A stretch of 62,611 bases of DNA from positions 1 to 62,611 of the forward strand of contig LJTQ01000001.1 in NCBI GenBank assembly GCA_001303445.1. The letters are read 5' to 3'. The stretch comes from Betaproteobacteria bacterium SG8_39. Lineage in GTDB: Bacteria > Pseudomonadota > Gammaproteobacteria > Burkholderiales > SG8-39. How positions within the stretch are numbered: position 1 is the stretch's first letter; every line of letters starts with the position of its first letter. The notes under the pieces are model-generated. The model saw nothing but the letters and a program-made list of their open reading frames with translations. It was not told the DNA's origin and ran no database searches. Positions 1-62,611 of the stretch are shown piece by piece. A program made the position numbers and the translations under genes.

Positions 1-380
1 CGGGCCCGTTCGACCAGGCGGGCCTCGATCGCGCGTCCTGCGGCTCCGGTCTCGCCGAAGCCGTCGGTAAAGATGGTCACCACCGGCACGCCGCGCGCGA
101 AGCATTCGTCGCAGGCCGCGGGAACGTCCGCCGGCGGCACCATGATGAACGCTTGGTCGATCTCCCCCGGCGCTTCGGCGAGGCTGGGATAGGCCGCGAC
201 GCCGAGCACTTCGCGCCGGCTGCGGTTGATCGGCGCCACCAGTCCGGTGTAACCGTGCTTGCGCAGGTAGCGTTGCGGGCGGGCGGTGTTCTTCGCCGCG
301 TCTCCCGAGGCGCCGTAGAGCGCGATGCCGCGGGGCGCGAACAGCGCGCGAAACAGCGCTTCGCGCGACGCAGCGCTCAC
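1..380 (-). CDS. ADP-forming acyl-CoA synthetase family protein, N-terminal CoA-binding domain (partial, runs off window start)
   Basis: Own translation of the minus strand from GTG at 380: VSAASREALFRALFAPRGIALYGASGDAAKNTARPQRYLRKHGYTGLVAPINRSRREVLGVAAYPSL...VVTIFTDGFGE. This is typical of the CoA-binding domain of NDP-forming acyl-CoA synthetases. The GTG overlaps the stop of the upstream acyl-CoA dehydrogenase gene (GTGA at 377-380). Confidence 0.6.
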   Translation of the reverse strand, partial: MSAASREALFRALFAPRGIALYGASGDAAKNTARPQRYLRKHGYTGLVAPINRSRREVLGVAAYPSLAEAPGEIDQAFIMVPPADVPAACDECFARGVPVVTIFTDGFGETGAAGRAIEARLVERA

Positions 381-1546
381 GCCGGCCTGCGCCCTTCACG
401 CTCCGGGCGCTGCGAGAAGCTGCGCCCGAAAATGCCCTCGGCGATGCGGTTCTTCATCATTTCGATCGACCCGCCGGCGATCATCCAGCCGCGGCAGCGG
501 CGCAGGCAGTACTCGACGAGCACTTCCTGGCTGTAGCCCGTGCCACCCATCACCTGCAGCGCGTCGTTGGCGACCTCAAAGCCGGCCTGGTTACAGAACG
601 CCTTGGCGATCGCGGTCTCCTGCGCCGAGGGGAAGCCTTGGTCGGCGTTCGCCGCAGCACGGTAGAGCAGCAGCTCGCCGGCATCGAGCTTCATCTTCAT
701 GTCCGCGAACTTCCACTGCAGCCCCTGAAACTCGGCAAGCGGGCGGCCGAATTGCTGCCGAGTAAGCGCCCACCCACGAGCTGCTTCGAAGCAATACCGG
801 CCGAGCGCCAGCGAGCGCGCGGTGTTGCCGATCCGCTCGATATTGAAGCCGGCAATCTGCTTCTTGAAGCCTCCCGGACCGAGCAACACGTTCTCGGGCG
901 GCACGTACACGTTCTCGAAGTAGATCTGTACCCATTCTTCGCCGGACATGAAGCTCGAGTGCTTGCCGAAGGACACCCCGTCCCAGCCGGGTTCGATCAG
1001 CATCGAACCGATGCCGCCGACGCCCGGGCCGTAGCGCACGTAGGCGAGGATCACCGAAGCGTAGGGGCCGTGCGTCGAGAACACCTTGCTGCCGGACACG
1101 CGGAAGCCATCGCCGTCGGGGGTCGCCGTGGTCTTCAGGTCGGTGACCGCCGAGCCCGCCTCGGGCTCGCTCATGCCGAGGCAGACCACGGTCTCGCCGG
1201 CGAGGATCGGCGCCAGGTACTTCGCTTTCTGTTCCGCACTGGCGAATTCAGCCAGCACCCGCACGGGGCCAAAGTTGCCCGCTTGGATCACGTCGGCGCT
1301 CCTCGGGCAGACCGCCGCGACCGCCTCGATCGCAATGACCGCATCCGTCAGGCTGCCGCCCTGACCGCCGTCGGCTTCCGGCATGGTGATGCCGAGCAGG
1401 CCCTGCTTTGCCATCAAGCGCGCGACGTCAAAGGGGTGCGCGGGGTCGTGCGCCCGGGCGACCGCGCCGGCGGCGAGATGCTTCTGCGCGAATCCGCGCA
1501 CGCTGTCGGCGAACAGGCGTTGCTCCTCGGTGAGCCTGAAATCCAT
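377..1546 (-). CDS. acyl-CoA dehydrogenase
   Basis: 389-aa ORF. N-terminus MDFRLTEEQRLFADSVRGFAQKHL, internal GMSEPEAGS and C-terminal QVMGGTGYS...IAGGSIEMMKNRIAE are the classic ACAD signatures. Confidence 0.9.
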   Translation of the reverse strand: MDFRLTEEQRLFADSVRGFAQKHLAAGAVARAHDPAHPFDVARLMAKQGLLGITMPEADGGQGGSLTDAVIAIEAVAAVCPRSADVIQAGNFGPVRVLAEFASAEQKAKYLAPILAGETVVCLGMSEPEAGSAVTDLKTTATPDGDGFRVSGSKVFSTHGPYASVILAYVRYGPGVGGIGSMLIEPGWDGVSFGKHSSFMSGEEWVQIYFENVYVPPENVLLGPGGFKKQIAGFNIERIGNTARSLALGRYCFEAARGWALTRQQFGRPLAEFQGLQWKFADMKMKLDAGELLLYRAAANADQGFPSAQETAIAKAFCNQAGFEVANDALQVMGGTGYSQEVLVEYCLRRCRGWMIAGGSIEMMKNRIAEGIFGRSFSQRPEREGRRPA

Positions 1547-1555
1547 CGCGCTGTC

Positions 1556-2341
1556 CTATCGGCCGCTGAACTGCGGCTTGCGCTTGGCGAGGAACGCGGC
1601 CACGCCCTCGCGGTAATCCTCGGTGTCGAAGCAGGCGTAGCCCTCGTCGCGCTCGGCCGGCGTGAGTGGGCGCGGGTCCTGCAGGCGACGGATGAATTTC
1701 TTGTGCCAGCGCGCGACCAGCGGCGCGCCTTCGGCGATGCGGCGCGAGGTGGCGTAGGCCTCCTCTTCGATGCGGTCGTCCGCCACCACCCGATTGACCA
1801 GGCCCTTTTCGTAGGCCTCGCGCGCGCCCCAGATGCGTCCTTCAAGCAGGATCTCGAGCGATGCCGCCGGCCCGATGACGCGCATCATGCCCTCCAGCTC
1901 GTCGTAGGACTCGGTGAGGCCGAGATTCTTCACCGGCACGCCGAAACGCGCGGCTTCGTTGCAGATCCTGAGGTCGCACTGCGAGGCGATCAGCAGCCCA
2001 CCGCCGACGCAGGCCCCCTGGATGAGCGCCAGGGTCGGGTGCCGGCACTCGGCGACGGCGTGCATCCAGCCGATGCCCTGCTCGCTGTAGGTCTTCGCCT
2101 GCGCGGCGTTTGCGCGCTCGGCATGGAACGCGGAAATGTCGGCCCCTGCGGCGAACGCCTTCCCGCCCGCGCCGCGCAGCACGATACAGCGCACTGCGTC
2201 GTCGGCGTCGAGCGCACGCATCGTTTCGCCCAGCCGGGACCACATCGCCTTCGACAGCGCGTTCAGCTTCTCGGGGTTGTTGAGGGTGACGGTGACGATC
2301 GCGCCGTCGCGCGCGATGAGGATCGGCTCGCTCATCGGCAC
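1556..2341 (-). CDS. enoyl-CoA hydratase/isomerase (crotonase) family protein
   Basis: 261-aa ORF with the crotonase pattern: IVTVTLNNPEKLNALS, VLRGAGGKAFAAGADISAF, GACVGGG. GTG start directly abuts the stop of the upstream aminotransferase gene. Confidence 0.88.
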   Translation of the reverse strand: MPMSEPILIARDGAIVTVTLNNPEKLNALSKAMWSRLGETMRALDADDAVRCIVLRGAGGKAFAAGADISAFHAERANAAQAKTYSEQGIGWMHAVAECRHPTLALIQGACVGGGLLIASQCDLRICNEAARFGVPVKNLGLTESYDELEGMMRVIGPAASLEILLEGRIWGAREAYEKGLVNRVVADDRIEEEAYATSRRIAEGAPLVARWHKKFIRRLQDPRPLTPAERDEGYACFDTEDYREGVAAFLAKRKPQFSGR

Positions 2342-3538
2342 TCAGGCCGCAGCGCGGCGGCCGCTGCGATGGCAGTCCGCGAGATACGCCATCGCCGCCT
2401 GAACGCCTTCCGCCTTGACCGGCACGCCGGCGAGCGCAAGGCCCATCTCGACGCCGGCGAGCGTGCCCATCAGCGCGAGGTCGTTGAAGTCGCCAAGGTG
2501 GCCGATGCGGAAGATCTTTCCGGCGAGCTTGCCCAGGCCGGTGCCGAGCGACATGTCGAAGGCCTCGAGGATGACCTTGCGTACGCGATCGGCATCGTGG
2601 CCAGCCGGCACGAGCACCGCGGTGAGCGAGCCTGAGGTCTCGCGCGGGTCGAGGGCGAGGACTTCCAGCCCCCAGGCCCGCACGGCGCGTCGCGTCGCTT
2701 CGGCGTGGCGCTGGTGGCGCGCGAACACGCTTTCGAGTCCTTCTTCTTCGAGCATGGCGATCGCTTCGCGCAGGCCATAGAGCAGGTTGGTCGCCGGGGT
2801 ATAGGGGAAGTAGCCCTTCGCGCCGTTGGCGAGCATCTCGTCCCAGGCCCAGTAGCTTTTCGGCAGCTTCGCGGTCTTCGCGGCCGCAAGCGCCTTCGCC
2901 GAGATGCAGTTGAACGACAGCCCCGGCGGCAGCATCAGCCCCTTCTGCGATCCCGCGACGGTGACGTCCACGCCCCATTCGTCGTGACGGTAGTCGATCG
3001 AGGCGAGCGAGGAGATGGTGTCCACCATGTAAAGCGCCGGGTGCCCTGCCGCGTCGATCGCCTTGCGAACGTCGGCGATGCGCGAGGTCACGCCGGTCGA
3101 GGTCTCGTTGTGCACCACACACACGGCCTTGATCCGCCGGCCGGCGTCGGCGCGCAGGCGCTTTTCGATCTCCGCCGGATCGGCGCCATGGCGCCAGTCG
3201 CCGGCGATGAACTCGATGTCGAGACCGAGGCGCGTGGCGAGCTTATGCCACAGCGCGGCGAACTGGCCGGTCTCGCACATCAGTACCCGGTCGCCTGCGG
3301 ACAGCGTGTTGACCAATGCCGCCTCCCAGGCACCGGTGCCGGAGGCGGGGTAAATGACCACCTCGCCCTGGGTCGACTTGAACACGCGTTTCATGCCCGC
3401 GAGGACGGCTTTGCCGAGCTCGGCGAACTCGGGGCCGCGATGGTCCATCGTGGGCATGTCGATCGCACGCAGCACGCGATCGGGCACGTTCGTCGGACCG
3501 GGAATCTGGAGGAAATGCCGGCCGGGGGTTCTCGCCAT
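2342..3538 (-). CDS. class V aminotransferase (serine-glyoxylate / alanine-glyoxylate aminotransferase family)
   Basis: 398-aa ORF. N-terminus GRHFLQIPGPTNVPDRVLRAIDMPTMDHRGPEF and GSQKGLMLPPGLSF (PLP-lysine motif) are diagnostic of the AGXT/SGAT family. Confidence 0.85.
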   Translation of the reverse strand: MARTPGRHFLQIPGPTNVPDRVLRAIDMPTMDHRGPEFAELGKAVLAGMKRVFKSTQGEVVIYPASGTGAWEAALVNTLSAGDRVLMCETGQFAALWHKLATRLGLDIEFIAGDWRHGADPAEIEKRLRADAGRRIKAVCVVHNETSTGVTSRIADVRKAIDAAGHPALYMVDTISSLASIDYRHDEWGVDVTVAGSQKGLMLPPGLSFNCISAKALAAAKTAKLPKSYWAWDEMLANGAKGYFPYTPATNLLYGLREAIAMLEEEGLESVFARHQRHAEATRRAVRAWGLEVLALDPRETSGSLTAVLVPAGHDADRVRKVILEAFDMSLGTGLGKLAGKIFRIGHLGDFNDLALMGTLAGVEMGLALAGVPVKAEGVQAAMAYLADCHRSGRRAAA

Positions 3539-3644
3539 GGGGATGCCTCGTAGAATGGGCTGTGGGCGCTAGGAAGGCGAATTATCGGCAGTCGCGGCGG
3601 GTTCGGGCAATTCACGTTCGCCCGACCGCTCCCTGCGGGGTGGC

Positions 3645-6571
3645 ATGAACGCGCCCCAGGCGCCGGTTCGACCGCTGCGCGGCACCCGGCGTGCGGGCGA
3701 TGCGGCGTTCGCCGCACGCTTGCGGCGCGAGGTCGACGGCGAGGTGCTGTTCGACGCGGCCAGCCGCGGCCGCTACTCGACCGACGCTTCGATCTATCAG
3801 ATCGAGCCGATCGGCGTGGTGGTACCGCGCAGCGAGGAGGCCGCGCGCACGGCGCTCGCCGTCGCGGCCGAGGCCGGCGTGCCGATCCTGCCGCGCGGCG
3901 CCGGGACCTCGCAGTGCGGGCAGACCGTCGGCGAAGCGCTGGTGATCGACAACGCGAAGCACCTCCACGCGCTGCTCGAGCTCGATGTCGACGCGGGCAC
4001 CGCGGTGGTGCAGCCCGGGCTGGTTCTCGACCGGCTCAACGCCGAGCTGCGCCGCCACCGGCTCTGGTACCCGGTGGATGTGTCGACTTCGGCGCAGGCC
4101 ACGCTCGGCGGCATGGCGGGCAACAATTCCTGCGGCTCGCGCTCCATTGCCTACGGCAACATGGTGCACAACGTGCTCGCGATCGACGCGGTGACAACGG
4201 GCGGCGAGCGCTGGCGCTTTGGCCCGATTCCGCAAACGCTCGATGCACGCGCCGGCCCGCCCGGCTATATCGAGCTGCTCGGCCGGCTGCGCGCGCTCTA
4301 TGAGCGTGAAAAGGACGAGATCGCCGCGCGCTTCCCCAAGGTGCTGCGTCGGGTCGCAGGCTACAACCTCGATCATCTGGGCCCGCCGCACGCCAACGCC
4401 GCGCACCTGTTGGTCGGCTCTGAGGGCACGCTGGCCTACTTCGAGCGCCTGCACCTTCGCTTGTCGACGATCCCGGCGCAGCGCGTGCTCGGCGTGGCGC
4501 ATTTCCCGCGCTTCTATGGCGCGATGGACAGTGCGCAGCACATCGTCAAGCTCGGCCCCTCTGCCGTCGAGCTCGTCGACCGCACCATGATCGAGCTGGC
4601 GCGTGCCAATGCCGCGTTTCGCGGGACGGTCGACGCATTCATCAAGGGCGAGCCGGACGCGATCCTGCTGGTCGAGTTTTCCGGCGACGATCGGGCCGAG
4701 CAGACCGCGAAACTGCGCCAGCTCGGCGAGCTGATGGGCGAACTCGGCCTTCCAGGCAGCGTCGTCGAGGTGACCGACAGCCGGCAGCAGAAGGCGATCT
4801 GGGAGGTGCGCAAGGCCGGCCTCAACATCATGATGTCGATGAAGGCAAGCCGGTGTCCTTCATCGAGGATTGTGCCGTGCCGCTCGAGCACCTTGCCGAG
4901 TACACCGAGCGGCTGACGCAGGTATTCGAAAAGCACGGCACGCGCGGCACCTGGTACGCGCATGCCTCGGTCGGCACGCTTCACGTGCGCCCGGTGCTCG
5001 ACATGCGGCGCGACGGTGCCGCAAAGATGCGCGCGATCGCCGAAGAAGCCTGCGCGATGGTGAAGGAATTCAAGGGCGCCTACTCGGGCGAGCACGGCGA
5101 CGGCCTGGTGCGCTCGGAGTGGATCGCGCCGTTCTTCGGCCCGCGCCTCACCGCCGCACTCGGCGAAATCAAGTCCTGGCTCGACCCGAAGGGGCTGATG
5201 AATCCCGGGAAGATCGTCGATCCGCCGCGCATGGACGACAAGGCACTGTTTCGCTTTGCGCCCGGCTACGCGACGCAGGCACCGCGAACGGTGCTCGACT
5301 GGTCCGAATGGGGTGGCTTCGACAAGGCCGTGGAGATGTGCAACAACAACGGCCACTGCCGCAAGTTCGATGCCGGCACGATGTGCCCGTCGTACCGCGC
5401 GACCGGCGACGAGGCGCATCTGACGCGCGGGCGCGCGAACACGCTGCGCCTGGCGTTGTCGGGACAGCTGGGGCAAATGGGGTCAGACCCCGAAGACGCG
5501 AGCTTCCCCGCACTCGATGAGGTCAAGGCCGCGCTTGATCTTTGCGTTTCCTGCAAGGGCTGCAAGCGCGAATGCCCGACGGGCATCGACATGGCGCGCA
5601 TGAAGGTCGAGTTCATGGCGCATTACCGCAAGCAGCGCGCGTTGTCCCTGCGCGACCGGCTGATTGCCTACCTGCCGCGCTATGCGCGACTGGCGTCGGC
5701 CATGGCGCCGCTCGCCAACCTGGCGCAGGACCTGGGCAAGCGCATCGCGCGCTTCGCGCCCGAGCGCAGGCCGCCGCGCTTTCGGCGCGACGTCGTCGGG
5801 CGCGATGAATCGGCGGCGGGACCGGCGTCGGAGGGCCGCGACGTGGTGCTCTTCGTCGACACCTTCAATCGGTACTTCGAACCGGAAAACACGCGCGCCG
5901 CGATTCGCGTACTCCAGGCGGCCGGCTGCAACGTGCATCTCGCCGAGCCGGCGGGCGGCGGGCGCCCGTTGTGCTGCGGGCGCACCTTCCTCGCCACGGG
6001 CCTCGTCGACCAGGCCCGTAGCGAGGCGACGCGCACGCTCGAGGCGCTTACGCCCTGGGTCGAGCGCGGCGTGCCGATCGTTGGTCTGGAACCGTCGTGC
6101 CTGTTCGGCCTGCGCGACGAGTTCCCCGCGCTGCTGCCGGGCGCGCGCAGCACGGCGCTCGCTTCGAGCGCGCTGCTGTTCGAGGAGTACCTCGTGCGCG
6201 AGGCCGACGCGGGGCGGCTACGGCTCGCTCTGCGGCCGCTGGCGGCCGACGTCCTGCTGCATGGCCATTGTCACCAGAAGGCCTTCGGCGCGATGGGCGC
6301 GGTGGAAGGCGCCCTGCGGCTGGTGCCACAGCTCAAGCTGTCGACGGTCGAGTCGAGCTGTTGCGGAATGGCCGGCAGCTTCGGATATGAGGCCGAGCAT
6401 TACGCGGTCTCGATGAAAATGGCCGAGGCGGCGCTGCTGCCCGCAGTACGCCGCGCGCCGGCGGATACGATCGTGGTCGCCGACGGCACGAGTTGTCGCC
6501 ACCAGATCGCCGACGGCGCGGACCGCGCCGCGCTGCACGTTGCGCGAGTGCTCGAACAAGCGCTCGCTTAA
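3645..6571 (+). pseudogene. FAD-linked oxidase (GlcD-like) fused to Fe-S/CCG domain (GlpC/GlcF-like) oxidoreductase, reading frame interrupted near 4845
   Basis: ORF 3645-4916 gives the FAD-binding PCMH-type N-half (RYSTDASIYQIEPIGVVVP, LPRGAGTSQCGQ). ORF 4853-6571, in another frame, continues the same protein (..KPVSFIEDCAVPLEHLAEY.., CVSCKGCKRECP, CCGMAGSFG). The frames switch between ..NIMMSMK (ending at 4844) and KPVSF.. (from 4847). Its stop shares the tetranucleotide TTAA (6568-6571) with the convergent lgt stop. Confidence 0.8.
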
Positions 6572-7365
6572 TTCGCGCCGGCGCGCTTCGCGCTCCAGGC
6601 AAACAGCGCGAGGCCCGCGAGGATCATCGGCAGGCTCAGCCACTGGCCCATCGTCATGCCGAATGCAAGGATGCCGAGAAATGCGTCGGGCTCGCGCGCG
6701 AACTCGGCGGCGAAGCGAAAACTCCCGTAGCCGAGCAGAAAGAGCGCGGAGACCTGCGCCCGCGGACGCGGCTTGGATGAGAACCACCACAGCAGCGCGA
6801 ACAAGGCGACGCCTTCGAGCGCGAACTGGTACAGCTGGGAAGGGTGTCGCGGTGCGTCCCCGGCGCCTCTGAACACCATGCCCCAGGGCAGGTCGGTGAC
6901 ACGACCATAAAGCTCGCCATTGATGAAGTTGCCCATGCGTCCTGCAGCGAGGCCGAGCGGAACCAGCGGCGCGACGAAGTCCATCAGCCGCCACCAGTCG
7001 ATCCCGTGCCGGCGCGCAAGCAGCCACATTGCGATCAGCACGCCGAGAAATCCGCCGTGAAACGACATCCCGCCCTGCCAGATGGCGAAGATCTCGAGCG
7101 GATGGCTGGCGTAGTACGCAGGCTTGTAGAACAGGACGTAGCCCAGGCGACCGCCGAGAATGACGCCGAGCACGCTGAAGAACAGCAGATCATCGAACTG
7201 TCCGCGCGTCACCGCAGCGGGACGCTCAGGCGGCGCCTTGGCAATGCGCCGCAGGCCGAGCCACCAGCCGGCGCCGAAGCCGGCGAGATACATCAGGCCA
7301 TACCAGCGTATTGCCAGCGGGCCAATCGAAATGGCAATGGGATCGATTTCGGGATGAACGAGCAT
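6568..7365 (-). CDS. lgt: prolipoprotein diacylglyceryl transferase
   Basis: 265-aa polytopic membrane [43 protein letters not shown] and [14 protein letters not shown] are Lgt signature blocks. Confidence 0.92.
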
Positions 7366-7401
7366 GGCGGCGCCGGACGCGCCGCGATTCTAACGCTGCG
7401 C

Positions 7402-8019
7402 TCAGTTCAGGCCGAGCTGGCGTGCGCGCATCACCGCCTGTACGCGGTTGTGCACGTTGAGCTCGGCGTAGATGCCGGCAATGTGAACCTTGATGGTGTT
7501 CTCGGACAGGCCGAGCCGTGAGGCGATGGTCTTGTTGGGCAGGCCTTCGAGCAGCAGCCGAAGCACGTCGAGCTTGCGCGGCGAAAGCGGTGTCGCGGGC
7601 AGCGTGGGCGGAAGGGCCACGCCGGTGAGCTCGGGGATGTGGGTGCCGCCGGACAGCACCGTACGCACCGCGCTGACCAGCACGTGCGGGGATTCGCCTT
7701 TGACGACGAAACCGCGGGCGTTGTTTTCGAATGCCGCGGTCACGGTTTCGATGCTCGAGTCGCTCGTCAGGATGATGACCGGTATGTCCGGGAAATCTTC
7801 GCGCAGGGTGAGCAGCCCGTTCATGCCCTGCGAGTCGGACAGGCCGAGATCGAGCACCACCAGCTGGTAGCCGCCAGGCGTGCGCAACTTCGTGCGCGCG
7901 TCGCTCAAGCACGACGCCTGATCGACCACCGACGCGACGCCGGAGCCCGAGAGAATTCCCTGCACAGCCGCGATGATGAGCGGGTGGTCGTCGACCACCA
8001 AGATGCGCGCGCCACTCAT
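7402..8019 (-). CDS. NarL/FixJ (LuxR-type HTH) response regulator, no cognate kinase adjacent
   Basis: 205 aa. Receiver (ILVVDDHPLI, LVVLDLGLSDSQG) plus C-terminal LuxR HTH (LSPRKLDVLRLLLEGLPNKTIASRLGLSENTIKVHIAGIY). Confidence 0.88.
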   Translation of the reverse strand: MSGARILVVDDHPLIIAAVQGILSGSGVASVVDQASCLSDARTKLRTPGGYQLVVLDLGLSDSQGMNGLLTLREDFPDIPVIILTSDSSIETVTAAFENNARGFVVKGESPHVLVSAVRTVLSGGTHIPELTGVALPPTLPATPLSPRKLDVLRLLLEGLPNKTIASRLGLSENTIKVHIAGIYAELNVHNRVQAVMRARQLGLN

Positions 8020-8295
8020 GCGCGCGCACCCCTTTTTGCTGCGTGTCGCTCACGCGGCGCCATCTAGTGACCCTCCCCCGAACCCAGCTGTCGTTACTAA
8101 ATCACCTGAACAGACTAGGAGCATCACCCAGAAGTACTAGTCTTGACCAGATTCTCTGGGGACGCACCGTGCGCGAGGCCCCTTTTATCCCCTCGTACCG
8201 GGAGGGCAGGAGTCCCCAAGGGCGGCTCGGCTAAAATCGGCATCCCCGCCACCGTGGACGGCATCGGCGGGCGCTTTATCACTTGGAGATTTCGT

Positions 8296-9975
8296 ATGGC
8301 AGACAATCGCCGCAGCCGCCTGATTACCCAGGGCGTCGCGCGCTCGCCCAACCGCGCGATGCTGCGCGCGGTCGGATTCACAAACGGTGATTTCGACAAG
8401 CCCATCGTCGGTGTCGCCAATGGCCATTCCACGATGAATCCGTGCAACGCGGGGATCCAGCCGCTGGTTGACCGGGCAATGGTGGCGCTGGAGGCGGCCG
8501 GGGCCAAGCCGCAGGTTTTCGGCGTGCCCACGGTCACCGACGGCATCGGCATGGGGACTGAGGCGATGAAGTATTCGCTGGTCTCGCGCGAAGTGATCGC
8601 CGACGCGATCGAAACGTCGGTCAACGGCCAGGCCATGGACGGGGCCCTGGTGGTTGGAGGCTGCGACAAGAACATGCCCGGCGGCATGATGGCCATCGCG
8701 CGAATGAACGTGCCGGCAATCTACGTCTACGCCGGGACCATCAAGCCGGGGCGGTGGAAGGGTCAGGACCTGACCATCGTTTCTGCCTTCGAGGCGGTTG
8801 GCGCCTATACCGCGGGCAAGATGAGCGACGAGGATTTCATCGGCATCGAGAAGAATGCCTGCCCCACGGTCGGCGCCTGCGGCGGGATGTACACCGCGAA
8901 CACGATGTCATCCTCCTTTGAAGCGCTCGGCATGAGCCTGCTCGGCTCTTCGCAGCTGGCCTCGCCCGATGCGGAAAAGGCGGATTCTGCCGACGAGTCC
9001 GCGCGCGCGCTCGTGCAGGCGATTCACAACAACCTGAAGCCGCGCGACATCATTACGCGCAAGTCGATCGAAAATGCGATCGCGCTGGTTATGGCGACCG
9101 GAGGCTCGACGAACGCCGTGCTGCATTACCTGGCGATTGCGGCGGCGGCCGGGGTGCGCTGGACGATCGATGACTTCGAGCGCATGCGCAAGAAGGTTCC
9201 GGTGCTTTGCGACCTGAAGCCCTCCGGCCGGTTCGTCGCGGTCGATTTCCATCGCGCCGGCGGCGTGCCGCAGGTCCTCAAGATCCTGCTCAATCACGGC
9301 GTGCTGCACGGCGAGTGCATGACCATCCACGGCAAGACGATGGCCGAAATGCTGAAAGCCGTGCCGAACGAGCCGCGCGCTGACCAGGAGGTCATCCGCC
9401 CCTGGTCCAAGCCGATGTACGCGCAGGGCCACCTCGCGATTCTCAAGGGCAATCTCGCCACCGAAGGTTGCGTGGCGAAGATCACCGGCCTGAAAGAACT
9501 GTCGATCACCGGCCCCGCGCGCGTGTTCGATTCAGAGACCGCGTGCATGAAGGCGATCATGGCCAAGCGCATCAAGGCCGGCGACGTGCTCGTCATCCGC
9601 TACGAAGGGCCGAAAGGCGGGCCGGGCATGCAGGAGATGCTCGCGCCGACCTCTGCGCTCATCGGCCAGGGGCTCGGCGACTCGGTTGGCCTGCTGACCG
9701 ATGGACGTTTCTCGGGCGGGACCTGGGGCATGGTGGTCGGTCACGTCGCGCCCGAAGCCTACGTCGGCGGCACCATCGCGCTGGTGAAGGAAGGCGACTC
9801 GATCACCATCGACGCGAAAAAGCGCCTCGTCCAGCTCAACGTTTCGGCCAAGGAGCTTGCGGCGCGCAAGAAGAAGTGGAAGCAACCCAAGCCGCGTTAC
9901 ACCAAGGGACTGCTCGCCAAGTACATGCGGCTCGTATCGACCGCGTCGAAAGGCGCGATCACCGACGGCGAATGA
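8296..9975 (+). CDS. ilvD: dihydroxy-acid dehydratase
   Basis: Track ORF 8143-9975. I place the start at ATG 8296 ([28 protein letters not shown]), the canonical IlvD N-terminus. CDKNMPG and later blocks are conserved. Confidence 0.95.
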
Positions 9976-9988
9976 TCGGAGCGACCAT

Positions 9989-10069
9989 GGGGTCAGACCC
10001 CTGTGGATAAGTCGCGCAGCGGATCGCGTGGCGTTGTTGCTGGGGACTTATCCACAGGGGTCTGACCCC
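9989..10069. repeat. perfect 24-25-bp inverted repeat (REP-like hairpin) with a consensus DnaA box in each arm
   Basis: GGGGTCAGACCCCTGTGGATAAGT(C) at 9989-10013 is the exact reverse complement of (G)ACTTATCCACAGGGGTCTGACCCC at 10045-10069, with a 31-nt spacer. TGTGGATAA lies at 10002-10010 and TTATCCACA at 10048-10056. It sits between the convergent ilvD and DUF924 genes. Confidence 0.9.
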
Positions 10070-10677
10070 TAAAACCCTGCGCCCGGCTGCGCGAGATATG
10101 CCCGCTCATCGGGCGTCGAAGGTCGCCCGAGCGCCGCGTTGCGATGCGGGAAGCGGCCAAAGCGCTCGATGACTTTCAGATGCTTGAGCGCCCACTCGAG
10201 CAGGTCGTGCGTTTCCGGGAAATCCTTGAGTTGGCCCATCAGTTCACAACAGAGCCGCTGGTCCTCGAGCGACTCGCTGTGCTCGAACGGCAGGTAGACG
10301 AACTGCCGTTCGACGGGCAGCAGCGGCTGGTCGAGTCCGCGGGCGATCGCTTCGCGCGCCGCGGCCAGCGCGAGCGGATCGGCGGCATACGCGCGTGCAT
10401 CGTTGCGAAACAGGTTGCGCGAGAACTGGTCGAGCCCGACGAGGCGTGCCAGACACTCGGGTGCCGTCATCTGCCAGTGCTCGAGGCCGCCGCCTGACAG
10501 CTCTTCGTGCAGCGCGAGAAAGCGGGTGTGGATCTCGGCATCGAAGGCAGCGTCTTTCTTGAACCAGCATTGCCGGCGCTTGCCGTATTCGTCGCGCTCC
10601 CCGAACCAGAAGCGCAAGACCTCCGCGGCGCGGGGGTCTTTGGCTTCTTCGGGCCGGTACACTTGGGGTTCGCTCAT
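10069..10677 (-). CDS. DUF924 family protein
   Basis: Start placed at ATG 10677 ([27 protein letters not shown]...). The WF..D...D..I...F and RFGRFPHRN pattern is typical of DUF924. Confidence 0.75.
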
Positions 10678-10730
10678 CGCACGGACCGCGCCGCCTTCGA
10701 TGCGCACCGGCGCGGCGCGTTGATTCTCCC

Positions 10731-12782
<2,052 letters not shown>

Positions 12783-12803
12783 GCGCAGGATAGGGCGCCC
12801 GCG

Positions 12804-13343
12804 TCAGTCGGCGCGCGTCCCCTCGAGCGCGCCCGGCATCCAGGGGATGTCGGTCGCGCCCGGGTCGATGCCGAGCTGCGAGAGCAGCGTGGTCAGCTGC
12901 CCGCGATGGTGCGTCTGGTGGTTGAACATATGCGTCGTGAGCAGCCAGCCGGGGAATGTCCGCGTCTTGCCGTCGATACCCGAGGTCCAGGTAAAGTCGG
13001 CCGCCAGCCAGGCCTCAGTCAGCCTATCCGCCCAGCGCACGATCTCGCCGTCGAGCCAGGCGCGTTCCGTGCGCAGCGCCTCGAAGTCGTCGAACAGGAT
13101 CGCGTCGGTGCGCGGCGCATAGAACCGCCCGCTCGGATCGTCGCGATCGGCACCGAGAAACCGACCGAGCCAGATGCGGTCACCAAACAGAAGGTGGTTC
13201 AGGGTGCCGTGGATGGACTTGAAGAACGCGCCGCGGTCGCGCTTGCGCTCGGCGTCCGGAATCGGTGCGCAGGCGGCGTAGACGCGCGAATTCATCCAGC
13301 GGTTGTAGGCCGCCATCGTGCGGGCGTGCTGCGGCGAGATCAT
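12804..13343 (-). CDS. DinB family (damage-inducible, four-helix-bundle) protein
   Basis: 179 aa. AYNRWMNSRVY..., GTLNHLLFGDRIWL and HMFNHQTHHRGQL are DinB-family His-triad motifs. Confidence 0.8.
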   Translation of the reverse strand: MISPQHARTMAAYNRWMNSRVYAACAPIPDAERKRDRGAFFKSIHGTLNHLLFGDRIWLGRFLGADRDDPSGRFYAPRTDAILFDDFEALRTERAWLDGEIVRWADRLTEAWLAADFTWTSGIDGKTRTFPGWLLTTHMFNHQTHHRGQLTTLLSQLGIDPGATDIPWMPGALEGTRAD

Positions 13344-13394
13344 GGGCGAGCATGAAACAGTCTGCGCGCCGCGGAGAGCGGCGTAAAGACCGCG

Positions 13395-14429
13395 TCAGGT
13401 CGGGGCGCCGGTTGCCAGATCGGCCTGCGTGGTAAAGCTGTCGGCGTAGAACTCGTCCTCGGGCAGCCCGCACTGCCCGATGAAGTCCTTTTTCGCGGAA
13501 TCGACCATCACCGGCACCCCGCAGGCATAAACCTGGCGACCGGAGAGGTCCGGAAAATCCTCCATCACCGCGCGGTGCACGAAGCCGCTGCGGCCGTGCC
13601 AGTCATCCTCGGGCAGTGCGTCCGAAACGACGGGCACGTAACGGAAGTTGTCGTGCGCCGCCGCCCAGCTTTCGGCCAGCGCGTTCATGTAGAGATCCTT
13701 CGGCCGGCGCCCGCCCCAGTACAGCACCATCGAGCGGTCGATGCCCTTGGCGAAGGCCGTTTCCAGGATCGACTTGATCGGCGCGAAGCCGGTGCCCGAG
13801 GCGACGAAGACGATCGGCTTGTCGGCGTCTTCGCGCAGAAAGAAGGTTCCGAGCGGCCCCTCGAAGCGCAGGATGTCGCGCTCCTTCATCTTGCCGAAGA
13901 CATGGTCGGTGAACTGCCCGCCCGGCACATGGCGAACGTGCAGCTGCACCAGTTCGTCGTCATGCGGTGCGTTCGCCATGGAAAAACTGCGCCGCGAACC
14001 GTCGCGCAGCAGGAATTCGAGGTACTGGCCGGGGAGGAACTGCAGCCGCTCGTTCGCCGGCAGTTTCAGGTACAGGACCATGACGTCGTCGGTGAGCCGC
14101 TCGAGCTTCTGCACGCGGCAGGGCAGCGTCTTGACCGGGATGTCCTTCGCCGCGCCGACTGTACGCGCTTCGATCACCACATCGCCGAGCGGCTTGGCCT
14201 GACAGAACAGCGCCTTGCCCGCCCCCTTCTCGGCCTCGGACAAGGCTTTGGCCTGGTACTCGCCGTAATCGACCTTGCCCTCGAGCACCGTGCCCTTGCA
14301 GCTGCCGCAGGCGCCGTTACGGCAGCCGTAGGGCAGCACAAAGCCCTGGCGCAACGCCGCGGTGAGGATCGATTCGCCGGCTTCGACGCTGAACTGGTGG
14401 CCGCTCGGCTGCAGGGTAACGTTGTGCAT
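13395..14429 (-). CDS. 2Fe-2S ferredoxin / FAD / NAD(P)-binding oxidoreductase (CDP-6-deoxy-delta-3,4-glucoseen reductase-like)
   Basis: Start moved to ATG 14429 (MHNVTLQPSGHQFSVEAGESILTAALRQGFVLPYGCRNGACGSCKG). Plant-type ferredoxin Cys motif, then FNR-like RSFSMAN and ASGTGFAP. Confidence 0.85.
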   Translation of the reverse strand: MHNVTLQPSGHQFSVEAGESILTAALRQGFVLPYGCRNGACGSCKGTVLEGKVDYGEYQAKALSEAEKGAGKALFCQAKPLGDVVIEARTVGAAKDIPVKTLPCRVQKLERLTDDVMVLYLKLPANERLQFLPGQYLEFLLRDGSRRSFSMANAPHDDELVQLHVRHVPGGQFTDHVFGKMKERDILRFEGPLGTFFLREDADKPIVFVASGTGFAPIKSILETAFAKGIDRSMVLYWGGRRPKDLYMNALAESWAAAHDNFRYVPVVSDALPEDDWHGRSGFVHRAVMEDFPDLSGRQVYACGVPVMVDSAKKDFIGQCGLPEDEFYADSFTTQADLATGAPT

Positions 14430-14447
14430 GATCGTAAAATCGCCCCG

Positions 14448-15305
14448 ATGAAACGCCTGCTGATCGCGGGGCACGGCGATGTCGCCCGCCGCCTCGTCCC
14501 GCAGCTGCCCGCCACGGTGGAGTTGCGGTCGCTTGCGCGCCGACTCGGGGCCGACCTCGACCAGCCCGACACGCTCGAGGCCGCGCTCGACTGGGCGGAC
14601 AGCGTACTTCACGCCGCGCCGCCGCCCGCCGAGGGCGAGATCGATCCCCGTACCGCAAACCTGCTTGCGATGCTTGAAAAGGGACGCATTCTACCAACGC
14701 GCTTCGTCTACATCAGCACGAGCGGCGTGTACGGGGACTGTGGCGGTGCCTCGGTGGACGAAACGCGCGCACCGAACCCGCAGACCGCGCGCGCAAAACG
14801 CCGGCTCGACGCCGAACAACGGCTCGCCGCCTGGTGCAGACCGCGCGGCGTGCGACTCATCGTCCTGCGCGCGCCCGGCATCTACGCGGCGGATCGCCTG
14901 CCGCTCGAGCGCCTGCGCGCGGGCACGCCGGTCCTGCGCGATGCGGACGACGTCTACACCAACCACATTCATGCCGTTGATCTCGCCGCCTGCGCCCTGC
15001 GCGCGCTCGAGGACGACGCGCCGGCCGGCGTCTACAACGCAAGCGACGACTCGACGCTGAAGATGGGTGAATGGTTCGACTTCCTTGCCGACCGCGCCGG
15101 GTTGCCGCGCCCGCCGCGCATCGCGCGCAGCGACGCCGCGGGCCGGGTCTCGCCGGCGCTGCTCTCGTTCATGCGCGAATCACGCCGCCTGGACAATCGG
15201 CGCCTGAAGACGATCCTCGGCGTACGGCTGCGCTACCCGACGGTGCGCGACGGGGTGCCCGCCGACCTGGCACGGCGCGCCGGCGAAGCGGCGCGCGCCG
15301 AGTGA
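14448..15305 (+). CDS. NAD-dependent epimerase/dehydratase (extended SDR) family protein
   Basis: Real start taken as ATG 14448 (MKRLLIAGHGDVARRL...), only 18 nt from the divergent reductase start. YISTSGVYGD and Rossmann-like layout. The rest of track ORF 13575-15305 is antisense to the reductase gene. Confidence 0.72.
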   Translation: MKRLLIAGHGDVARRLVPQLPATVELRSLARRLGADLDQPDTLEAALDWADSVLHAAPPPAEGEIDPRTANLLAMLEKGRILPTRFVYISTSGVYGDCGGASVDETRAPNPQTARAKRRLDAEQRLAAWCRPRGVRLIVLRAPGIYAADRLPLERLRAGTPVLRDADDVYTNHIHAVDLAACALRALEDDAPAGVYNASDDSTLKMGEWFDFLADRAGLPRPPRIARSDAAGRVSPALLSFMRESRRLDNRRLKTILGVRLRYPTVRDGVPADLARRAGEAARAE

Positions 15306-15405
15306 AGTGCGCGTCCTGCGCCCGTGCTTGCCGCTGCGCGCGCGCGCAGAGTATAAAGATCGGCTGTTTTCCGCATGGCGCGGGCACTGACAGGGGGCCT
15401 GAAGG

Positions 15406-15723
15406 GTGAGCGCATTGGTGGTCCTGACGAACGTTCCCGATCGCGCGACGGCCGAGCGGCTCGCGCGCCTGCTTGTCGAGCAGCAGCTGGCGGCTTGCGT
15501 GAACGTGCTCGCGCCGTGCCGTTCCTTCTACCGCTGGGAAGGTGCGGTGCAGCAGGACGATGAGATTCCGCTGCTCATCAAGACGACGCGCACGCGCTAC
15601 CCGGCTCTCGAGGTGGCGATTCGCGGTGGACACCCGGCCGAACTTCCCGAGATCATTGCGGTCCCAGTCGAGTGCGGGCTCGCCGCCTACCTGGATTGGG
15701 TCGACGCCGAAACCACGCCCTGA
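15406..15723 (+). CDS. cutA: divalent-cation tolerance protein CutA
   Basis: 105 aa. VVLTNVPDRATAERLARLLVEQQLAACVNVL...YRWEG...E..L.IKT. Lies immediately upstream of dsbD, as in the E. coli cutA-dipZ operon. Confidence 0.88.
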   Translation: MSALVVLTNVPDRATAERLARLLVEQQLAACVNVLAPCRSFYRWEGAVQQDDEIPLLIKTTRTRYPALEVAIRGGHPAELPEIIAVPVECGLAAYLDWVDAETTP

Positions 15724-15736
15724 TCCGCCCGCCACT

Positions 15737-17578
15737 ATGCACACTGCGCTTCGCTCCCTCGCTTTCTTCCTGATCGCCTTTGTTGCGCTGCCCGCCGCTG
15801 CGCAGTTCAAGCTGTTCGGCCAGGGCGACGCGTTGCTCGAACCCGAGAAGGCGTTCCAGTTCGCGGCGCGCGCGATCGACGCGCGCACGCTGGAAGTGAA
15901 CTTCACGATCGCCGACGGCTACTACATGTACCGCGACAAGTTCCGTTTTGCGCTCGAAGGCACGGACGGTGTCGTGCTCGGCGTGCCGCAGCTGCCGCCC
16001 GGGATCCGCAAGAAGGACGAGTTTTTCGGCGAAGTCGAGACCTATCGCAAGAGCGTGAGCGTGCAGCTGCCGCTCGAGCGCGCCAACCCGGCCGCGCAGA
16101 GTATCAAGCTCAACGTGACCTCGCAGGGCTGCGCCGACATCGGCGTGTGCTACACGCCGATGGATTCGAGCGCGACGCTGCAGCTCGCGGCCCTGTCGGC
16201 CAGCGACGGGGGCGGTGGCGCGGGCGGCGCGCCGGTGCTCAGCGAGGCGCCGCGCGCGATCGAGCCGTCGGCGAGCTTCTCGATCTTTGCCAGCGACCTC
16301 GACATCGCGAAGCTGTTCGAGGGCAACCTGGTGATCGTGCTGCTCAGCTTTCTCGGCTTCGGCCTGCTGCTGGCATTCACGCCCTGCGTGCTGCCGATGG
16401 TGCCGATTCTGTCGGGCATCATTGCCGGCGAAGGCCGCGGTCTGAACAAGGCGCGTGCGTTCATCCTGTCGCTGGCGTACGTGCTCGGCATGGCGGTGAC
16501 CTATGCCGCCGCGGGCGTGGCGGCGGCGTACTCGGGCACCCTACTCGCCGCGGCGCTGCAGAACGCATGGGTGCTCGGCAGCTTTGCGCTGGTGTTTGTC
16601 TGGCTGGCGCTGTCCATGTTTGGCTTCTACGACCTGCAGCTGCCGGGTTTCCTGCATCACCGGCTGCATTCGGCGCACCGTCGCCTCGAGGGCGGGAAAA
16701 TCGCATCGGTCGCGGCGATGGGCATGTTCTCGGCGATCATCGTCAGCCCCTGCGTCGCGGCGCCGCTCGCGGGCGCGCTGCTCTACATCTCGCAGACCAA
16801 GGACGTTGCGCTCGGCGGCGCCGCCCTGTTCGCGATGGCGCTCGGCATGGGCATCCCGCTCATCGCGGTCGGCGTTTCCGAAGGCGCGCTGCTGCCGAAA
16901 TCGGGCGCCTGGATGGAGGGCGTGAAGAAGTTCTTTGGCGTGCTGCTGCTCGGCGTCGCCATCTGGATCGTTTCGCCGATTGTTCCGGTTGCGGTCCAGA
17001 TGCTGGCCTGGGCCGCGCTGCTGGTCGGCGGCGCGATGTTCCTGCGCGCGATCGATCCGCTGCCGGCGACCGCGTCGGGCTGGGCGCGGCTGTGGAAAGG
17101 CGTCGGCATGCTGGCGCTGGTCGCGGGGATCGCGATGCTGGTGGGCGTGCTTGCTGGCGCGCGCGATCCGCTGAAGCCGCTGGGGGGCGTGATGGGCGGT
17201 GCACAGACGGTTGCCGCGCCGGTGAACTGGGTACGCGTGAATTCGGTGCCCGAGCTCGAGCAACGGCTGCAGTCCGCGGGACGACCGGTGATGCTCGATT
17301 TCTACGCCGACTGGTGCGTGTCCTGCAAGGAGATGGAACGGTTCACGTTCAGTGACCCGGGCGTGCGTGCGGTCATGGACAAGATGCTGCTGCTGCAGGC
17401 CGACGTGACCGAGAACACCGCCCAGCACAAGCTGCTGCTCAAGCGCTTTTCCCTCTTCGGCCCACCGGGGATCATCTTTTTCGATGCCAAGGGACGCGAG
17501 ATCAAGGGGCTGCGCGTCGTCGGCTACCAGGACAGCGATCGCTTCCTGAAGACGCTCGCTCAGGCCAACCCGCGCTGA
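15737..17578 (+). CDS. dsbD: thiol:disulfide interchange protein DsbD
   Basis: Start at ATG 15737 (MHTALRSLAFFLIAFVALPAAAQ signal peptide). N-terminal periplasmic domain with QGCADIGVCY, central TM domain with FTPCVLPMVP and SPCVAAP, C-terminal thioredoxin YADWCVSCKEME. Confidence 0.9.
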   Translation: MHTALRSLAFFLIAFVALPAAAQFKLFGQGDALLEPEKAFQFAARAIDARTLEVNFTIADGYYMYRDKFRFALEGTDGVVLGVPQLPPGIRKKDEFFGEVETYRKSVSVQLPLERANPAAQSIKLNVTSQGCADIGVCYTPMDSSATLQLAALSASDGGGGAGGAPVLSEAPRAIEPSASFSIFASDLDIAKLFEGNLVIVLLSFLGFGLLLAFTPCVLPMVPILSGIIAGEGRGLNKARAFILSLAYVLGMAVTYAAAGVAAAYSGTLLAAALQNAWVLGSFALVFVWLALSMFGFYDLQLPGFLHHRLHSAHRRLEGGKIASVAAMGMFSAIIVSPCVAAPLAGALLYISQTKDVALGGAALFAMALGMGIPLIAVGVSEGALLPKSGAWMEGVKKFFGVLLLGVAIWIVSPIVPVAVQMLAWAALLVGGAMFLRAIDPLPATASGWARLWKGVGMLALVAGIAMLVGVLAGARDPLKPLGGVMGGAQTVAAPVNWVRVNSVPELEQRLQSAGRPVMLDFYADWCVSCKEMERFTFSDPGVRAVMDKMLLLQADVTENTAQHKLLLKRFSLFGPPGIIFFDAKGREIKGLRVVGYQDSDRFLKTLAQANPR

Positions 17579-17586
17579 GGCAGTCG

Positions 17587-18423
17587 ATGCGCGCGCCGAT
17601 CTCGGGCATCGACCATGTCGTTATCGCGGTGCGCGATCTCGATCATGCGCAGGCGGTGTACTCGCGTCTCGGCTTTACGCTGACCCCGCGCGGCGTGCAC
17701 ACGCTCGGCTCGCAGAACCACTGCGTCATGTTCGAGCGTGACTATTTCGAGCTGCTCGCGCCGCCCAGGACGCACCCGGCGATGCAGTACTACGCGGATT
17801 TCCTCGGTCGGGGCGACGGTCTCGCCGCAATCGCGCTCGGAACCGAGGATGCCAACGCCGCGCATGCCGCGCTGCGTGCGAACGGCATCGAGGCGGACGC
17901 GCCGCTCGACTTCGCGCGTCCGGTCGCGCTGCCCGAGGGCACGCGCGACGCGGCGTTCCGTATCGTCCAGCTGCCGGTCGATCAGACCCCCGGATGCCGG
18001 ACCTTTCTCTGCCAGCACTTCACGCGCGACGTCGTCTGGCGCCCCGAGTACCAGCGGCACGCGCTGGGTGCGATCGGCCTCGCAGGCATCGCGGTGATCG
18101 TCGAGGATCCGGCGCGCGATGCGCCAAGCTACGCGAAGATCTTCGACGCCAGGCCGCAGGCGATCGCTGAGGGCCTGCGCATCGATACCGGAAGCACGCC
18201 GATCGCGCTCACCGCGCGCGGCAAGCTCGGGCGCAGGCTGGCCGGCGTCGAGCTACCGGTGCGCCCGCGACCCTTTGTCGCGGCGCTGTTCATCCGCGTC
18301 GCCGACCGCCTTGCCGCGGTGGAGACGCTGCGTAGAGGCGGCTTCGCGCCGATCGCATTGAAAGACGGCTCGTACGCGGTGCATGCGCACGAGGCCTGCG
18401 GGGTGACGTTGGTGTTTGGGTAG
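17587..18423 (+). CDS. VOC / glyoxalase-like domain protein
   Basis: 278 aa. GIDHVVIAVRDLDHAQAVYSRLGFTLTPRG...HCVMFERDYFELL is typical of glyoxalase-like (VOC) proteins. Exact function unknown. Confidence 0.65.
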   Translation: MRAPISGIDHVVIAVRDLDHAQAVYSRLGFTLTPRGVHTLGSQNHCVMFERDYFELLAPPRTHPAMQYYADFLGRGDGLAAIALGTEDANAAHAALRANGIEADAPLDFARPVALPEGTRDAAFRIVQLPVDQTPGCRTFLCQHFTRDVVWRPEYQRHALGAIGLAGIAVIVEDPARDAPSYAKIFDARPQAIAEGLRIDTGSTPIALTARGKLGRRLAGVELPVRPRPFVAALFIRVADRLAAVETLRRGGFAPIALKDGSYAVHAHEACGVTLVFG

Positions 18424-18480
18424 CGACGCTGCGCGTTCGTAAAAGCGCTCGATGATTGCTCCGCGCCCGCAACTCCAGCC

Positions 18481-19677
<1,197 letters not shown>

Positions 19678-19680
19678 TTA

Positions 19681-19716
19681 GCCCCCGGTTTATTCCCCTT
19701 TACCGGGGGCTTTTTT
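19681..19716 (+). terminator. intrinsic-terminator-shaped hairpin oriented on the + strand (opposite to both neighbouring genes)
   Basis: GCCCCCGGT (19681-19689) / ACCGGGGGC (19702-19710), 12-nt loop, then TTTTTT (19711-19716). The hairpin encloses the engB stop codon. On the minus strand it is not followed by a U-tract. Confidence 0.4.
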
Positions 19717-20328
19717 ATTCCCGTGTTCAGCGCACCAGGCGTCGGCCCAGGCCGCGAGCAGGGCGCGCGCGTCGTCCACGCCCTCGCGCGTGACGCTCGA
19801 AAAAAGCCGTACCTCGCCCGGCATGCCACGCGCCGCAAGACCCTCGCGCGCCTGTACAAGCGCAGCCGCGCGCTCGCGCTTGCTCAGCTTGTCGGCCTTG
19901 GAAAGCAGAACCAGAACGGGGCGACCCAGCGGCTGTGCCCAGTCGAGCATGCGCACGTCGTGCTCGGTAAACGGCCGGCGCGCGTCCATGAGGATGACCA
20001 GTGCGGCAAGCGCAGCACGCGCCGCAAGGTAGCCGCCGACGAGGCGATCCCATTGCGCGCGCACGGCCTGCGGCACGCGCGCGAAACCGTATCCGGGAAG
20101 ATCGGCCAGGCGCACGCCGTCGCCGATGTCGAAGAAGTTGATGGTCTGCGTGCGCCCCGGCGTCTTGCTCGTAAAGGCGAGGCGCTTGCGACCGGTGAGC
20201 GCGTTGATCGCGCTCGACTTGCCGACGTTGGAGCGGCCGCAGAACGCGATCTCGGGCGGCCCCTCGTCCGGCAGTTGCGAAAGCTTGCCGATCGAGGCAA
20301 CGTATCGGGCTTGATCGAATGGGCGCAT
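19690..20328 (-). CDS. engB: ribosome-biogenesis GTPase YihA/EngB
   Basis: Start at ATG 20328 (MRPFDQARYVASIGKLSQLPDEGPPEIAFCGRSNVGKSSAIN). G1 GRSNVGKS, G3 DLPGYG, G4 SKADK. Confidence 0.9.
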   Translation of the reverse strand: MRPFDQARYVASIGKLSQLPDEGPPEIAFCGRSNVGKSSAINALTGRKRLAFTSKTPGRTQTINFFDIGDGVRLADLPGYGFARVPQAVRAQWDRLVGGYLAARAALAALVILMDARRPFTEHDVRMLDWAQPLGRPVLVLLSKADKLSKRERAAALVQAREGLAARGMPGEVRLFSSVTREGVDDARALLAAWADAWCAEHGNKKAPGKGE

Positions 20329-20437
20329 GCCGTGTGGCGTGCCGCCGCGCACCGCGCGCCGGTCGCACCGAGACTCTGGAAGAAGCAGAAATTGTAATAA
20401 AATTGCGGGCTTTGACCTCGATGCGGGGAGTTCGAGC

Positions 20438-21073
20438 ATGATTCGAGTCGTGGCGATGAGCGCCTGCCTGGCCGTGGTATCCGCGGGTCACGCATTGGCG
20501 CAGGACACCGCCAAGCCCGACGTCGCCAAGGGCCAGGCCGTCGCTTCACAAGTCTGCGTGGCCTGCCATATGGCGGACGGCAACAGCGCGCAGCCCGAAA
20601 ATCCCAAGCTCGCGGCGCAGTTTCCGGAGTATCTCTACAAGCAGTTGACGAACTTCAAGCCGCAGGGCAGTGCAAAGCCCGAGCGCGAAAATGCCATCAT
20701 GGCGGGCATGACGGCAAACCTGTCGGACGCGGACATGCGCAACGTTGCCGCGTACTACGCGGCCCAGACGCTGCGACCTGCGGCGGCGCAGGACAAGGCG
20801 CTCGTGGCGCTGGGCCAGAAGATCTATCGCGGCGGTAATCCCAAGACCGGTGTGGCGGCCTGCGCCGGATGCCACGGACCGGCGGGCGCCGGCATGCCGA
20901 AGCAGTACCCGCGCATCTCGGGCCAGTTTGCGCAGTACGTCGAGTCGCAGCTCAAGGCATTTCGTTCCGGCGCGCGCGCGAACGATCCGAACGGCATGAT
21001 GCGCGGCGTCGCCGCGCGCATGACGGACTCGGAAATCAAGGCGGTTGCCGAATACACGGCGGGCCTGCGTTAG
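20438..21073 (+). CDS. dihaem cytochrome c4
   Basis: Start at ATG 20438 (signal peptide MIRVVAMSACLAVVSAGHALA). Two CxxCH sites (CVACH, CAGCH), each followed by a Met-containing distal segment. Divergent from engB, as in pseudomonads. Confidence 0.88.
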   Translation: MIRVVAMSACLAVVSAGHALAQDTAKPDVAKGQAVASQVCVACHMADGNSAQPENPKLAAQFPEYLYKQLTNFKPQGSAKPERENAIMAGMTANLSDADMRNVAAYYAAQTLRPAAAQDKALVALGQKIYRGGNPKTGVAACAGCHGPAGAGMPKQYPRISGQFAQYVESQLKAFRSGARANDPNGMMRGVAARMTDSEIKAVAEYTAGLR

Positions 21074-21117
21074 CCAGTCCTTGCGCACGCCGCGGCGCTG
21101 GCCGGGCTCAGCGGTCG

Positions 21118-21150
21118 AAGGGGTGAGCGAAAGCTCACCCCTTTGTCGTT
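21118..21150 (+). terminator. Rho-independent terminator after cytochrome c4 gene
   Basis: AAGGGGTGAGC (21118-21128), GAAA loop, GCTCACCCCTT (21133-21143), followed by TGTCGTTTC. Confidence 0.7.
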
Positions 21151-21316
21151 TCTGCGGCAGCACTCCGACCCCCCGAGCCCCAGCGAGACGCTTTTCGAGG
21201 CCGCCGATTCACTGATTGCGCCACGGGGATTCGCGCCGGGCGGGGAATAACCGCGCAGGTCGGGTGTTGTCCAGGCATCCACGCGCCGGTTCGGCGCGTG
21301 CCAAGGGGTAAAGCGC

Positions 21317-22003
21317 GTGTCCGACCGTTCGGCCCGAATCTGGGATCTGCCTGTGCGCCTGTTTCACTGGTCACTCGCGCTGGTCGTCGCGTTTCAGTTC
21401 TTCAGCGGCAATGTCGGCGGAAACCTGATGCGCTGGCACATGCTCGGCGGGTACACGATCCTCGTCCTGGTTCTGTTTCGCCTGGCCTGGGGCGTGGGCG
21501 GGAGCACCACGGCACGCTTTTCGAGTTTTCTTGCCGGTCCGCGCGCGGCGCTGGCGTTCGCCCGGCGGCTGTTATCGCGCGCGCCGGCGCCGTACGCCGG
21601 CCATAACCCGCTCGGCGGATGGATGGTGGTCGCGCTGCTCGTGGCGCTGGCGCTCCAGGCGGGGAGCGGCCTGTTCGCCAACGACGACATCGCCACCGAG
21701 GGGCCGCTGGCCGCGCTGGTGTCGAAGGCGACCTCGGATCGCCTGACGGCGGTTCATCACTGGACCCACAAGGGCCTGCTGGCATTGATTGCGTTGCATC
21801 TTGGCGCGGTCCTGTACCACTGGCGTGTCAAGAAGGAAAACCTGGTCGGCGCGATGTTCACCGGCGTCAAGCGCTTGCCGGCCGAGCTCGCACAGGAATC
21901 TGCCGCGTTGCGCTTCGCCAGTCCGTGGCGCGCGCTGGCGTTGCTCGTGGTGGCCGCACTGCTCGTCTGGCTGCTCGTTTCGAAAACCTTCCTGAAACTG
22001 TGA
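21317..22003 (+). CDS. cytochrome b561 family (CybB-like) membrane protein
   Basis: 228 aa, GTG start. IWDLPVRLFHWSLALVV...RWHMLGGY...GHNPLGGW...HHWTHKGLLALIALHLGAVLYH gives four TM helices with the conserved haem-ligand histidines. Confidence 0.8.
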   Translation: MSDRSARIWDLPVRLFHWSLALVVAFQFFSGNVGGNLMRWHMLGGYTILVLVLFRLAWGVGGSTTARFSSFLAGPRAALAFARRLLSRAPAPYAGHNPLGGWMVVALLVALALQAGSGLFANDDIATEGPLAALVSKATSDRLTAVHHWTHKGLLALIALHLGAVLYHWRVKKENLVGAMFTGVKRLPAELAQESAALRFASPWRALALLVVAALLVWLLVSKTFLKL

Positions 22004-22019
22004 ACCTGGAGAACACCCT

Positions 22020-22502
22020 ATGAAAAGCTTCGTCAAGTACGGCATCGCCCTCGGACTGATGGCCAGCGCAACCGGCATCGCGTACGCACAGATGAAACCG
22101 GAGGCGGCGATCCGCGCGCGCCAGTCGATCATGCGGGTGATGTCACTCAACTTCGGCCCGGTGGCGGGAATGGCACAGGGCAAGATCGCGTTCAACAAGG
22201 ACGTCTTCGCGACCAATGCGCTGCGGCTGGAGTCGGTCTGGGCGATGAACGTCGCGGCCTTCTTCCCGGCCGGCAGCGACAAGCCCGTGGCAGGTTCGAA
22301 GATCGCCGAGTTCACCCGGGCGAAGCCGGAGATCTGGTCCCAGCCGGACAAGTTCAAGCAGGCCCAGGACACGATGACGGAGGCCGTGGGCAAGCTCGCT
22401 GCCGCCGTCAAATCCGGGGACGAGGGCGCGATGAAGGCTGCGGCGGGCGGTGTCGGCAAGGCCTGCAAGGGCTGCCACGACGATTTCCAGGCCAAGCCCT
22501 AG
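22020..22502 (+). CDS. cytochrome c-prime (class II cytochrome c)
   Basis: 160 aa, signal peptide, four-helix-bundle pattern (AIRARQSIMRVMSLNFGPV) and single C-terminal CKGCH haem site. Confidence 0.88.
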   Translation: MKSFVKYGIALGLMASATGIAYAQMKPEAAIRARQSIMRVMSLNFGPVAGMAQGKIAFNKDVFATNALRLESVWAMNVAAFFPAGSDKPVAGSKIAEFTRAKPEIWSQPDKFKQAQDTMTEAVGKLAAAVKSGDEGAMKAAAGGVGKACKGCHDDFQAKP

Positions 22503-22594
22503 GCGGCCCGGTGCGGCGCCCGCGGGGCCGGCGGTCGGCCCCTGGCCTTCCGCCGCGCTAGCATACCGGCTGTGCCGGCAGACGGAATGCCAGG

Positions 22595-23095
22595 GTGATG
22601 GACCGCGATCAGGTCGTTGCGCTCATACCGCGGCTGCGCCGCTACGCGCGCGCGCTGGTCGGTGATCCGGGTGCGGCCGACGACCTGGTCCAGGACACCC
22701 TGGAGCGGGCGCTCGGCAAGTTCCACCTCTGGAAACCCGGGACCGATCTGCGCGCATGGCTGTTCGCGATCATGCACAACGTTCACGTGAATCAAGTGCG
22801 CCGGCGCCGCGAGGTGGCGGCGCTCGATCAGGAGGCCGAGGAACTCCCGGTGCGCGCCGCGCAGGAAGGCGCACTGGCGGCACGCGACCTGCAGCGCGGA
22901 CTCGAGCGCCTGCCAGTGGAGCAGCGCCAGGTGCTGCTGCTCGTCGTGCTCGAGGACATGAGCTACCAGGAGGTTGCCGCGGCGCTCGAGGTGCCGATCG
23001 GCACGGTGATGTCACGCCTGTCTCGGGCACGAGACAAGTTGCGTGTCGCAATGGAAGGATCGTCCCCGTCGACGCGTTTGCAGGTCGTCAAATGA
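22595..23095 (+). CDS. ECF (sigma-70 group IV) RNA polymerase sigma factor
   Basis: 166 aa. Region 2 (DDLVQDTLERAL...LRAWLFAIMHNVHVNQVRR) and region 4 (QRQVLLLVVLEDMSYQEVAAALEVPIGTVMSRLSRAR). Start is GTG 22595 or ATG 22598. Confidence 0.88.
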   Translation: MMDRDQVVALIPRLRRYARALVGDPGAADDLVQDTLERALGKFHLWKPGTDLRAWLFAIMHNVHVNQVRRRREVAALDQEAEELPVRAAQEGALAARDLQRGLERLPVEQRQVLLLVVLEDMSYQEVAAALEVPIGTVMSRLSRARDKLRVAMEGSSPSTRLQVVK

Positions 23096-23859
23096 GCGAA
23101 ACGCGAATTTCCGAAGCGGATCTGCAGGCCTTCGTCGACGGGCGTCTGGCGCAGCCGCATCGCGCCGGGGTCGAGGCCGAGCTTGCGGCGAACCCCGAGC
23201 TGGCAGCGCAAATCGAGGCCTACCGCGCGCACGGTGAGGCGCTGCGGGCCGCGTTCCAGCCCGTGCTCGACGAGGCGATTCCGGTTCGCCTGCTCGATGC
23301 AACGCGCCCGCCGCGGCGCCGCAACTGGGCGATCGCGGCAGGTCTACTGTGGGCGGTGCTTGGCGGCATCGCGGGCTGGGCGGTGAGCGAAGCCTACCGG
23401 CCGGCCGAGCGGACGCGCTACGCCGAGGCACCGCTGCCGGTGCGTGCGGCAGTCGCGCACGCGGTGTATTCGCCCGAAGTGCGCCACCCCGTCGAGGTCG
23501 GTGCCGACCAGGAAGCGCATCTGGTGGCCTGGCTGTCGAAACGCCTCGGTGCACCGGTGCGTGCGCCGAAGCTGGAAAGCGTCGGCTATCGACTGATGGG
23601 TGGACGCCTGCTACCGGGCGAGTCCGGGCCGGTGGCGCACTTCATGTACCAGTGCGAAAAGGGCACGCGGGTCACGCTGTACGTGCGTACCGAAGCACCG
23701 GACCATGGCGAGACCGCATTCCGCTACGCAGACGAGGGCAACGTGCACGTCTTCTACTGGGTTGACCGCACGTTCGGCTACGCGCTGTCCTCGGCCGACA
23801 TCGATCGCAAGCGCCTGTCCGAGGTCGCCAACGCGGTCTACCGGCAGCTCAATCCTTGA
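23092..23859 (+). CDS. anti-sigma factor (single-pass membrane protein)
   Basis: ATG 23092 overlaps the sigma-factor stop (ATGA). N-terminal anti-sigma helix region (ISEADLQAFVDGRLAQPHRAGVEAELAANPELAAQIEAYRA), one TM segment (WAIAAGLLWAVLGGIAGWAV) and a periplasmic C-domain. No Zn-binding HxxxCxxC. Confidence 0.7.
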   Translation: MSETRISEADLQAFVDGRLAQPHRAGVEAELAANPELAAQIEAYRAHGEALRAAFQPVLDEAIPVRLLDATRPPRRRNWAIAAGLLWAVLGGIAGWAVSEAYRPAERTRYAEAPLPVRAAVAHAVYSPEVRHPVEVGADQEAHLVAWLSKRLGAPVRAPKLESVGYRLMGGRLLPGESGPVAHFMYQCEKGTRVTLYVRTEAPDHGETAFRYADEGNVHVFYWVDRTFGYALSSADIDRKRLSEVANAVYRQLNP

Positions 23860-23887
23860 GCGGCTGAGCGCCTGATCACGTCGCGCC

Positions 23888-24703
23888 TCAGGCGCGCCGC
23901 ACGACGTAGCCGCCGGATTTGTCGTCGCGTTCGAGCGCGAGGAGCTTGCGCTTCTCGGCTTCCTCGAGCAGGTCGGAGAACGCGCGGAAACCGTAGTACG
24001 ACTCGTTGAAGCCGGGTTTGCGGCGCTTCAGCGCCTGCTTGACCATCGAGCCCCAGATGCGCTCGCCTTCACCGCGCTCGGCGACCAGCGCCTCATAGGT
24101 CTCAAGCGCGAGCTCGATTGCCTCGTGCTGCTTTTCTTCGCTTGTGCCCGGTTCAGCCGCGGCATCCGCGGGCTTCGCCTCCTTGCGTCGCCGCGCCGTC
24201 CGGCGCTTGGCTTCCCCTTCGCGCACCAGGTCGTCGTAGAAAATGAACTCGTCGCAATTTGCGATGAGGAGGTCGGACGTGGAGTTCTTCACGCCGACCC
24301 CGATCACGGTCTTCGCGTTCTCGCGCAGCTTCGACACGAGCGGCGAAAAATCCGAGTCGCCGCTGATGATGACGAAGGTGTCGACGTGTTCCTTGGTGTA
24401 GCAGAGATCCAGTGCATCGACCACCATGCGGATATCGGCGGAGTTCTTGCCGGACTGGCGTAGGTGCGGAATTTCGATCAGTTCGAACGAGGCTGCATGC
24501 ATCGTCGACTTGAACTCCTTGTAACGCTCCCAGTCGCAGTAGGCCTTCTTCACCACGATCGAGCCCTTCAGCAGCAGGCGCTCGAGTACCCTGCCGATGT
24601 CGAACTTGGCGTACTTGGCATCGCGCACGCCGAGTGCGATGTTCTCGAAATCACAGAACACCGCGAGACTGCGTGCGTCGGGGTTGATGGCCATGCGCGT
24701 CAT
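23888..24703 (-). CDS. NYN (LabA-like) domain protein with C-terminal OST-HTH/LOTUS domain
   Basis: Start at ATG 24703 (or 24694). LAVFCDFENIALG, AYCDWERYK and FVIISGDSDFSPLVSKLRE are NYN nuclease motifs. The C-terminus WGSMVKQALKRRKPGFNESYYGFRAFSDLLEEAEK is OST-HTH-like. Confidence 0.8.
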   Translation of the reverse strand: MTRMAINPDARSLAVFCDFENIALGVRDAKYAKFDIGRVLERLLLKGSIVVKKAYCDWERYKEFKSTMHAASFELIEIPHLRQSGKNSADIRMVVDALDLCYTKEHVDTFVIISGDSDFSPLVSKLRENAKTVIGVGVKNSTSDLLIANCDEFIFYDDLVREGEAKRRTARRRKEAKPADAAAEPGTSEEKQHEAIELALETYEALVAERGEGERIWGSMVKQALKRRKPGFNESYYGFRAFSDLLEEAEKRKLLALERDDKSGGYVVRRA

Positions 24704-24785
24704 GCTAGCAGAACGGTGAAACGGCGGTTCGGGCACGCGGCGCGCGCACGTATGATCTTGCCTGGGCGAATCTGAGGGGAAGACC

Positions 24786-26327
24786 ATGATCGGCGCCGAA
24801 GCGCTGGTGCGAACGCTGCTGGCCTCCGGGGTGGAGGCCTGCTTTGCAAATCCCGGTACGTCGGAAATGCATTTCGTGGCGGCGCTCGATCGCGCGCCCG
24901 GGCTGCGCTGCGTGCTCGGACTGGCCGAAACGGTGGTCACGGGCTGCGCCGACGGGTATGGCCGAATGGCGGGAAAGCCCGCAGCGACACTGCTGCATTG
25001 CGGGCCGGGGCTCGCGAACGGGCTCGCCAATCTGCACAACGCCCGGCGCGCGAACGCGCCGATCGTCAACATCGTTGGCGACCAGGCGACGTACCACCGG
25101 CCCTACGACGCGCCGCTCACCGCAGACACCGACGGCCTGGCGCGCACGGTGTCGCACTGGGTGCGGACCAGCACCTCGGTCGCCGATGTGGCCGGGGATG
25201 CCGCGGCCGCGGTCCAGGCGGCGCGCACCGCGCCCGGTCAAATCGCAACGCTCGTGCTGCCCGCCGACACGGCCTGGAGCGAGGGCGGGACGCCGGCGCC
25301 GGCACTGCCGGTCCCGGCGCGCCCGCAGGTTGCGCCGGACACGGTGCGCGCGGTCGCCATCGCGCTGCGCCGCGGCCAGCCGGCGATGCTTCTGCTTTCA
25401 GGTACGGCATTGAGCGAGGCGGGACTGCGCGCGGCCCATCGCATTGCCCACGTGACCGGCGCCCAGCTGCGCACGCCGACCCAGGTGCCGCGCATGGCGC
25501 GCGGCCGTGGGCGCGTGCCGGTCGATCGCATTCCGTACGTCGTGGATCTGGCGCTCGAGGTGCTCTCCGGGGTGAAACAGCTCGTACTGGTGGCGGCCAA
25601 GCCGCCGGTCGGCTTCTTCGCCTATCCCGGCAAGCCGAGCACCCTGTGGCCGAAGGACTGTTCGGTCGATGTACTCGCGCGGCCCGAGGAGGACGCGCTC
25701 GCCGCGCTCGAGGCGCTGGCCGATGAACTCGGTGCGCCGCGCGAGCTTGCGCTGCCCGCGCTCGCGCCGCCCGCGGGCGGCGCGCAGGGTGCGTTCGAGC
25801 CGCTGGCGTTCGCGCATGCATTTGCTGGGCTCATTCCGGAGAACGCGATCGTCGTCGAAGATGCGGTGACTTCCGGGCGCGCGCTGTTCGCGCCGACCTT
25901 CGCCGCGGCGCCGAACGACTGGCTGCAGAACACCGGTGGCGCGATCGGCATCGGCCTGCCGGCCGCGACCGGTGCAGCGCTCGCCTGTCCGGATCGCAAG
26001 GTCGTCTGCCTGCAGGCGGACGGCGCGGGCATGTACACGCTGCAGGCCCTGTGGACGCAGGCACGCGAAGCGCTCGACGTGATCACCGTGCTGTTCGCGA
26101 ACCGCGTCTATCGGATCTTGCAGGGCGAACTCGCCGCCGTGGGCGCGAAGCGAGGACCCGCCGCCGACCGCCTGTTCGACCTCGCGCCGCCGGCGCTCGA
26201 TTGGGTCCAGCTTGCCGGCGGCATGGGGGTCGAAGCCGTGCGCGTCGAGACGCTCGAAGCATTCGCCGACGTATTCCGCGCCGCCGCTTCCCGGCGCGGC
26301 CCGTTCCTGATCGAATTCCGGATCTAG
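24786..26327 (+). CDS. thiamine-diphosphate-dependent enzyme (acetolactate synthase large-subunit family)
   Basis: 513 aa. N-terminal Pyr domain (GAEALVRTLLASGVEACFANPGTSEMHF) and C-terminal PP domain (GGAIGIGLPAATGAALA...LQADGAGMYTLQALWT). Confidence 0.85.
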   Translation: MIGAEALVRTLLASGVEACFANPGTSEMHFVAALDRAPGLRCVLGLAETVVTGCADGYGRMAGKPAATLLHCGPGLANGLANLHNARRANAPIVNIVGDQATYHRPYDAPLTADTDGLARTVSHWVRTSTSVADVAGDAAAAVQAARTAPGQIATLVLPADTAWSEGGTPAPALPVPARPQVAPDTVRAVAIALRRGQPAMLLLSGTALSEAGLRAAHRIAHVTGAQLRTPTQVPRMARGRGRVPVDRIPYVVDLALEVLSGVKQLVLVAAKPPVGFFAYPGKPSTLWPKDCSVDVLARPEEDALAALEALADELGAPRELALPALAPPAGGAQGAFEPLAFAHAFAGLIPENAIVVEDAVTSGRALFAPTFAAAPNDWLQNTGGAIGIGLPAATGAALACPDRKVVCLQADGAGMYTLQALWTQAREALDVITVLFANRVYRILQGELAAVGAKRGPAADRLFDLAPPALDWVQLAGGMGVEAVRVETLEAFADVFRAAASRRGPFLIEFRI

Positions 26328-26348
26328 CGCAGCCTTGAGAGCAAGGGG

Positions 26349-27596
26349 CTACCAGGTCGGCACCGATTCGAGGGCGAACAGGCTCTCGTGCGTTTCCCGC
26401 CTGCGCACCAGGTACGCGGTCGAGCCGTCGACCATCACCTCGGCGGCCCGCGGTCGTGAGTTGTAATTGGAACTCATCGCCATGCCGTAGGCCCCGGCCG
26501 ACATGATGGCGAGAAGATCACCCGGCTGCGCCGCGAGCGTACGGTCTTTGGCGAGTACGTCGGCGCTTTCGCAGACCGGGCCGACGACGTCGTAGACCGG
26601 GGCGCCCGCCGCCTGCTGTGCCCGTACGGGCATGACCTCATGCCAGGCGCCGTAGAGCGACGGGCGCATCAGGTCGTTCATCGCCGCGTCGACCACGAGG
26701 AAGTTCTTCGCCGCGCCGGGTTTCAGGTATTCGACGCGCGTCAGCAGCACGCCTGCGTTGCCGACGATCGAGCGGCCCGGGTCGAGAATCAGCTTCGCAC
26801 GCTGCGTGCCGAGGCGCTCGAGCATCGCGGCGATGGTCGCGCCGATGGGCTGCGGCGATTCGTCGCGATAGCGGATGCCGATGCCGCCACCGAGGTCGAT
26901 GTGGGCGAGGCGAATGCCGGCCTGGGCGAGGCGCGTCGCCAGCGCAGTGATGCGTGTCGCGGCCTCGATGAGCGGCGCGGCCGCCGTGAGCTGCGAGCCG
27001 ATGTGGCAGCCGATGCCGACGACCTCGACCGCAGCCAGAGACGCTGCGTGCCGATAGAGACGTTCGGCGTCTTCCTGCGCGACGCCGAACTTGTTCTGCT
27101 TCAGGCCGGTCGAGATGTAGGGGTGGGTCTTTGCGTCCACGTCCGGGTTGACCCGAAACGCGATCGGTGCGCGACGGCCGAGCCGTGTCGCGATGGCGGC
27201 GACGCGCTCGAGCTCGGCCTCCGACTCGAGATTCAGGCAGAGAATCCCCGCCTCGAGCGCCTGCACGATCTCGGCCTCGCTCTTGCCGACGCCCGAGAAC
27301 ACCGTCTTGCGCGCATCGCCACCGGCGGCCAGCACCCGCGCGAGCTCCCCGCCCGAGACGATGTCGAAGCCCGCGCCGAGCCGCGCCAGCAGCGCGAGCA
27401 CGGCGAGGTTGGAGTTCGACTTGACCGAGAAGCAGACCAGGGCGTCGCGACCCGCGAGCGCGGCCGCATATTCGGCGTACGCCTGCTCGATCGCAGCGCG
27501 CGAATACACGTAGCAGGGCGTGCCGTGCGCTCGCACAATGTCGTCGAGCGGGACGGCTTCCGCGCATAGCACGCCGTCGCGATAGGCGAAGGTCAC
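26349..27596 (-). CDS. lysA: diaminopimelate decarboxylase
   Basis: GTG start at 27596 (VTFAYRDGVLCAEAVPLDDIVRAHGTPCYVYS). FSVKSNSN (PLP lysine), HIGSQ, DLGGGIGI, CESAD and MSSNYNSRPR blocks are all present. Confidence 0.93.
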   Translation of the reverse strand: MTFAYRDGVLCAEAVPLDDIVRAHGTPCYVYSRAAIEQAYAEYAAALAGRDALVCFSVKSNSNLAVLALLARLGAGFDIVSGGELARVLAAGGDARKTVFSGVGKSEAEIVQALEAGILCLNLESEAELERVAAIATRLGRRAPIAFRVNPDVDAKTHPYISTGLKQNKFGVAQEDAERLYRHAASLAAVEVVGIGCHIGSQLTAAAPLIEAATRITALATRLAQAGIRLAHIDLGGGIGIRYRDESPQPIGATIAAMLERLGTQRAKLILDPGRSIVGNAGVLLTRVEYLKPGAAKNFLVVDAAMNDLMRPSLYGAWHEVMPVRAQQAAGAPVYDVVGPVCESADVLAKDRTLAAQPGDLLAIMSAGAYGMAMSSNYNSRPRAAEVMVDGSTAYLVRRRETHESLFALESVPTW

Positions 27597-27603
27597 GGCA
27601 CGG

Positions 27604-27801
27604 CTACCGATTCGGCGCGTCCGGCCCGTCGCGCGGTTCGTTCGGGTAGGGCACGGGCTCGTAGGGCGCCGGCTTGGGCGGCTTGACGCCGGGTGGCGGG
27701 TTGTCGCGCAGATAGAGCGGGCCCTTCTGCCCGCAGCCTGACACCGCAAGCGCAGCCATGATCACGACCGCTGCAGCGACGATCGAAATGGCGCGCGTCA
27801 T
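27604..27801 (-). CDS. lptM: small lipoprotein of the LptM (YifL) type
   Basis: 65 aa. Lipobox LAVSGC followed by GQKGPLYL and a Pro-rich tail. Located between cyaY and a DAP-pathway gene, matching the enterobacterial cyaY-yifL-dapF arrangement. Confidence 0.65.
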   Translation of the reverse strand: MTRAISIVAAAVVIMAALAVSGCGQKGPLYLRDNPPPGVKPPKPAPYEPVPYPNEPRDGPDAPNR

Positions 27802-27847
27802 CGCGTCATCACTAAAATATTCATGCTAGCACGGACGGATAACCACC

Positions 27848-28180
27848 ATGAACGAGAGCGAATTTGAAGCGCTCGCCGAAGCGGAGCTTGCGTGCATCGA
27901 GCAGGCGTTCGAGACGAGCGGTGTGGACGCCGACATCGAGGCCAAGGCCGGGGGCGTGCTCGAGATCGAGTTCGGCGATGGCTCGAAGATGATCATCAAT
28001 CGGCACGGCGCCGCGCGCGAGATCTGGGTGGCGGCGCGTTCGGGGGGGTTCCATTTTCGCAACGATGGCGCGCACTGGCGCAACACGCGCGACGGCAGTG
28101 AGCTTTACGCGGCGCTGTCCCGGCTGGCCTCCGAGCAGAGCGGCGAGGCGGTTGCACTGACCCGTCCCGCCGGGGCCTGA
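27848..28180 (+). CDS. cyaY: iron-sulfur cluster assembly protein CyaY (bacterial frataxin)
   Basis: 110 aa. MNESEFEALAEAELACIEQAFE...GGVLEIEFGDGSKMIINRHGAAREIWVAARSGGFHF is the frataxin fold signature. Confidence 0.88.
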   Translation: MNESEFEALAEAELACIEQAFETSGVDADIEAKAGGVLEIEFGDGSKMIINRHGAAREIWVAARSGGFHFRNDGAHWRNTRDGSELYAALSRLASEQSGEAVALTRPAGA

Positions 28181-28187
28181 GCGCCGC

Positions 28188-30536
28188 TTACTGCGAGAAC
28201 GTCGACGCGTTGGGATCGAACGGGAACGCACTGCCGGCCGCGTCTTCCGCCGGCGGCTGCTCCTGCGGCACGTATTCGCGGTAGAAGAACTCGGGCACGA
28301 TCTTGAGGTCGACCGCGGCCGGGTCGTCCGGCCTGGGGGCTTCGACAAAGTCCACCACATCGACCACCACGATGCCCGGCGGCGTGCTGCGCGAGACCTC
28401 CGGTACGCCTTTCAGCATTTTTTCCATGTAGGCGAGCCAGACTGGCAGCGCGACTGCGCCGCCGGTCTGGTTACGGCCGAGCGATTTGGGCTGATCGTGG
28501 CCGATCCAGGCGACGGCGACCAGGCTCGGGTGGTAGCCGGCGAACCAGGCATCGACGAACTCGTTGGTGGTTCCGGTCTTGCCGGCGAGATCCTGCCGCT
28601 TGAGGCGTGCGACGCGTGCCGCCGTGCCGTAGCGCGTCACGTCCTTGAGCAGACTGTCCATGATGAAGGCGTTGCGCGGGTCGATGACTCGCAGCGCCTT
28701 GTCGCCGGCGCGCGCGGGCAGTGCCTCGCCGAGCGTGTTGCCGCGATCGTCGACGATCTTCTTGATGAAATACGGCTCGATCAGGTAGCCGCCATTCGCA
28801 AATACCGCGTAGGCCCGCGCCGTCTGCAGCGGAGTGACCGAGCCCGCGCCGAGTGCCATGGTCAGGTACGGCGGGTGCTTCGCGGCATCGAAGCCGAAAC
28901 GCCGCACATAGTCCTGAGCGTATTGCGGACCGATCGTCTCGAGCACCCTGATCGAGACCATGTTCTTCGATTTGGCGAGCGCGCGGCGCAACCGCATCGG
29001 CCCTTCGAACTTGCCGTCGTAATTGTTCGGCTCCCAGCGCTGGCTACCGGTGATCTCCGCGTCGATCACGATCGGCTCGTCGGGGATCACCGTCGCCGGT
29101 GTGAGCCCCTTTTCCAGGGCCGCAGAGTAGATGAAAGGTTTGAACGACGAGCCGGGCTGACGCCAGGCCTGGGTCACGTGATTGAATTTGCTGCGCCCGA
29201 AATCGAAGCCGCCGATCAATGCGCGAATTGCGCCGTCTTCCGGGTCGAGGGAGATGAAGGCACCCTCCACGTCCGGCAGCTGGGTGATGTGCCAGTTGCG
29301 CTTCTCGTCGCGGCGCACACGGATGATCGAGCCGCGCTCGATGCGCCGGCGGGCCGGCGCGCGGGCGTCGAGCGCACTCGAGGCGAAACGCAGGCCTTCT
29401 CCGGCAACGTGGATGCGCGTGCCGTCCCGCAGGGCGGCCTCCACTTCCTTGCGATTCGCGCTGATCACGACGGCGGGCAGCATGGCCTCGCTGTCGCGGT
29501 AGTCGGCCAGCGCGTCTTCGATGGCATCGTCCCCGCTGCCCGCCGGCAGCTCGGCGCGGCCTTCCGGGCCGCGGTAACGCTGGCGCCGGTCATAATCGAG
29601 CAGACCGCTGCGCAGGGCGGCATAGGCCGCCTCCTGGTCGGCTTTGCGGATCGTCGTGTAGACCCGGAAGCCCTTCGTATAGACCTCGTCCGGGTACTGC
29701 TCGTAGACCGCCGCACGGACCATTTCCGCCACATAGTCGGCCGGGAACGCGTACTCGCGTGCTTTCTCGCGCTGGACCCGCAGCGGGGCCTCGACCGCCT
29801 CGGCGTACTGCTCCGGCGTGATGTAGGCAAGTTCCTGCATTCTGCGCAGCACGTAGCGTTGCCGCTGCTTGGCGCGTTGCGGATTCGCAACAGGGTTGTA
29901 ACTGGAGGGGGCCTTTGGCAGGCCGGCCAGCATCGCGGTTTCGGCCAGGGACAGGCTGCCGAGCGCCTTGCCGTAGTAGGTGCGCGCCGCCGCTGCGAAA
30001 CCGTAGGCGCGCTGGCCGAGGTAGATCTGGTTGACGTACAACTCCAGGATCTGGTCCTTGGACAAGTTGTGCTCGATCTTGAAGGCGAGCATCGCTTCAA
30101 AAACCTTGCGCGTCAGCGTTTTCTCCGAGGAGAGAAAGAAGTTGCGCGCCACCTGCATGGTGATGGTGCTCGCGCCCTGACGGCGCCCGCCTGCGACCAG
30201 GTTCGTGTAGGCGGCGCGCATGACGCCGAGATAGTCGATCCCGGCGTGCTGGTAGAAGCGCTCGTCTTCGGCCGCAACGATCGCGTGGATAAGGGGCTTG
30301 GGAACGTCCCGGATCGAAATTACCGAGCGGCGTTCCTCGCCGAACTCACCGATCAAAATGCCTTCCGCGGAGTAGACCCGCAGGGGTATTTTGGGCTGGT
30401 AGTCGGTTAGCGTCTCAAGGGAAGGCAGGTTGGGATAGGCGAGCACGAAAATCAGGCCCGCCACAAGCGCACCTGCGGCACCGACCCCCAACAATAGGGC
30501 GATCGGGTACAGCAAGAAAAAACGAAGCCACATCAA
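28188..30536 (-). CDS. mrcA: penicillin-binding protein 1A (bifunctional transglycosylase/transpeptidase)
   Basis: 782 aa. GT51 motifs (AAEDERFYQH, GASTITMQVARN, RKVFEAMLAFKIE) and transpeptidase motifs (SSFKP, SKN, KTGTT). Divergent from pilM, as in Pseudomonas ponA. Confidence 0.93.
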   Translation of the reverse strand: MMWLRFFLLYPIALLLGVGAAGALVAGLIFVLAYPNLPSLETLTDYQPKIPLRVYSAEGILIGEFGEERRSVISIRDVPKPLIHAIVAAEDERFYQHAGIDYLGVMRAAYTNLVAGGRRQGASTITMQVARNFFLSSEKTLTRKVFEAMLAFKIEHNLSKDQILELYVNQIYLGQRAYGFAAAARTYYGKALGSLSLAETAMLAGLPKAPSSYNPVANPQRAKQRQRYVLRRMQELAYITPEQYAEAVEAPLRVQREKAREYAFPADYVAEMVRAAVYEQYPDEVYTKGFRVYTTIRKADQEAAYAALRSGLLDYDRRQRYRGPEGRAELPAGSGDDAIEDALADYRDSEAMLPAVVISANRKEVEAALRDGTRIHVAGEGLRFASSALDARAPARRRIERGSIIRVRRDEKRNWHITQLPDVEGAFISLDPEDGAIRALIGGFDFGRSKFNHVTQAWRQPGSSFKPFIYSAALEKGLTPATVIPDEPIVIDAEITGSQRWEPNNYDGKFEGPMRLRRALAKSKNMVSIRVLETIGPQYAQDYVRRFGFDAAKHPPYLTMALGAGSVTPLQTARAYAVFANGGYLIEPYFIKKIVDDRGNTLGEALPARAGDKALRVIDPRNAFIMDSLLKDVTRYGTAARVARLKRQDLAGKTGTTNEFVDAWFAGYHPSLVAVAWIGHDQPKSLGRNQTGGAVALPVWLAYMEKMLKGVPEVSRSTPPGIVVVDVVDFVEAPRPDDPAAVDLKIVPEFFYREYVPQEQPPAEDAAGSAFPFDPNASTFSQ

Positions 30537-30621
30537 AGGGGTTAGACCGGCGCCGCGAGGAACGGTTGCGGGCGAGGGCGCAAACGTAACACGACCGTGA
30601 ACTTTTGCACGGGGAATTTGC

Positions 30622-30650
30622 TAGACACTGGGGATAGTTGTTGCTAGCAT
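30622..30650 (+). promoter_or_regulatory. candidate sigma-70 promoter for pilMNOPQ
   Basis: TAGACA (30622-30627), 17-nt spacer ending in TGC, then TAGCAT (30645-30650), about 55 nt upstream of the pilM ATG. Sequence pattern only. Confidence 0.3.
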
Positions 30651-30705
30651 CTAACGCGATTTCTACGTATTGCGCCTAAAGGGCGGGTGCGCAAGGGAAA
30701 ATACG

Positions 30706-31782
30706 ATGGCCTTCGATTTCTTTACGCCGAAAGCACCGCCCCTGTTCGGGCTCGACATCAGCTCTTCCTCGGTGAAGATGCTGGAAATCGTCGAGGCCGG
30801 CAAGGGTGGCTACCGTGTCGACCGGTACGCGATCGAGCCGCTGCCTCGAGATGCCGTCGTGGACGGCAGTGTCAACAACCTCGAGGCGGTCGCCGACTCG
30901 GTCAACCGTGCCTACAAACGTCTCGGTACCCGCACCAAACACGTCGCCATGGCCGTCCCGACGGGCGCCGTGATCACCAAAAAGATCATCGTGCCCGCCG
31001 GCCTGCGCGATGACGAGATGCAGGTTCAGGTCGAGGCGGAAGCCAATCAGTACATTCCCTTCGCCCTCGACGAGGTGAATCTCGACTTCCAGACCGTCGG
31101 CCCCTCGCCGGCCAACCCGGACGAGGAAGAGGTTCTCATCGCCGCCACCCGCAAGGAAAAGGTCGAGGACCGCGTTGCGGTCGCCGAATCCGCGGGTCTC
31201 AAGGCGGCCGTCATGGACGTCGAGTCCTTCGCGCAGCAGAGCGCGCTCGAGATCGTGATTGGCCAGCTGCCGAGCGGCGGCCGCGACATGAATATCGCCA
31301 TCGTCGATATCGGGCAGAGCCTGATGAACGTCACGGTGCTGCGCAACGACCAGTCGGTCTACACGCGCGAACAGTCCTTCGGCGGCGGCCAGCTCACGCA
31401 GGACATCGTCAACCGCTACGGCATGAGCCCGGAAGAGGCCGAGAACGCGAAGCGCTCGGGCGGCCTGCCGGATGATTTCGATTCCGAGGTGCTGCGGCCC
31501 TTCATGGAAAACCTCTCCATGGAAATTCAGCGCGCGCTGCAGTTCTTCTTCACCTCGACGCAATACAACACCGTGGACCAGATCCTGCTCGCAGGGGGGT
31601 CGGCGGTGATCCCGGGCCTGGACGAGGTGGTGAACAACCACACACAGGTGCCTGCGATCGTCGCCAATCCATTCGTCGCGATGCAGACCTCGCCGCGCGT
31701 TCAGCTCAAGCGCCTGATCGCTGATGCGCCCTCGCTGATCGTGGCCTGCGGACTCGCCATGCGGAGGTTCGACCCGGTATGA
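30706..31782 (+). CDS. pilM: type IV pilus assembly ATPase-like protein PilM
   Basis: Start at ATG 30706 (MAFDFFTPKAPPLFGLDISSSSVKMLEI). Actin-like fold, first gene of the pilMNOPQ block. Confidence 0.92.
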   Translation: MAFDFFTPKAPPLFGLDISSSSVKMLEIVEAGKGGYRVDRYAIEPLPRDAVVDGSVNNLEAVADSVNRAYKRLGTRTKHVAMAVPTGAVITKKIIVPAGLRDDEMQVQVEAEANQYIPFALDEVNLDFQTVGPSPANPDEEEVLIAATRKEKVEDRVAVAESAGLKAAVMDVESFAQQSALEIVIGQLPSGGRDMNIAIVDIGQSLMNVTVLRNDQSVYTREQSFGGGQLTQDIVNRYGMSPEEAENAKRSGGLPDDFDSEVLRPFMENLSMEIQRALQFFFTSTQYNTVDQILLAGGSAVIPGLDEVVNNHTQVPAIVANPFVAMQTSPRVQLKRLIADAPSLIVACGLAMRRFDPV

Positions 31783-32390
31783 CGACACGCATTAACCTGC
31801 TGCCGCATCGTGAGGAGCGTCGCAAGCGCGCACGCCAGCACTTCATGGTGCTGGGGGTGCTCACTGCGGTTCTCGGCCTGGTCATCGTCGGGGCGGTACA
31901 CCTGTACTTCGCCGGGATCATCGACACTCAGACCGCGCGCAACAAATTCCTCAAGGACGAGATCAACAAACTCGACAAGCAGATTGCCGAGATCAGGAAG
32001 CTCAAGGACGAGATCACGGCGCTGCTCGAGCGCAAGAAGATCATCGAGACGCTGCAGACCGACCGCGCGCAGACCGTGCATCTGCTCGACGAGCTGGTGC
32101 GCCAGATGCCCGAGGGCGTGTACCTCAAGGCGGTGACCCAGAAGGGCCTGAACGTGAAGCTCGAGGGGTATGCGCAATCGAACGCACGGGTCTCGACGCT
32201 GATGCGCAACATCGAAGCGTCGCCGTGGCTGGAGAGCCCGGGCCTGGTCGAGGTCAAGGCCGGCGTCGTCGACAAAAAGCGGGTCTCGCAGTTCGAGCTG
32301 AACCTGGCGGTCAAGCGCGCAGAAAAGGAAGAAGCGAAAGACGGCGCGAAGGGCAGCAAGGGCGCCAAGCCGGCGGCGAAGGGGGGATAG
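31779..32390 (+). CDS. pilN: type IV pilus inner-membrane component PilN
   Basis: 203 aa. INLLPHREERRKR N-terminus (PilM-binding peptide), one TM segment. ATGA overlap with pilM. Confidence 0.88.
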   Translation: MTTRINLLPHREERRKRARQHFMVLGVLTAVLGLVIVGAVHLYFAGIIDTQTARNKFLKDEINKLDKQIAEIRKLKDEITALLERKKIIETLQTDRAQTVHLLDELVRQMPEGVYLKAVTQKGLNVKLEGYAQSNARVSTLMRNIEASPWLESPGLVEVKAGVVDKKRVSQFELNLAVKRAEKEEAKDGAKGSKGAKPAAKGG

Positions 32391-32393
32391 GTC

Positions 32394-33047
32394 ATGGCGC
32401 TGAACATCAATGAGATCGTCGAGGATTTCAGGCGACTCAACTGGCAGGATCCGGGCACCTGGCCGCTCATCCCGAAGGTCGCCGTGCTGCTGGCGATTCT
32501 CATCGCGGTGCCGGTGGCGGGCTATTTCCTCGACTGGCAGGGGCAGCTTGAGCAAATCGATGCCGGGCGCGGCGAGGAGCAGAAGCTGAAGGATTCCTAC
32601 GTCGCCAAGAAGCGGCAGGCCGTCAACCTCGATCTGCACAAGCAGCAGTTGCGCGAGATCGACACCCAGTTCGGCGCTCTGCTGCGCCAGCTGCCGAACA
32701 AGTCGCAAATGGATGCGTTGCTGGTCGACATCAACCAGGCCGGTCTCGGCCGCGGGCTGCAGTTCGATCTGTTCAAGCCGGCGGCGTCGGAAGTTCAGAA
32801 GGAGTTCTACGCGGAGCTGCCGATCGAAGTGAAGGTCCTCGGCAACTACCACGACATGGGCGCGTTTGCCGCCGACGTCGGAGCGCTGCCGCGGATCGTG
32901 ACGCTCAACGACGTTCGTATCAATGCGCAGAAGGACGGCAGCCTGGTCATGGAAGCGACGGCGCGCACGTTCCGCTACCTCGACGAAGAGGAAATCGCGG
33001 CGCAGCGCAGGGCGCAACAGGCCGCGCGGAAAGGACAACGGCGATGA
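32394..33047 (+). CDS. pilO: type IV pilus inner-membrane component PilO
   Basis: 217 aa. TM segment, coiled coil and ferredoxin-like C-domain (YHDMGAFAADVGALPRIVTLNDV). Position in the operon fits. Confidence 0.88.
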   Translation: MALNINEIVEDFRRLNWQDPGTWPLIPKVAVLLAILIAVPVAGYFLDWQGQLEQIDAGRGEEQKLKDSYVAKKRQAVNLDLHKQQLREIDTQFGALLRQLPNKSQMDALLVDINQAGLGRGLQFDLFKPAASEVQKEFYAELPIEVKVLGNYHDMGAFAADVGALPRIVTLNDVRINAQKDGSLVMEATARTFRYLDEEEIAAQRRAQQAARKGQRR

Positions 33048-33574
33048 GATGGCTGCTCCTGCTGGCCTGTGCCAGCCTCCTCGCCGCATGCAGCGGCGAA
33101 CAGTACAGCGACCTGAAGGAAGAGCTGCGGACGCTCACCAAGGATCTGCGCGGACGCGTTGATCCGCTGCCCGCGGTGAAGACCTACGAATCGGTCCCGT
33201 ACACGGCCGAAGCGGAGGTCGATCCCTTCCGGCCGGATCGCATCATCGTGGCGGACGCGGCCAGCGGGCCCGACGCCGGCGGCGGCCGCAAGCCGGATTT
33301 CGACCGACCGAAGGAACCGCTCGAGGCGTTCCCGCTGGAGTCCATCCAGATGGTCGGATCCATCACGCAGTTGAAGGAAACCTTCGGGCTGGTGAAGGCT
33401 GGCCAGAACCTCTATCGCGTCAAGACCGGGAACTACATGGGCCAGAACTTCGGCGTCATTGTTGCAATCAACGAGGGCCAGATCGAGCTCAAGGAACTGG
33501 TCCAAGACGGCAGCGGCGAATGGAACGAACGGACCAGCGCACTGCAACTGCAGGAAGGGGGAAGCGCCAAATGA
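33044..33574 (+). CDS. pilP: type IV pilus lipoprotein PilP
   Basis: 176 aa. Lipobox LLAACSG. ATGA overlap with pilO. C-terminal beta-domain (YRVKTGNYMGQNFGVIVAINEGQIELKEL). Confidence 0.85.
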   Translation: MRWLLLLACASLLAACSGEQYSDLKEELRTLTKDLRGRVDPLPAVKTYESVPYTAEAEVDPFRPDRIIVADAASGPDAGGGRKPDFDRPKEPLEAFPLESIQMVGSITQLKETFGLVKAGQNLYRVKTGNYMGQNFGVIVAINEGQIELKELVQDGSGEWNERTSALQLQEGGSAK

Positions 33575-35667
33575 ACATGCGGACCGCAATCTATACGCTC
33601 GCACTGTGGCTCGCGGGTCTCGGTGTCGCTGCTGCGCAAGCCAACAGCATCGACGCGTTCGACGTCTCCGAACAGGGCGGAAACGTGATCGTGCGTATCA
33701 CGACCAAGTCCCCGCTTGAATCGGTGCCGCCCAACTTTTCGGTCGCGAACCCCGCGCGCATTGCCTTCGACTTTACGGGTACGGTGAACGCGCTTGGCCG
33801 CTCGAGCCAGGATATCGGCCAGGGCGAACTGCGCAGCATGAACCTCGTGCAGGGCGCCGGCCGTACGCGACTGGTGCTCAATCTGCGACGGCCGGTGGCC
33901 CATCAGGCAAGCATCGATGGCAATAACCTGATGATCACGCTGTCCACGCCGGCAACGTCGGCGGCGGTTTCCGACGACAAGGTCGCGCACTTCGCGGGTG
34001 GTGCGGCGGAGGCCAAGCACGCCGTGCGTGATATCGACTTCCGTCGCGGCCCGAACGGCGAAGGTCGCGTCGTGATCGACCTGTCCGACGCGTCGACCGG
34101 GATCGACATCCGTCAGCAGGGACAGAACCTCGTCGTCGACCTGCTCAAGACCCAGCTGCCGGACAACCTGCGGCGGCGCTACAACGTGGTCGATTTTGCG
34201 ACGCCGGTGCAGACCGTCAGCGCGATTCAGCAGGGCGAGAACGCGCGCCTCGTGATTGCGCCGCGCGGACAATGGGAGCACAACGCCTACCAGTCCGAGT
34301 CGCAGTTCGTGGTGGAGGTCAAGCCGGTTGCGGCGGACGAATCCGGGCGCGCGAAAAAGGGCGTTTACACGGGAGAGAAGCTGTCGCTCAACTTCCAGAA
34401 CGTCGAAGTGCGCGCGGTGCTGAACGTGATCGCGGATTTTACGGACCTCAACATCATCACCAGCGACACCGTGAGCGGCAATATCACGCTGCGCCTGAAG
34501 GATGTGCCCTGGGACCAGGCGCTCGACATCATTCTGCAGACCCGCGGCCTCGACAAGCGGCGTAACGGCAACGTGATCTGGATTGCGCCGCGCGACGAGC
34601 TCGCGACGCGCGAGAAGCTTGCGCTCGAGTCGCAGCAGCAGATCACCGAGCTCGAGCAGACGCGGACCGAGTCCTTCCAGATGAACTACCAGAAGGCCGC
34701 GGACGTGCAGAAGCTGTTGTCGGACAAGACGCAGCGCATCCTGTCGAAGCGCGGTAGCGCGGTGGTCGACGCACGCACCAATACGCTGTTCGTGCAGGAC
34801 GTGCCGAGCCGGCTCGAGGAGGTGCGCAAGCTGCTTGCCCAGATCGACGTGGCGGTGCGCCAGGTCATGATCGAGGCCCGCATCGTGGAGGCAGCCGACA
34901 CCTTCAGCCGCAACCTGGGCGTGCGTCTGGGCTATCACGACATGACCGGTCGCGGGTTCGGCGTCCCCACCAACAGCTCGGGCCTGCGTGGCCTGGTCGG
35001 TGGCAGCGTGAACGACACCGGCTTCCACACCGGGCAATCGGGTACTGCGCCGGCGTTCCCCGGCGACTCGTTGGGCGTGAACCTGCCGGCGGCGGGCCTG
35101 AATGCGTTCAACGCGGGCACGTTCTCGTTCCTGCTGTTCAATCAGGCCATGACCAAGTTCCTCAACCTGGAGATTTCCGCGCTGGAGGCCGACGGCAAGG
35201 GCAAGATCATCGCCAGCCCGCGGGTGCTGACCGCGGACCAGGTCGAGGCGGTGATCGAGCAGGGTACGGAGATTCCCTACCAGCAAGCGACCTCGTCGGG
35301 TGCGACCTCGGTTTCGTTCCGTAAGGCCAACCTGGCGCTCAAGGTGAAGCCGCAGATCACGCCGGACGGCAACATCATCATGACGCTCGACGTGAACAAG
35401 GATGCGCCGGGCGCGACGACGCCGGCCGGCGTGCAGATCAGCACGAAGCACGTCAAGACCGAGGTGCTGGTCGAGAACGGCGGCACGGTGGTGATCGGCG
35501 GGATCTTCGAGCAACAGGACCGCACCGACACGACGCGGGTACCGTTCTTCGGCTCGCTGCCCTATGTCGGCTGGCTGTTCAAGAACGACACGACGACGAC
35601 GCAGAAGGCCGAGTTGCTCGTGTTCATCACCCCGCGCATCGTCAACGAGCGGCTGACGGTACGCTGA
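33571..35667 (+). CDS. pilQ: type IV pilus secretin PilQ
   Basis: Start at ATG 33571, overlapping the pilP stop. Signal peptide, AMIN-like N-domains and secretin C-domain (VLVENGGTVVIGGIF...VPFFGSLPYVGWLFK...ELLVFITPRIV). Confidence 0.93.
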   Translation: MNMRTAIYTLALWLAGLGVAAAQANSIDAFDVSEQGGNVIVRITTKSPLESVPPNFSVANPARIAFDFTGTVNALGRSSQDIGQGELRSMNLVQGAGRTRLVLNLRRPVAHQASIDGNNLMITLSTPATSAAVSDDKVAHFAGGAAEAKHAVRDIDFRRGPNGEGRVVIDLSDASTGIDIRQQGQNLVVDLLKTQLPDNLRRRYNVVDFATPVQTVSAIQQGENARLVIAPRGQWEHNAYQSESQFVVEVKPVAADESGRAKKGVYTGEKLSLNFQNVEVRAVLNVIADFTDLNIITSDTVSGNITLRLKDVPWDQALDIILQTRGLDKRRNGNVIWIAPRDELATREKLALESQQQITELEQTRTESFQMNYQKAADVQKLLSDKTQRILSKRGSAVVDARTNTLFVQDVPSRLEEVRKLLAQIDVAVRQVMIEARIVEAADTFSRNLGVRLGYHDMTGRGFGVPTNSSGLRGLVGGSVNDTGFHTGQSGTAPAFPGDSLGVNLPAAGLNAFNAGTFSFLLFNQAMTKFLNLEISALEADGKGKIIASPRVLTADQVEAVIEQGTEIPYQQATSSGATSVSFRKANLALKVKPQITPDGNIIMTLDVNKDAPGATTPAGVQISTKHVKTEVLVENGGTVVIGGIFEQQDRTDTTRVPFFGSLPYVGWLFKNDTTTTQKAELLVFITPRIVNERLTVR

Positions 35668-35706
35668 TCCGCGGCGCGGGGCACAGGCCCCGCGGTGGCG
35701 GTCGAG

Positions 35707-35730
35707 AAAAGGGGGCGCAAGCCCCCTTTT
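35707..35730 (+). terminator. Rho-independent (bidirectional-looking) terminator after pilQ
   Basis: AAAAGGGGGC (35707-35716), GCAA loop, GCCCCCTTTT (35721-35730), followed by CGTTTCC. Confidence 0.75.
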
Positions 35731-35756
35731 CGTTTCCGTCGCGTGGCGCGCCTCTG

Positions 35757-36320
35757 ATGGCCGCGCCGCGTAGAATGGCGCACGTGGGACGCCAGGCCAA
35801 CAACATATTCCTGGTCGGCATGATGGGTGCTGGCAAGACCACAGCCGGGCGGCTGCTTGCACGCCGGCTGGGGCGGCGCTTCATCGACACCGATCACGAG
35901 ATCGAGGCGCGCTGCGGCGTGGGCATTCCGCTGATCTTCGAGATCGAGGGCGAGGCCGGGTTTCGCGAGCGCGAGGCGCGCGCGATCGAGGAGTTCACCG
36001 CAGACGAGGACGTGGTGCTCGCGACGGGCGGCGGCGTGGTGCTGCGCGCCGACAATCGCAGGCGGCTTGCCGCCCGGGGCCTGGTGATCTACCTGCATGC
36101 GCCGCCGGAGGCGCTCTACCGACGGGTGCGCGGTGATCGCAACCGGCCGCTGCTCGCCACGGAGGACCCGCTCGGCCGGCTGCGCGAACTGTACGCGGTG
36201 CGTGACCCCTTGTACCGCGAAATCGCCGACGTCATCGTCGAAACCGGCTCGCAGAGCGCGCGCACGCTGTCGCGCACGCTGCTCGCGCGAGTGGAGGAAC
36301 AGTGCAAAGCCTCCGCGTAG
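35757..36320 (+). CDS. aroK: shikimate kinase
   Basis: [35 protein letters not shown] plus LATGGG. The start is uncertain (ATG 35757, ATG 35775 or GTG 35784, all in frame). Confidence 0.9.
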
Positions 36321-37402
36321 CGCTCGGCGCGCAGGCGTACCCGATCCACGTCGGCGCCGGCATACTCGGCGACGCGGCGCTCTACGCGCCGCTCCTGGAG
36401 GGCCGGCGCGCAGCGATCGTCAGCAACGCGGTGGTCGCGCCGCTGTATCTCGAGCGCCTGCGGTCCGCGCTCGCTGCGTGCGGCGCGTCAGTCGTGGAGA
36501 TCCTCGTCGAGGATGGCGAACAGGCCAAGCGCTGGGAAACGCTCGACGCGATCATCGGCGCGATGCTCGAGGCCCGCTGCGATCGTCGCAGCGTGGTGAT
36601 CGCCCTGGGCGGTGGCGTGATCGGAGACCTGGCGGGATTCGCCGCAGCGATCTACCAGCGCGGCGTCGCCTTCATCCAGGTGCCGACCACGCTGCTCGCG
36701 CAGGTCGACTCGTCCGTCGGCGGCAAGACCGGAATCAATCACGCCCTGGGCAAGAACATGATCGGCGCGTTTCACCAGCCGCTGGCTGTGATCGCCGACG
36801 TCGGTGCGCTCGCCACGCTGCCCCCGCGCGAGCTGCGCGCCGGGCTGGCCGAAGTGATCAAGCACGGTCTGGTGCTCGATGCGGCATTCTTCGAGTGGCT
36901 CGAGGCGCACATGGAGCGCCTGCTCGGCGGCGACCCGCAGGCGCTGACGCATGCGGTGGTGCGCAGCTGCGAGCTCAAGGCACAGGTGGTCGCCGCGGAC
37001 GAACGCGAGGCGGGCCTGCGCGCGCTGCTTAATTTCGGACATACCTTCGGCCATGCGATCGAGGTCGGTATGGGCTATGGCAGCTGGCTGCACGGCGAGG
37101 CGGTGGCGGCGGGCATGGTCATGGCCGCCGAGCTCTCGGCTCGCGCCGGTCCGCTCGATGCCTCTGCGGTTGCGCGCGTGCGCGCGCTCGTCGCGCGCGC
37201 CGGGCTGCCGGTCGAGGGCCCCGACCTTGCGGCCGCGCGCTATCTCGAGTTGATGACGGTCGACAAGAAGGCGACCGCGGGCAGGATCCGCTTCGTGACC
37301 CTCGAGGCGATCGGACGCGCCGCGCTGCGCGACGACCTCGATCCGGCCGCGGTACGTGCCGCCATCGCCTGCTGCAGTCCCGCGCGCGCTGCGGCGCAGT
37401 AA
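36302..37402 (+). CDS. aroB: 3-dehydroquinate synthase
   Basis: 366 aa, GTG start overlapping the aroK end by 19 nt. [47 protein letters not shown] and [11 protein letters not shown] are diagnostic. Confidence 0.93.
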
Positions 37403-37520
37403 GCGCGTCGCAGCCTCCAAGCCCTTGTAAGCGCTGAGGTCCGCGCGTATATTTCGCGGTTCGCCCTGCACTTTTGTGCAGAGCGGCGTAATCTGAATTA
37501 AAGATATTAAGATCAGGGAC

Positions 37521-40500
37521 TTGCACGTGGAAAAGCGACTTCCGCCGGCAGCACAAGGACTGTATCACCCCAGCCAGGAGCACGATGCCTGCGGCGTCGG
37601 CTTTGTCGCACATATCAAGGGTCGGAAATCGCACTCGATCGTCGATCAGGGTTTGACGGTGCTACGCAACCTCACGCACCGGGGCGCGACCGGCTTCGAT
37701 CCGAAACTGGGCGACGGCGCGGGCATCCTGATTCAGATTCCGGACCGCTTTTTCCGCGAGGAGATGGCCAAGCAGGGCGTGACATTGCCGAAACCCGGAC
37801 AGTACGGCGTCGGCATGGTTTTCCTGCCGCGCGAGCCCGCCTCGCGCCTCGCCTGCGAATACGAGATCGAGCGCGCGATCAAGGACGAGGGGCAGGTGCT
37901 GCTCGGCTGGCGCGACGTCCCGGTCGACAACAGCGACATCGCCGACGCGGCGCGCGCCGTCGAGCCGGTCATCCGGCAGGTGTTCATCGGTCGCGGCGCG
38001 CGCGTCATGGTGACCGACGCGCTCGAGCGCAAGCTGTTCATCATCCGCAAGGTCGCCGCACACGCCATCCAGGCGCTCAAGCTCGCGCACGGCAAGGAGT
38101 ATTACGTGCCGTCGATGTCGGCGCGCACCCTCGTTTACAAGGGCATGCTGCTGGCGAGCCAGGTGGGCGAGTACTACCTCGACCTGAAGGATCCACGCGT
38201 CGAGTCGGCGCTGGCGCTGGTGCATCAGCGGTTCTCCACCAACACCTTCCCGTCCTGGGATCTGGCGCACCCGTTCCGCATGATCGCGCACAACGGCGAG
38301 ATCAACACCGTGCGCGGCAACGTCAACTGGATCCGCGCGCGCCAGGGCGCGATCTCCAGCCCTGCGCTGGGCGACGACCTCGGCAAGATTTGGCCGCTGA
38401 TCTACGACGGCCAGTCGGACTCCGCGTGCTTCGACAACGCGTTCGAGATGCTCGTGATGGGCGGCTACTCGGCGGCGCACGCCGTGATGATGATGATCCC
38501 GGAGGCCTGGGAGAACCACGCTCTGATGGATCCGAGCCGGCGCGCGTTCTACGAGTACCACGCGGCGATGATGGAGCCCTGGGACGGACCGGCGTCGATC
38601 GCCTTCACCGACGGCCGGCAGATCGGCGCGACGCTCGATCGCAATGGCCTGCGGCCCTCGCGCTACATCGTGACCGACGGCGACCTGGTAATCATGGGCT
38701 CGGAGTGCGGCTGCCTGCCGGTGCCCGAGGAGAACATCGTCAAGAAGTGGCGCCTGCAGCCCGGCAAGATGTTCCTCGTCGACCTGGAAAAGGGCCGCAT
38801 CGTCGACGACAAGACGCTGAAGGATGCGCTCGCCAGCGGTCGGCCGTACGCGGACTGGATCGATCGGATCCGGGTCAAGCTCGACGAGGTGGAGAGCGAG
38901 AAGACGCCGCCGCTGAAAAGCCCGGTGGCGCTGCTCGACAGGCAGCAGGCCTTCGGCTACACGCAGGAGGATGTGAAGTTCCTGCTCACGCCGATGGCCG
39001 CGAACGGCGAGGAGCCGACCGGCTCGATGGGCAACGATTCGCCGCTTGCCGTGCTGTCGGACCGGAACAAGACCCTGTATCAGTACTTCAAGCAACTCTT
39101 CGCGCAGGTCACCAACCCGCCGATCGACCCGATCCGCGAAGAGCTCGTGATGAGCCTGGTGAGCTTCATCGGCCCGAAGCCGAACCTGTTGGGCATCGAC
39201 GAGATGAACCCGCCGCTGCGCCTCGAGGTTTCGCAGCCGGTGCTCGATTTCTACGAAATGGAGAAGATCCGGCACATCGAGCGCTATACGAACGGCAAGT
39301 TCAAGTGCTGCGAGTTGGACATCACTTACCCGGTCGCCTGGGGCAAGGAGGCGATCGAAGCGCGTCTGGCCTCGCTATGTGCGCAGGCGGAGGACGCGGC
39401 GCGCGCCGGCACCTCGATCATCGTGATTTCGGATCGCCTCGTCGACGCCGACCGGGTGGCCATACCGGCGCTGCTCGCGCTCTCGGCGGTCCACCAGCAC
39501 CTGGTCAACAAGGGCTTGCGCACGACGAGCGGCCTCGTGGTCGAGACCGGCAGCGCGCGCGAGGTGCACCACTTTGCGCTGCTCGGCGGCTACGGCGCGG
39601 AGGCCGTGCATCCGTACCTGGCGCTCGAGACGCTGCTGGCGATGCATCCCGACGACAGCGCCGCGGCGAGCAAGGCGGTCAAGAATTTCGTCAAGGCCGT
39701 CGGCAAGGGCCTGCGCAAGGTGATGTCGAAGATGGGCATCTCGACCTACATGTCCTACACCGGTGCGCAGATCTTTGAGGCGGTGGGCCTACAGAAGGCG
39801 CTGGTCGACAAGTACTTCACCGGCACGGCGTCGAGCGTGGAAGGCGTCGGCGTGTTCGAGCTCGCCGAAGAAGCGCTCCGCGTGCACCACACGGCATTCG
39901 GTGAAGACCCGGTTCTGGCGCATGCGCTCGAGGCGGGCGGCGAATACGCCTGGCGGGTGCGCGGCGAGGCGCACATGTGGACGCCCGATGCGATTGCCAA
40001 GCTGCAGCAGTCGACGCGCAGCAACAGCTATGCGACGTACAGGGATTACGCCGAACTCATAAACGACCAGGCGCGTCGTCACATGACGCTGCGCGGTCTG
40101 TTCGAATTCCGCTTCGGCGAGCGCACGTCGGTGCCGATCCAGGAGGTGGAGCCGGCCAAGGAAATCGTCAAGCGTTTTGCGACGGGCGCCATGTCGCTCG
40201 GGTCGATCTCGACCGAGGCGCATACCACGCTTGCGATCGCGATGAACCGCATCGGCGGCAAGTCGAACACCGGCGAGGGCGGCGAGGACCGGCGGCGCTT
40301 CGCGCCGGTGCAGGCTGGCGAATCGCTGCGCACCCGCCTCGGCGCGGGACGGGTGGAAACCGACATCGAGCTGCGCGAAGGCGACGTCCTCAAGTCGAAG
40401 ATCAAACAGGTCGCCTCCGGACGATTCGGGGTGACTGCCGAATACCTGTCGAGCGCCCAGCAAATCCAGATCAAGATGGCACAAGGGGCGAAGCCGGGCG

Positions 40501-42170
40501 AAGGCGGGCAGCTGCCGGGCCGCAAGGTGTCGGAGTACATCGCCGAGTTGCGCTTCTCGACGCCGGGCGTCGAGCTGATCAGCCCGCCGCCGCACCACGA
40601 TATCTACTCGATCGAGGATCTGGCGCAGCTGATCCACGACCTGAAAAACGCCAATCCCACGGCATCGATCAGCGTCAAGCTGGTCTCCGAGGTCGGCGTC
40701 GGCACCGTCGCCGCGGGGGTGTCGAAGGCGAAGTCGGACCATGTGACCATCTCAGGGCACGACGGCGGCACGGGTGCGTCGCCGCTGTCCTCGATCAAGC
40801 ACGCCGGTACGCCCTGGGAGCTGGGCCTGGCGGAGACGCAGCAGACGCTCGTGCTGAACCGCCTGCGCGGGCGCATCGCGGTGCAGGTCGACGGGCAGAT
40901 CAAGACCGGGCGCGACGTGGTGATCGGTGCCATCCTCGGAGCAGACGAGTTCGGCTTCGCCACCGCGCCGCTGGTGGTCGAGGGCTGCATCATGATGCGC
41001 AAGTGCCATCTCAACACCTGCCCGGTGGGTGTGGCCACGCAGGATCCTGCGCTGCGACGCAAGTTCAGCGGCAAACCCGAGCACGTGGTCAACTATTTCT
41101 TCTTCGTCGCCGAGGAAGTGCGCGAGCTGATGGCGCAGCTCGGCGTACGCCGCGTCGACGAGCTGATCGGCCGCACGGATCTGCTCGACATGCGCAAGGG
41201 CATTTCGCACTGGAAGGCGAAGGGGCTCGATTTCTCGAGGATCTTCCACATGCCGGAGATGCCGGATGAGGTCGCGCGCCACCACTGCGAGACGCAGGAT
41301 CACGGACTCGACAAGGCGCTCGACCGGCGTCTGATCGAGCTCGCACAGCCCGCGCTCCAGCGCAGGGAGGCGGTTTCGATCGAAATGCCGATCCGGAACA
41401 TCAACCGCACGGTCGGCACCATGCTCTCGCACGAGGTCGCCAAGCGTTACGGCCACGAGGGCCTGCCCGACGATACGCTCCACGTGCGCTTCGCGGGATC
41501 GGCCGGACAGAGCTTCGGCGCCTTCCTCGCGCGTGGCGTCACGCTGGACCTGATCGGCGACACCAATGACTACTGCGGCAAGGGCCTTTCCGGTGGCCGG
41601 ATTTCGGTCCAGCCTTCACCCAAGTTCCGTGGCGAGCCGACTGACAACATCATCACGGGTAACGTCGTGCTGTACGGCGCGATCGCGGGCGAGGCCTACT
41701 TCCGCGGCGTGGCGGGCGAGCGCTTCGCGGTGCGCAATTCGGGCGCGCATGCCGTCGTCGAGGGGGTGGGGGATCACGGCTGTGAATACATGACCGGCGG
41801 TACTGTCGCGGTCCTGGGCAGCGCCGGGCGGAACTTCGCCGCAGGCATGTCGGGCGGGATCGCCTATGTGCTCGATAGCGACGGCGAGTTCCGGCGCTAT
41901 TGCAATACGGCGATGGTCGATCTCGAGCCGGTGCTTGCCGAGTCCGAGCAGCAGGCCAAGGTGCCGCGCGATCTGTGGCATCTGGGCGAGGCGGACGAGA
42001 CCATCTTGCGGCGCATGATCGAGAATCATGCGCGGCATACCGGCAGCCGCCGGGCGCAGTCGCTGCTTGACGCATGGCCGGACGCGCGGGCGAAGTTCGT
42101 CAAGGTATTTCCGAAGGAATACCGGCGCGCGCTCGGCGAGCTCGCCGCGCACCGCAAGGCCGCTGCATAG
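37521..42170 (+). CDS. gltB: glutamate synthase large subunit
   Basis: 1549 aa. N-terminal amidotransferase beginning ..[17 protein letters not shown]/Fe-S central domains and GXGXG C-terminal domain. TTG 37521 or GTG 37527 start. Confidence 0.95.
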
Positions 42171-42277
42171 CCGGAACGGCGAGCGCGGACCCCTCGGGAT
42201 TCCGGATCCTTCCGGTACCGCCGGAGCCCGGGGCCCTTCGAAGGAATTACGCAGGCGGATAGGAACGGAAGCGAAAC

Positions 42278-43735
42278 ATGGGCAAAGTCACCGGATTTCT
42301 CGAGTATCAGCGCCTCGCTGAGGCTGCCGAGCCGATTGAGGAGCGCAAGAAGCACTACCGGGAATTCGTCCTTCACCTGAGCGACGAGGAGGCGAAAGTC
42401 CAGGGCGCGCGCTGCATGGATTGCGGCACCCCGTTTTGCATGTCGGGTTGCCCGGTGAACAACGTCATCCCCGACTTCAACGACCTGGTGTTCCGGCAGG
42501 ATTGGCAGCAGGCGATCGAGACGCTGCATTCGACGAACAATTTCCCGGAATTCACCGGGCGCGTCTGTCCGGCGCCCTGCGAAGAGGCCTGCGTCCTGCG
42601 CATCAACAATGATGCGGTTGGCATCAAGTCGATCGAGCACGCGATCATCGACAAGGCATGGGAGGCGGGCTGGGTCGCGCCACAACCGGCCTCGCACAAA
42701 ACCGGCAAGCGGGTCGCCGTCGTCGGCTCGGGGCCCGCGGGGCTGGCCTGCGCGCAGCAGCTTGCGCGCGCAGGGCACGAAGCCGTGGTGTTCGAGAAGA
42801 ACGACCGCCCGGGTGGGCTTCTGCGCTACGGTATTCCGGACTTCAAGCTTGAGAAATGGCTGATCGACCGCCGCCTTGCCCAACTGCAGTCCGAGGGCGT
42901 CTCGATCCGGACCAATCACGTGGTGGGCGAGGCACCCGTCGGCGCCGGTAACGCGGACGCCGTGGCGCTCGATCCGGCGACGATCATCGATGAATTCGAT
43001 GCCGTCGTGCTTGCCGGCGGCGCTGAACAGCCACGCGATCTGCCGATCCCCGGGCGCGACCTCGACGGCGTTCACTTCGCCATGCAGTTCCTGCCGTTGC
43101 AGAACCGGCGTGTCGCCGGGGACACGGGGGTCAAGGATCTTTGGGCGACCGACAAGCATGTCGTCGTCATTGGCGGCGGCGATACCGGCTCGGACTGTGT
43201 CGGCACGTCTAATCGGCATGGCGCAAAATCAGTCACCCAGTTCGAGCTGCTGCCGATGCCGCCGGATCCGGAACGCAACCCGGTATGGCCCTACTGGCCG
43301 ACGCGGCTGCGCACCTCCTCTTCACACGAGGAAGGCGTTGCGCGCGACTGGTCGGTGGCGACCAAGGAATTCATCGGCGAGAACGGGCGCGTAACAGCGC
43401 TCAGGGGCGTGCGCCTGGAATGGAGGGACGGCAAGATGCACGAGATTCTCGACTCGGAGTTCACGCTGCCCGCGGATCTCGTGCTGCTGGCGATGGGGTT
43501 CGTCTCCCCGGTTCAGACCCTGCTCGACGCCTTCGGCGTGGCGAAAGATCCCCGCGGCAATGCGCAGGCGACGACCGAGGGCGAAGGCTGTTACGTCACC
43601 TCTGCGCCCAAGGTGTTCACCGCGGGTGACATGCGACGTGGCCAATCGCTCGTCGTGTGGGCGATCCGCGAAGGCCGCCAGTGCGCCCGCGCAGTAGACG
43701 AATTCCTCATGGGGTCGTCGGAACTGCCGCGCTGA
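42278..43735 (+). CDS. gltD: glutamate synthase small subunit
   Basis: 485 aa. Fe-S motif [13 protein letters not shown]...CPVNN, CPAPCE, and FAD/NAD folds [14 protein letters not shown] and [13 protein letters not shown]. Confidence 0.95.
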
Positions 43736-43743
43736 GACACGCG

Positions 43744-44388
43744 ATGGCCGCGCATGCGGGTCCGCGGGTATTCCGCCTGAGCGACGCCGAGCTTGCGGCG
43801 ATTCGCGCGCATGCCATCACGCGAAAGCATCCTAAGAACACCATCATCGTCAGCGAGGGCGACAGCACCGACGGCTTGTTCATCGTGATCGATGGGCGCG
43901 TCAAGGTTTTCGTCAGCGACGAGGACGGGCACGAAGTGGTGCTCGGCACGCACGGACCCGGCGAGTATTTCGGCGAGATGGCGCTCGATGCGGGGCCACG
44001 CTCGGCGTCGGTTGTCACCCTCGAGCCCTGCCAGCTGCTTGTCGTGCCGAAAGAGGACTTTCGCGAGTTCGTCGAGCGCAACCCGGCGTTCGCGTCCAGC
44101 CTGATCGGCAAGCTCATCGCGCGCGTGCGGGCGCTGACCGACAACGTCAAGAGCCTTGCCCTGATGGACGTCTATGGCCGCTTGGCGCGGCTGCTTCTCG
44201 AACTGGCCGAGGAGCGCGATGGCGTACTGATGATCGGCGAGCGGCTCACGCAGCAGGAGATCGCCAGCCGTATCGGCGCCTCGCGCGAGATGGTGAGCCG
44301 CATCCTGAAGGACCTGACGACCGGTGGGTACATCACCCAGTCCCGCGCGGGCATCGTGTTACATCGCCGACCCCCGCTGCACTGGTAA
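43744..44388 (+). CDS. Crp/Fnr-family transcription regulator with cyclic-nucleotide-binding domain
   Basis: Start at ATG 43744, 8 nt after the gltD stop. cNMP pocket FGEMALDAGPRSASVV, C-terminal HTH (TQQEIASRIGASREMVSRILKDL). No N-terminal Cys cluster, so not an FNR-type O2 sensor. Confidence 0.85.
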   Translation: MAAHAGPRVFRLSDAELAAIRAHAITRKHPKNTIIVSEGDSTDGLFIVIDGRVKVFVSDEDGHEVVLGTHGPGEYFGEMALDAGPRSASVVTLEPCQLLVVPKEDFREFVERNPAFASSLIGKLIARVRALTDNVKSLALMDVYGRLARLLLELAEERDGVLMIGERLTQQEIASRIGASREMVSRILKDLTTGGYITQSRAGIVLHRRPPLHW

Positions 44389-44534
44389 TTTGCCGCGAAT
44401 GCTGCATCGCAGCGCCTGCGGCACCGCAAGCGCGAATGTGAATATTCCCGCGCGAGCGTGCGTCACGCTTCACTTCGCCGATCGCGCCCGAAGGCCTACT
44501 GTGGAGCCATGGACAACGCGCCTTGGAGAAGACG

Positions 44535-44633
44535 ATGAACGTCCAAGAAACCGTGATGCTGTTGCTGATGACCGTTCCGAGTTGGGTCGTTGCCGCGGCG
44601 GCGCTGATCACGCTGCTCTTCGCCGGCGCGTAG
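44535..44633 (+). CDS. candidate 32-aa hydrophobic mini-protein (below the ORF-track cutoff)
   Basis: ATG 44535 preceded by GGAGAA (44525-44530). Own translation MNVQETVMLLLMTVPSWVVAAAALITLLFAGA, stop TAG 44631-44633, one predicted TM helix. No homology evidence. Confidence 0.3.
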   Translation: MNVQETVMLLLMTVPSWVVAAAALITLLFAGA

Positions 44634-44688
44634 AATCGATCCGCTTAGTGTTCAGCCCGGGGCGATGGCGCGCCGGGAAGGGGGAAGA

Positions 44689-45663
44689 ATGAATCGGCGC
44701 GACGGCCTCGCGGCTCTGCTCGGCGCGCTCGTAGTCCCGGCCGCTTCGCTCGCCCAGGGCGCGCGAATTCCGAGAATCGGCTACTTGACGCTTGCCCCGC
44801 TCGGCGAAAAACCCTCGGGCGACCGGCTGGCGTTTTTGGAGGGGCTGCGCGAGCTGGGCCATGTCGACGGCAAGACCGTCGAGATCGTCTATCGCTCGGG
44901 CGAGATGAATCTCGAGATTCTCGGGTTTGCGGCGCAGTCGCTCGTCGAGGCAAAGGTCGATGTCATCGCAGTTGCCGGTACGGTCCCAGCGCTCGCCGCA
45001 AAAAAGGCGACCGCGACGATTCCGATCGTCATGATTTTTGCCTCCGAGCCCGTGATCGCCGGCCTGGTTGACGACCTTGCGCGGCCTGGTGGCAACGTCA
45101 CCGGCGTATCGACGATTCAGACCGAGCTTGATCCCAAGCGGCTCGCGATGCTGAAGGAGATCAAGCCCGACATAAGGCGCGTCGCGGCATTCTGGACGCG
45201 CTTTCACCCGTCGCATGAGGCCGAAATTCAGGTCGTCGAAAAAACGGCGCAATCGCTGGGCCTCGTGCTGGAGTCGTACGATGTAACCGATGACCTGCTG
45301 GGTGTTCTGCGCACGCTGGGAGCACGCCCGCCCGACGCGGTCTTCGTCCTTTGGGACGTGCGCACGCTCAGCTACCGGCAGTTCATCATTGACTTCGCGT
45401 TCAAGCACAAGCTGCCGACGAGCATGCCGCTTGAGCCCTACGTGGTCTCGGGCGGCCTGATGTCCTACGGTCCCAACGTGCGGGCGATCTTCCGGCGTAG
45501 CGCCTCGTATGTGCACCGCATCCTGCGCGGCGCAAAGCCGGCCGACCTGCCGGTCGAGCGGCCGGCAAAATTCGACCTCGTGCTGAACATGAGGACCGCC
45601 CGTGCTTTGAAGCTTGAGCTGCCGGCGACGCTGACCCTGCTGGCAGACCGAATAGTCGAGTGA
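44689..45663 (+). CDS. periplasmic binding protein, ABC_sub_bind type, paralog 1 (no transporter partner in window)
   Basis: Start at ATG 44689 after GGGGGAAG (MNRRDGLAALLGALVVPAASLAQG signal). IPRIGYL, ATIPIVM, ARPGGNVTGVS and C-terminal RGAKPADLPVERPAKFDLVLNMRTARALKLELPATLTLLADRIVE are family hallmarks. Confidence 0.85.
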   Translation: MNRRDGLAALLGALVVPAASLAQGARIPRIGYLTLAPLGEKPSGDRLAFLEGLRELGHVDGKTVEIVYRSGEMNLEILGFAAQSLVEAKVDVIAVAGTVPALAAKKATATIPIVMIFASEPVIAGLVDDLARPGGNVTGVSTIQTELDPKRLAMLKEIKPDIRRVAAFWTRFHPSHEAEIQVVEKTAQSLGLVLESYDVTDDLLGVLRTLGARPPDAVFVLWDVRTLSYRQFIIDFAFKHKLPTSMPLEPYVVSGGLMSYGPNVRAIFRRSASYVHRILRGAKPADLPVERPAKFDLVLNMRTARALKLELPATLTLLADRIVE

Positions 45664-46643
45664 ATCGCCGGAAGACACTCGCCGCGTTGTTCGCCCTCAC
45701 CGCAATGCCCGGCTGGCTACGCGCAGAGGGCGCGCGCCGGCCGAAGATCGGCTACCTCGTGCTGGAGTCGATCCGGGAGGCTCCATCCAGGGAGCGGCAG
45801 GCCTTTCTCGACGGCCTGCACAGTTTCGGGCTGGTCGCGGGGAAGTCGCTCGACATCGTCTACCGGTCAGCGGAGAACGAGCCGGAATTTCTGCGTCCGA
45901 TGTGCGAAGAGCTGTTGCGCGAAAACGTCGATGTCCTGGCCACCGTGGGCGCGCTGCCGACGCTGGCCTGCCTGCAGACGACGGGCACGGTGCCGATCGT
46001 CTTTCTCGCGGCGGGCGACCCGATTGGCATCGGGGCGGCCGAGTCACTCGCACGCCCTGGTCGCAACGCGACCGGCGTGAGCTACATCCTGAGCGAGCTG
46101 GCGGGCAAGCGAATCGAGTTTTTGCGCCTTGCCGTGCCCGCCGCCCGGCGGGTCGCCTTCGTCTGGGACCTGACCAATCGAGAGGCGCAGATCGAGGCGG
46201 AGGTTGCGCAGGCCGCGGCGGTGAAGCTCGGCATCCGGACCGACCCGGTGCCGGTCGATTCACAGTCCAGCTTGCACGCGGGCCTCGAGCGCATTGCGCG
46301 CGCGCGACCGGATGCGATTTACATGAGCTTCGCCGCAGGCGTGATCGCGCGCAATCGCACGACGATTGCCGAATTCGGCTTGCGGCATCGCCTGCCGGTG
46401 GTCTCCGGCTGGACATTCATGACGGAGGCCGGCGGACTGTTGAGCTACTCGCCCGATATCCAGGCGATGTTCCGCCGCAGCGCCTACTATGTGGATCGCA
46501 TTATCAAGGGCGCAAAACCCGGTGAGCTGCCGATCGAACAGGCGACAAAGATCGAGCTGGTGGTCAATCTCGCGACGGCGCGAAGGCTGGGCATCACGCT
46601 GCCGCCCGACATCCTGCTGCACGCCGACCGGGTAATCGAGTGA
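45660..46643 (+). CDS. periplasmic binding protein, ABC_sub_bind type, paralog 2
   Basis: GTG 45660 overlaps the previous stop (GTGA). Same motif set (PKIGYL, TVPIVFL, ARPGRNATGVS, KGAKPGELPIEQATKIELVVNLATARRLGITLPPDILLHADRVIE). Confidence 0.85.
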   Translation: MNRRKTLAALFALTAMPGWLRAEGARRPKIGYLVLESIREAPSRERQAFLDGLHSFGLVAGKSLDIVYRSAENEPEFLRPMCEELLRENVDVLATVGALPTLACLQTTGTVPIVFLAAGDPIGIGAAESLARPGRNATGVSYILSELAGKRIEFLRLAVPAARRVAFVWDLTNREAQIEAEVAQAAAVKLGIRTDPVPVDSQSSLHAGLERIARARPDAIYMSFAAGVIARNRTTIAEFGLRHRLPVVSGWTFMTEAGGLLSYSPDIQAMFRRSAYYVDRIIKGAKPGELPIEQATKIELVVNLATARRLGITLPPDILLHADRVIE

Positions 46644-49600
46644 AGAAGCGCGGCAGCATCTACCGCAAGTACGTCGTTCTGGTCGTCGCACTGGTCGGCG
46701 GCGCGCTGCTGGTGAGCGGGCTCGCCAGCATGTACCGCACCTATGTCGAGACGCGGGCCGCACTGCTTGCGGTCGAGCGCGAGCACGCGGTCTCCGCCTC
46801 AATCCGGATCGAGAATTTCGTCGAGAACATCGAGCGGCAGATCGGCTGGACGTCGCTGCCGCAGGTCGTGGCGAATGCCAATAAGCTCGAAACGCGGCGG
46901 TTCGACTACATCAAGCTCCTGCGTCAGGTGAAGGAGATCACCGAGGCGACCTACATCGACGCGCAGGGCCAGGAGCAGGTGCGCGAGTCGCGCATCGGGA
47001 TGTCCGCCTACGGCAGTGGCGCGGACCTGAGCGATGACCCGCGGTTCAAGGCCGCAAGCACCGGGCAGACCTATTTCGGCCCGGTCATCTTCCGCAAGGA
47101 GACCGAGCCGTACATGGCGATCGCCGTGCCGATCGACAAGTATGCCGGTGGCGGAGTGACCGCAGTCGACGTCAACCTGAAATTCATGTGGGAGGTGATC
47201 CAGCGCATCCGGGTCGGCAAGACGGGCTTTGCCTACGTCGTCGACCGGCGGGGGCGCCTGATCGCACATCCCGATATCAGCCTGGTGCTGCAGAAGACGG
47301 ATCTGTCTTCGCTGCCGCAGGTGGGGGCAGCGCTTCCGCGGGAGGGCGTCGCGGCAAGCGCCGTGCCGCGCGTCAGCGAAGCACGTGACCTTGCCGGCAA
47401 GCCGGTGCTGACGGCTTCGGCGCGCATCGAGTCGCTCGGCTGGACGGTGTTCGTCGAGCAATCGGCCGACGAGGCCTACCGGCCGTTGTACGCCTCGTTG
47501 CTGCGCACTGGCGGCCTGCTCATTGCCGGCCTGCTGCTCGCGATGATCGCCGGCTTCATCTTCGCGCGCCGCATGGTCGAGCCAATCCGCGCGCTGCAGG
47601 CGGGTGCGGACGCGCTCGGCGAAGGTGACCTTGCGCGGCGCATCGAGGTGCGCACCGGGGACGAGCTCGAAGCACTCGGCGAGCGTTTCAACGAGATGGC
47701 CAGCAAGCTCGCCGCCTCCTACGCGGGGCTCGAGCGCAAGGTCGAGGAACGCACGCAGGAGCTTCAGGAGACGCTCGGGCGGCAAACCGCAACCAGCGAG
47801 GTGCTGCGCGCGATCAGTGGTTCGCCGACCGACACGGCGCCGGTGTTCGATGTGATCCTGCACCGCGTGGTGGCGCTGTGTGAGGCGGGCGTCGCCGTGC
47901 TCCTGATGTACGACGGCGACCTGCTGCGGCCGGTGGCCGGCGTGAACGTGGTGCCCGAGCTGTTCGAAAAGCTGCGCGCTGCCGAGCTGCGCCCGGCGCC
48001 GTGGAACCCGACGCTGCTTGCGGCGCTCGAGCGGCGTACGGTGCATGCGAGCGATATTCTGGACTTCCCGGAGTTCCGACCGCTGACGGGCGGCACGATG
48101 ACGCGCGACGATCCCTGGCGCACGGCGCTTGCCGTGCCGCTGCTGCGCGAAGGCACACTCACCGGGGTCATCACTGCGTGGCGCAAGGCCGTGCGGCCGT
48201 TCACCGAGAAGCAGATCGAACTGGTGTCGACCTTCGCCGACCAGGCGGTGATCGCGATCGAGAACGTACGCCTGTTCAACGAGACCACCGAGGCGCTTGA
48301 GCAGCAGACCGCCACCGCCGAGATTCTGCGCGCGATCTCGGCCTCGCCGAGCGACGTCGCGCCGGTGTTCGAGGCGATCCTCGACAGCGCCACGCGCTTG
48401 TGCGACAGCCCGCTCTCCGCGGTATTCCGTTACGAAGGCGAGGTCGTCCATCTGGTCGCGCACCGCAACTGGCCGCCCTCCGCAATTGCGGAAATGAAGA
48501 AGTACTACCCGGGGCCACCGAACTCGAAGATGATGAGTGGGCGCACGATTCTCTCCGGGGTGCTGCAGCACGAGGACGACACGCACGCCGATTCGGGCTA
48601 CGACCAGAGGGTGGCGCACAGCGGAGGCTGGCGGCGCATGCTCGGTGTGCCGATCAAGCGCGGCGCCAGGGTTCTCGGTGCTGTCATCGTGGGTTGGCCG
48701 ACACCGGGCAAGACGCCCGAGCGGCAGATGCGGCTGCTCGAAACCTTCGCCGAGCAGGCGGCGATCGCGATCGAGAACGTGCGCCTGTTCAACGAGACCA
48801 AGGAGGCGCTCGAGCAGCAGCAGGCCTCGGCCGAGGTCCTCGGCGTCATCAGCAGCTCGGTGGCCGATACCCAGCCGGTGTTCGACAAGGTGACGGAAAG
48901 CTGCCAGCGGCTGTTTGCAGGTCTCAACGTCGGCATCAACGTGGTGCGTGACGATGGCCAGCTTTACCTCGCCGCCTTCTCGGGGCCTGCGCGGGAGGCC
49001 CTCGAGGGTGTTTTTCCGGTACCGCTCAGCCGGGACTCGGGGTCGGGCGCGGCGATCCTGCAGCGCCAGGTGCTGCACTACCCGGACGTCGAGGCGGTGG
49101 ATGTGCCCGAGTTTGCGCGGCGCGGGTCACGTGCGGCCGGAAACCGGGCAGTGATCTTTGCGCCGATCCTGTGGGAGGGCAAAGGCATCGGCGCGATTCA
49201 CGTCGGGCGGGCACGCACGGGCCCGTTTTCCGACAAGGAGATCGCGCTGCTCAGGCATTTCGCCGACCAGACCGCGATCGCGATCCAGAACGCGCGCCTG
49301 TTCCGCGAGATCGAGGACAAGAGCCGGCAGCTCGAGATCGCCAACAAGCACAAGTCGGACTTTCTCGCCAACATGTCGCATGAGCTGCGTACGCCGCTCA
49401 ACGCGATCATCGGCTTCTCGGAAGTGCTGACCGAGAAAATGTTCGGCGAAGTGAACGAGAAGCAGCTCGACTACCTGCAGGACATCCATTCCTCCGGCAA
49501 GCACCTGCTCTCGCTGATCAACGACATTCTCGACCTGTCGAAAATCGAGGCCGGGCGGATGGAGCTCGATCTGGTTCAAGTCAACGTGCCCGATACGCTG

Positions 49601-50047
49601 TCGAGCGCGCTGACGCTGGTGCGCGAGCGCGCACAGAACCACGGTATCCAGCTCGCGCTCGAGATCGACCCGAAAGTCGGCGTCATCGAGGCCGATGAGC
49701 GCAAGGTGAAGCAGGTCGTGCTGAACCTGCTGTCGAACGCGGTCAAATTCACGCCAGACGGAGGCCGGATCGCGATGCGTGCGACACTCGATACGGACCA
49801 TGTGGCAGTTGCGGTTCATGACACCGGCATCGGCATCGCGCCAGAGGACCAGGACGCGGTGTTCGAGGAGTTCAAGCAGGTCGGGCGCGACTACACCAAG
49901 AAAGCCGAGGGTACGGGTCTCGGCCTTGCCCTCACCAAGCGCATCGTCGAGTTGCACGGCGGACGCATCTGGCTCGAAAGCGCGCCGGGCAAGGGCTCGA
50001 CCTTCACGTTTACACTTCCGCTGACCCAGGAGAAGGGGGCGCCATGA
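46640..50047 (+). CDS. sensor histidine kinase: TM - Cache-like periplasmic domain - TM - HAMP - three GAF modules - HisKA - HATPase
   Basis: 1135 aa, GTGA overlap with paralog 2. TM1 VVLVVALVGGALLVSGL, Cache motif GFAYVVDRRGRLIAHPD, TM2 GGLLIAGLLLAMIAGFIF, HAMP (PIRALQAGADALGEGDLARRIEVRTGDELEAL). Three repeats are delimited by AIAIENVRLFNET.EALEQQ.A.AE. H-box SHELRTPLN, G-boxes HDTGIGI and GTGLGLALT. Confidence 0.9.
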   Translation: MKKRGSIYRKYVVLVVALVGGALLVSGLASMYRTYVETRAALLAVEREHAVSASIRIENFVENIERQIGWTSLPQVVANANKLETRRFDYIKLLRQVKEITEATYIDAQGQEQVRESRIGMSAYGSGADLSDDPRFKAASTGQTYFGPVIFRKETEPYMAIAVPIDKYAGGGVTAVDVNLKFMWEVIQRIRVGKTGFAYVVDRRGRLIAHPDISLVLQKTDLSSLPQVGAALPREGVAASAVPRVSEARDLAGKPVLTASARIESLGWTVFVEQSADEAYRPLYASLLRTGGLLIAGLLLAMIAGFIFARRMVEPIRALQAGADALGEGDLARRIEVRTGDELEALGERFNEMASKLAASYAGLERKVEERTQELQETLGRQTATSEVLRAISGSPTDTAPVFDVILHRVVALCEAGVAVLLMYDGDLLRPVAGVNVVPELFEKLRAAELRPAPWNPTLLAALERRTVHASDILDFPEFRPLTGGTMTRDDPWRTALAVPLLREGTLTGVITAWRKAVRPFTEKQIELVSTFADQAVIAIENVRLFNETTEALEQQTATAEILRAISASPSDVAPVFEAILDSATRLCDSPLSAVFRYEGEVVHLVAHRNWPPSAIAEMKKYYPGPPNSKMMSGRTILSGVLQHEDDTHADSGYDQRVAHSGGWRRMLGVPIKRGARVLGAVIVGWPTPGKTPERQMRLLETFAEQAAIAIENVRLFNETKEALEQQQASAEVLGVISSSVADTQPVFDKVTESCQRLFAGLNVGINVVRDDGQLYLAAFSGPAREALEGVFPVPLSRDSGSGAAILQRQVLHYPDVEAVDVPEFARRGSRAAGNRAVIFAPILWEGKGIGAIHVGRARTGPFSDKEIALLRHFADQTAIAIQNARLFREIEDKSRQLEIANKHKSDFLANMSHELRTPLNAIIGFSEVLTEKMFGEVNEKQLDYLQDIHSSGKHLLSLINDILDLSKIEAGRMELDLVQVNVPDTLSSALTLVRERAQNHGIQLALEIDPKVGVIEADERKVKQVVLNLLSNAVKFTPDGGRIAMRATLDTDHVAVAVHDTGIGIAPEDQDAVFEEFKQVGRDYTKKAEGTGLGLALTKRIVELHGGRIWLESAPGKGSTFTFTLPLTQEKGAP

Positions 50048-50418
50048 GCGTAGTCCTGATCGTCGAAGACAACGACAAAAACATGAAGCTCGCGCGCGAC
50101 GTGCTGCAGGCCAAGGGGTATTCGACGCTCGAGGCAGTGACCGGCGAGGACGGCGTGCGGATCGCCAAAGAGCAGTGCCCCGATCTCGTGTTGATGGATA
50201 TCCAGCTGCCGGGCATCAGCGGCATCGATGCACTCAAGGCGCTGAGGAGCGATGCGCAGACCGCGAAGATCCCGGTTGCGGCGCTGACCGCCTCGGTGAC
50301 GCCGACCGACCGCTCGCAGATCGCGGCGGCAGGGTTCGACGCGTTCCTTTCGAAGCCGATCAATTTGAAGGAATTCCTCGAGACGGTAAAACGCCTGACG
50401 GAGGGTGAGCGCGCGTGA
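50044..50418 (+). CDS. stand-alone receiver (CheY-like) response regulator
   Basis: 124 aa, ATGA overlap with the kinase stop. VLIVEDNDKN, phospho-acceptor context DLVLMDIQLPG, SKP lysine. Confidence 0.9.
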   Translation: MSVVLIVEDNDKNMKLARDVLQAKGYSTLEAVTGEDGVRIAKEQCPDLVLMDIQLPGISGIDALKALRSDAQTAKIPVAALTASVTPTDRSQIAAAGFDAFLSKPINLKEFLETVKRLTEGERA

Positions 50419-51515
50419 GTCACAAGGTTCTCGTGGTCGACGACACACCGGCGAACGTCAAGCTGCTCGCTGACCTGCTCAAGGTCAAGGGCTATGAGGT
50501 GGCGACGGCGGCGAACGGCGAGGAGGGGCTCGCCAAGGTCGCCGCCGAGCACCCGGACATCGTGCTGCTCGACATCATGATGCCGGGCATGTCGGGCTAT
50601 GACGTGTGCCGCACGATTCGCGCAAACCCAGCCACCGCGCTGCTGCCGGTGGTGCTGGTGACCTCGCTCGACCCCAACCAGGAGCGGGTGAAGGGCATGG
50701 AGGCAGGGGCCGACGATTTTCTGCAGAAGCCGATCAACCAGCAGGAACTGTTCGCGCGCGTGAAGTCGCTGTTGCGCGTAAAGTCGCTGCAGGACGAGGT
50801 GAAGCAGCAGGCGGAGAAGCTCGCCGAGTGGAACGCGATGCTCGAGGCGAGGGTGAAAGAGCAGGTGGATCAGCTCGAGCGTCTCGGACGGCTGAAAAAC
50901 TTCTTCTCGCCGCAGCTCGGTGAAGCGATTCTTGCCGGCGGCGGCGAAGATCTGCTGAAGACGCACCGCCGCGAGGTGAACGTCGTGTTTCTCGATCTGC
51001 GCAGGTTCACCGCCTTCATCGATAACGCAGAGCCGGAGGAGGTGATGGAGCTGCTGCGTGAGTACCACGCCGCAATGGGCAAGCTGGTGCTGGCGCACGG
51101 CGGTACGCTCGAGCGCTTCGCCGGCGATGGCATGATGATCTTCTTCAACGACCCCGTGCCGATGGACAAGCCCGCCGAGTTGGCGGTGAAGATGGCGCTC
51201 GAGATGCAGCAGGCATTCCTGCCGATCGGGCAAAAATGGACCAAGCGCGGCTACGATCTCGGACTCGGCATCGGCATCGCGCAGGGTTATGCGACCTGCG
51301 GCGCGATCGGCTTCGAAGGGCGCTGGGACTATGCGGCAATCGGCAATGCGACCAACCTGGCCGCGCGTCTGTGTGCCGAGGCCGCGGGCGGCGAGATTCT
51401 GATCGATCGCAAGACGATGGCCGCAGTGGACGGTGCGTTCCAGTTCGCCGAGGCGGGGCCGTTCGAGCTCAAGGGCTACAGTCAGCCGGTACCGGCCTAT
51501 CGCGTGACCGAGTAA
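50415..51515 (+). CDS. response regulator with class III adenylate/guanylate cyclase output domain
   Basis: 366 aa, GTGA overlap. Receiver (VLVVDDTPANV, IVLLDIMMPG, QKP), coiled-coil linker, cyclase homology domain (VVFLDLRRFT, FAGDGMMIFFN, WDYAAIGNATNLAARL). Confidence 0.88.
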   Translation: MSHKVLVVDDTPANVKLLADLLKVKGYEVATAANGEEGLAKVAAEHPDIVLLDIMMPGMSGYDVCRTIRANPATALLPVVLVTSLDPNQERVKGMEAGADDFLQKPINQQELFARVKSLLRVKSLQDEVKQQAEKLAEWNAMLEARVKEQVDQLERLGRLKNFFSPQLGEAILAGGGEDLLKTHRREVNVVFLDLRRFTAFIDNAEPEEVMELLREYHAAMGKLVLAHGGTLERFAGDGMMIFFNDPVPMDKPAELAVKMALEMQQAFLPIGQKWTKRGYDLGLGIGIAQGYATCGAIGFEGRWDYAAIGNATNLAARLCAEAAGGEILIDRKTMAAVDGAFQFAEAGPFELKGYSQPVPAYRVTE

Positions 51516-51544
51516 CCGTCCCACATGGAACCGGGAGGGCTGCG

Positions 51545-51850
51545 ATGCAACTGACAAGCATGCTAAAGTGCAGTGCGTTGATCGCCGGATGTCTGCTCGT
51601 CGTATCGGCGACTGCAGACGAGCGCACGGTACTGTTCACCATTCCGAAAATGAGCTCGGCGGAATGTCAGGTTGTGGTCACCGGCGCGCTTAAGGGCGTC
51701 GAAGGCGTGCGCAAGGTTTCGGCGGCGTATTCGACCAAGAGCGCCTATGTGACCTACGAGGACCGGAAAACGAATCTCGAGGCTTTGAAAAAGGCGACCG
51801 CGCGCGAAGGCTATCCGGTCTCCGACACGGTCGAGACGCGCAGGCAGTGA
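51545..51850 (+). CDS. secreted HMA-fold (heavy-metal-associated-like) small protein with degenerate metal motif
   Basis: ATG 51545 after GGGAGGG. 101 aa. Signal peptide MQLTSMLKCSALIAGCLLVVSATA. The core TVLFTIPKMSSAECQVVVTGALKGVEGVRKVSAAYSTKSAYVTYED...LKKATAREGYPV fits the beta-alpha-beta-beta-alpha-beta HMA pattern, but GMTCxxC is replaced by KMSSAEC (one Cys). Confidence 0.55.
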   Translation: MQLTSMLKCSALIAGCLLVVSATADERTVLFTIPKMSSAECQVVVTGALKGVEGVRKVSAAYSTKSAYVTYEDRKTNLEALKKATAREGYPVSDTVETRRQ

Positions 51851-52830
51851 AGCTGTCGGCCGCCATCGGCATCTGGCTCGCCGCGACGCTTGCCGGCACC
51901 TCGGTGCCGTCGACCGCGCTCGCGCAGGGCGCTCAGCGGTTGGCGTTCTTCACGTCGAGCGAAACGCCGACGGCGATACGCCAGCGCGACGCCCTGCTGG
52001 AAGGCCTGCGCGGACAGGGCATCGTGCCGGGAAAGGATCTGCGGCTGATCGAGGTCATCGCCGATCACGATTTTCGTCGATTGCCCGAGCTGGCGACGAA
52101 GCTGATGGAACAGAATCCGGACGTGATTGTGACGGCGTATGCCGGGGCGACGCTCGCCGCGATGCACGTCGCCGGCGATACGCCGGTGGTGTTCGCCGCG
52201 GTGAGCGGCCCGGTAGGCAACGGCATGGTGAAGAGTCTGGCGCATCCAGGCGGCAGCGCGACCGGGGTGGCGACGAACTATGCGGGCCTGGGCGGCAAGC
52301 GGCTCGAGTTGCTGAAGGACGCGTTTCCCAGCGTCTCCCGCGTCGCGCTGCTTTACCAGGAGAAGTACGCCTCGGCCTGCGAGCTCGAAATCAGCGAGGT
52401 CGTGGCAGCTGCGGGGCAGCTCGGGCTCGAGATAAAGCATTTCTCGGTCGTCGGGGGAGGTGCGCTCGGCGACGCGTTCAAGCGCATGAAGGCGCAGGGC
52501 GCGAATGCACTGTACGTGCCGACCTCGCCAATCAGCGCGTACATGCCGACGATCGTCCTGCTGGCGCGAAAGCATGGGCTGCCGGCGATATACGACAACC
52601 AGCGCTACGTCGAGGAGGGTGCCTTGATGTCCTTCGGCGCCGACGAAGCCGAAAGCTTCCGTCGTGCGGCACGGTACGTGGCGCGCATCCTGCGCGGCGC
52701 GAAACCGGGCGCGATGCCGGTCGAGGTGCTCGAGCGCGTGCGCCTCATCATCAACCTCAAGGAGGTGCGCGCGCGCAACATCGAGCTTCCGCCGTCGATC
52801 ATGACGCGGGCGGACGCGTTCGTCGAGTAA
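51847..52830 (+). CDS. periplasmic binding protein, ABC_sub_bind type, paralog 3
   Basis: GTG 51847 overlaps the previous stop. Signal peptide, then DTPVVFA, AHPGGSATGVA and RGAKPGAMPVEVLERVRLIINLKEVRARNIELPPSIMTRADAFVE. Confidence 0.85.
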   Translation: MKLSAAIGIWLAATLAGTSVPSTALAQGAQRLAFFTSSETPTAIRQRDALLEGLRGQGIVPGKDLRLIEVIADHDFRRLPELATKLMEQNPDVIVTAYAGATLAAMHVAGDTPVVFAAVSGPVGNGMVKSLAHPGGSATGVATNYAGLGGKRLELLKDAFPSVSRVALLYQEKYASACELEISEVVAAAGQLGLEIKHFSVVGGGALGDAFKRMKAQGANALYVPTSPISAYMPTIVLLARKHGLPAIYDNQRYVEEGALMSFGADEAESFRRAARYVARILRGAKPGAMPVEVLERVRLIINLKEVRARNIELPPSIMTRADAFVE

Positions 52831-52845
52831 GGCCTGCGGCGCGCG

Positions 52846-54444
52846 TCAGGCGGCCTGCGCGCGCCAGCCCTCGAGCGCCTGCAGGTACTCGTCGGGCCGT
52901 TCCACCAGGATCTTCGGTCGGCCGGCGAAAACCTCGCCGCTTTCCGCATCGAGACAGATTTCCTCGCCTTCGGCAACGAAGGTGCTGCCGACGCGCAGCG
53001 CGCGGCGGACGGGGTCGACCGAAAGCGCGCCGCAACCGACGACGCAGGGCTTGCCGAGCTGACGGGCGACCACCGCCGCATGCGCGGTGCGGCTGCCGCG
53101 TACGGTGAGTACCCCGGCGCAGTTGGCGATGGCGCCGATATCCTCGGTCGACAGGTCTTCGCGCACCAGGATCACCGGCACCGCGCGCCGCCCGAGCCGC
53201 TGCGCGGCGGCGGCGTCCAATGCCACCCGCCCTGCGGCAACGCCGAGCCCCGCCGGGATGCCAAGCGAGAGCGGCACGAGGCCTTCGCGCGCCGCGATGC
53301 GCACGCGCTGGATCGATCCGAGATCCAGATCGGCGACGCGTTCCAGCGCTTCCCGCGGCGTGATCAAGCCGGCGTGGGCAAGCTCGACCGCGATACGCAA
53401 TGCAGCCCAGGGCGTGCGCTTGCCCGTGCGCGTCTGCAGCAGGTAGAGGCGTGCGTCCTGCACGGTGAACTCGAACTCCTGGACGTCGCGGAATTCCTGC
53501 TCGAGCGCGCGCCGCGTCTCGGCGAGATTCGCGGCCACCGCGGGCAGCACGCGCGTCATGCGCTCGGCGTCGCCGCCGGTGCTGCGACCGGAGACCACAT
53601 CCTCGCCCTGACTGTTGAACAGGAAGTCGACGTAGAGCCGGTTCTCTCCGGTCGTCGGGTCGCGCGTGAACGCCACGCCGGCGCCCGAGGTGCCGCCCGC
53701 GTTGCCGAATACCATGCGCTGCACGGTGACCGCGGTGCCGACATCGCCGTCGATCGCGTTCTGGCGTCGGTATTCGACCGCACGCGCGCTCATCCAGGAC
53801 TGGAACACTGCGCCGACCGCGGCCTCGAGCTGCTCGTAGGGGTCCTGCGGGAACGCGCGACCGACGTGCTCGGCGTAGATCTCGAGGTAGCCCTGGGTAA
53901 GCGACTGCAAGGCGCGGAAATCAAGCTCGCGCGCTGCTCTGACGCCCTCGCGCGCGAGCTGCCGCTCGAGCGCGTCGCGAAACGGCGCGGGATCGACCTG
54001 ATGTACGACTTCCGCGAACTGCTGCACCAGCCGGCGATACGAGTCCCAGGCCAGGCGCGGGTTTCCCGTCAGCCGCAGCAGGCCGCGCAGGGTGGCGTCG
54101 CACAGGCCGATGTCGAGCAGCGTGTCCATCATTCCCGGCATCGACACCGGCGCGCCCGAGCGCACCGAGACGAGCAGCGGCCGCCGCGGCGAGCCGAATC
54201 CGAGGCCGCTGGCCTGCTCGATGCCGGCGAGCGCGTCGCGCAACAGGTTGCGCAGCGTGGCGCGCGTGGCCTCGACATCGGTGAACCAGGCCCTGCAGGT
54301 CGCCGTGCCGAGCACGAAGGCCTCCGGTACGGCAAGGCCGAGGCGCGCGAGGCGCAGCAGGTTATGCGCCTTGAAGCCGATGTCCTCGGGAACGGCGAGC
54401 GCCGCATGCGGCGCGATGCTGTAGAGGTGCTGGGCCGCGCTCAT
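52846..54444 (-). CDS. PPDK/PEP-synthase-like protein: nucleotide-binding ATP-grasp (PPDK_N) plus phosphohistidine swivel domain, lacking the PEP/pyruvate TIM-barrel
   Basis: 532 aa. GFKAHNLLRLARLGLAVPEAFVLGT, TRDPTTGENRLYVDFLFNSQGEDVVSGRSTG and swivel motif VRGSRTAHAAVVARQLGKPCVVGC (His codon at 53080-53082). The ORF ends about 60 aa after the swivel domain. Confidence 0.8.
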   Translation of the reverse strand: MSAAQHLYSIAPHAALAVPEDIGFKAHNLLRLARLGLAVPEAFVLGTATCRAWFTDVEATRATLRNLLRDALAGIEQASGLGFGSPRRPLLVSVRSGAPVSMPGMMDTLLDIGLCDATLRGLLRLTGNPRLAWDSYRRLVQQFAEVVHQVDPAPFRDALERQLAREGVRAARELDFRALQSLTQGYLEIYAEHVGRAFPQDPYEQLEAAVGAVFQSWMSARAVEYRRQNAIDGDVGTAVTVQRMVFGNAGGTSGAGVAFTRDPTTGENRLYVDFLFNSQGEDVVSGRSTGGDAERMTRVLPAVAANLAETRRALEQEFRDVQEFEFTVQDARLYLLQTRTGKRTPWAALRIAVELAHAGLITPREALERVADLDLGSIQRVRIAAREGLVPLSLGIPAGLGVAAGRVALDAAAAQRLGRRAVPVILVREDLSTEDIGAIANCAGVLTVRGSRTAHAAVVARQLGKPCVVGCGALSVDPVRRALRVGSTFVAEGEEICLDAESGEVFAGRPKILVERPDEYLQALEGWRAQAA

Positions 54445-56402
54445 GCCGCCATCACCTCATTCAGCACATGGTCGCGCAGCATCAGCGCGGCGTGCATCAG
54501 CGCGTCCGCCGCCGCTTCCAGGTTGCGGGAGATTTCCGCCAGCACGAACAGCGCGCGCGGCTCGCCGGTACCGCTCAACGCGGCGGTTTTCACCTTGCGG
54601 TTCGCGTCGTCGCTCTGTCGTTCGATCTGCACGATGCGATGCACCGACTCGAAAAAGTCCTGCACATCGCCGCGCGGCACGCCGCGCCGCACCACGCGCG
54701 CCGCCTCGACCGCCTTGATGTACTCCTGCGCGCCTTCGACAACCTGGCCGGCGAGTTCGGTGAGCGCTTCGACGGCCTCGTCGGCATGGGCATCCGCGCT
54801 GGCTGCTTCGCGCAGCAGCGTGAGGTGGAACGCTGCATCCTCCAGCTCGTCGGCAATGTCGTCGCTCGATTCGACGATGCGGCACACGCTCGCGGCCTGC
54901 TCGTTGTGCTGCGCCAGGTCGCGTGCGAGGTTGACCACGCCGTCGGCGAGGTGCTCCCAGCGCTTGGCACGCTCGGCGTTGCGTGCAAAACGCTCGACGG
55001 CGCCCGGCAGCTTCGCGTTCAGCAGGCAGTCGCGCACGCCGCTCGCGATTTCGAGCGTCAGCGCCATCTGCTCGGAGGCATGGTCCAGCGCCGTCTGCTG
55101 AACCGAATGCATGCGGCCGAACAGCTCGCCGCGCAGCTCATCGAGCACCAGGCTCACCGGCTGGCCGGCGACCAGCATCTCCGCCGAGATGCGCAGCGCG
55201 AAACGCAGGAATTCCACGGCCCCGTCGCGTCCCAGCACGTCGTCGAGGCGTGCGCCGAACGCGGTCGGTGCCTTGCCGAGCGAGGCCAGTGCGTCGAACA
55301 CCGCCTGCTCGGCGCCGATGCGCAGGAACGCCATGTGGCCGACATCGTTCTCGGCCGCCCAGCGCAGCAACTTGAGAGCTTCGTTCTTGCGTACCAGCAT
55401 GCGCAGGCGCTTGCGTGCCCGGTTCCAGTCGATGAGGAAAACGAGCCGCGAGCCGAGCCAGGCGAGGTAGGCATCGAGCTCGTCAGACGACGCGGCGCGT
55501 AAACGGCCGAACGCCAGGTGATAGACCCCGTCCTCGAAACCGGCGTCGCTCTTCGAGCGGGTGTCGTTCCAGTCGACGTTCCAGCGCTTGAGCAGGCTCT
55601 GCAGGAACATCAGCCGCGGCAAGTGGACGTCGGTGTAGATCAGCGTTGCGTCCAGCCCCTCGACATGCACTACCAGGACATGCGCGTCGGTCGTGCCGAT
55701 GTCGTTCTGCAGCACCAGGCGGTGCGCCGCGCGCGTTGCCGTCGTCGCGAGTCCCGGGTGGTCGAATTTGAGCGCGCGTGTTGCGTTGACCCCGCGCATG
55801 AACGCGGCGACGCGCGGTGCGTCGCCGGCATCGAGCCCGTAGGCCAGCGCGCCGTCGATATTCTCCGACGCGATCGAGGCCTGCAGGGCGTTCAGCCCCT
55901 TGTGCAGATCCATCACCAGCAGGTGCAGGCTGCCGCCCACGGCGGCTGCATCGCGCGCACCGCGGGTCATGCGCGCGATCGCGCTGGCGTCGGCAAGCCC
56001 GTCGACCAGCCAGGGATCGGCGAGGCAGGCGGCAAGCCGGTCGGCCCAGGCGGGGGTGCGCGGATCAGCCGTCGCCTCGAACGGCGCCAGCATTTCGTGC
56101 ATCGCGGTCTTGATGCGCGCCGCGACGGTGGCTGCGTGCGGCAGCCGGTATCGCCCCGGCCCGGCCGTCACCGCCCCGCCGATGAGTTCGTCGAGCGCCG
56201 AGTCGGGTTCGCCAGCGGAGGCGCGCTCTCCCTTGAGGTCGGGTCGCTCCGCCTCGGGCTGCTCGACGTGCGCGACCGCGAGTTGCAGCAGGCTGAAGTA
56301 GTACTTGACGCGGTCGTTGGCGGCGAGCGCGGCATTGATCAGCCCGGGCAGCAGCAGGCGCTGCTCGCCCAGCACGTCGAGAATCCGATCCTTCTGCGGC
56401 AT
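54441..56402 (-). CDS. uncharacterised 653-aa protein; C-terminal ~200 aa resemble PhoU_div/DUF47 helical repeats
   Basis: Clean 653-aa ORF whose stop overlaps the start of the PPDK-like gene (ATGA at 54441-54444). No TM segments seen. The C-terminus shows the two-fold DUF47-type pattern (WEHLADGVV...DDIADELEDAAFHLTLL and IERQSDDANRKV...ISRNLEAAADALMHAALML). I do not recognise the N-terminal 450 aa. Confidence 0.6.
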   Translation of the reverse strand: MPQKDRILDVLGEQRLLLPGLINAALAANDRVKYYFSLLQLAVAHVEQPEAERPDLKGERASAGEPDSALDELIGGAVTAGPGRYRLPHAATVAARIKTAMHEMLAPFEATADPRTPAWADRLAACLADPWLVDGLADASAIARMTRGARDAAAVGGSLHLLVMDLHKGLNALQASIASENIDGALAYGLDAGDAPRVAAFMRGVNATRALKFDHPGLATTATRAAHRLVLQNDIGTTDAHVLVVHVEGLDATLIYTDVHLPRLMFLQSLLKRWNVDWNDTRSKSDAGFEDGVYHLAFGRLRAASSDELDAYLAWLGSRLVFLIDWNRARKRLRMLVRKNEALKLLRWAAENDVGHMAFLRIGAEQAVFDALASLGKAPTAFGARLDDVLGRDGAVEFLRFALRISAEMLVAGQPVSLVLDELRGELFGRMHSVQQTALDHASEQMALTLEIASGVRDCLLNAKLPGAVERFARNAERAKRWEHLADGVVNLARDLAQHNEQAASVCRIVESSDDIADELEDAAFHLTLLREAASADAHADEAVEALTELAGQVVEGAQEYIKAVEAARVVRRGVPRGDVQDFFESVHRIVQIERQSDDANRKVKTAALSGTGEPRALFVLAEISRNLEAAADALMHAALMLRDHVLNEVMAA

Positions 56403-56453
56403 GGAAATTCACTATGCGCGCCGGGCAGTTAGGCGCGTTGACGGAGGTCAAAC

Positions 56454-56462
56454 TGCTAGAAT
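56454..56462 (+). promoter_or_regulatory. candidate extended -10 element for glmUS
   Basis: TGCTAGAAT (TGn + TAGAAT) about 50 nt upstream of the glmU ATG, in the 109-nt divergent spacer. Sequence pattern only. Confidence 0.25.
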
Positions 56463-56511
56463 TCGCAGCGTCCTCCTGTCATGAACGCGCAACGCTTTTA
56501 TCGCCTCTGCC

Positions 56512-57870
56512 ATGTCTCTTGACATCGTCGTCCTCGCCGCCGGGCAGGGCAAGCGCATGCACTCGCCGCTGCCCAAGGTGCTGCACAAAGTGGCCGGGCG
56601 ACCGATGCTCGCGCACGTGCTGGACGCTGCACGCACGCTCTCGCCACGGCGCATCATCGTCGTGCACGGCCACGGTGGCGATCTGGTGCGCTCGACGTTC
56701 GCGGCGATGGACATCACCTGGGTCGAGCAGACCGAGCAGCTCGGCACGGGCCACGCACTCATGCAGGCGCTGCCGGGCGTCAAGCCGCGCGATGACGTCC
56801 TCGTGCTGTATGGCGACGTGCCCCTGATCCGCGCCGAGACGCTGCATGCGCTGGTTGAAGCCCGGGATTCCGGCCTCGCCATTCTTACCGCGGAGCTCGC
56901 CGACCCATCGGGCTATGGACGCATCGTGCGCGACGCGCAGGGCAGCGTGACGCGCATCGTCGAGGAAAAGGATGCCAGCGCAGACGAGCGCGCGCTGCAC
57001 GAGGTGAACGTCGGTTTCCTGGTCGCCCAGGCGGGACGACTCGCAAGCTGGCTCGCCAGAGTCAAGAATCGCAATGTCCAGGAGGAGTACTACCTGACCG
57101 ACGTGGTTCAGCTCGCCGTGGCCGAAGGCGTGCGCGTTGCCTCGCGCCAGCCGAAGGATGCGTGGGAGGTGCGGGGCGTCAACTCGCGTCACGAGCTGGC
57201 GCTTGTCGAGCGCGCCTACCAGAACGCGACCGCGAAGCGTCTGCTGGAGTCCGGCGTGACGCTCGCTGACCTGTGGCGTATCGACGTGCGCGGCGACCTG
57301 CGCTGCGGAACCGACGTGTCGATCGACGTCAATTGCGTATTCGAGGGCAAGGTCACGCTCGGCGACCGGGTGCGCATTGGGCCGAACTGCGTGCTGCGCA
57401 ACGTCACGATCGCCGCGGACACCGAGGTTCACGCGTTCTCGCACCTCGACGAAGCGCAGATCGGGGCGCGCTGCCGGGTTGGGCCTTATGCGCGCCTGCG
57501 CCCCGGCGCGACGCTGGCCGAGGACGTGCACGTCGGCAATTTCGTCGAGATCAAGGCGAGCCGTCTCGGCGCGCACTCCAAGGCGAACCACCTGAGCTAC
57601 GTCGGTGATGCCGAGGTCGGGCGGAGCGTCAATATCGGCGCGGGCACCATCACCTGCAACTACGACGGCGCGGCCAAACACCGTACGGTCATCGGCGACG
57701 AGTGCTTCATCGGCTCGGATGCCACCCTGGTCGCGCCGGTGACGCTGGCACGCGGCTCGTACATCGGCGCCGGCTCGACGATCAGCAAGGACACGCCGCC
57801 GGATCAGCTCACCGTGGCGCGTGCCAAGCAGGTCACGGTGCGCGGCTGGAAGCCGCCGCGCAAGAAATAG
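56512..57870 (+). CDS. glmU: bifunctional UDP-N-acetylglucosamine pyrophosphorylase / glucosamine-1-phosphate N-acetyltransferase
   Basis: 452 aa. [27 protein letters not shown], and left-handed beta-helix hexapeptide repeats in the C-half. Confidence 0.95.
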
Positions 57871-57874
57871 CACG

Positions 57875-59713
57875 ATGTGCGGCATCGTCGGCGCGGCGGC
57901 CGGGCGCGACATCGTACCGATCCTGGTCGAAGGGTTGCGGCGCCTCGAGTACCGCGGCTACGACTCGGCGGGCGTGGCCGTGCTGAACGGCGCTGCACAG
58001 CCCGCGCTCGAGCGCGTCCGCGCTGCGGGCCGGGTGGCCGAGCTGGCGGAGAGGATCCGGGAGAAGGGCGTGCACAGCGCGACGGGCATCGCACACACCC
58101 GCTGGGCGACGCACGGCGCGCCGACCGAAGCGAACGCGCATCCGCATGTCTCGGGTGGGCTCGCCGTGGTGCATAACGGCATCATCGAAAACCACGCTGC
58201 GCTGCGCACGCGGCTGAAGGCTGCGGGTTTCGTCTTCGTTTCGGAAACCGACACCGAGGTTATCGCGCACCTCGTGGCGCATCAGCGCCGTTCGAGCGCG
58301 GACCTGCTTACAGCCGTGGCGCAGGCGGTCGCCGAGCTGCAGGGCGCGTTCGCGATCGCGCTCGTCTCGACCGACGACCCTGGGGCGGTTGTGCTGGCGC
58401 GCAAGGGGGCGCCGCTGTTGCTCGGTCTCGGTGAGGGCGAGAACTTCGCCGCCTCCGACGTCTCCGCGCTGCTGCAGGTAACGCGGCGTATCGTCTACCT
58501 CGAGGAAGGCGATTGCGCGGAGATTCGCACGGCGGGCGTGCGCATGCTCGATGCCGGAGGCCGGCCGGTGGAGCGCAAGGTCCATCTCTCGGACCTGAGC
58601 GCGGACGCCGTGGATCTCGGCCCTTACCGGCACTACATGCAGAAGGAGATCTTCGAGCAGCCCGGCGCGCTCGCGAACACACTGGAGATCGTGCAGGGAA
58701 CCGCCTCGGTCCAGGCGGGGCTCTTCGGTGGCGAAGCGGAAGATCTGCTGCGTGATGCACGCCGGGTGCAGATCATCGCCTGCGGCACGAGCTACCACGC
58801 GGGCCTGGTCGCCGGCTACTGGATCGAAACCCTCGCGCGTCTGCCGGTGCGCGTCGATTTCGCGAGCGAATTTCGCTACCGCGACGTCGTGCTCGACGCG
58901 AGCGATCTCGTGGTCACCATCTCCCAGTCGGGCGAGACGGCCGATACGCTCGCGGCGCTCGAGTACGTCAAGTCGCTCGGCTGCGAACGCACGCTGACGA
59001 TCTGCAACGTGCCGGAGAGTTCGCTGCTGCGCGCATCGCGGCTGCGCTTTCTCACCCGTGCCGGGCCCGAGATCGGCGTCGCCTCGACCAAAGCGTTCAC
59101 CACCCAGCTCGCCGCGCTCTACCTGCTTGCGCTGGTCATCGCCCGACTGAGGGGGCGCCTGGGCGAGGCCGATGCAGCGCGCGCGCTCGCGGCGCTGCGC
59201 CACCTGCCGGCGGCGCTGCAGCACGTGCTGTCGGTCGAGGATGCCGTGGCGCGCTGGGCGAAACGCTTCGCCGCGAAGCAGCACGCGCTGTTTCTCGGCC
59301 GTGGCGTGCACTATCCGATCGCGATGGAGGGCGCGCTCAAGCTGAAGGAGATTTCCTACATCCACGCCGAAGCCTATGCGGCGGGTGAGCTCAAGCACGG
59401 CCCGCTCGCGCTGGTCGACCGCGACATGCCGGTGGTCGCGGTTGCGCCTGGCGACGCGCTGCTCGAGAAGCTGAAATCCAACCTGCAGGAAGTGCGCGCC
59501 CGTGGCGGCGAGCTGTTCGTCTTCGCCGACCAGAATTCCGGCATCGAGCCTGCCGAAGGCGTCAACGTGATCACCCTGTCCGACCATGCCGGGCCGCTCT
59601 CACCCATCCTGCACGTGGTACCCCTGCAATTGCTTGCCTACCACGCCGCCCTGGCGCGCGGCACCGATGTCGACAAACCGCGCAATCTCGCTAAATCCGT
59701 CACTGTGGAGTAA
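57875..59713 (+). CDS. glmS: glutamine--fructose-6-phosphate aminotransferase
   Basis: Start at ATG 57875 ([33 protein letters not shown]). Two SIS domains. C-terminal LAKSVTVE. Confidence 0.95.
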
Positions 59714-59716
59714 CGC

Positions 59717-60028
59717 ATGAACCGCGTGTCCATTCTCGTTGCGCTCGCTGGCTTCACATTTTCTGCCTTCGCGCAGCACGACGCCTTCCCCTTCGGCGAG
59801 CCGAAGGCCGGTGCCAAGCTGTTCGAGGCCAAATGCACCGATTGTCACCTGCGCATGTTCGGCGAGGTGCCGAAGGCCTTCACGCGCGAGAACCGCAAGA
59901 CCAAGGATGCGCCATCGCTGCTTGCCTGGGTGCAGCGCTGCAACAACGCCAACAAAGCGGGCTTGAACCGCGAGGAAGAGGAACACCTCGCCGCCTACTT
60001 GAACGACGCGTTCTACAAGTTCAAGTAG
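59717..60028 (+). CDS. small secreted monohaem c-type cytochrome-like protein
   Basis: 103 aa, 3 nt after the glmS stop. Signal peptide [19 protein letters not shown], single CTDCH (CxxCH) motif. The 3' end overlaps the convergent MFS gene by 16 nt. Confidence 0.55.
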
Positions 60029-61200
60029 CGCGCGCCAGCGCGGGCGAGCGGCGCGATGCCGATCAGCCCGGCAATCGGACCCGGCAGCAGCAGCCAGGCG
60101 ATCTTGGCGTCGAGCGACGGGAAGCTCGCCGATGCCACGCCGATGGCCAGCACCGTAATGAAAAAGCCGATGCTGTTCTGGATTGCGAGCGCCGATCCGA
60201 CAAGCTCGGGTGGGCAGGCGCGCGCGGACAGGGCGGAGAACTGCGGCGAGTCGGCCACCACCATGAATCCCCAGAAGACGAGCACGCCGAGCAGCAGTTC
60301 CGCCGGCAGGGCCTGCAGCAGCGGATAGGCGAGGCAGGCGAGGCCCGAGCCGGCAAGCGCCACGGCCGCGACGCGCGCGCTGCCGATGCGGCGGCTCAGT
60401 GCGCCGCCGACGACACAGCCGACGCCGCCGGTGCCGATGATGATGAACGCCCACAGCGGGACGTCGAGCGCCTGACCGCCGCCGCGCGCGGCGATCGCCG
60501 CCAGCAAAAACGGTGTCAGCGTCCAGAACGCGTACAGCTCCCACATGTGGCCGAAGTAGCCGAATGCCGATGCGCGAAACGCGGGAATGCGAAACGCGGC
60601 GCGCACGGCGCCGAAGCGAATGCCTGCGCCTTTCCCGGAGGCCCTGAAGTGTGGCCCGTCGCCGAGCCCGAGCACCATTGCGGCGCCGAGCAGGGCGAGC
60701 GCCGAGCTCGCCAGCACGACGTGGCTCCATGGCCAGTCGCTGCCGGTCGCGCGCACGAAGTGCGGCAGCGCGGTGCCGACGGTGAGCATCCCGACCAGCC
60801 AGCCGAGGACCTCGCCGGCGCGCTGCGGCGCCCAGCCGACAACCAGCTTCATGCCCAGCGGATACACGCCCGCGAGCGCAATGCCCGTCAGGAAACGATA
60901 GACACTGGCGTCGGCGAGCCCGGTCGCGAGCAGCGCGAAGGCCGCATTCGATGCGGCGCCGAAGGCGGCGCAGACGGCGACGATACGACTGGCCGGGAAA
61001 CGGTCGGCGAGCCCGGAAAACGCGAAGCCGAAGGTGCCGGCGATGAATCCGAGCTGCACCGCGTTGGTGAGCAGTCCGATGTCGCCGGTCGACAGTCCCC
61101 ATTCGCGAACCAGCGAGTCCGCGGCCGCGTTGGCGCTGAACCAGAGCGAGGTGCCGAACAGCTGCGCGAGGACGATGAGCGGAACGGCCAGACGCGCCAT
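60013..61200 (-). CDS. MFS transporter
   Basis: 395 aa, about 12 hydrophobic segments. MFS loop motif context ([12 protein letters not shown]). Substrate unknown. Confidence 0.85.
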
Positions 61201-61258
61201 GCGCGCACCATAACCGAAGTTCGCGCCGCCCGTCGCGCGGGGTGGCGCGCGCGCCGCT

Positions 61259-61651
61259 TTACGGCACGACGGCGGTCGCCTCGAGCTCGATCTTGCCCGG
61301 GCTGTCGAGCAGATCGGAGACGAAGATCATGCTCATGCAGGGAAAGTGCTTGCCCATGAGGTCCTTCCACACCCGGCCGAGGTCCTTGCGCGCGGCGAGA
61401 TAGGCCGGCTTGTCGCAGCAAAACGCGGTGATGCGACAGATGTGCTCGGGCTTGCCGCCGGCTTCCGCCAACACGGCGAGCACGTTCTTCAGCGCCTGCT
61501 CGAACTGCGGTGCGAGCGCTTCGGAGTGGAATTTCTGCTCGGCGTCCCAGCCGACCTGGCCGGCGATGAAGACCAGCTTGCCGCCGGAGACCGCGATGCC
61601 GTTGGCGTAGCCGATGGCCGGCGCCCAGCCCTTGGGATGCAGGATGTCCAT
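61259..61651 (-). CDS. RidA/YjgF/L-PSP family protein
   Basis: 130 aa. [23 protein letters not shown]...[18 protein letters not shown]...[11 protein letters not shown] follows the RidA family layout. Confidence 0.85.
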
Positions 61652-61689
61652 GCCAGCTCTCCTTGTGCGCTTGTCTGCCTGCCTGTGTT

Positions 61690-62262
61690 TCAGTCGTTTA
61701 CGTTGGGCGGATCGAGATCGACGTCCCAGCCCTTTTCCGGCTTCGGCACGCGCGCCAGCCAGGCTTTCACCAGCTCGACGTGCTCGCGTTCCTCCTCCGC
61801 CATTTCGTGCGCCGCATCGAGCACGGCACGCGGCAAATCGCGCCGCGCGAGCGCCGCGAAAAACTGCGCCGCGCGCTCCTCGTTGCGCAGCGCGATCTGC
61901 AGCGCATGATACGGCTGCATGAGGTAATGCAGGTCGTTGGTCTCCCCGGTCTCCGGACCTTCGAGCCCTTCCCAGCGGAACGGCTCCAGGTCGGTGGGCG
62001 GCGTTTGCCAGCCCATCTGCTCGAGAATCTTGGTGGCGTGCAGCTTCTCGATGCCGGCCAGCTTGCGGAACAGCTGGGCCACCTCACGGTTGTTGGCGAT
62101 TTCCATCTGGTCGGCGAATTCGGCGTAGCGGGTCGACGCCTCCAGCTCCATCGCATAGGCCCGCTTCATGAACTGGGCAAATTCTTCCTTTGCGGTCGCC
62201 GTGTGTGCAAGCCGCCGCTTCGTGGTTTTCTGCGCTGCCTTGGTTTTGCGCTTGGCCGTCAT
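61690..62262 (-). CDS. ferritin-like / rubrerythrin-type diiron four-helix-bundle protein with basic N-terminal tail
   Basis: 190 aa. Lys/Arg/Thr-rich first 25 aa, then two E...ExxH half-sites (ELEAS...EKLH and NEERAAQFF...EEEREH). The start overlaps the stop of the upstream oxidoreductase beta-subunit gene (ATGA at 62259-62262). Confidence 0.65.
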   Translation of the reverse strand: MTAKRKTKAAQKTTKRRLAHTATAKEEFAQFMKRAYAMELEASTRYAEFADQMEIANNREVAQLFRKLAGIEKLHATKILEQMGWQTPPTDLEPFRWEGLEGPETGETNDLHYLMQPYHALQIALRNEERAAQFFAALARRDLPRAVLDAAHEMAEEEREHVELVKAWLARVPKPEKGWDVDLDPPNVND

Positions 62263-62611
62263 AGCGCGAACTCCTTCTCCAGTTCGGTGGGCGAGACACG
62301 CGGCGCCTCTGCGGGACGGTAGGGCGTGCGGTTGCCGGCGTAGAGGATGCCGATGTTGAACCCGTCGTCCGTCATGAGACGGCGTGCCGCGCGCGCGGGG
62401 TCGTCGGTCGGCGCGACCGCAGCCGGATGCGCCATTGTTTTCCAGTCGCGCTGCTCGGGACGGAAGGTCACGCAGGGCGAGAGCACCTCGATGAACGAGA
62501 AGCCCGGCGTGCGGATCGCCTCGACGATGAGGTCGGCGCAGCCGTTCGGGTCGCCCGAAAACGCGCGGGCAATGAAGTTGGCGCCCGAGGCGAGCGCGAT
62601 AACCAGCGGAT
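62259..62611 (-). CDS. 2-oxoacid:ferredoxin (acceptor) oxidoreductase beta subunit, C-terminal part (runs off window end)
   Basis: Own translation of the minus strand from the window edge: PLVIALASGANFIARAFSGDPNGCADLIVEAIRTPGFSFIEVLSPCVTFRPEQRDWK... This is typical of the C-terminus of KorB-type TPP subunits. The track ORF 62259-62486 is only its internal GTG-to-stop part. Confidence 0.75.
   Translation of the reverse strand, partial: PLVIALASGANFIARAFSGDPNGCADLIVEAIRTPGFSFIEVLSPCVTFRPEQRDWKTMAHPAAVAPTDDPARAARRLMTDDGFNIGILYAGNRTPYRPAEAPRVSPTELEKEFAL

Follow-up and report, generated by a model that had tools for sequence, protein, structure and literature searches.

A conserved cassette of periplasmic binding proteins, a dCache kinase and a receiver-cyclase that may connect to a Crp-type regulator

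The stretch of DNA analysed here (the window; 62,611 nucleotides from Betaproteobacteria bacterium SG8_39, LJTQ01000001.1) contains seven + strand genes at 44689-52830, which had been predicted from the sequence alone to form a tightly joined operon (Table 1). All seven ORFs were confirmed at the coordinates given earlier, and a check of the junctions bore out the chain: neighbouring genes share 4-nt overlaps (GTGA at 45660, 46640, 50415 and 51847; ATGA at 50044), and the lone gap, of 29 nt (51516-51544), contains GGGAGGG. Overlaps of four bases are common in high-GC operons and unremarkable by themselves. Terminator-like sites within the operon did not exceed chance expectation. The domains named in the original prediction were all recovered as Pfam matches (PF04392, dCache_1, HAMP, GAF, HisKA, HATPase_c, Response_reg, Guanylate_cyc and HMA). 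Its seven genes stand, but a Crp-family gene and a 32-aa ORF upstream of them had been overlooked; as judged from the sequence, the transcription unit most likely starts one gene before SBP1, at this small ORF. In the lineage of the window, the cassette sits in a variable slot flanked by crp and glmU.

Table 1. Genes of the cassette and its upstream neighbourhood, in window coordinates
Feature	Position	Strand	Evidence
Crp-family transcription factor	43744..44388	+	Pfam cNMP_binding and HTH_Crp_2
32-aa single-helix membrane micro-protein	44535..44633	+	Conserved ORF, GGAGA ribosome-binding site
SBP1, periplasmic PF04392 solute-binding protein	44689..45663	+	Pfam E 1.4e-40
SBP2, PF04392 solute-binding protein	45660..46643	+	Pfam E 3.6e-39
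Sensor histidine kinase	46640..50047	+	Pfam domains, hydropathy
Stand-alone receiver, 124 aa	50044..50418	+	Pfam Response_reg E 3e-25
Receiver, coiled-coil linker, class III nucleotidyl cyclase	50415..51515	+	Response_reg E 2e-32, Guanylate_cyc E 1e-20
Secreted MerP-like HMA-fold protein	51545..51850	+	Pfam HMA E 8e-9
SBP3, PF04392 solute-binding protein	51847..52830	+	Pfam E 9.6e-39

The three binding proteins all carry a PF04392 domain (Pfam, E 1e-39 to 1e-40) and a signal peptide, and are 35-41% identical to each other. They belong to the same Pfam family as the TrpX-type proteins 3lft, 3lkv and 6hni and are homologous to them at fold level (E 1e-21 to 1e-31); for SBP2, the closest solved structure is 3lkv (E 2e-31), followed by the other two. 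However, their scores of 110-128 bits (118 for SBP1) are far below the NCBIfam TrpX equivalog cut-off of 390, and, unlike those of the TrpX-type proteins, their genes have no permease or ATPase genes nearby and are arrayed beside a kinase gene. The earlier claim that genes for an ABC permease or ATPase are missing from the 62-kb window was upheld, as Pfam detected none among 57 compositionally coding ORFs and tblastn with ABC ATPase and permease queries gave no match even at E <= 1.

SBP1 has a twin-arginine-like signal peptide and most likely starts at ATG 44689, which is preceded by GGGAAGGGGGAAG. No full-length copy of it was found in three related loci (L004, L090 and L095), which marks it, at the level of gene comparison, as the distal, dispensable copy. 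SBP2 is by the same comparison the conserved kinase-proximal copy: an orthologue with 73% identity is kept in L004, L090 and L095 each have one kinase-adjacent binding-protein gene at its position, and its stop overlaps the kinase start (GTGA). SBP3 is joined to the MerP-like gene by the same type of 4-nt GTGA overlap.

The kinase is arranged in the order TM1, periplasmic dCache_1 (residues 52-273, E 3e-21), TM2, HAMP, three GAF units (405-542, 573-712 and 743-882), HisKA and HATPase_c. Two hydrophobic stretches, near residues 10-32 and 288-312, flank the dCache domain, which is therefore placed in the periplasm; Pfam and hydropathy thus agree with the Cache-like periplasmic domain and the three cytoplasmic GAF modules that had been predicted. 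The sequence retains the H-box (HELRTPLN) and the G-boxes. Homologues, which come chiefly from Casimicrobiaceae and Burkholderiales metagenome-assembled genomes, carry from 1 to more than 6 GAF units.

For comparison, we used 71 non-redundant loci, which by sensor type include 24 with a homologous dCache+HAMP kinase and 43 whose sensor is of another or unknown type. In 57 of the 71 loci, the genes for kinase, receiver and receiver-cyclase stand side by side on one strand, with the receiver in the middle; this triad occurs in Burkholderiales, Rokubacteria/Methylomirabilota, Nitrospira, Chloroflexi, Actinomycetota and Alphaproteobacteria. Of the 24 dCache-type loci, 15 carry PF04392 genes directly upstream on the same strand, as opposed to 1 of the 43 others (Fisher p = 5e-8; the loci are phylogenetically related, so that this value overstates their independence). 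Their copy number per cassette is 1, 2, 3, 4 or 6, and none of more than 35 cassette-linked binding-protein genes in related loci adjoins an ABC ATPase or permease gene. The order of PF04392 and kinase genes in the absence of transporter genes is thus a recurring one, as the original prediction would have it. In the other nine dCache-type cassettes, mainly from Rokubacteria but also including L007, L024 and L028, there is no PF04392 gene directly upstream; in one of the nine, L017, a binding-protein gene lies downstream instead. Binding proteins are thus not obligatory, and the dCache domain of the kinase may, to judge from these cassettes, bind ligand directly.

The interpretation we lean towards, with moderate confidence, is that of a periplasm-to-second-messenger cassette that runs from the binding proteins through the kinase and the receiver-cyclase to Crp. 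Ligand-loaded PF04392 proteins would dock on the periplasmic dCache domain and modulate autophosphorylation, with the kinase-proximal SBP2 as the main docking candidate and SBP1 and the MerP-like/SBP3 pair as optional extra inputs, while the three cytoplasmic GAF domains would supply intracellular inputs. From the conserved gene order, the kinase would be expected to phosphorylate both the stand-alone receiver, which is probably a phosphate sink or modulator, and the receiver-cyclase. By analogy to cyanobacterial CyaC and PleD-type receiver enzymes, phosphorylation would switch on the class III cyclase dimer via the coiled-coil linker, and the adjacent Crp-subfamily factor would read the cyclic nucleotide and alter gene expression. 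The binding proteins had originally been proposed to be exchangeable adaptors for one kinase. Their adjacency tracks the dCache sensor, and the variable copy number (1-6) and the lack of an adjoining ABC transporter gene fit recruited, expandable ligand adaptors, but the proposal has to be narrowed to adaptors that a cassette can do without.

A different role for the binding proteins has to be weighed here. PF04392 is an ABC substrate-binding family, solved members of which bind Trp, Tyr or Phe, and direct binding of small ligands is the usual mode of dCache domains (PMC8050422). SBP1, SBP2 and SBP3 might therefore serve in transport or scavenging, with their ABC permease and ATPase encoded elsewhere; they would be in the operon as co-regulated genes or targets of the pathway, with the kinase sensing its ligand directly via dCache, as the 9 of 24 homologous cassettes without a directly upstream binding-protein gene would allow. 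We consider this possible but unlikely, given that ABC genes are found neither in the 62-kb window nor beside the more than 35 cassette-linked binding-protein genes, that the proteins score so far under the TrpX equivalog cut-off, that the presence of their genes tracks the sensor type of the kinase, and that the SBP2 stop overlaps the kinase start.

The two receivers, stand-alone and cyclase-fused, are 41% identical, and the expected acidic, Thr and Lys positions of the stand-alone receiver appear to be present, as read from its sequence without an alignment. A branching of phosphotransfer to both had been predicted, and at the level of gene wiring this agrees with the triad conserved in 57 of the 71 loci. 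The best NCBIfam scores of the kinase core and the small receiver are to hybrid kinases and their receivers (HrmK, TorS, BarA, ArcB), so that the pair looks like a split hybrid kinase. The stand-alone receiver could then be neither a parallel branch nor a phosphate sink, but the first acceptor of a His-Asp-His-Asp phosphorelay that reaches the receiver-cyclase via an unlinked Hpt protein. We regard such a relay as improbable: Pfam detected no Hpt domain among the window ORFs, and the 41% identity is compatible with both receivers being direct substrates of one kinase, as in the branched scheme that we prefer.

Among solved structures, the catalytic domain of the receiver-cyclase is closest to P. 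aeruginosa CyaB (3r5g, E 2e-34), then to Cya2 and CyaC. Nearly all of 89 homologues conserve the metal-binding D194 and D238 and the transition-state residues N314 and R318; the enzyme retains its catalytic residues and is putatively active. It has the class IIIb-like catalytic domain in common with CyaB and with CyaC of Spirulina/Anabaena (1wc0, E 1e-17). CyaC is activated through phosphotransfer to its receiver; its receivers, kinase and cyclase are fused in one polypeptide, whereas three genes encode them here. The specificity positions also differ, being Lys/Thr in CyaB and CyaC and Arg/His with Ala, Gly or Ser in the present family. The cyclase itself has R234 and A307, which correspond to neither canonical substrate pair (ATP: Lys + Asp/Thr; GTP: Glu + Cys/Gly/Ser), so that these positions do not allow its nucleotide specificity to be predicted.

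The product is most likely cAMP or cGMP. The first specificity position is R or H in 83 of the 89 homologues and K or E in none, and the second is A, G, S or T, resembling guanylate cyclases (PMC4215837). Arg/His in place of the adenine-specifying Lys might thus define a separate enzymatic subfamily with a non-canonical product (cGMP, a cyclic pyrimidine or a mixture). In the cCMP-forming EaPycC, R142 binds CTP and lies four residues before the metal-binding D146 (PMC11224242), the same relative position as R234 before D238, and the linked Crp carries Leu-Thr at the CAP Thr-Ser positions. Still, a non-canonical product seems doubtful: the catalytic domain matches CyaB, an adenylate cyclase, more closely (E 2e-34) than it does the PycC models (E 3e-19), Arg is able to replace Lys as hydrogen-bond donor to adenine N1, and this Crp retains a Thr at the CAP S128 position, at which cAMP receptors and the cAMP/cGMP receptor Clr typically have Ser or Thr. 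Identity as a Pycsar system was considered and rejected, as the PycC models match at the generic class III level only, more weakly than CyaB, and the cNMP-binding neighbour is a DNA-binding Crp, with no TIR or transmembrane effector.

The Crp gene begins 8 nt past the gltD stop. Its product matches Pfam cNMP_binding (E 8e-28) and HTH_Crp_2 (E 3e-15); the top NCBIfam model is CRP, below its cut-off (128.7 against 266 bits), and the closest solved structures are M. tuberculosis Crp, E. coli CAP, Vfr and Clr. The CAP-type phosphate-ribose residues FGE and RS (CAP E72, R82, S83) are intact, an R-E-x-V-x-R DNA-recognition helix (REMVSR) is present, and all three motifs are conserved in 9 cassette-linked orthologues. 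Leu-Thr replaces the base-contacting Thr-Ser at CAP T127/S128. These intact nucleotide-binding residues and the repeated genetic linkage are the grounds on which we connect cyclase and Crp, and the Crp-family protein is presumed to be the receptor of the cyclase product. The orthologues (53-87% identity, C-terminal RRPP/RKPPxxW), which make up a distinct Crp subgroup, adjoin the cassette in three or more arrangements: co-oriented with it, either after gltD (the window, L001-4 and L095) or at another site (L037), divergently at unrelated sites (L005, L008, L018 and L050), and downstream of the cassette (L021). However, crp is still beside gltD in the cassette-free relatives L094 and L097. Its adjacency to the cassette in the lineage of the window could therefore be due to nothing more than an insertion hot spot, and this Crp probably serves as a general receptor, not one dedicated to the cassette. 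Cyclase genes are likewise linked to a Crp-family receptor gene in Rhodospirillum centenum (gcyB-gcyC-cgrA) and Sinorhizobium meliloti (cyclase/Clr), but neither binding proteins nor a two-component input are part of those loci. In R. centenum, a perfect CAP-type site also confers feed-forward control on the operon, whereas the intergenic regions between crp and the operon here yielded neither a CAP-like site nor a shared palindrome.

The HMA-like secreted protein of the original prediction does have an HMA domain, and can be refined to a MerP-like protein that has lost the first metal cysteine. It carries a signal peptide, and its best structure and NCBIfam matches are to MerP (1osd, E 4e-13), with which it shares the secreted HMA fold over ~72 residues at 30-40% identity. 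It has a single cysteine, with KMSSAEC where MerP has GMTCxxC; the 9 homologues found (67-90% identical) all read KMS[ST]A[ED]C, so that Ser or Thr replaces the first Cys in 10 of 10 members. A true MerP was rejected on this site, on the equivalog score (67.8 bits, cut-off 92.55) and on context, the window containing no mer genes. In contrast to MerP, the gene always follows the receiver-cyclase gene and precedes a PF04392 gene, with which it forms a pair. The MerP-like/SBP3 pair occurs in L001-3 and L088-93 and is absent from L004, L095 and all distant cassettes, a distribution that characterises it as a clade-specific accessory pair. With this pair restricted to one clade and SBP1 dispensable (L004, L090, L095), the combination of three binding proteins, an HMA protein and a cyclase that was singled out earlier is not the conserved unit.

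Binding proteins of 13 families stimulate receptors, many of them via dCache-like domains, and LuxP/LuxQ, HptA/HptS, CBP/ChiS and NspS/MbaA represent this established class; PF04392 is not among the 13 families (PMC8050422), and our literature search returned no paper tying it to signalling. Two features of LuxPQ/HptAS-type systems recur in the cassette: the gene for a secreted binding protein lies beside the kinase gene in the same orientation, and the kinase has a ligand-binding domain outside the cytoplasm, between two transmembrane helices. As in LuxP/LuxQ (Vibrio) and HptA/HptS (Staphylococcus aureus), the binding-protein gene lies beside a dCache-type kinase gene, in a locus without a transport partner for it (PMC8050422). 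These two systems, however, use Peripla_BP_4 and other binding proteins instead of PF04392, and signal to a DNA-binding regulator or Hpt relay instead of a receiver-cyclase; they also lack the 1-6 paralogous binding proteins per kinase and the 1-3 or more GAF domains of the kinase seen here. NspS/MbaA and ScrB/ScrC (Vibrio) lead from a periplasmic binding protein through a dCache-like membrane receptor to a nucleotide second messenger, as proposed here, but their receptor is itself the c-di-GMP enzyme, whereas in the present cassette two-component phosphotransfer would intervene and the messenger would come from a class III mononucleotide cyclase. The combination had earlier been left unmatched to any described system. 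It is indeed not described as a whole, although the concept has precedent in the LuxP/LuxQ class (PMC8050422): the parts (binding-protein-assisted dCache kinases, receiver-cyclases, cyclase-Crp pairs) are familiar, and what is undescribed is their joining. The locus represents a conserved, unstudied signalling cassette in which secreted binding proteins probably feed a membrane kinase that would act through a cyclic nucleotide on a Crp-type regulator.

The small ORF ahead of SBP1 is the probable first gene of the operon. It encodes a 32-aa micro-protein with a single membrane helix (MNVQETVMLLLMTVPSWVVAAAALITLLFAGA), which might, speculatively, act at the membrane with the kinase. The GGAGA ribosome-binding site lies 6 nt before the ORF, which is conserved in L001 and L004; it is called as a gene in L001-L004, and L090 and L095 encode the same peptide. 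With an HMM made from 5 copies, further copies outside the seed were detected at the equivalent position in L037 (E 6e-9), L050 (E 2e-6) and L018 (E 0.01).

The predicted chain of seven plus-strand genes was recovered in the ORF list, and direct reading bore out both its 4-nt overlaps and its single gap (see the table). The overlaps support co-translation; four-base overlaps are routine in high-GC operons and not unusual in themselves. A Pfam search with the seven proteins returned the domains that had been predicted. PF04392, a solute-binding protein family, was assigned to three of them (E about 1e-39). The other four are a 1135-aa kinase (dCache_1, HAMP, three GAF units, HisKA and HATPase_c), a 124-aa stand-alone receiver (Response_reg), a 366-aa receiver-cyclase (Response_reg and Guanylate_cyc) and a 101-aa HMA protein. 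The kinase contains an H-box and G-boxes, and a pair of hydrophobic segments, around 10-32 and 288-312, places the dCache domain in the periplasm. On reading the stand-alone receiver sequence, the expected acidic, Thr and Lys positions appear to be present. ABC permease and ATPase genes are absent, as had been claimed: Pfam scans found none among the 57 coding-like ORFs across the whole window, and tblastn gave no match to ABC components in the window even at E ≤ 1. Rfam, scanned over 43500-53200 with the same limit (E ≤ 1), gave neither a riboswitch nor any other RNA family. The promoter scan yielded zero promoter-like matches, and the terminator scan two terminator-like matches inside coding sequence, fewer than expected by chance.

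Positions of the features discussed (window coordinates unless marked otherwise)
Feature	Position	Strand	Details
FAD-linked oxidase, first ORF	3645-4916	+	FAD-oxidase_C positions 2-117
FAD-linked oxidase, second ORF	4853-6571	+	FAD-oxidase_C positions 129-248; runs on into 4Fe-4S domain
gltD-crp junction	43735-43744		crp start 8 nt past gltD stop
crp	43744-44388	+	directly upstream of operon; cNMP_binding and HTH_Crp_2 (Pfam)
Conserved spacer blocks	44400-44470		two blocks between crp and micro-protein ORF
Micro-protein ORF	44535-44633	+	32 codons, between crp and SBP1; GGAGA ribosome-binding site
Seven-gene chain	44689-52830	+	SBP1, SBP2, kinase, receiver, receiver-cyclase, MerP-like gene, SBP3
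GTGA overlaps	45660, 46640, 50415, 51847	+	4 nt each
ATGA overlap	50044	+	4 nt
Single gap in chain	51516-51544		29 nt, with GGGAGGG
Short PPDK-like gene	52846-54444	-	PPDK_N and mobile domain only; PRK05878 model, 437.7 vs 456 bits
PhoU_div gene	54441-56402	-	653-aa protein; weak PhoU_div match only
Second, large cyclase and channel	16155-20446 (L006)		Guanylate_cyc-AAA-TPR; MscS-type channel fused to cNMP-binding domain

A scan of the receiver-cyclase alignment against representative genomes (one per species) gave at least 530 relatives. The best 80 of these at least 530 loci were examined, together with a tblastn survey with the window proteins; loci in other genomes are denoted here by L and a number. 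A kinase core and a stand-alone receiver lie directly 5' of the receiver-cyclase gene in 57 of the 71 non-redundant loci with enough upstream DNA. This triad ranges over Burkholderiales, Rokubacteria/Methylomirabilota, Nitrospira, Chloroflexi, Actinomycetota and Alphaproteobacteria. L053, from Variovorax brevis J22R133, has just a receiver-cyclase relative, with neither a kinase nor a receiver nor a binding-protein gene adjacent and co-oriented. The kinases of 24 loci have a sensor region homologous to the dCache and HAMP region of the window kinase. The order of binding-protein and kinase genes recurs without transporter genes in 15 of these 24, the PF04392 genes lying directly upstream on the same strand with one (eight loci), two (three), three (one), four (two) or six copies (one). 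Among the 43 loci whose sensor differs or is unknown, a single one has an upstream PF04392 gene, and its contig is cut. Fisher's test of the difference gives p = 5e-8, a value that overstates independence because the loci share ancestry. In the surveyed loci the cassette-linked binding-protein genes have no ABC ATPase or permease gene next to them. That binding-protein presence tracks sensor type is the strongest evidence here for a functional link between binding proteins and dCache kinases, as judged from gene neighbourhoods. The link is not obligatory, since 9 of the 24 dCache-type cassettes, mainly from Rokubacteria, have no binding-protein gene directly upstream (L017 has one downstream). 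The proposal that the binding proteins were recruited as kinase adaptors is partly supported, by the adjacency tied to sensor type.

Tandem arrays of three to six PF04392 genes are found directly upstream of homologous kinases in L010, L012, L015 and L038, and L012 and L043 carry more copies downstream of the receiver-cyclase gene. L015, in the closed genome OZ257137.1, has six linked binding-protein genes. L006, from a Casimicrobiaceae genome, has one kinase-adjacent copy and three more about 5-9 kb upstream. Past its cassette lie genes for a second, large cyclase and for an MscS-type channel with a fused cNMP-binding domain, so other cyclic-nucleotide effectors are encoded next to cassettes of this type.

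Most of the kinase homologues belong to metagenome-assembled genomes from soil and sediment that carry the label Casimicrobiaceae or Burkholderiales. Their number of GAF units ranges widely, from a 796-aa protein with one GAF to proteins of about 1980 aa (seen in the homologue list and in L007 and L095), which suggests that a GAF-plus-linker unit of roughly 170 aa has often been duplicated in tandem and lost. NKFDE, the motif of cNMP-binding GAF domains, was not seen in an informal reading of the three GAF sequences of the window kinase.

Within the window lineage the gene order is pilQ, aroK, aroB, gltB, gltD, crp, a variable region, glmU and glmS. The crp-glmU interval is a slot that holds the cassette, an MgtC gene, or neither. 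The window and three close relatives (L001-3) have the full set. L004 has the micro-protein, one binding protein, kinase, receiver and receiver-cyclase, and lacks the MerP-like gene, SBP3 and the PPDK-like/PhoU_div pair. L088, whose contig begins just upstream of the kinase gene so that the slot is seen only from there onward, has a two-GAF kinase, receiver, receiver-cyclase and the MerP-like/SBP3 pair, without the PPDK-like pair. L095/96 have one binding protein and a one-GAF kinase. L094 and L097 lack the cassette, glmU following gltD and crp, with an MgtC gene in between in L097. Because slot contents differ in this way between relatives, the conserved unit here comprises the micro-protein, the kinase-proximal binding protein, kinase, receiver and receiver-cyclase; on this comparison, SBP1 and the MerP-like/SBP3 pair are add-ons to it. 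The predicted seven-gene combination is therefore real in the window and L001-3, but is a lineage-specific elaboration of a widespread core. The PPDK-like/PhoU_div pair lies convergent to the cassette and is present in L001-3 and L091 and absent from L004 and L088.

The HMA protein is MerP-like (best solved structure 1osd, E 4e-13), and just nine close homologues were found. In all ten known members KMS[ST]A[ED]C replaces GMTCxxC, and one metal-binding cysteine is therefore lost. Where present, the MerP-like and SBP3 genes are never apart and always overlap by 4 nt.

The receiver domain of the receiver-cyclase has an acidic pair (D9, D10), a phospho-acceptor Asp (D53), T83 and K105, all conserved across its family. 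For its cyclase domain the best alignment is to P. aeruginosa CyaB (3r5g, E 2e-34), followed by Cya2 and CyaC; the domain conserves the metal-binding D194 and D238 and the transition-state pair N314 and R318. The substrate-specifying positions are R234 and A307, against Lys/Thr in CyaB and CyaC and Glu/Gly in the guanylate cyclase Cya2. Among 89 receiver-cyclase homologues (47-95% identity), 63 have R and 20 have H at the first position, and none has K or E; the second is A, G, S or T. The canonical rule assigns K/D to ATP, and E plus C/S/T/H/A/G to GTP (PMC4215837). Judged by these residues, it fails to classify the R/H family, a large cyclase subfamily in which Arg or His with Ala, Gly or Ser fits neither the adenylate nor the guanylate pattern. 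In a cCMP-forming Pycsar cyclase an Arg stands four residues before the second metal-binding Asp (PMC11224242), the same relative position as R234. Membership of the cassette in Pycsar was considered and rejected, the window domain being nearer to CyaB than to PycC models.

The original prediction listed the seven genes correctly but missed crp and the micro-protein gene. The window Crp is closer to true cyclic-nucleotide receptors (M. tuberculosis Crp, E. coli CAP, Vfr and Clr) than to FNR-type proteins. It keeps the phosphate-ribose contacts (FGE, RS) and the R-E-x-V-x-R recognition helix of CAP, whereas Leu-Thr stands in place of Thr127-Ser128. Its orthologues share 53-87% identity, a C-terminal RRPP/RKPPxxW and the Leu-Thr signature. 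Their genes adjoin the cassette after gltD on the same strand in the window lineage, elsewhere on the same strand in L037, divergently at unrelated chromosomal sites in L005, L008, L018 and L050, and downstream in L021. That the linkage recurs in rearranged form speaks for a functional connection. Against a private receptor stand the very large size of the Crp subfamily (about 8000 proteins at E < 1e-20) and the fact that crp still adjoins gltD in relatives without the cassette (L094, L097). It is probably better seen as the cell's cyclic-nucleotide receptor, with the cassette as one of several cyclase inputs. More than one triad is present in L018 and L047. The gltB-gltD-crp synteny is kept in the cassette-less L094 and L097. 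A search for the CAP-type pattern TGTGA-N6-TCACA in the window and nine crp-cassette intergenic regions gave 7 matches against 11.8 expected, below chance, with none in the crp-operon spacer, and no palindrome is common to the nine regions. With neither a CAP-like operator nor a shared palindrome upstream, Crp autoregulation or feedback on the operon is unsupported.

The 32-aa micro-protein consists of one hydrophobic membrane helix and is conserved in L001, L004, L090 and L095. In a search of the loci, an HMM built from the known copies found the peptide again at the equivalent position in L037 (E 6e-9), L050 (E 2e-6) and L018 (E 0.01), crp being divergent in both L050 and L018; a regex search found none in L005, L008 or other binding-protein arrays. 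These homologous copies at the same position mark the micro-protein as real and conserved, and its gene is probably the first of the operon. The spacer before it contains two conserved blocks. One, TGCTGCA..TGCAGCG, is a short hairpin right behind the crp stop, and the other is GTGAAtATTCCC. They may serve as a terminator, promoter or operator.

From sequence and gene order, we propose that ligand-loaded PF04392 proteins would bind to the periplasmic dCache domain and thereby modulate the kinase, the GAF domains supplying cytoplasmic inputs. Solved PF04392 proteins bind aromatic amino acids, which makes small organic nutrients plausible ligands; the cassette proteins are far from the TrpX equivalog. 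Phosphoryl groups would pass both to the small receiver, which may be a sink, a modulator or a step in a relay, and to the receiver-cyclase, where receiver dimerisation may activate the cyclase through a coiled-coil linker. The phosphotransfer and linker steps are modelled on conserved gene order and on analogy with PleD-type enzymes and cyanobacterial CyaC, a known receiver-regulated class III cyclase. The linkage and intact binding residues of Crp suggest that it binds the cyclic nucleotide. Such a chain, from periplasm to gene expression via binding protein, kinase, receiver-cyclase, cyclic nucleotide and Crp, would be common among uncultured soil Burkholderiales and related groups.

Taken singly, the parts belong to ordinary domain families, and the cassette is not a new category of system. 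R. centenum and S. meliloti, too, have cyclase genes linked to a Crp-type receptor gene. Receptors stimulated by binding proteins form an established class with thirteen documented binding-protein families, and dCache-like sensors (LuxQ, HptS, ChiS, MbaA, ScrC) are among their commonest partners (PMC8050422). PF04392 is not among the thirteen, and our literature search found no paper tying it to signalling or describing the kinase/receiver/receiver-cyclase triad. The novelty lies in the family to which the binding proteins belong and in their arrangement in arrays, in the micro-protein, in the atypical specificity residues of the cyclase and, as far as gene order indicates, in a two-component step that would relay binding-protein input to a mononucleotide cyclase. 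PF04392 proteins are heavily expanded in these loci without nearby transporter genes, and the cassette offers a testable role for them: as co-sensors of a dCache kinase they would form a fourteenth receptor-stimulating family. The R/H receiver-cyclases form a large subfamily that spans phyla. We consider a more far-reaching composite improbable, namely that they make cGMP or a cyclic pyrimidine rather than cAMP in a housekeeping, non-defence role, with orphan PF04392 arrays as interchangeable ligand adaptors on the dCache kinase and a dedicated Crp subgroup (Leu-Thr) and the membrane micro-protein completing the circuit.

Elsewhere in the window, an FAD-linked oxidase is split over two overlapping ORFs, which looks like a frameshift or sequencing error in one GlcD-like gene.

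Follow-up and report, generated by a model that had tools for sequence, protein, structure and literature searches.

Several enzymes of the PEP-utilising type pass the phosphoryl group of a phosphohistidine to an acceptor other than pyruvate, among them PTS Enzyme I (to HPr), phenylphosphate synthase and rifampicin phosphotransferase; in the latter two, the pyruvate site is replaced by another domain or subunit. PPK1 also works through a phosphohistidine intermediate. The closest known system to the locus described here, and the only characterised barrel-less pyruvate phosphate dikinase (PPDK), is VadK (Rv1127c) of Mycobacterium tuberculosis, which is encoded with the operonic partner Rv1126c (Pascoe et al., EMBO Rep 2026, PMC13400623). 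VadK autophosphorylates His422 with ATP and Mg, depends on its partner for solubility, and binds it so tightly that separation took 2 M NaCl (PMC13400623). On the phosphate side, PF01865 proteins made of that domain alone (PitR) govern PhoPR activation in S. aureus (bioRxiv 10.1101/2025.09.08.674922), and CHAD is a polyphosphate-binding module (PMC6537752).

This study examined two minus-strand genes in a 62.6-kb window (the whole stretch of Betaproteobacteria bacterium SG8_39 DNA that was analysed). The upstream gene (ORF call, 54441..56402, stop codon included) encodes a 653-aa protein, hereafter the partner, and the downstream gene (52846..54444, stop codon included) encodes a 532-aa barrel-less PPDK-type phosphohistidine enzyme. 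The two ORFs are as described in the initial annotation, including the ATGA overlap between the partner stop and the downstream start (54441..54444, minus strand, read from the sequence), which is labelled here as translational coupling. The module is flanked in the window by glmU/glmS, a GAF histidine kinase operon and gltBD, with no phosphate genes adjoining it.

The 532-aa protein corresponds to the nucleotide-binding and phosphocarrier parts of PPDK, as first proposed. A Pfam search returned PPDK_N (PF01326, 3.9e-37) and PEP-utilizers (PF00391, 5.2e-19), with no match to PEP-utilizers_C. The ATP-grasp nucleotide-binding domain (aa ~20-343; 53416..54387, minus strand), placed by the PPDK_N match and a residue-by-residue alignment to 1kbl/9pzl, has K25, R95, M102-G104, E325, Q337 and R339 invariant in 102 family sequences. 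The phosphohistidine swivel (PEP-utilizers mobile) domain (aa ~392-509; 52918..53271, minus strand) is delimited by PF00391 at aa 423-503 and by the isolated central domain 2fm4, which matches aa 392-508. Within it, the catalytic His455 (codon CAT, 53080..53082, minus strand; context ..GSRTAHAAVVARQLGKPCVVG..) aligns with His455 of C. symbiosum PPDK, and the preceding Thr453 is also invariant; equivalents of C. symbiosum K22, R92, M103, E323, Q335, R337, T453 and H455 are all present and invariant across the 102 members. All residues that canonical PPDK (EC 2.7.9.1; C. symbiosum 1KBL/1DIK; TIGR01828) uses in the nucleotide/Pi partial reaction are kept, as is its Thr-x-His phosphocarrier motif, whereas the C-terminal PEP/pyruvate TIM barrel is entirely lacking. 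Identity to canonical PPDK is roughly 40-45% over the first ~510 residues; the alignment to the C. symbiosum enzyme covers only its residues 18-508 (E 1e-116), and that with plant PPDK extends to chain residue ~530. The C-terminal tail (aa 510-532; 52849..52917, minus strand) is the counterpart of the linker through which full-length PPDK continues into its TIM barrel; the protein ends 29 aa past the Pfam swivel domain, a minor correction to the ~60 aa originally estimated.

The absence of the barrel held in every comparison. Neither protein contains a TIM barrel, and tblastn with three PPDK barrels returned no match in the window or across 91 related loci, a total of 1.17 Mb that takes in ±6-10 kb flanks of the related loci. 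Because the barrel is wholly missing from the 532-aa protein, PEP synthesis by it is impossible. The protein scores 528 bits on TIGR01828 (cutoff 843), 40.9 bits on NF041857 (cutoff 999) and 23 bits on TIGR01417. By sequence, the enzyme half is a member of the true-PPDK clade; on the NF041857 score it is close neither to rifampicin phosphotransferase, initially named as an example of barrel-less enzymes, nor to PpsA-type enzymes. The module shares with Enzyme I, phenylphosphate synthase and rifampicin phosphotransferase a swivelling phosphohistidine domain of the kind that hands phosphate to a separate domain or subunit, but those enzymes come from the PpsA/EI branches, with acceptor domains of other kinds.

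VadK (NCBIfam NF004531/PRK05878) is the proper comparator, being the only barrel-less PPDK characterised. Both proteins have an ATP-grasp and a swivel His domain, end after the swivel, conserve the catalytic His motif and are encoded with an operonic partner, which in the case of VadK is bound. In a neighbor-joining (NJ) tree of 20 barrel-less and 4 full-length PPDKs, the 18 sampled members of this family and 2 actinobacterial NF004531 members formed one clade (bootstrap 100) apart from the full-length enzymes. The two systems differ: at 404-439 bits the family stays under the NF004531 cutoff of 456, and the partner here is a 653-aa upstream protein with a novel N-domain and a PitR/PhoU-type domain, whereas that of VadK has ~200 aa. 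No homology between the 653-aa partner and the small actinobacterial partner was detected (hhalign probability 3-6%, profile score no better than shuffles). VadK is also confined to Actinobacteria and associated with the methylcitrate cycle, in contrast to the many bacterial phyla and archaea, and the phosphate/polyphosphate gene context, of the present family.

The partner consists of two parts. Its C-terminal portion (aa 416-653; 54444..55157, minus strand; PF01865 and Foldseek) is a PitR/PhoU-like six-helix DUF47 domain, in agreement with the earlier assignment: PhoU_div PF01865 matches residues 505-639 with 31.2 bits (gathering score 24.4) and is found in 38 of 38 aligned members, and Foldseek returned 3l39 (TM 0.76) and PhoU structures. 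The six-helix fold of the C-terminal 240 aa is shared with PitR/DUF47 proteins (PF01865, TIGR00153) and PhoU regulators (PDB 3L39, 2OLT, 4Q25), as are the repeated, conserved E-x3-D motifs (E483/D487, D518/E521, E594/D598, E629/D633). However, the partner scores only 25 bits on TIGR00153 (cutoff 104); PitR is a single-domain protein of ~205 aa paired with Pit transporters, whereas the domain here forms the C-terminal end of a 653-aa protein that goes with a PPDK half, and no Pit gene was found in the window or among recurrent neighbours.

Since the fold model places the six-helix domain at ~416-650, the N-terminal part, which the initial annotation could not place and took to be ~450 aa long, measures ~415 aa. 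This N-domain (aa 1-415; 55158..56402, minus strand; AF2 model, pLDDT 90.6, pTM 0.84) is confidently folded, helical plus alpha/beta, and belongs to no known family: none of 38 members has a Pfam family on it, no PDB match reached E<=0.001, and no characterised homologue, related to phosphotransfer or otherwise, was found. Structurally it comes closest to ACT-like domains of ~78 residues (E 0.035) and to YbjN, small folds that bind ligands or proteins and are not catalytic, consistent with a sensor as well as an acceptor. Across 109 sequences at <=65% identity, K4, N29, K33, R122, H160, H167, H215, N233, H241, D258, H260, R263, D325, W326, N327, R330 and H356 are invariant.

The partner family comprises >4900 homologues of ~645 aa, encoded in at least 583 species genomes across many bacterial phyla (Planctomycetes and Proteobacteria among them) and archaea (methanogens, Thaumarchaeota), including the polyphosphate-accumulating Accumulibacter, Ca. 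Methylophosphatis and Azonexaceae. The co-occurrence check proposed at the outset gave a strict result: the PPDK half lies directly downstream of the partner on the same strand in all 80 loci with room to test (gap -7 to +144 nt), a pairing far beyond chance. The barrel is missing from 73 of 73 complete PPDK-half copies, whose ORFs stop 0-42 codons past the swivel-domain linker. The two proteins co-evolve (distance matrices r=0.93, Mantel p<=0.001, 71 loci), and any other neighbour is conserved in 8 of 82 loci at most. In at least 80 clusters, mostly Solirubrobacteraceae, the two are fused into one protein of ~1200 aa in the order N-domain, DUF47, PPDK_N, PEP-utilizers, again with no barrel; some of these genes sit on contigs of up to 3.5 Mb. 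The pair is a widespread, uncharacterised two-protein unit in bacteria and archaea.

The phosphate link first raised as a possibility was strengthened by gene context. In eight clusters a CHAD domain is fused to the N-terminus of the partner, and at least in the one case with readable DNA a 543-aa barrel-less PPDK comes next. The pair forms the last genes of ppk–chad–ppx operons in Geobacteraceae (two ppk3-like genes, chad, ppx, partner, PPDK half, with 4-bp overlaps) and Methanolinea (ppk1, chad, ppx, partner, PPDK half). At 8 of 82 loci (Desulfuromonadales, Thiobacillus, Methanomicrobiales), polyphosphate genes are found no further than 6 kb away, and neighbours elsewhere include PhoX, PhoD, PstS-like, PsiE and His_Phos_1; the polyphosphate-operon signature of the PPK3 study (PPX, SixA, CHAD, PstS) is the same neighbour set (PMC12995831). 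At about 85-90% of loci, phosphate and polyphosphate genes are missing within 6 kb of the pair, and the link therefore rests on a minority of lineages and on domain fusions. In several lineages the module lies in the operons of the polyphosphate accessory proteins (CHAD/PptA 'phosins', PPX, SixA, around PPK1/PPK2/PPK3; PMC6537752, PMC12995831, PMC8981147) or itself bears a CHAD domain, but the copy in the window has neither a CHAD domain nor polyphosphate neighbours, and none of the described polyphosphate proteins contains a PPDK half or this N-domain. Repeated placement in, or fusion to, polyphosphate machinery suggests a side of phosphate control in cells that has yet to be studied.

Combined, these results make it probable that the pair forms an obligate phosphohistidine complex, with the partner replacing the barrel, in phosphate/polyphosphate homeostasis. 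The 532-aa protein, as the front two-thirds of PPDK, would run the nucleotide partial reaction in its ATP-grasp domain (E-His + ATP + Pi <-> E-His~P + AMP + PPi), which would charge the swivelling domain at His455; such autophosphorylation is predicted by analogy with PPDK and VadK. In place of the PEP/pyruvate barrel, the partner may serve as the docking station for the phosphohistidine domain, its His/Asp/Arg-rich N-domain receiving or gating the phosphoryl group through an invariant histidine or a bound phosphate-type ligand, and the PitR/PhoU-type domain would tie transfer to phosphate status. The complex may sense or draw on the ATP·Pi/AMP·PPi balance and act at or on the polyphosphate system beside PPK, PPX and CHAD proteins; both the acceptor and the regulatory output are conjectural. 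The computational tests proposed in the initial annotation all favoured a partnered phosphotransferase, and the barrel that would contradict it was not seen in the loci examined.

Alternatively, the module could be a VadK-type metabolic regulator, an ATP-sensing histidine (di)kinase binding and tuning central-metabolism enzymes as VadK does with the methylcitrate cycle, with the partner merely a stabilising or regulatory subunit of no specific phosphate role. The shared clade, the partner dependence of VadK, the position of the pair downstream of a fatty-acid beta-oxidation operon in Methylocella and the lack of phosphate genes at most loci favour this reading, but it is unlikely given the PitR/PhoU-type domain on the partner in all members, the several unrelated lineages with CHAD fusions or ppk-chad-ppx operons, the subthreshold NF004531 scores, the lack of detectable homology to the small actinobacterial partner and the absence of methylcitrate genes near the pair in the window. 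A polyphosphate-linked phosphotransferase is likewise doubtful. In this reading, the phosphoryl group of His455~P would pass to and from the terminus of a polyphosphate chain bound to the N-domain, much as with the phosphohistidine of PPK1 (net ATP + Pi + polyP(n) <-> AMP + PPi + polyP(n+1)), and if so, the reverse reaction would regenerate ATP directly from AMP, PPi and polyphosphate. The CHAD fusions, the operons with ppx and chad, the occurrence in polyphosphate accumulators, the ability of PPDK chemistry to handle Pi/PPi and phosphohistidine, and the six invariant His with Arg/Lys/Asp/Asn in the N-domain, suited to phosphate-chain binding or catalysis, agree with it. However, the N-domain is unlike any polyphosphate enzyme fold, and PPK is already present in module-bearing operons (PPK1 in locus L081, tandem PPK3-like genes in L017); therefore the module is not simply the missing kinase.

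By analogy with phenylphosphate synthase and rifampicin phosphotransferase, the N-domain might instead hold a small organic substrate for ATP-dependent phosphorylation. The architectural logic is shared, the N-domain has strongly conserved polar, pocket-like residues, and its ACT-like sub-fold is typical of small-ligand binding; this is nevertheless improbable, as no catabolic or biosynthetic genes recur beside the pair, a PhoU/PitR domain is without precedent in such enzymes, RPH and PpsA models match only marginally, and the spread from methanogens and Thaumarchaeota to Planctomycetes and Proteobacteria suggests that the role is one of housekeeping and not of niche catabolism. An ordinary split PPDK or PEP synthase, its barrel coded elsewhere in the genome, would fit the intact residues of the first partial reaction, and a distant barrel gene could lie beyond the flanks searched. 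This is highly improbable, since the barrel was found nowhere in the 1.17 Mb, PEP-utilizers_C is absent among neighbour families, the fused versions are barrel-less as well, and the conserved partner is a different protein.

At the locus itself, the two genes probably form a single transcription unit, judging from their arrangement. As first read, the module is divergent from glmU, across a 109-nt intergenic region (56403..56511, no strand assigned), the presumed promoter region. It is convergent with an ABC_sub_bind gene ending at 52830. No promoter or terminator consensus was found around the module; the sigma-70 consensus is absent from 56403..56511, and this region has only a single CTGTCAT half-site and therefore no Pho box. 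Inside the partner gene, 8 nt ahead of the ATG of the 532-aa ORF, the sequence itself shows a GAGGTG hexamer (54453..54458, minus strand), a putative Shine-Dalgarno-like ribosome-binding signal.

Both minus-strand reading frames that the initial annotation had described as a two-gene module are present where it had placed them: a partner gene of 653 aa (54441-56402, minus strand) and a gene for a 532-aa pyruvate phosphate dikinase (PPDK)-like half-enzyme (52846-54444, minus strand), both from ORF calls and joined by an ATGA overlap, with a GAGGTG hexamer 8 nt 5' of the second start codon, that of the PPDK-half gene. The pair is divergent from glmU across an intergenic region of 109 nt and convergent with an ABC_sub_bind gene, the last gene of a GAF-histidine kinase/response regulator/cyclase operon. 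This arrangement agrees with the proposal that the pair forms its own transcription unit, which is deduced from the arrangement only because no promoter or terminator consensus was found. The search for a Pho box or promoter upstream of the pair returned a single CTGTCAT half-site and no sigma-70 match, and the sole terminator-like match sits within the partner gene, with such matches no commoner than in shuffled sequence.

The domain content anticipated for the 532-aa protein was recovered with Pfam matches to PPDK_N (PF01326, 3.9e-37) and PEP-utilizers (PF00391, 5.2e-19), and the predicted absence of the PEP/pyruvate-binding TIM barrel was borne out, there being no Pfam match to PEP-utilizers_C in this protein. 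The alignment to the NCBIfam PPDK model (TIGR01828) covers model positions 17-522 of 865, with a score of 528.2 bits against a curated cutoff of 843.45, and residues 18-508 of the Clostridium symbiosum PPDK align with residues 22-509 of the PPDK half (phmmer against PDB, E 1e-116). In this alignment the equivalents of K22, R92, M103, E323, Q335, R337, T453 and H455, residues with catalytic roles in PPDK, are kept and D321 is replaced by E; the same positions are invariant across 102 family sequences. Residue 455 (codon 53080-53082) is the catalytic His, the counterpart of His455 in C. symbiosum PPDK. The chain continues for 29 residues past the Pfam swivel domain and stops where the linker to the TIM barrel ends in full-length enzymes. 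From the domain content, alignment and C-terminal end point, the 532-aa protein is therefore assigned to the true-PPDK branch as an enzyme lacking the third domain. Its catalytic residues are conserved, and autophosphorylation on the swivel His with ATP/Mg is predicted by analogy with PPDK and VadK. Assignments to the rifampicin phosphotransferase type (NF041857, 40.9 bits against 999) and to the PpsA type (PEP synthase models, 72-80 bits against 598-740) were rejected.

The PhoU_div/DUF47-like C-terminus proposed for the partner is also supported, with PF01865 matching residues 505-639 at 31.2 bits against a gathering score of 24.4 and matching all 38 of the aligned partner homologues. A confident AlphaFold2 model of the partner (pLDDT 88) places six long helices at approximately residues 416-650, and Foldseek matched this helical domain to 3l39 (TM 0.76) and to the PhoU structures 4q25 and 1t72 (about 0.69). 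Conserved E-x3-D motifs, which are typical of PhoU-like proteins, occur at E483/D487, E594/D598 and E629/D633. Residues 1-415 form a single well-predicted unit (the N-domain; pLDDT 90.6, pTM 0.84) with no match in Pfam, NCBIfam or PDB sequences, and the Pfam scan of 38 partner members likewise returned no family for it. With both the full-length and the N-domain-only models, Foldseek gave no structural match to the N-domain at E<=0.001, the best matches being partial, to ACT-like domains of ~78 residues (E 0.035-0.05) and to YbjN-family proteins. In a set of 109 sequences with <=65% identity, the invariant N-domain residues are K4, N29, K33, R122, H160, H167, H215, N233, H241, D258, H260, R263, D325, W326, N327, R330 and H356; so dense a group of polar residues suggests that the domain may hold a site for a ligand, a metal or a phosphoryl group instead of serving merely as a scaffold.

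The C-terminal domain finds its closest functional relative in PitR, a single-domain PF01865 regulator that, together with PitA, controls PhoPR in S. aureus (bioRxiv 10.1101/2025.09.08.674922). The partner shares with this family the PF01865 match above the gathering score and the six-helix PhoU-like fold, whereas PitR is a single domain of ~205 aa and the 653-aa partner carries the additional 415-aa domain; its TIGR00153 score of 25.3 bits lies below the cutoff of 104.3. PitR is paired with the Pit phosphate transporter, whereas the partner is paired with the PPDK half in 80 of 80 loci, and no transporter family recurred in more than a few module loci. In RefSeq the partner is labelled 'DUF47 family protein' or 'phosphate transport regulator' and the PPDK half 'PEP/pyruvate-binding domain-containing protein'; a description of the DUF47 and PPDK pairing was not found in the literature.

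A word-indexed search returned more than 4900 full-length partner homologues, and an exhaustive search with the N-domain gave 1024 clusters at the 50% identity level, almost all of them ~645 aa long. With one genome per species scanned, at least 583 carriers were counted, including Beta-, Gamma- and Alphaproteobacteria, Geobacteraceae/Desulfuromonadales, Pirellulales, Gemmatimonadales, Methanomicrobiales and Thaumarchaeota, and cultured strains such as Methylocella tundrae T4, Aquabacterium olei, Plasticicumulans acidivorans DSM 23606 and Methanoculleus frigidifontis; taxon counts resting on the labels of MAG records are to be treated with care. The pair has the locus tags SIN04_RS02020/02025 on p1 of M. 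tundrae T4 and DEH84_RS18005/18000 in A. olei. The labels of three of the compared loci (L062, L072 and L032) are doubtful, among them that of a 'Methanobacteriota archaeon' contig with 68% GC, and typical betaproteobacterial-like copies were seen on contigs labelled 'Mycobacteriaceae' or 'Enterobacteriaceae'. The thaumarchaeal contigs with the module have 35-38% GC, and the module genes are therefore considered native there.

Conserved co-occurrence of the two genes, on which the proposed functional coupling depended, was examined in 82 non-redundant loci; in all 80 with sequence downstream of the partner, the PPDK-half gene follows on the same strand at a distance of -7 to +144 nt. The complete PPDK-half copies (73/73) are all barrel-less and stop 0-42 codons past the end point of the window protein, and pairwise distances of partner and PPDK half are correlated (r=0.93, Mantel p<=0.001). 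No conserved third gene emerged, as no flanking cluster occurred in more than 8 of the 82 loci and Pfam counts of the nearest neighbours were flat. In more than 80 protein clusters of ~1190-1240 aa, the N-domain, DUF47, PPDK_N and PEP-utilizers lie on one chain; these fusions belong to Solirubrobacteraceae where named, and some are on contigs of up to 3.5 Mb. They provide classic Rosetta-stone evidence, at the level of sequence, for a probable physical complex. The fusions were established from protein clusters rather than from locus ORFs; apparent ~1100-aa ORFs in some loci were discarded as alternative-frame read-through in GC-rich DNA. In P0264, a predicted 700-aa partner homologue, the first ~280 residues of the N-domain run into a phosphate-selective porin O/P domain (PF07396). 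It is probably a chimera produced by assembly or gene calling, but it hints at an OprO/OprP gene adjoining the module in that organism.

A second fusion class of ~1000 aa carries a CHAD domain N-terminal to the partner, and in the one example with readable DNA a gene for a 543-aa barrel-less PPDK follows. CHAD domains bind polyphosphate specifically and are located at polyphosphate granules (PMC6537752). The CHAD domain (PF05235) is absent from the window partner and occurs in only a subset of homologues, as an N-terminal fusion or as a neighbouring gene. In Geobacteraceae-type loci the order is two tandem thymidylate-kinase-like genes, CHAD, Ppx, partner and PPDK half, the last four being joined by 4-bp overlaps. 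The tandem genes, which head the chad-ppx operon at L017:216-1595 (Geobacteraceae MAG JBGQLM010000002.1), have their best PDB match in 2plr/5h70 (E 6.6e-58 and 1.9e-40), and 5h70 is named as a homologue of the catalytic subunit in the PPK3 paper, which places the family in only a few bacteria (PMC12995831). By this resemblance, the tandem genes look like a bacterial PPK3-type heteromeric polyphosphate kinase. A Methanolinea locus has the order PPK1 (E 1.5e-125 to 2o8r), CHAD-Ppx domain III, Ppx, partner and PPDK half, and in Methanoculleus frigidifontis genes for Ppx and a CHAD-metallophosphatase are convergent with the pair. Overall, polyphosphate genes lie within 6 kb of the module in 8 of the 82 loci, in at least three unrelated lineages, and neighbours elsewhere include PhoX, PhoD, a PstS-like protein, PsiE and His_Phos_1. 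This neighbour signature is the same as the set of PPX, SixA, CHAD and PstS that served in the discovery of PPK3 (PMC12995831). Phosphate-related neighbours are missing at most loci, and the window's own copy has no phosphate or polyphosphate neighbour genes; the phosphate link thus appears well motivated but, because of these copies, not universal at the level of gene context.

Additional neighbours were noted in smaller numbers. In at least three loci (L005:9632-10153, L065:9762-10379 and L057), with Ca. Accumulibacter among them, a gene of the His_Phos_1 family (SixA/PhoE-type histidine phosphatase superfamily) lies directly 3' of the module, and its product could be a phosphohistidine phosphatase acting on the module system. 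About four loci have P-type cation-transporting ATPases beside the module, and one has a CorA Mg2+ channel (L007, L071-type loci and the contig on which the CHAD-fused partner homologue P0371 is encoded), which may reflect the Mg/Ca demand of polyphosphate or chance.

The best-supported reading is an obligate complex of PPDK half and partner; sequence evidence shows that the two proteins belong together, that the chemistry is conserved and that the module is associated with polyphosphate. The PPDK half would charge His455 from ATP, using Pi and releasing PPi in the manner of PPDK, and would dock on the partner, which we infer to take the place of the barrel in receiving or gating the phosphoryl group; the function would lie in phosphate/polyphosphate homeostasis. 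The PPDK half has in common with canonical PPDK (TIGR01828, EC 2.7.9.1) the ATP-grasp domain with its catalytic Lys/Arg/Glu/Gln and the swivel domain with its His, and differs in that the PF02896 barrel is missing and the score falls below the cutoff. One rival is an ordinary split PPDK with the barrel gene elsewhere. A tblastn search with three PPDK barrels found no match in the window or in 91 loci, and the split enzyme is nearly excluded. A small-molecule kinase is a further rival, as is a metabolic regulator resembling VadK (Rv1127c), the closest characterised system to the module. VadK is a barrel-less PPDK of M. tuberculosis that autophosphorylates His422 with ATP/Mg, regulates the methylcitrate cycle and co-purifies with its operonic partner Rv1126c (PMC13400623). 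The barrel-less architecture is common to both, whereas the partner here has 653 aa and Rv1126c-type partners ~200 aa. No prp (methylcitrate) genes were found in the annotated part of the window or among recurrent neighbours. The window PPDK half scores 437.7 with the VadK model (NF004531) against a curated cutoff of 456, and four other family members score 404-439, also below it, whereas actinobacterial truncated PPDKs score 768 (Rhodococcus) and 479 (Streptomyces); the family of the module scores higher on the canonical PPDK model than on NF004531.

A relationship was also sought with the NF004531-type truncated PPDKs of actinobacterial plasmids, each of which has a ~200-aa partner upstream. 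In a neighbour-joining tree all sampled barrel-less proteins group together, apart from four full-length PPDKs (bootstrap 100), and the node that splits the module's PPDK family from the actinobacterial pair has weak support (38%); a single ancient truncation behind all barrel-less PPDKs is therefore possible but unproven. The 202- and 210-aa actinobacterial partners align with the N-domain at an hhalign probability of 3-6% over 91 columns, and an HMM of the N-domain region scores them no better than 4000 shuffles. A D-S-x-H-x6-H motif is common to both, its homology being without statistical support: the invariant D157-S-x-H160-x6-H167 helix of the N-domain (window 55884-55934, aa 157-173) compares with the partners at L091:4324-4932 and L092:4246-4878, and the ~200-aa proteins end in DSVHTVWFQ[ML]HE. 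The resemblance may be a shared docking helix or coincidence. At the Rhodococcus pyridinivorans plasmid pA locus (L091:540-11425), the NF004531-type barrel-less PPDK (579 aa) and its 202-aa partner are accompanied by a 238-aa PEP-utilizing protein, a 525-aa hypothetical protein, an AMP-binding enzyme, a biotin/lipoyl protein, a biotin carboxylase, a carboxyltransferase, an OB-fold protein and a thiolase, a setting that resembles a carboxylase pathway and is unlike both the methylcitrate genes of VadK and the phosphate context of the module.

Within the polyphosphate field, identification of the module as the 'missing archaeal polyphosphate kinase' was downgraded on account of the PPK1 and PPK3-like genes in the same operons. 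Since a PPK is already encoded there, an accessory or regulatory component, or a different phosphotransferase, is a more likely role than that of sole polyphosphate kinase. The boldest rival, a new polyphosphate phosphotransferase, is improbable: the pair would be a previously unrecognised polyphosphate enzyme in which the PPDK-derived phospho-His carrier and the partner's His-rich N-domain shuttle phosphoryl groups between the ATP/AMP·PPi couple and a polyphosphate chain end, gated by the PitR-like domain according to phosphate status. If this unlikely proposal held, the pair would act as a polyphosphate kinase linked to AMP/PPi, or would regenerate ATP.

In 2025-26 barrel-less PPDKs were presented as peculiar to pathogenic mycobacteria and their relatives (VadK). 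The present family is a much larger sister family, found in at least 583 species of Proteobacteria, Desulfuromonadales, Planctomycetes, Gemmatimonadetes, Actinobacteria (as fusions), methanogens and Thaumarchaeota, and tied to a partner different from that of VadK. This partner brings a newly defined 415-aa domain family, for which no structural relative was found, and couples a PhoU/PitR-type phosphate-regulator domain with Pi-consuming, PPi-making enzyme chemistry in a pair repeatedly wired in evolution to polyphosphate-binding CHAD domains and ppk-ppx operons. The module, found in cultured strains and in polyphosphate-accumulating organisms of wastewater phosphorus removal, is a concrete and easily purified candidate for internal phosphate measurement and polyphosphate control in cells, of interest to specialists in phosphate sensing and polyphosphate.

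In the neighbouring part of the window (44665-52830), three ABC_sub_bind (PF04392) paralogues at 44665-45663, 45660-46643 and 51847-52830 flank a dCache-HAMP-3xGAF histidine kinase, a stand-alone receiver and a receiver-adenylate/guanylate cyclase, with a Crp-family regulator just 5' of the group (43657-44388), and together these genes look like a self-contained sensing-to-cyclic-nucleotide circuit. Additionally, the last ~70 residues of the ORF at 51236-51850 resemble, by eye, a signal-peptide-bearing domain of the heavy-metal-associated type, with MSSAEC replacing the usual MxCxxC.
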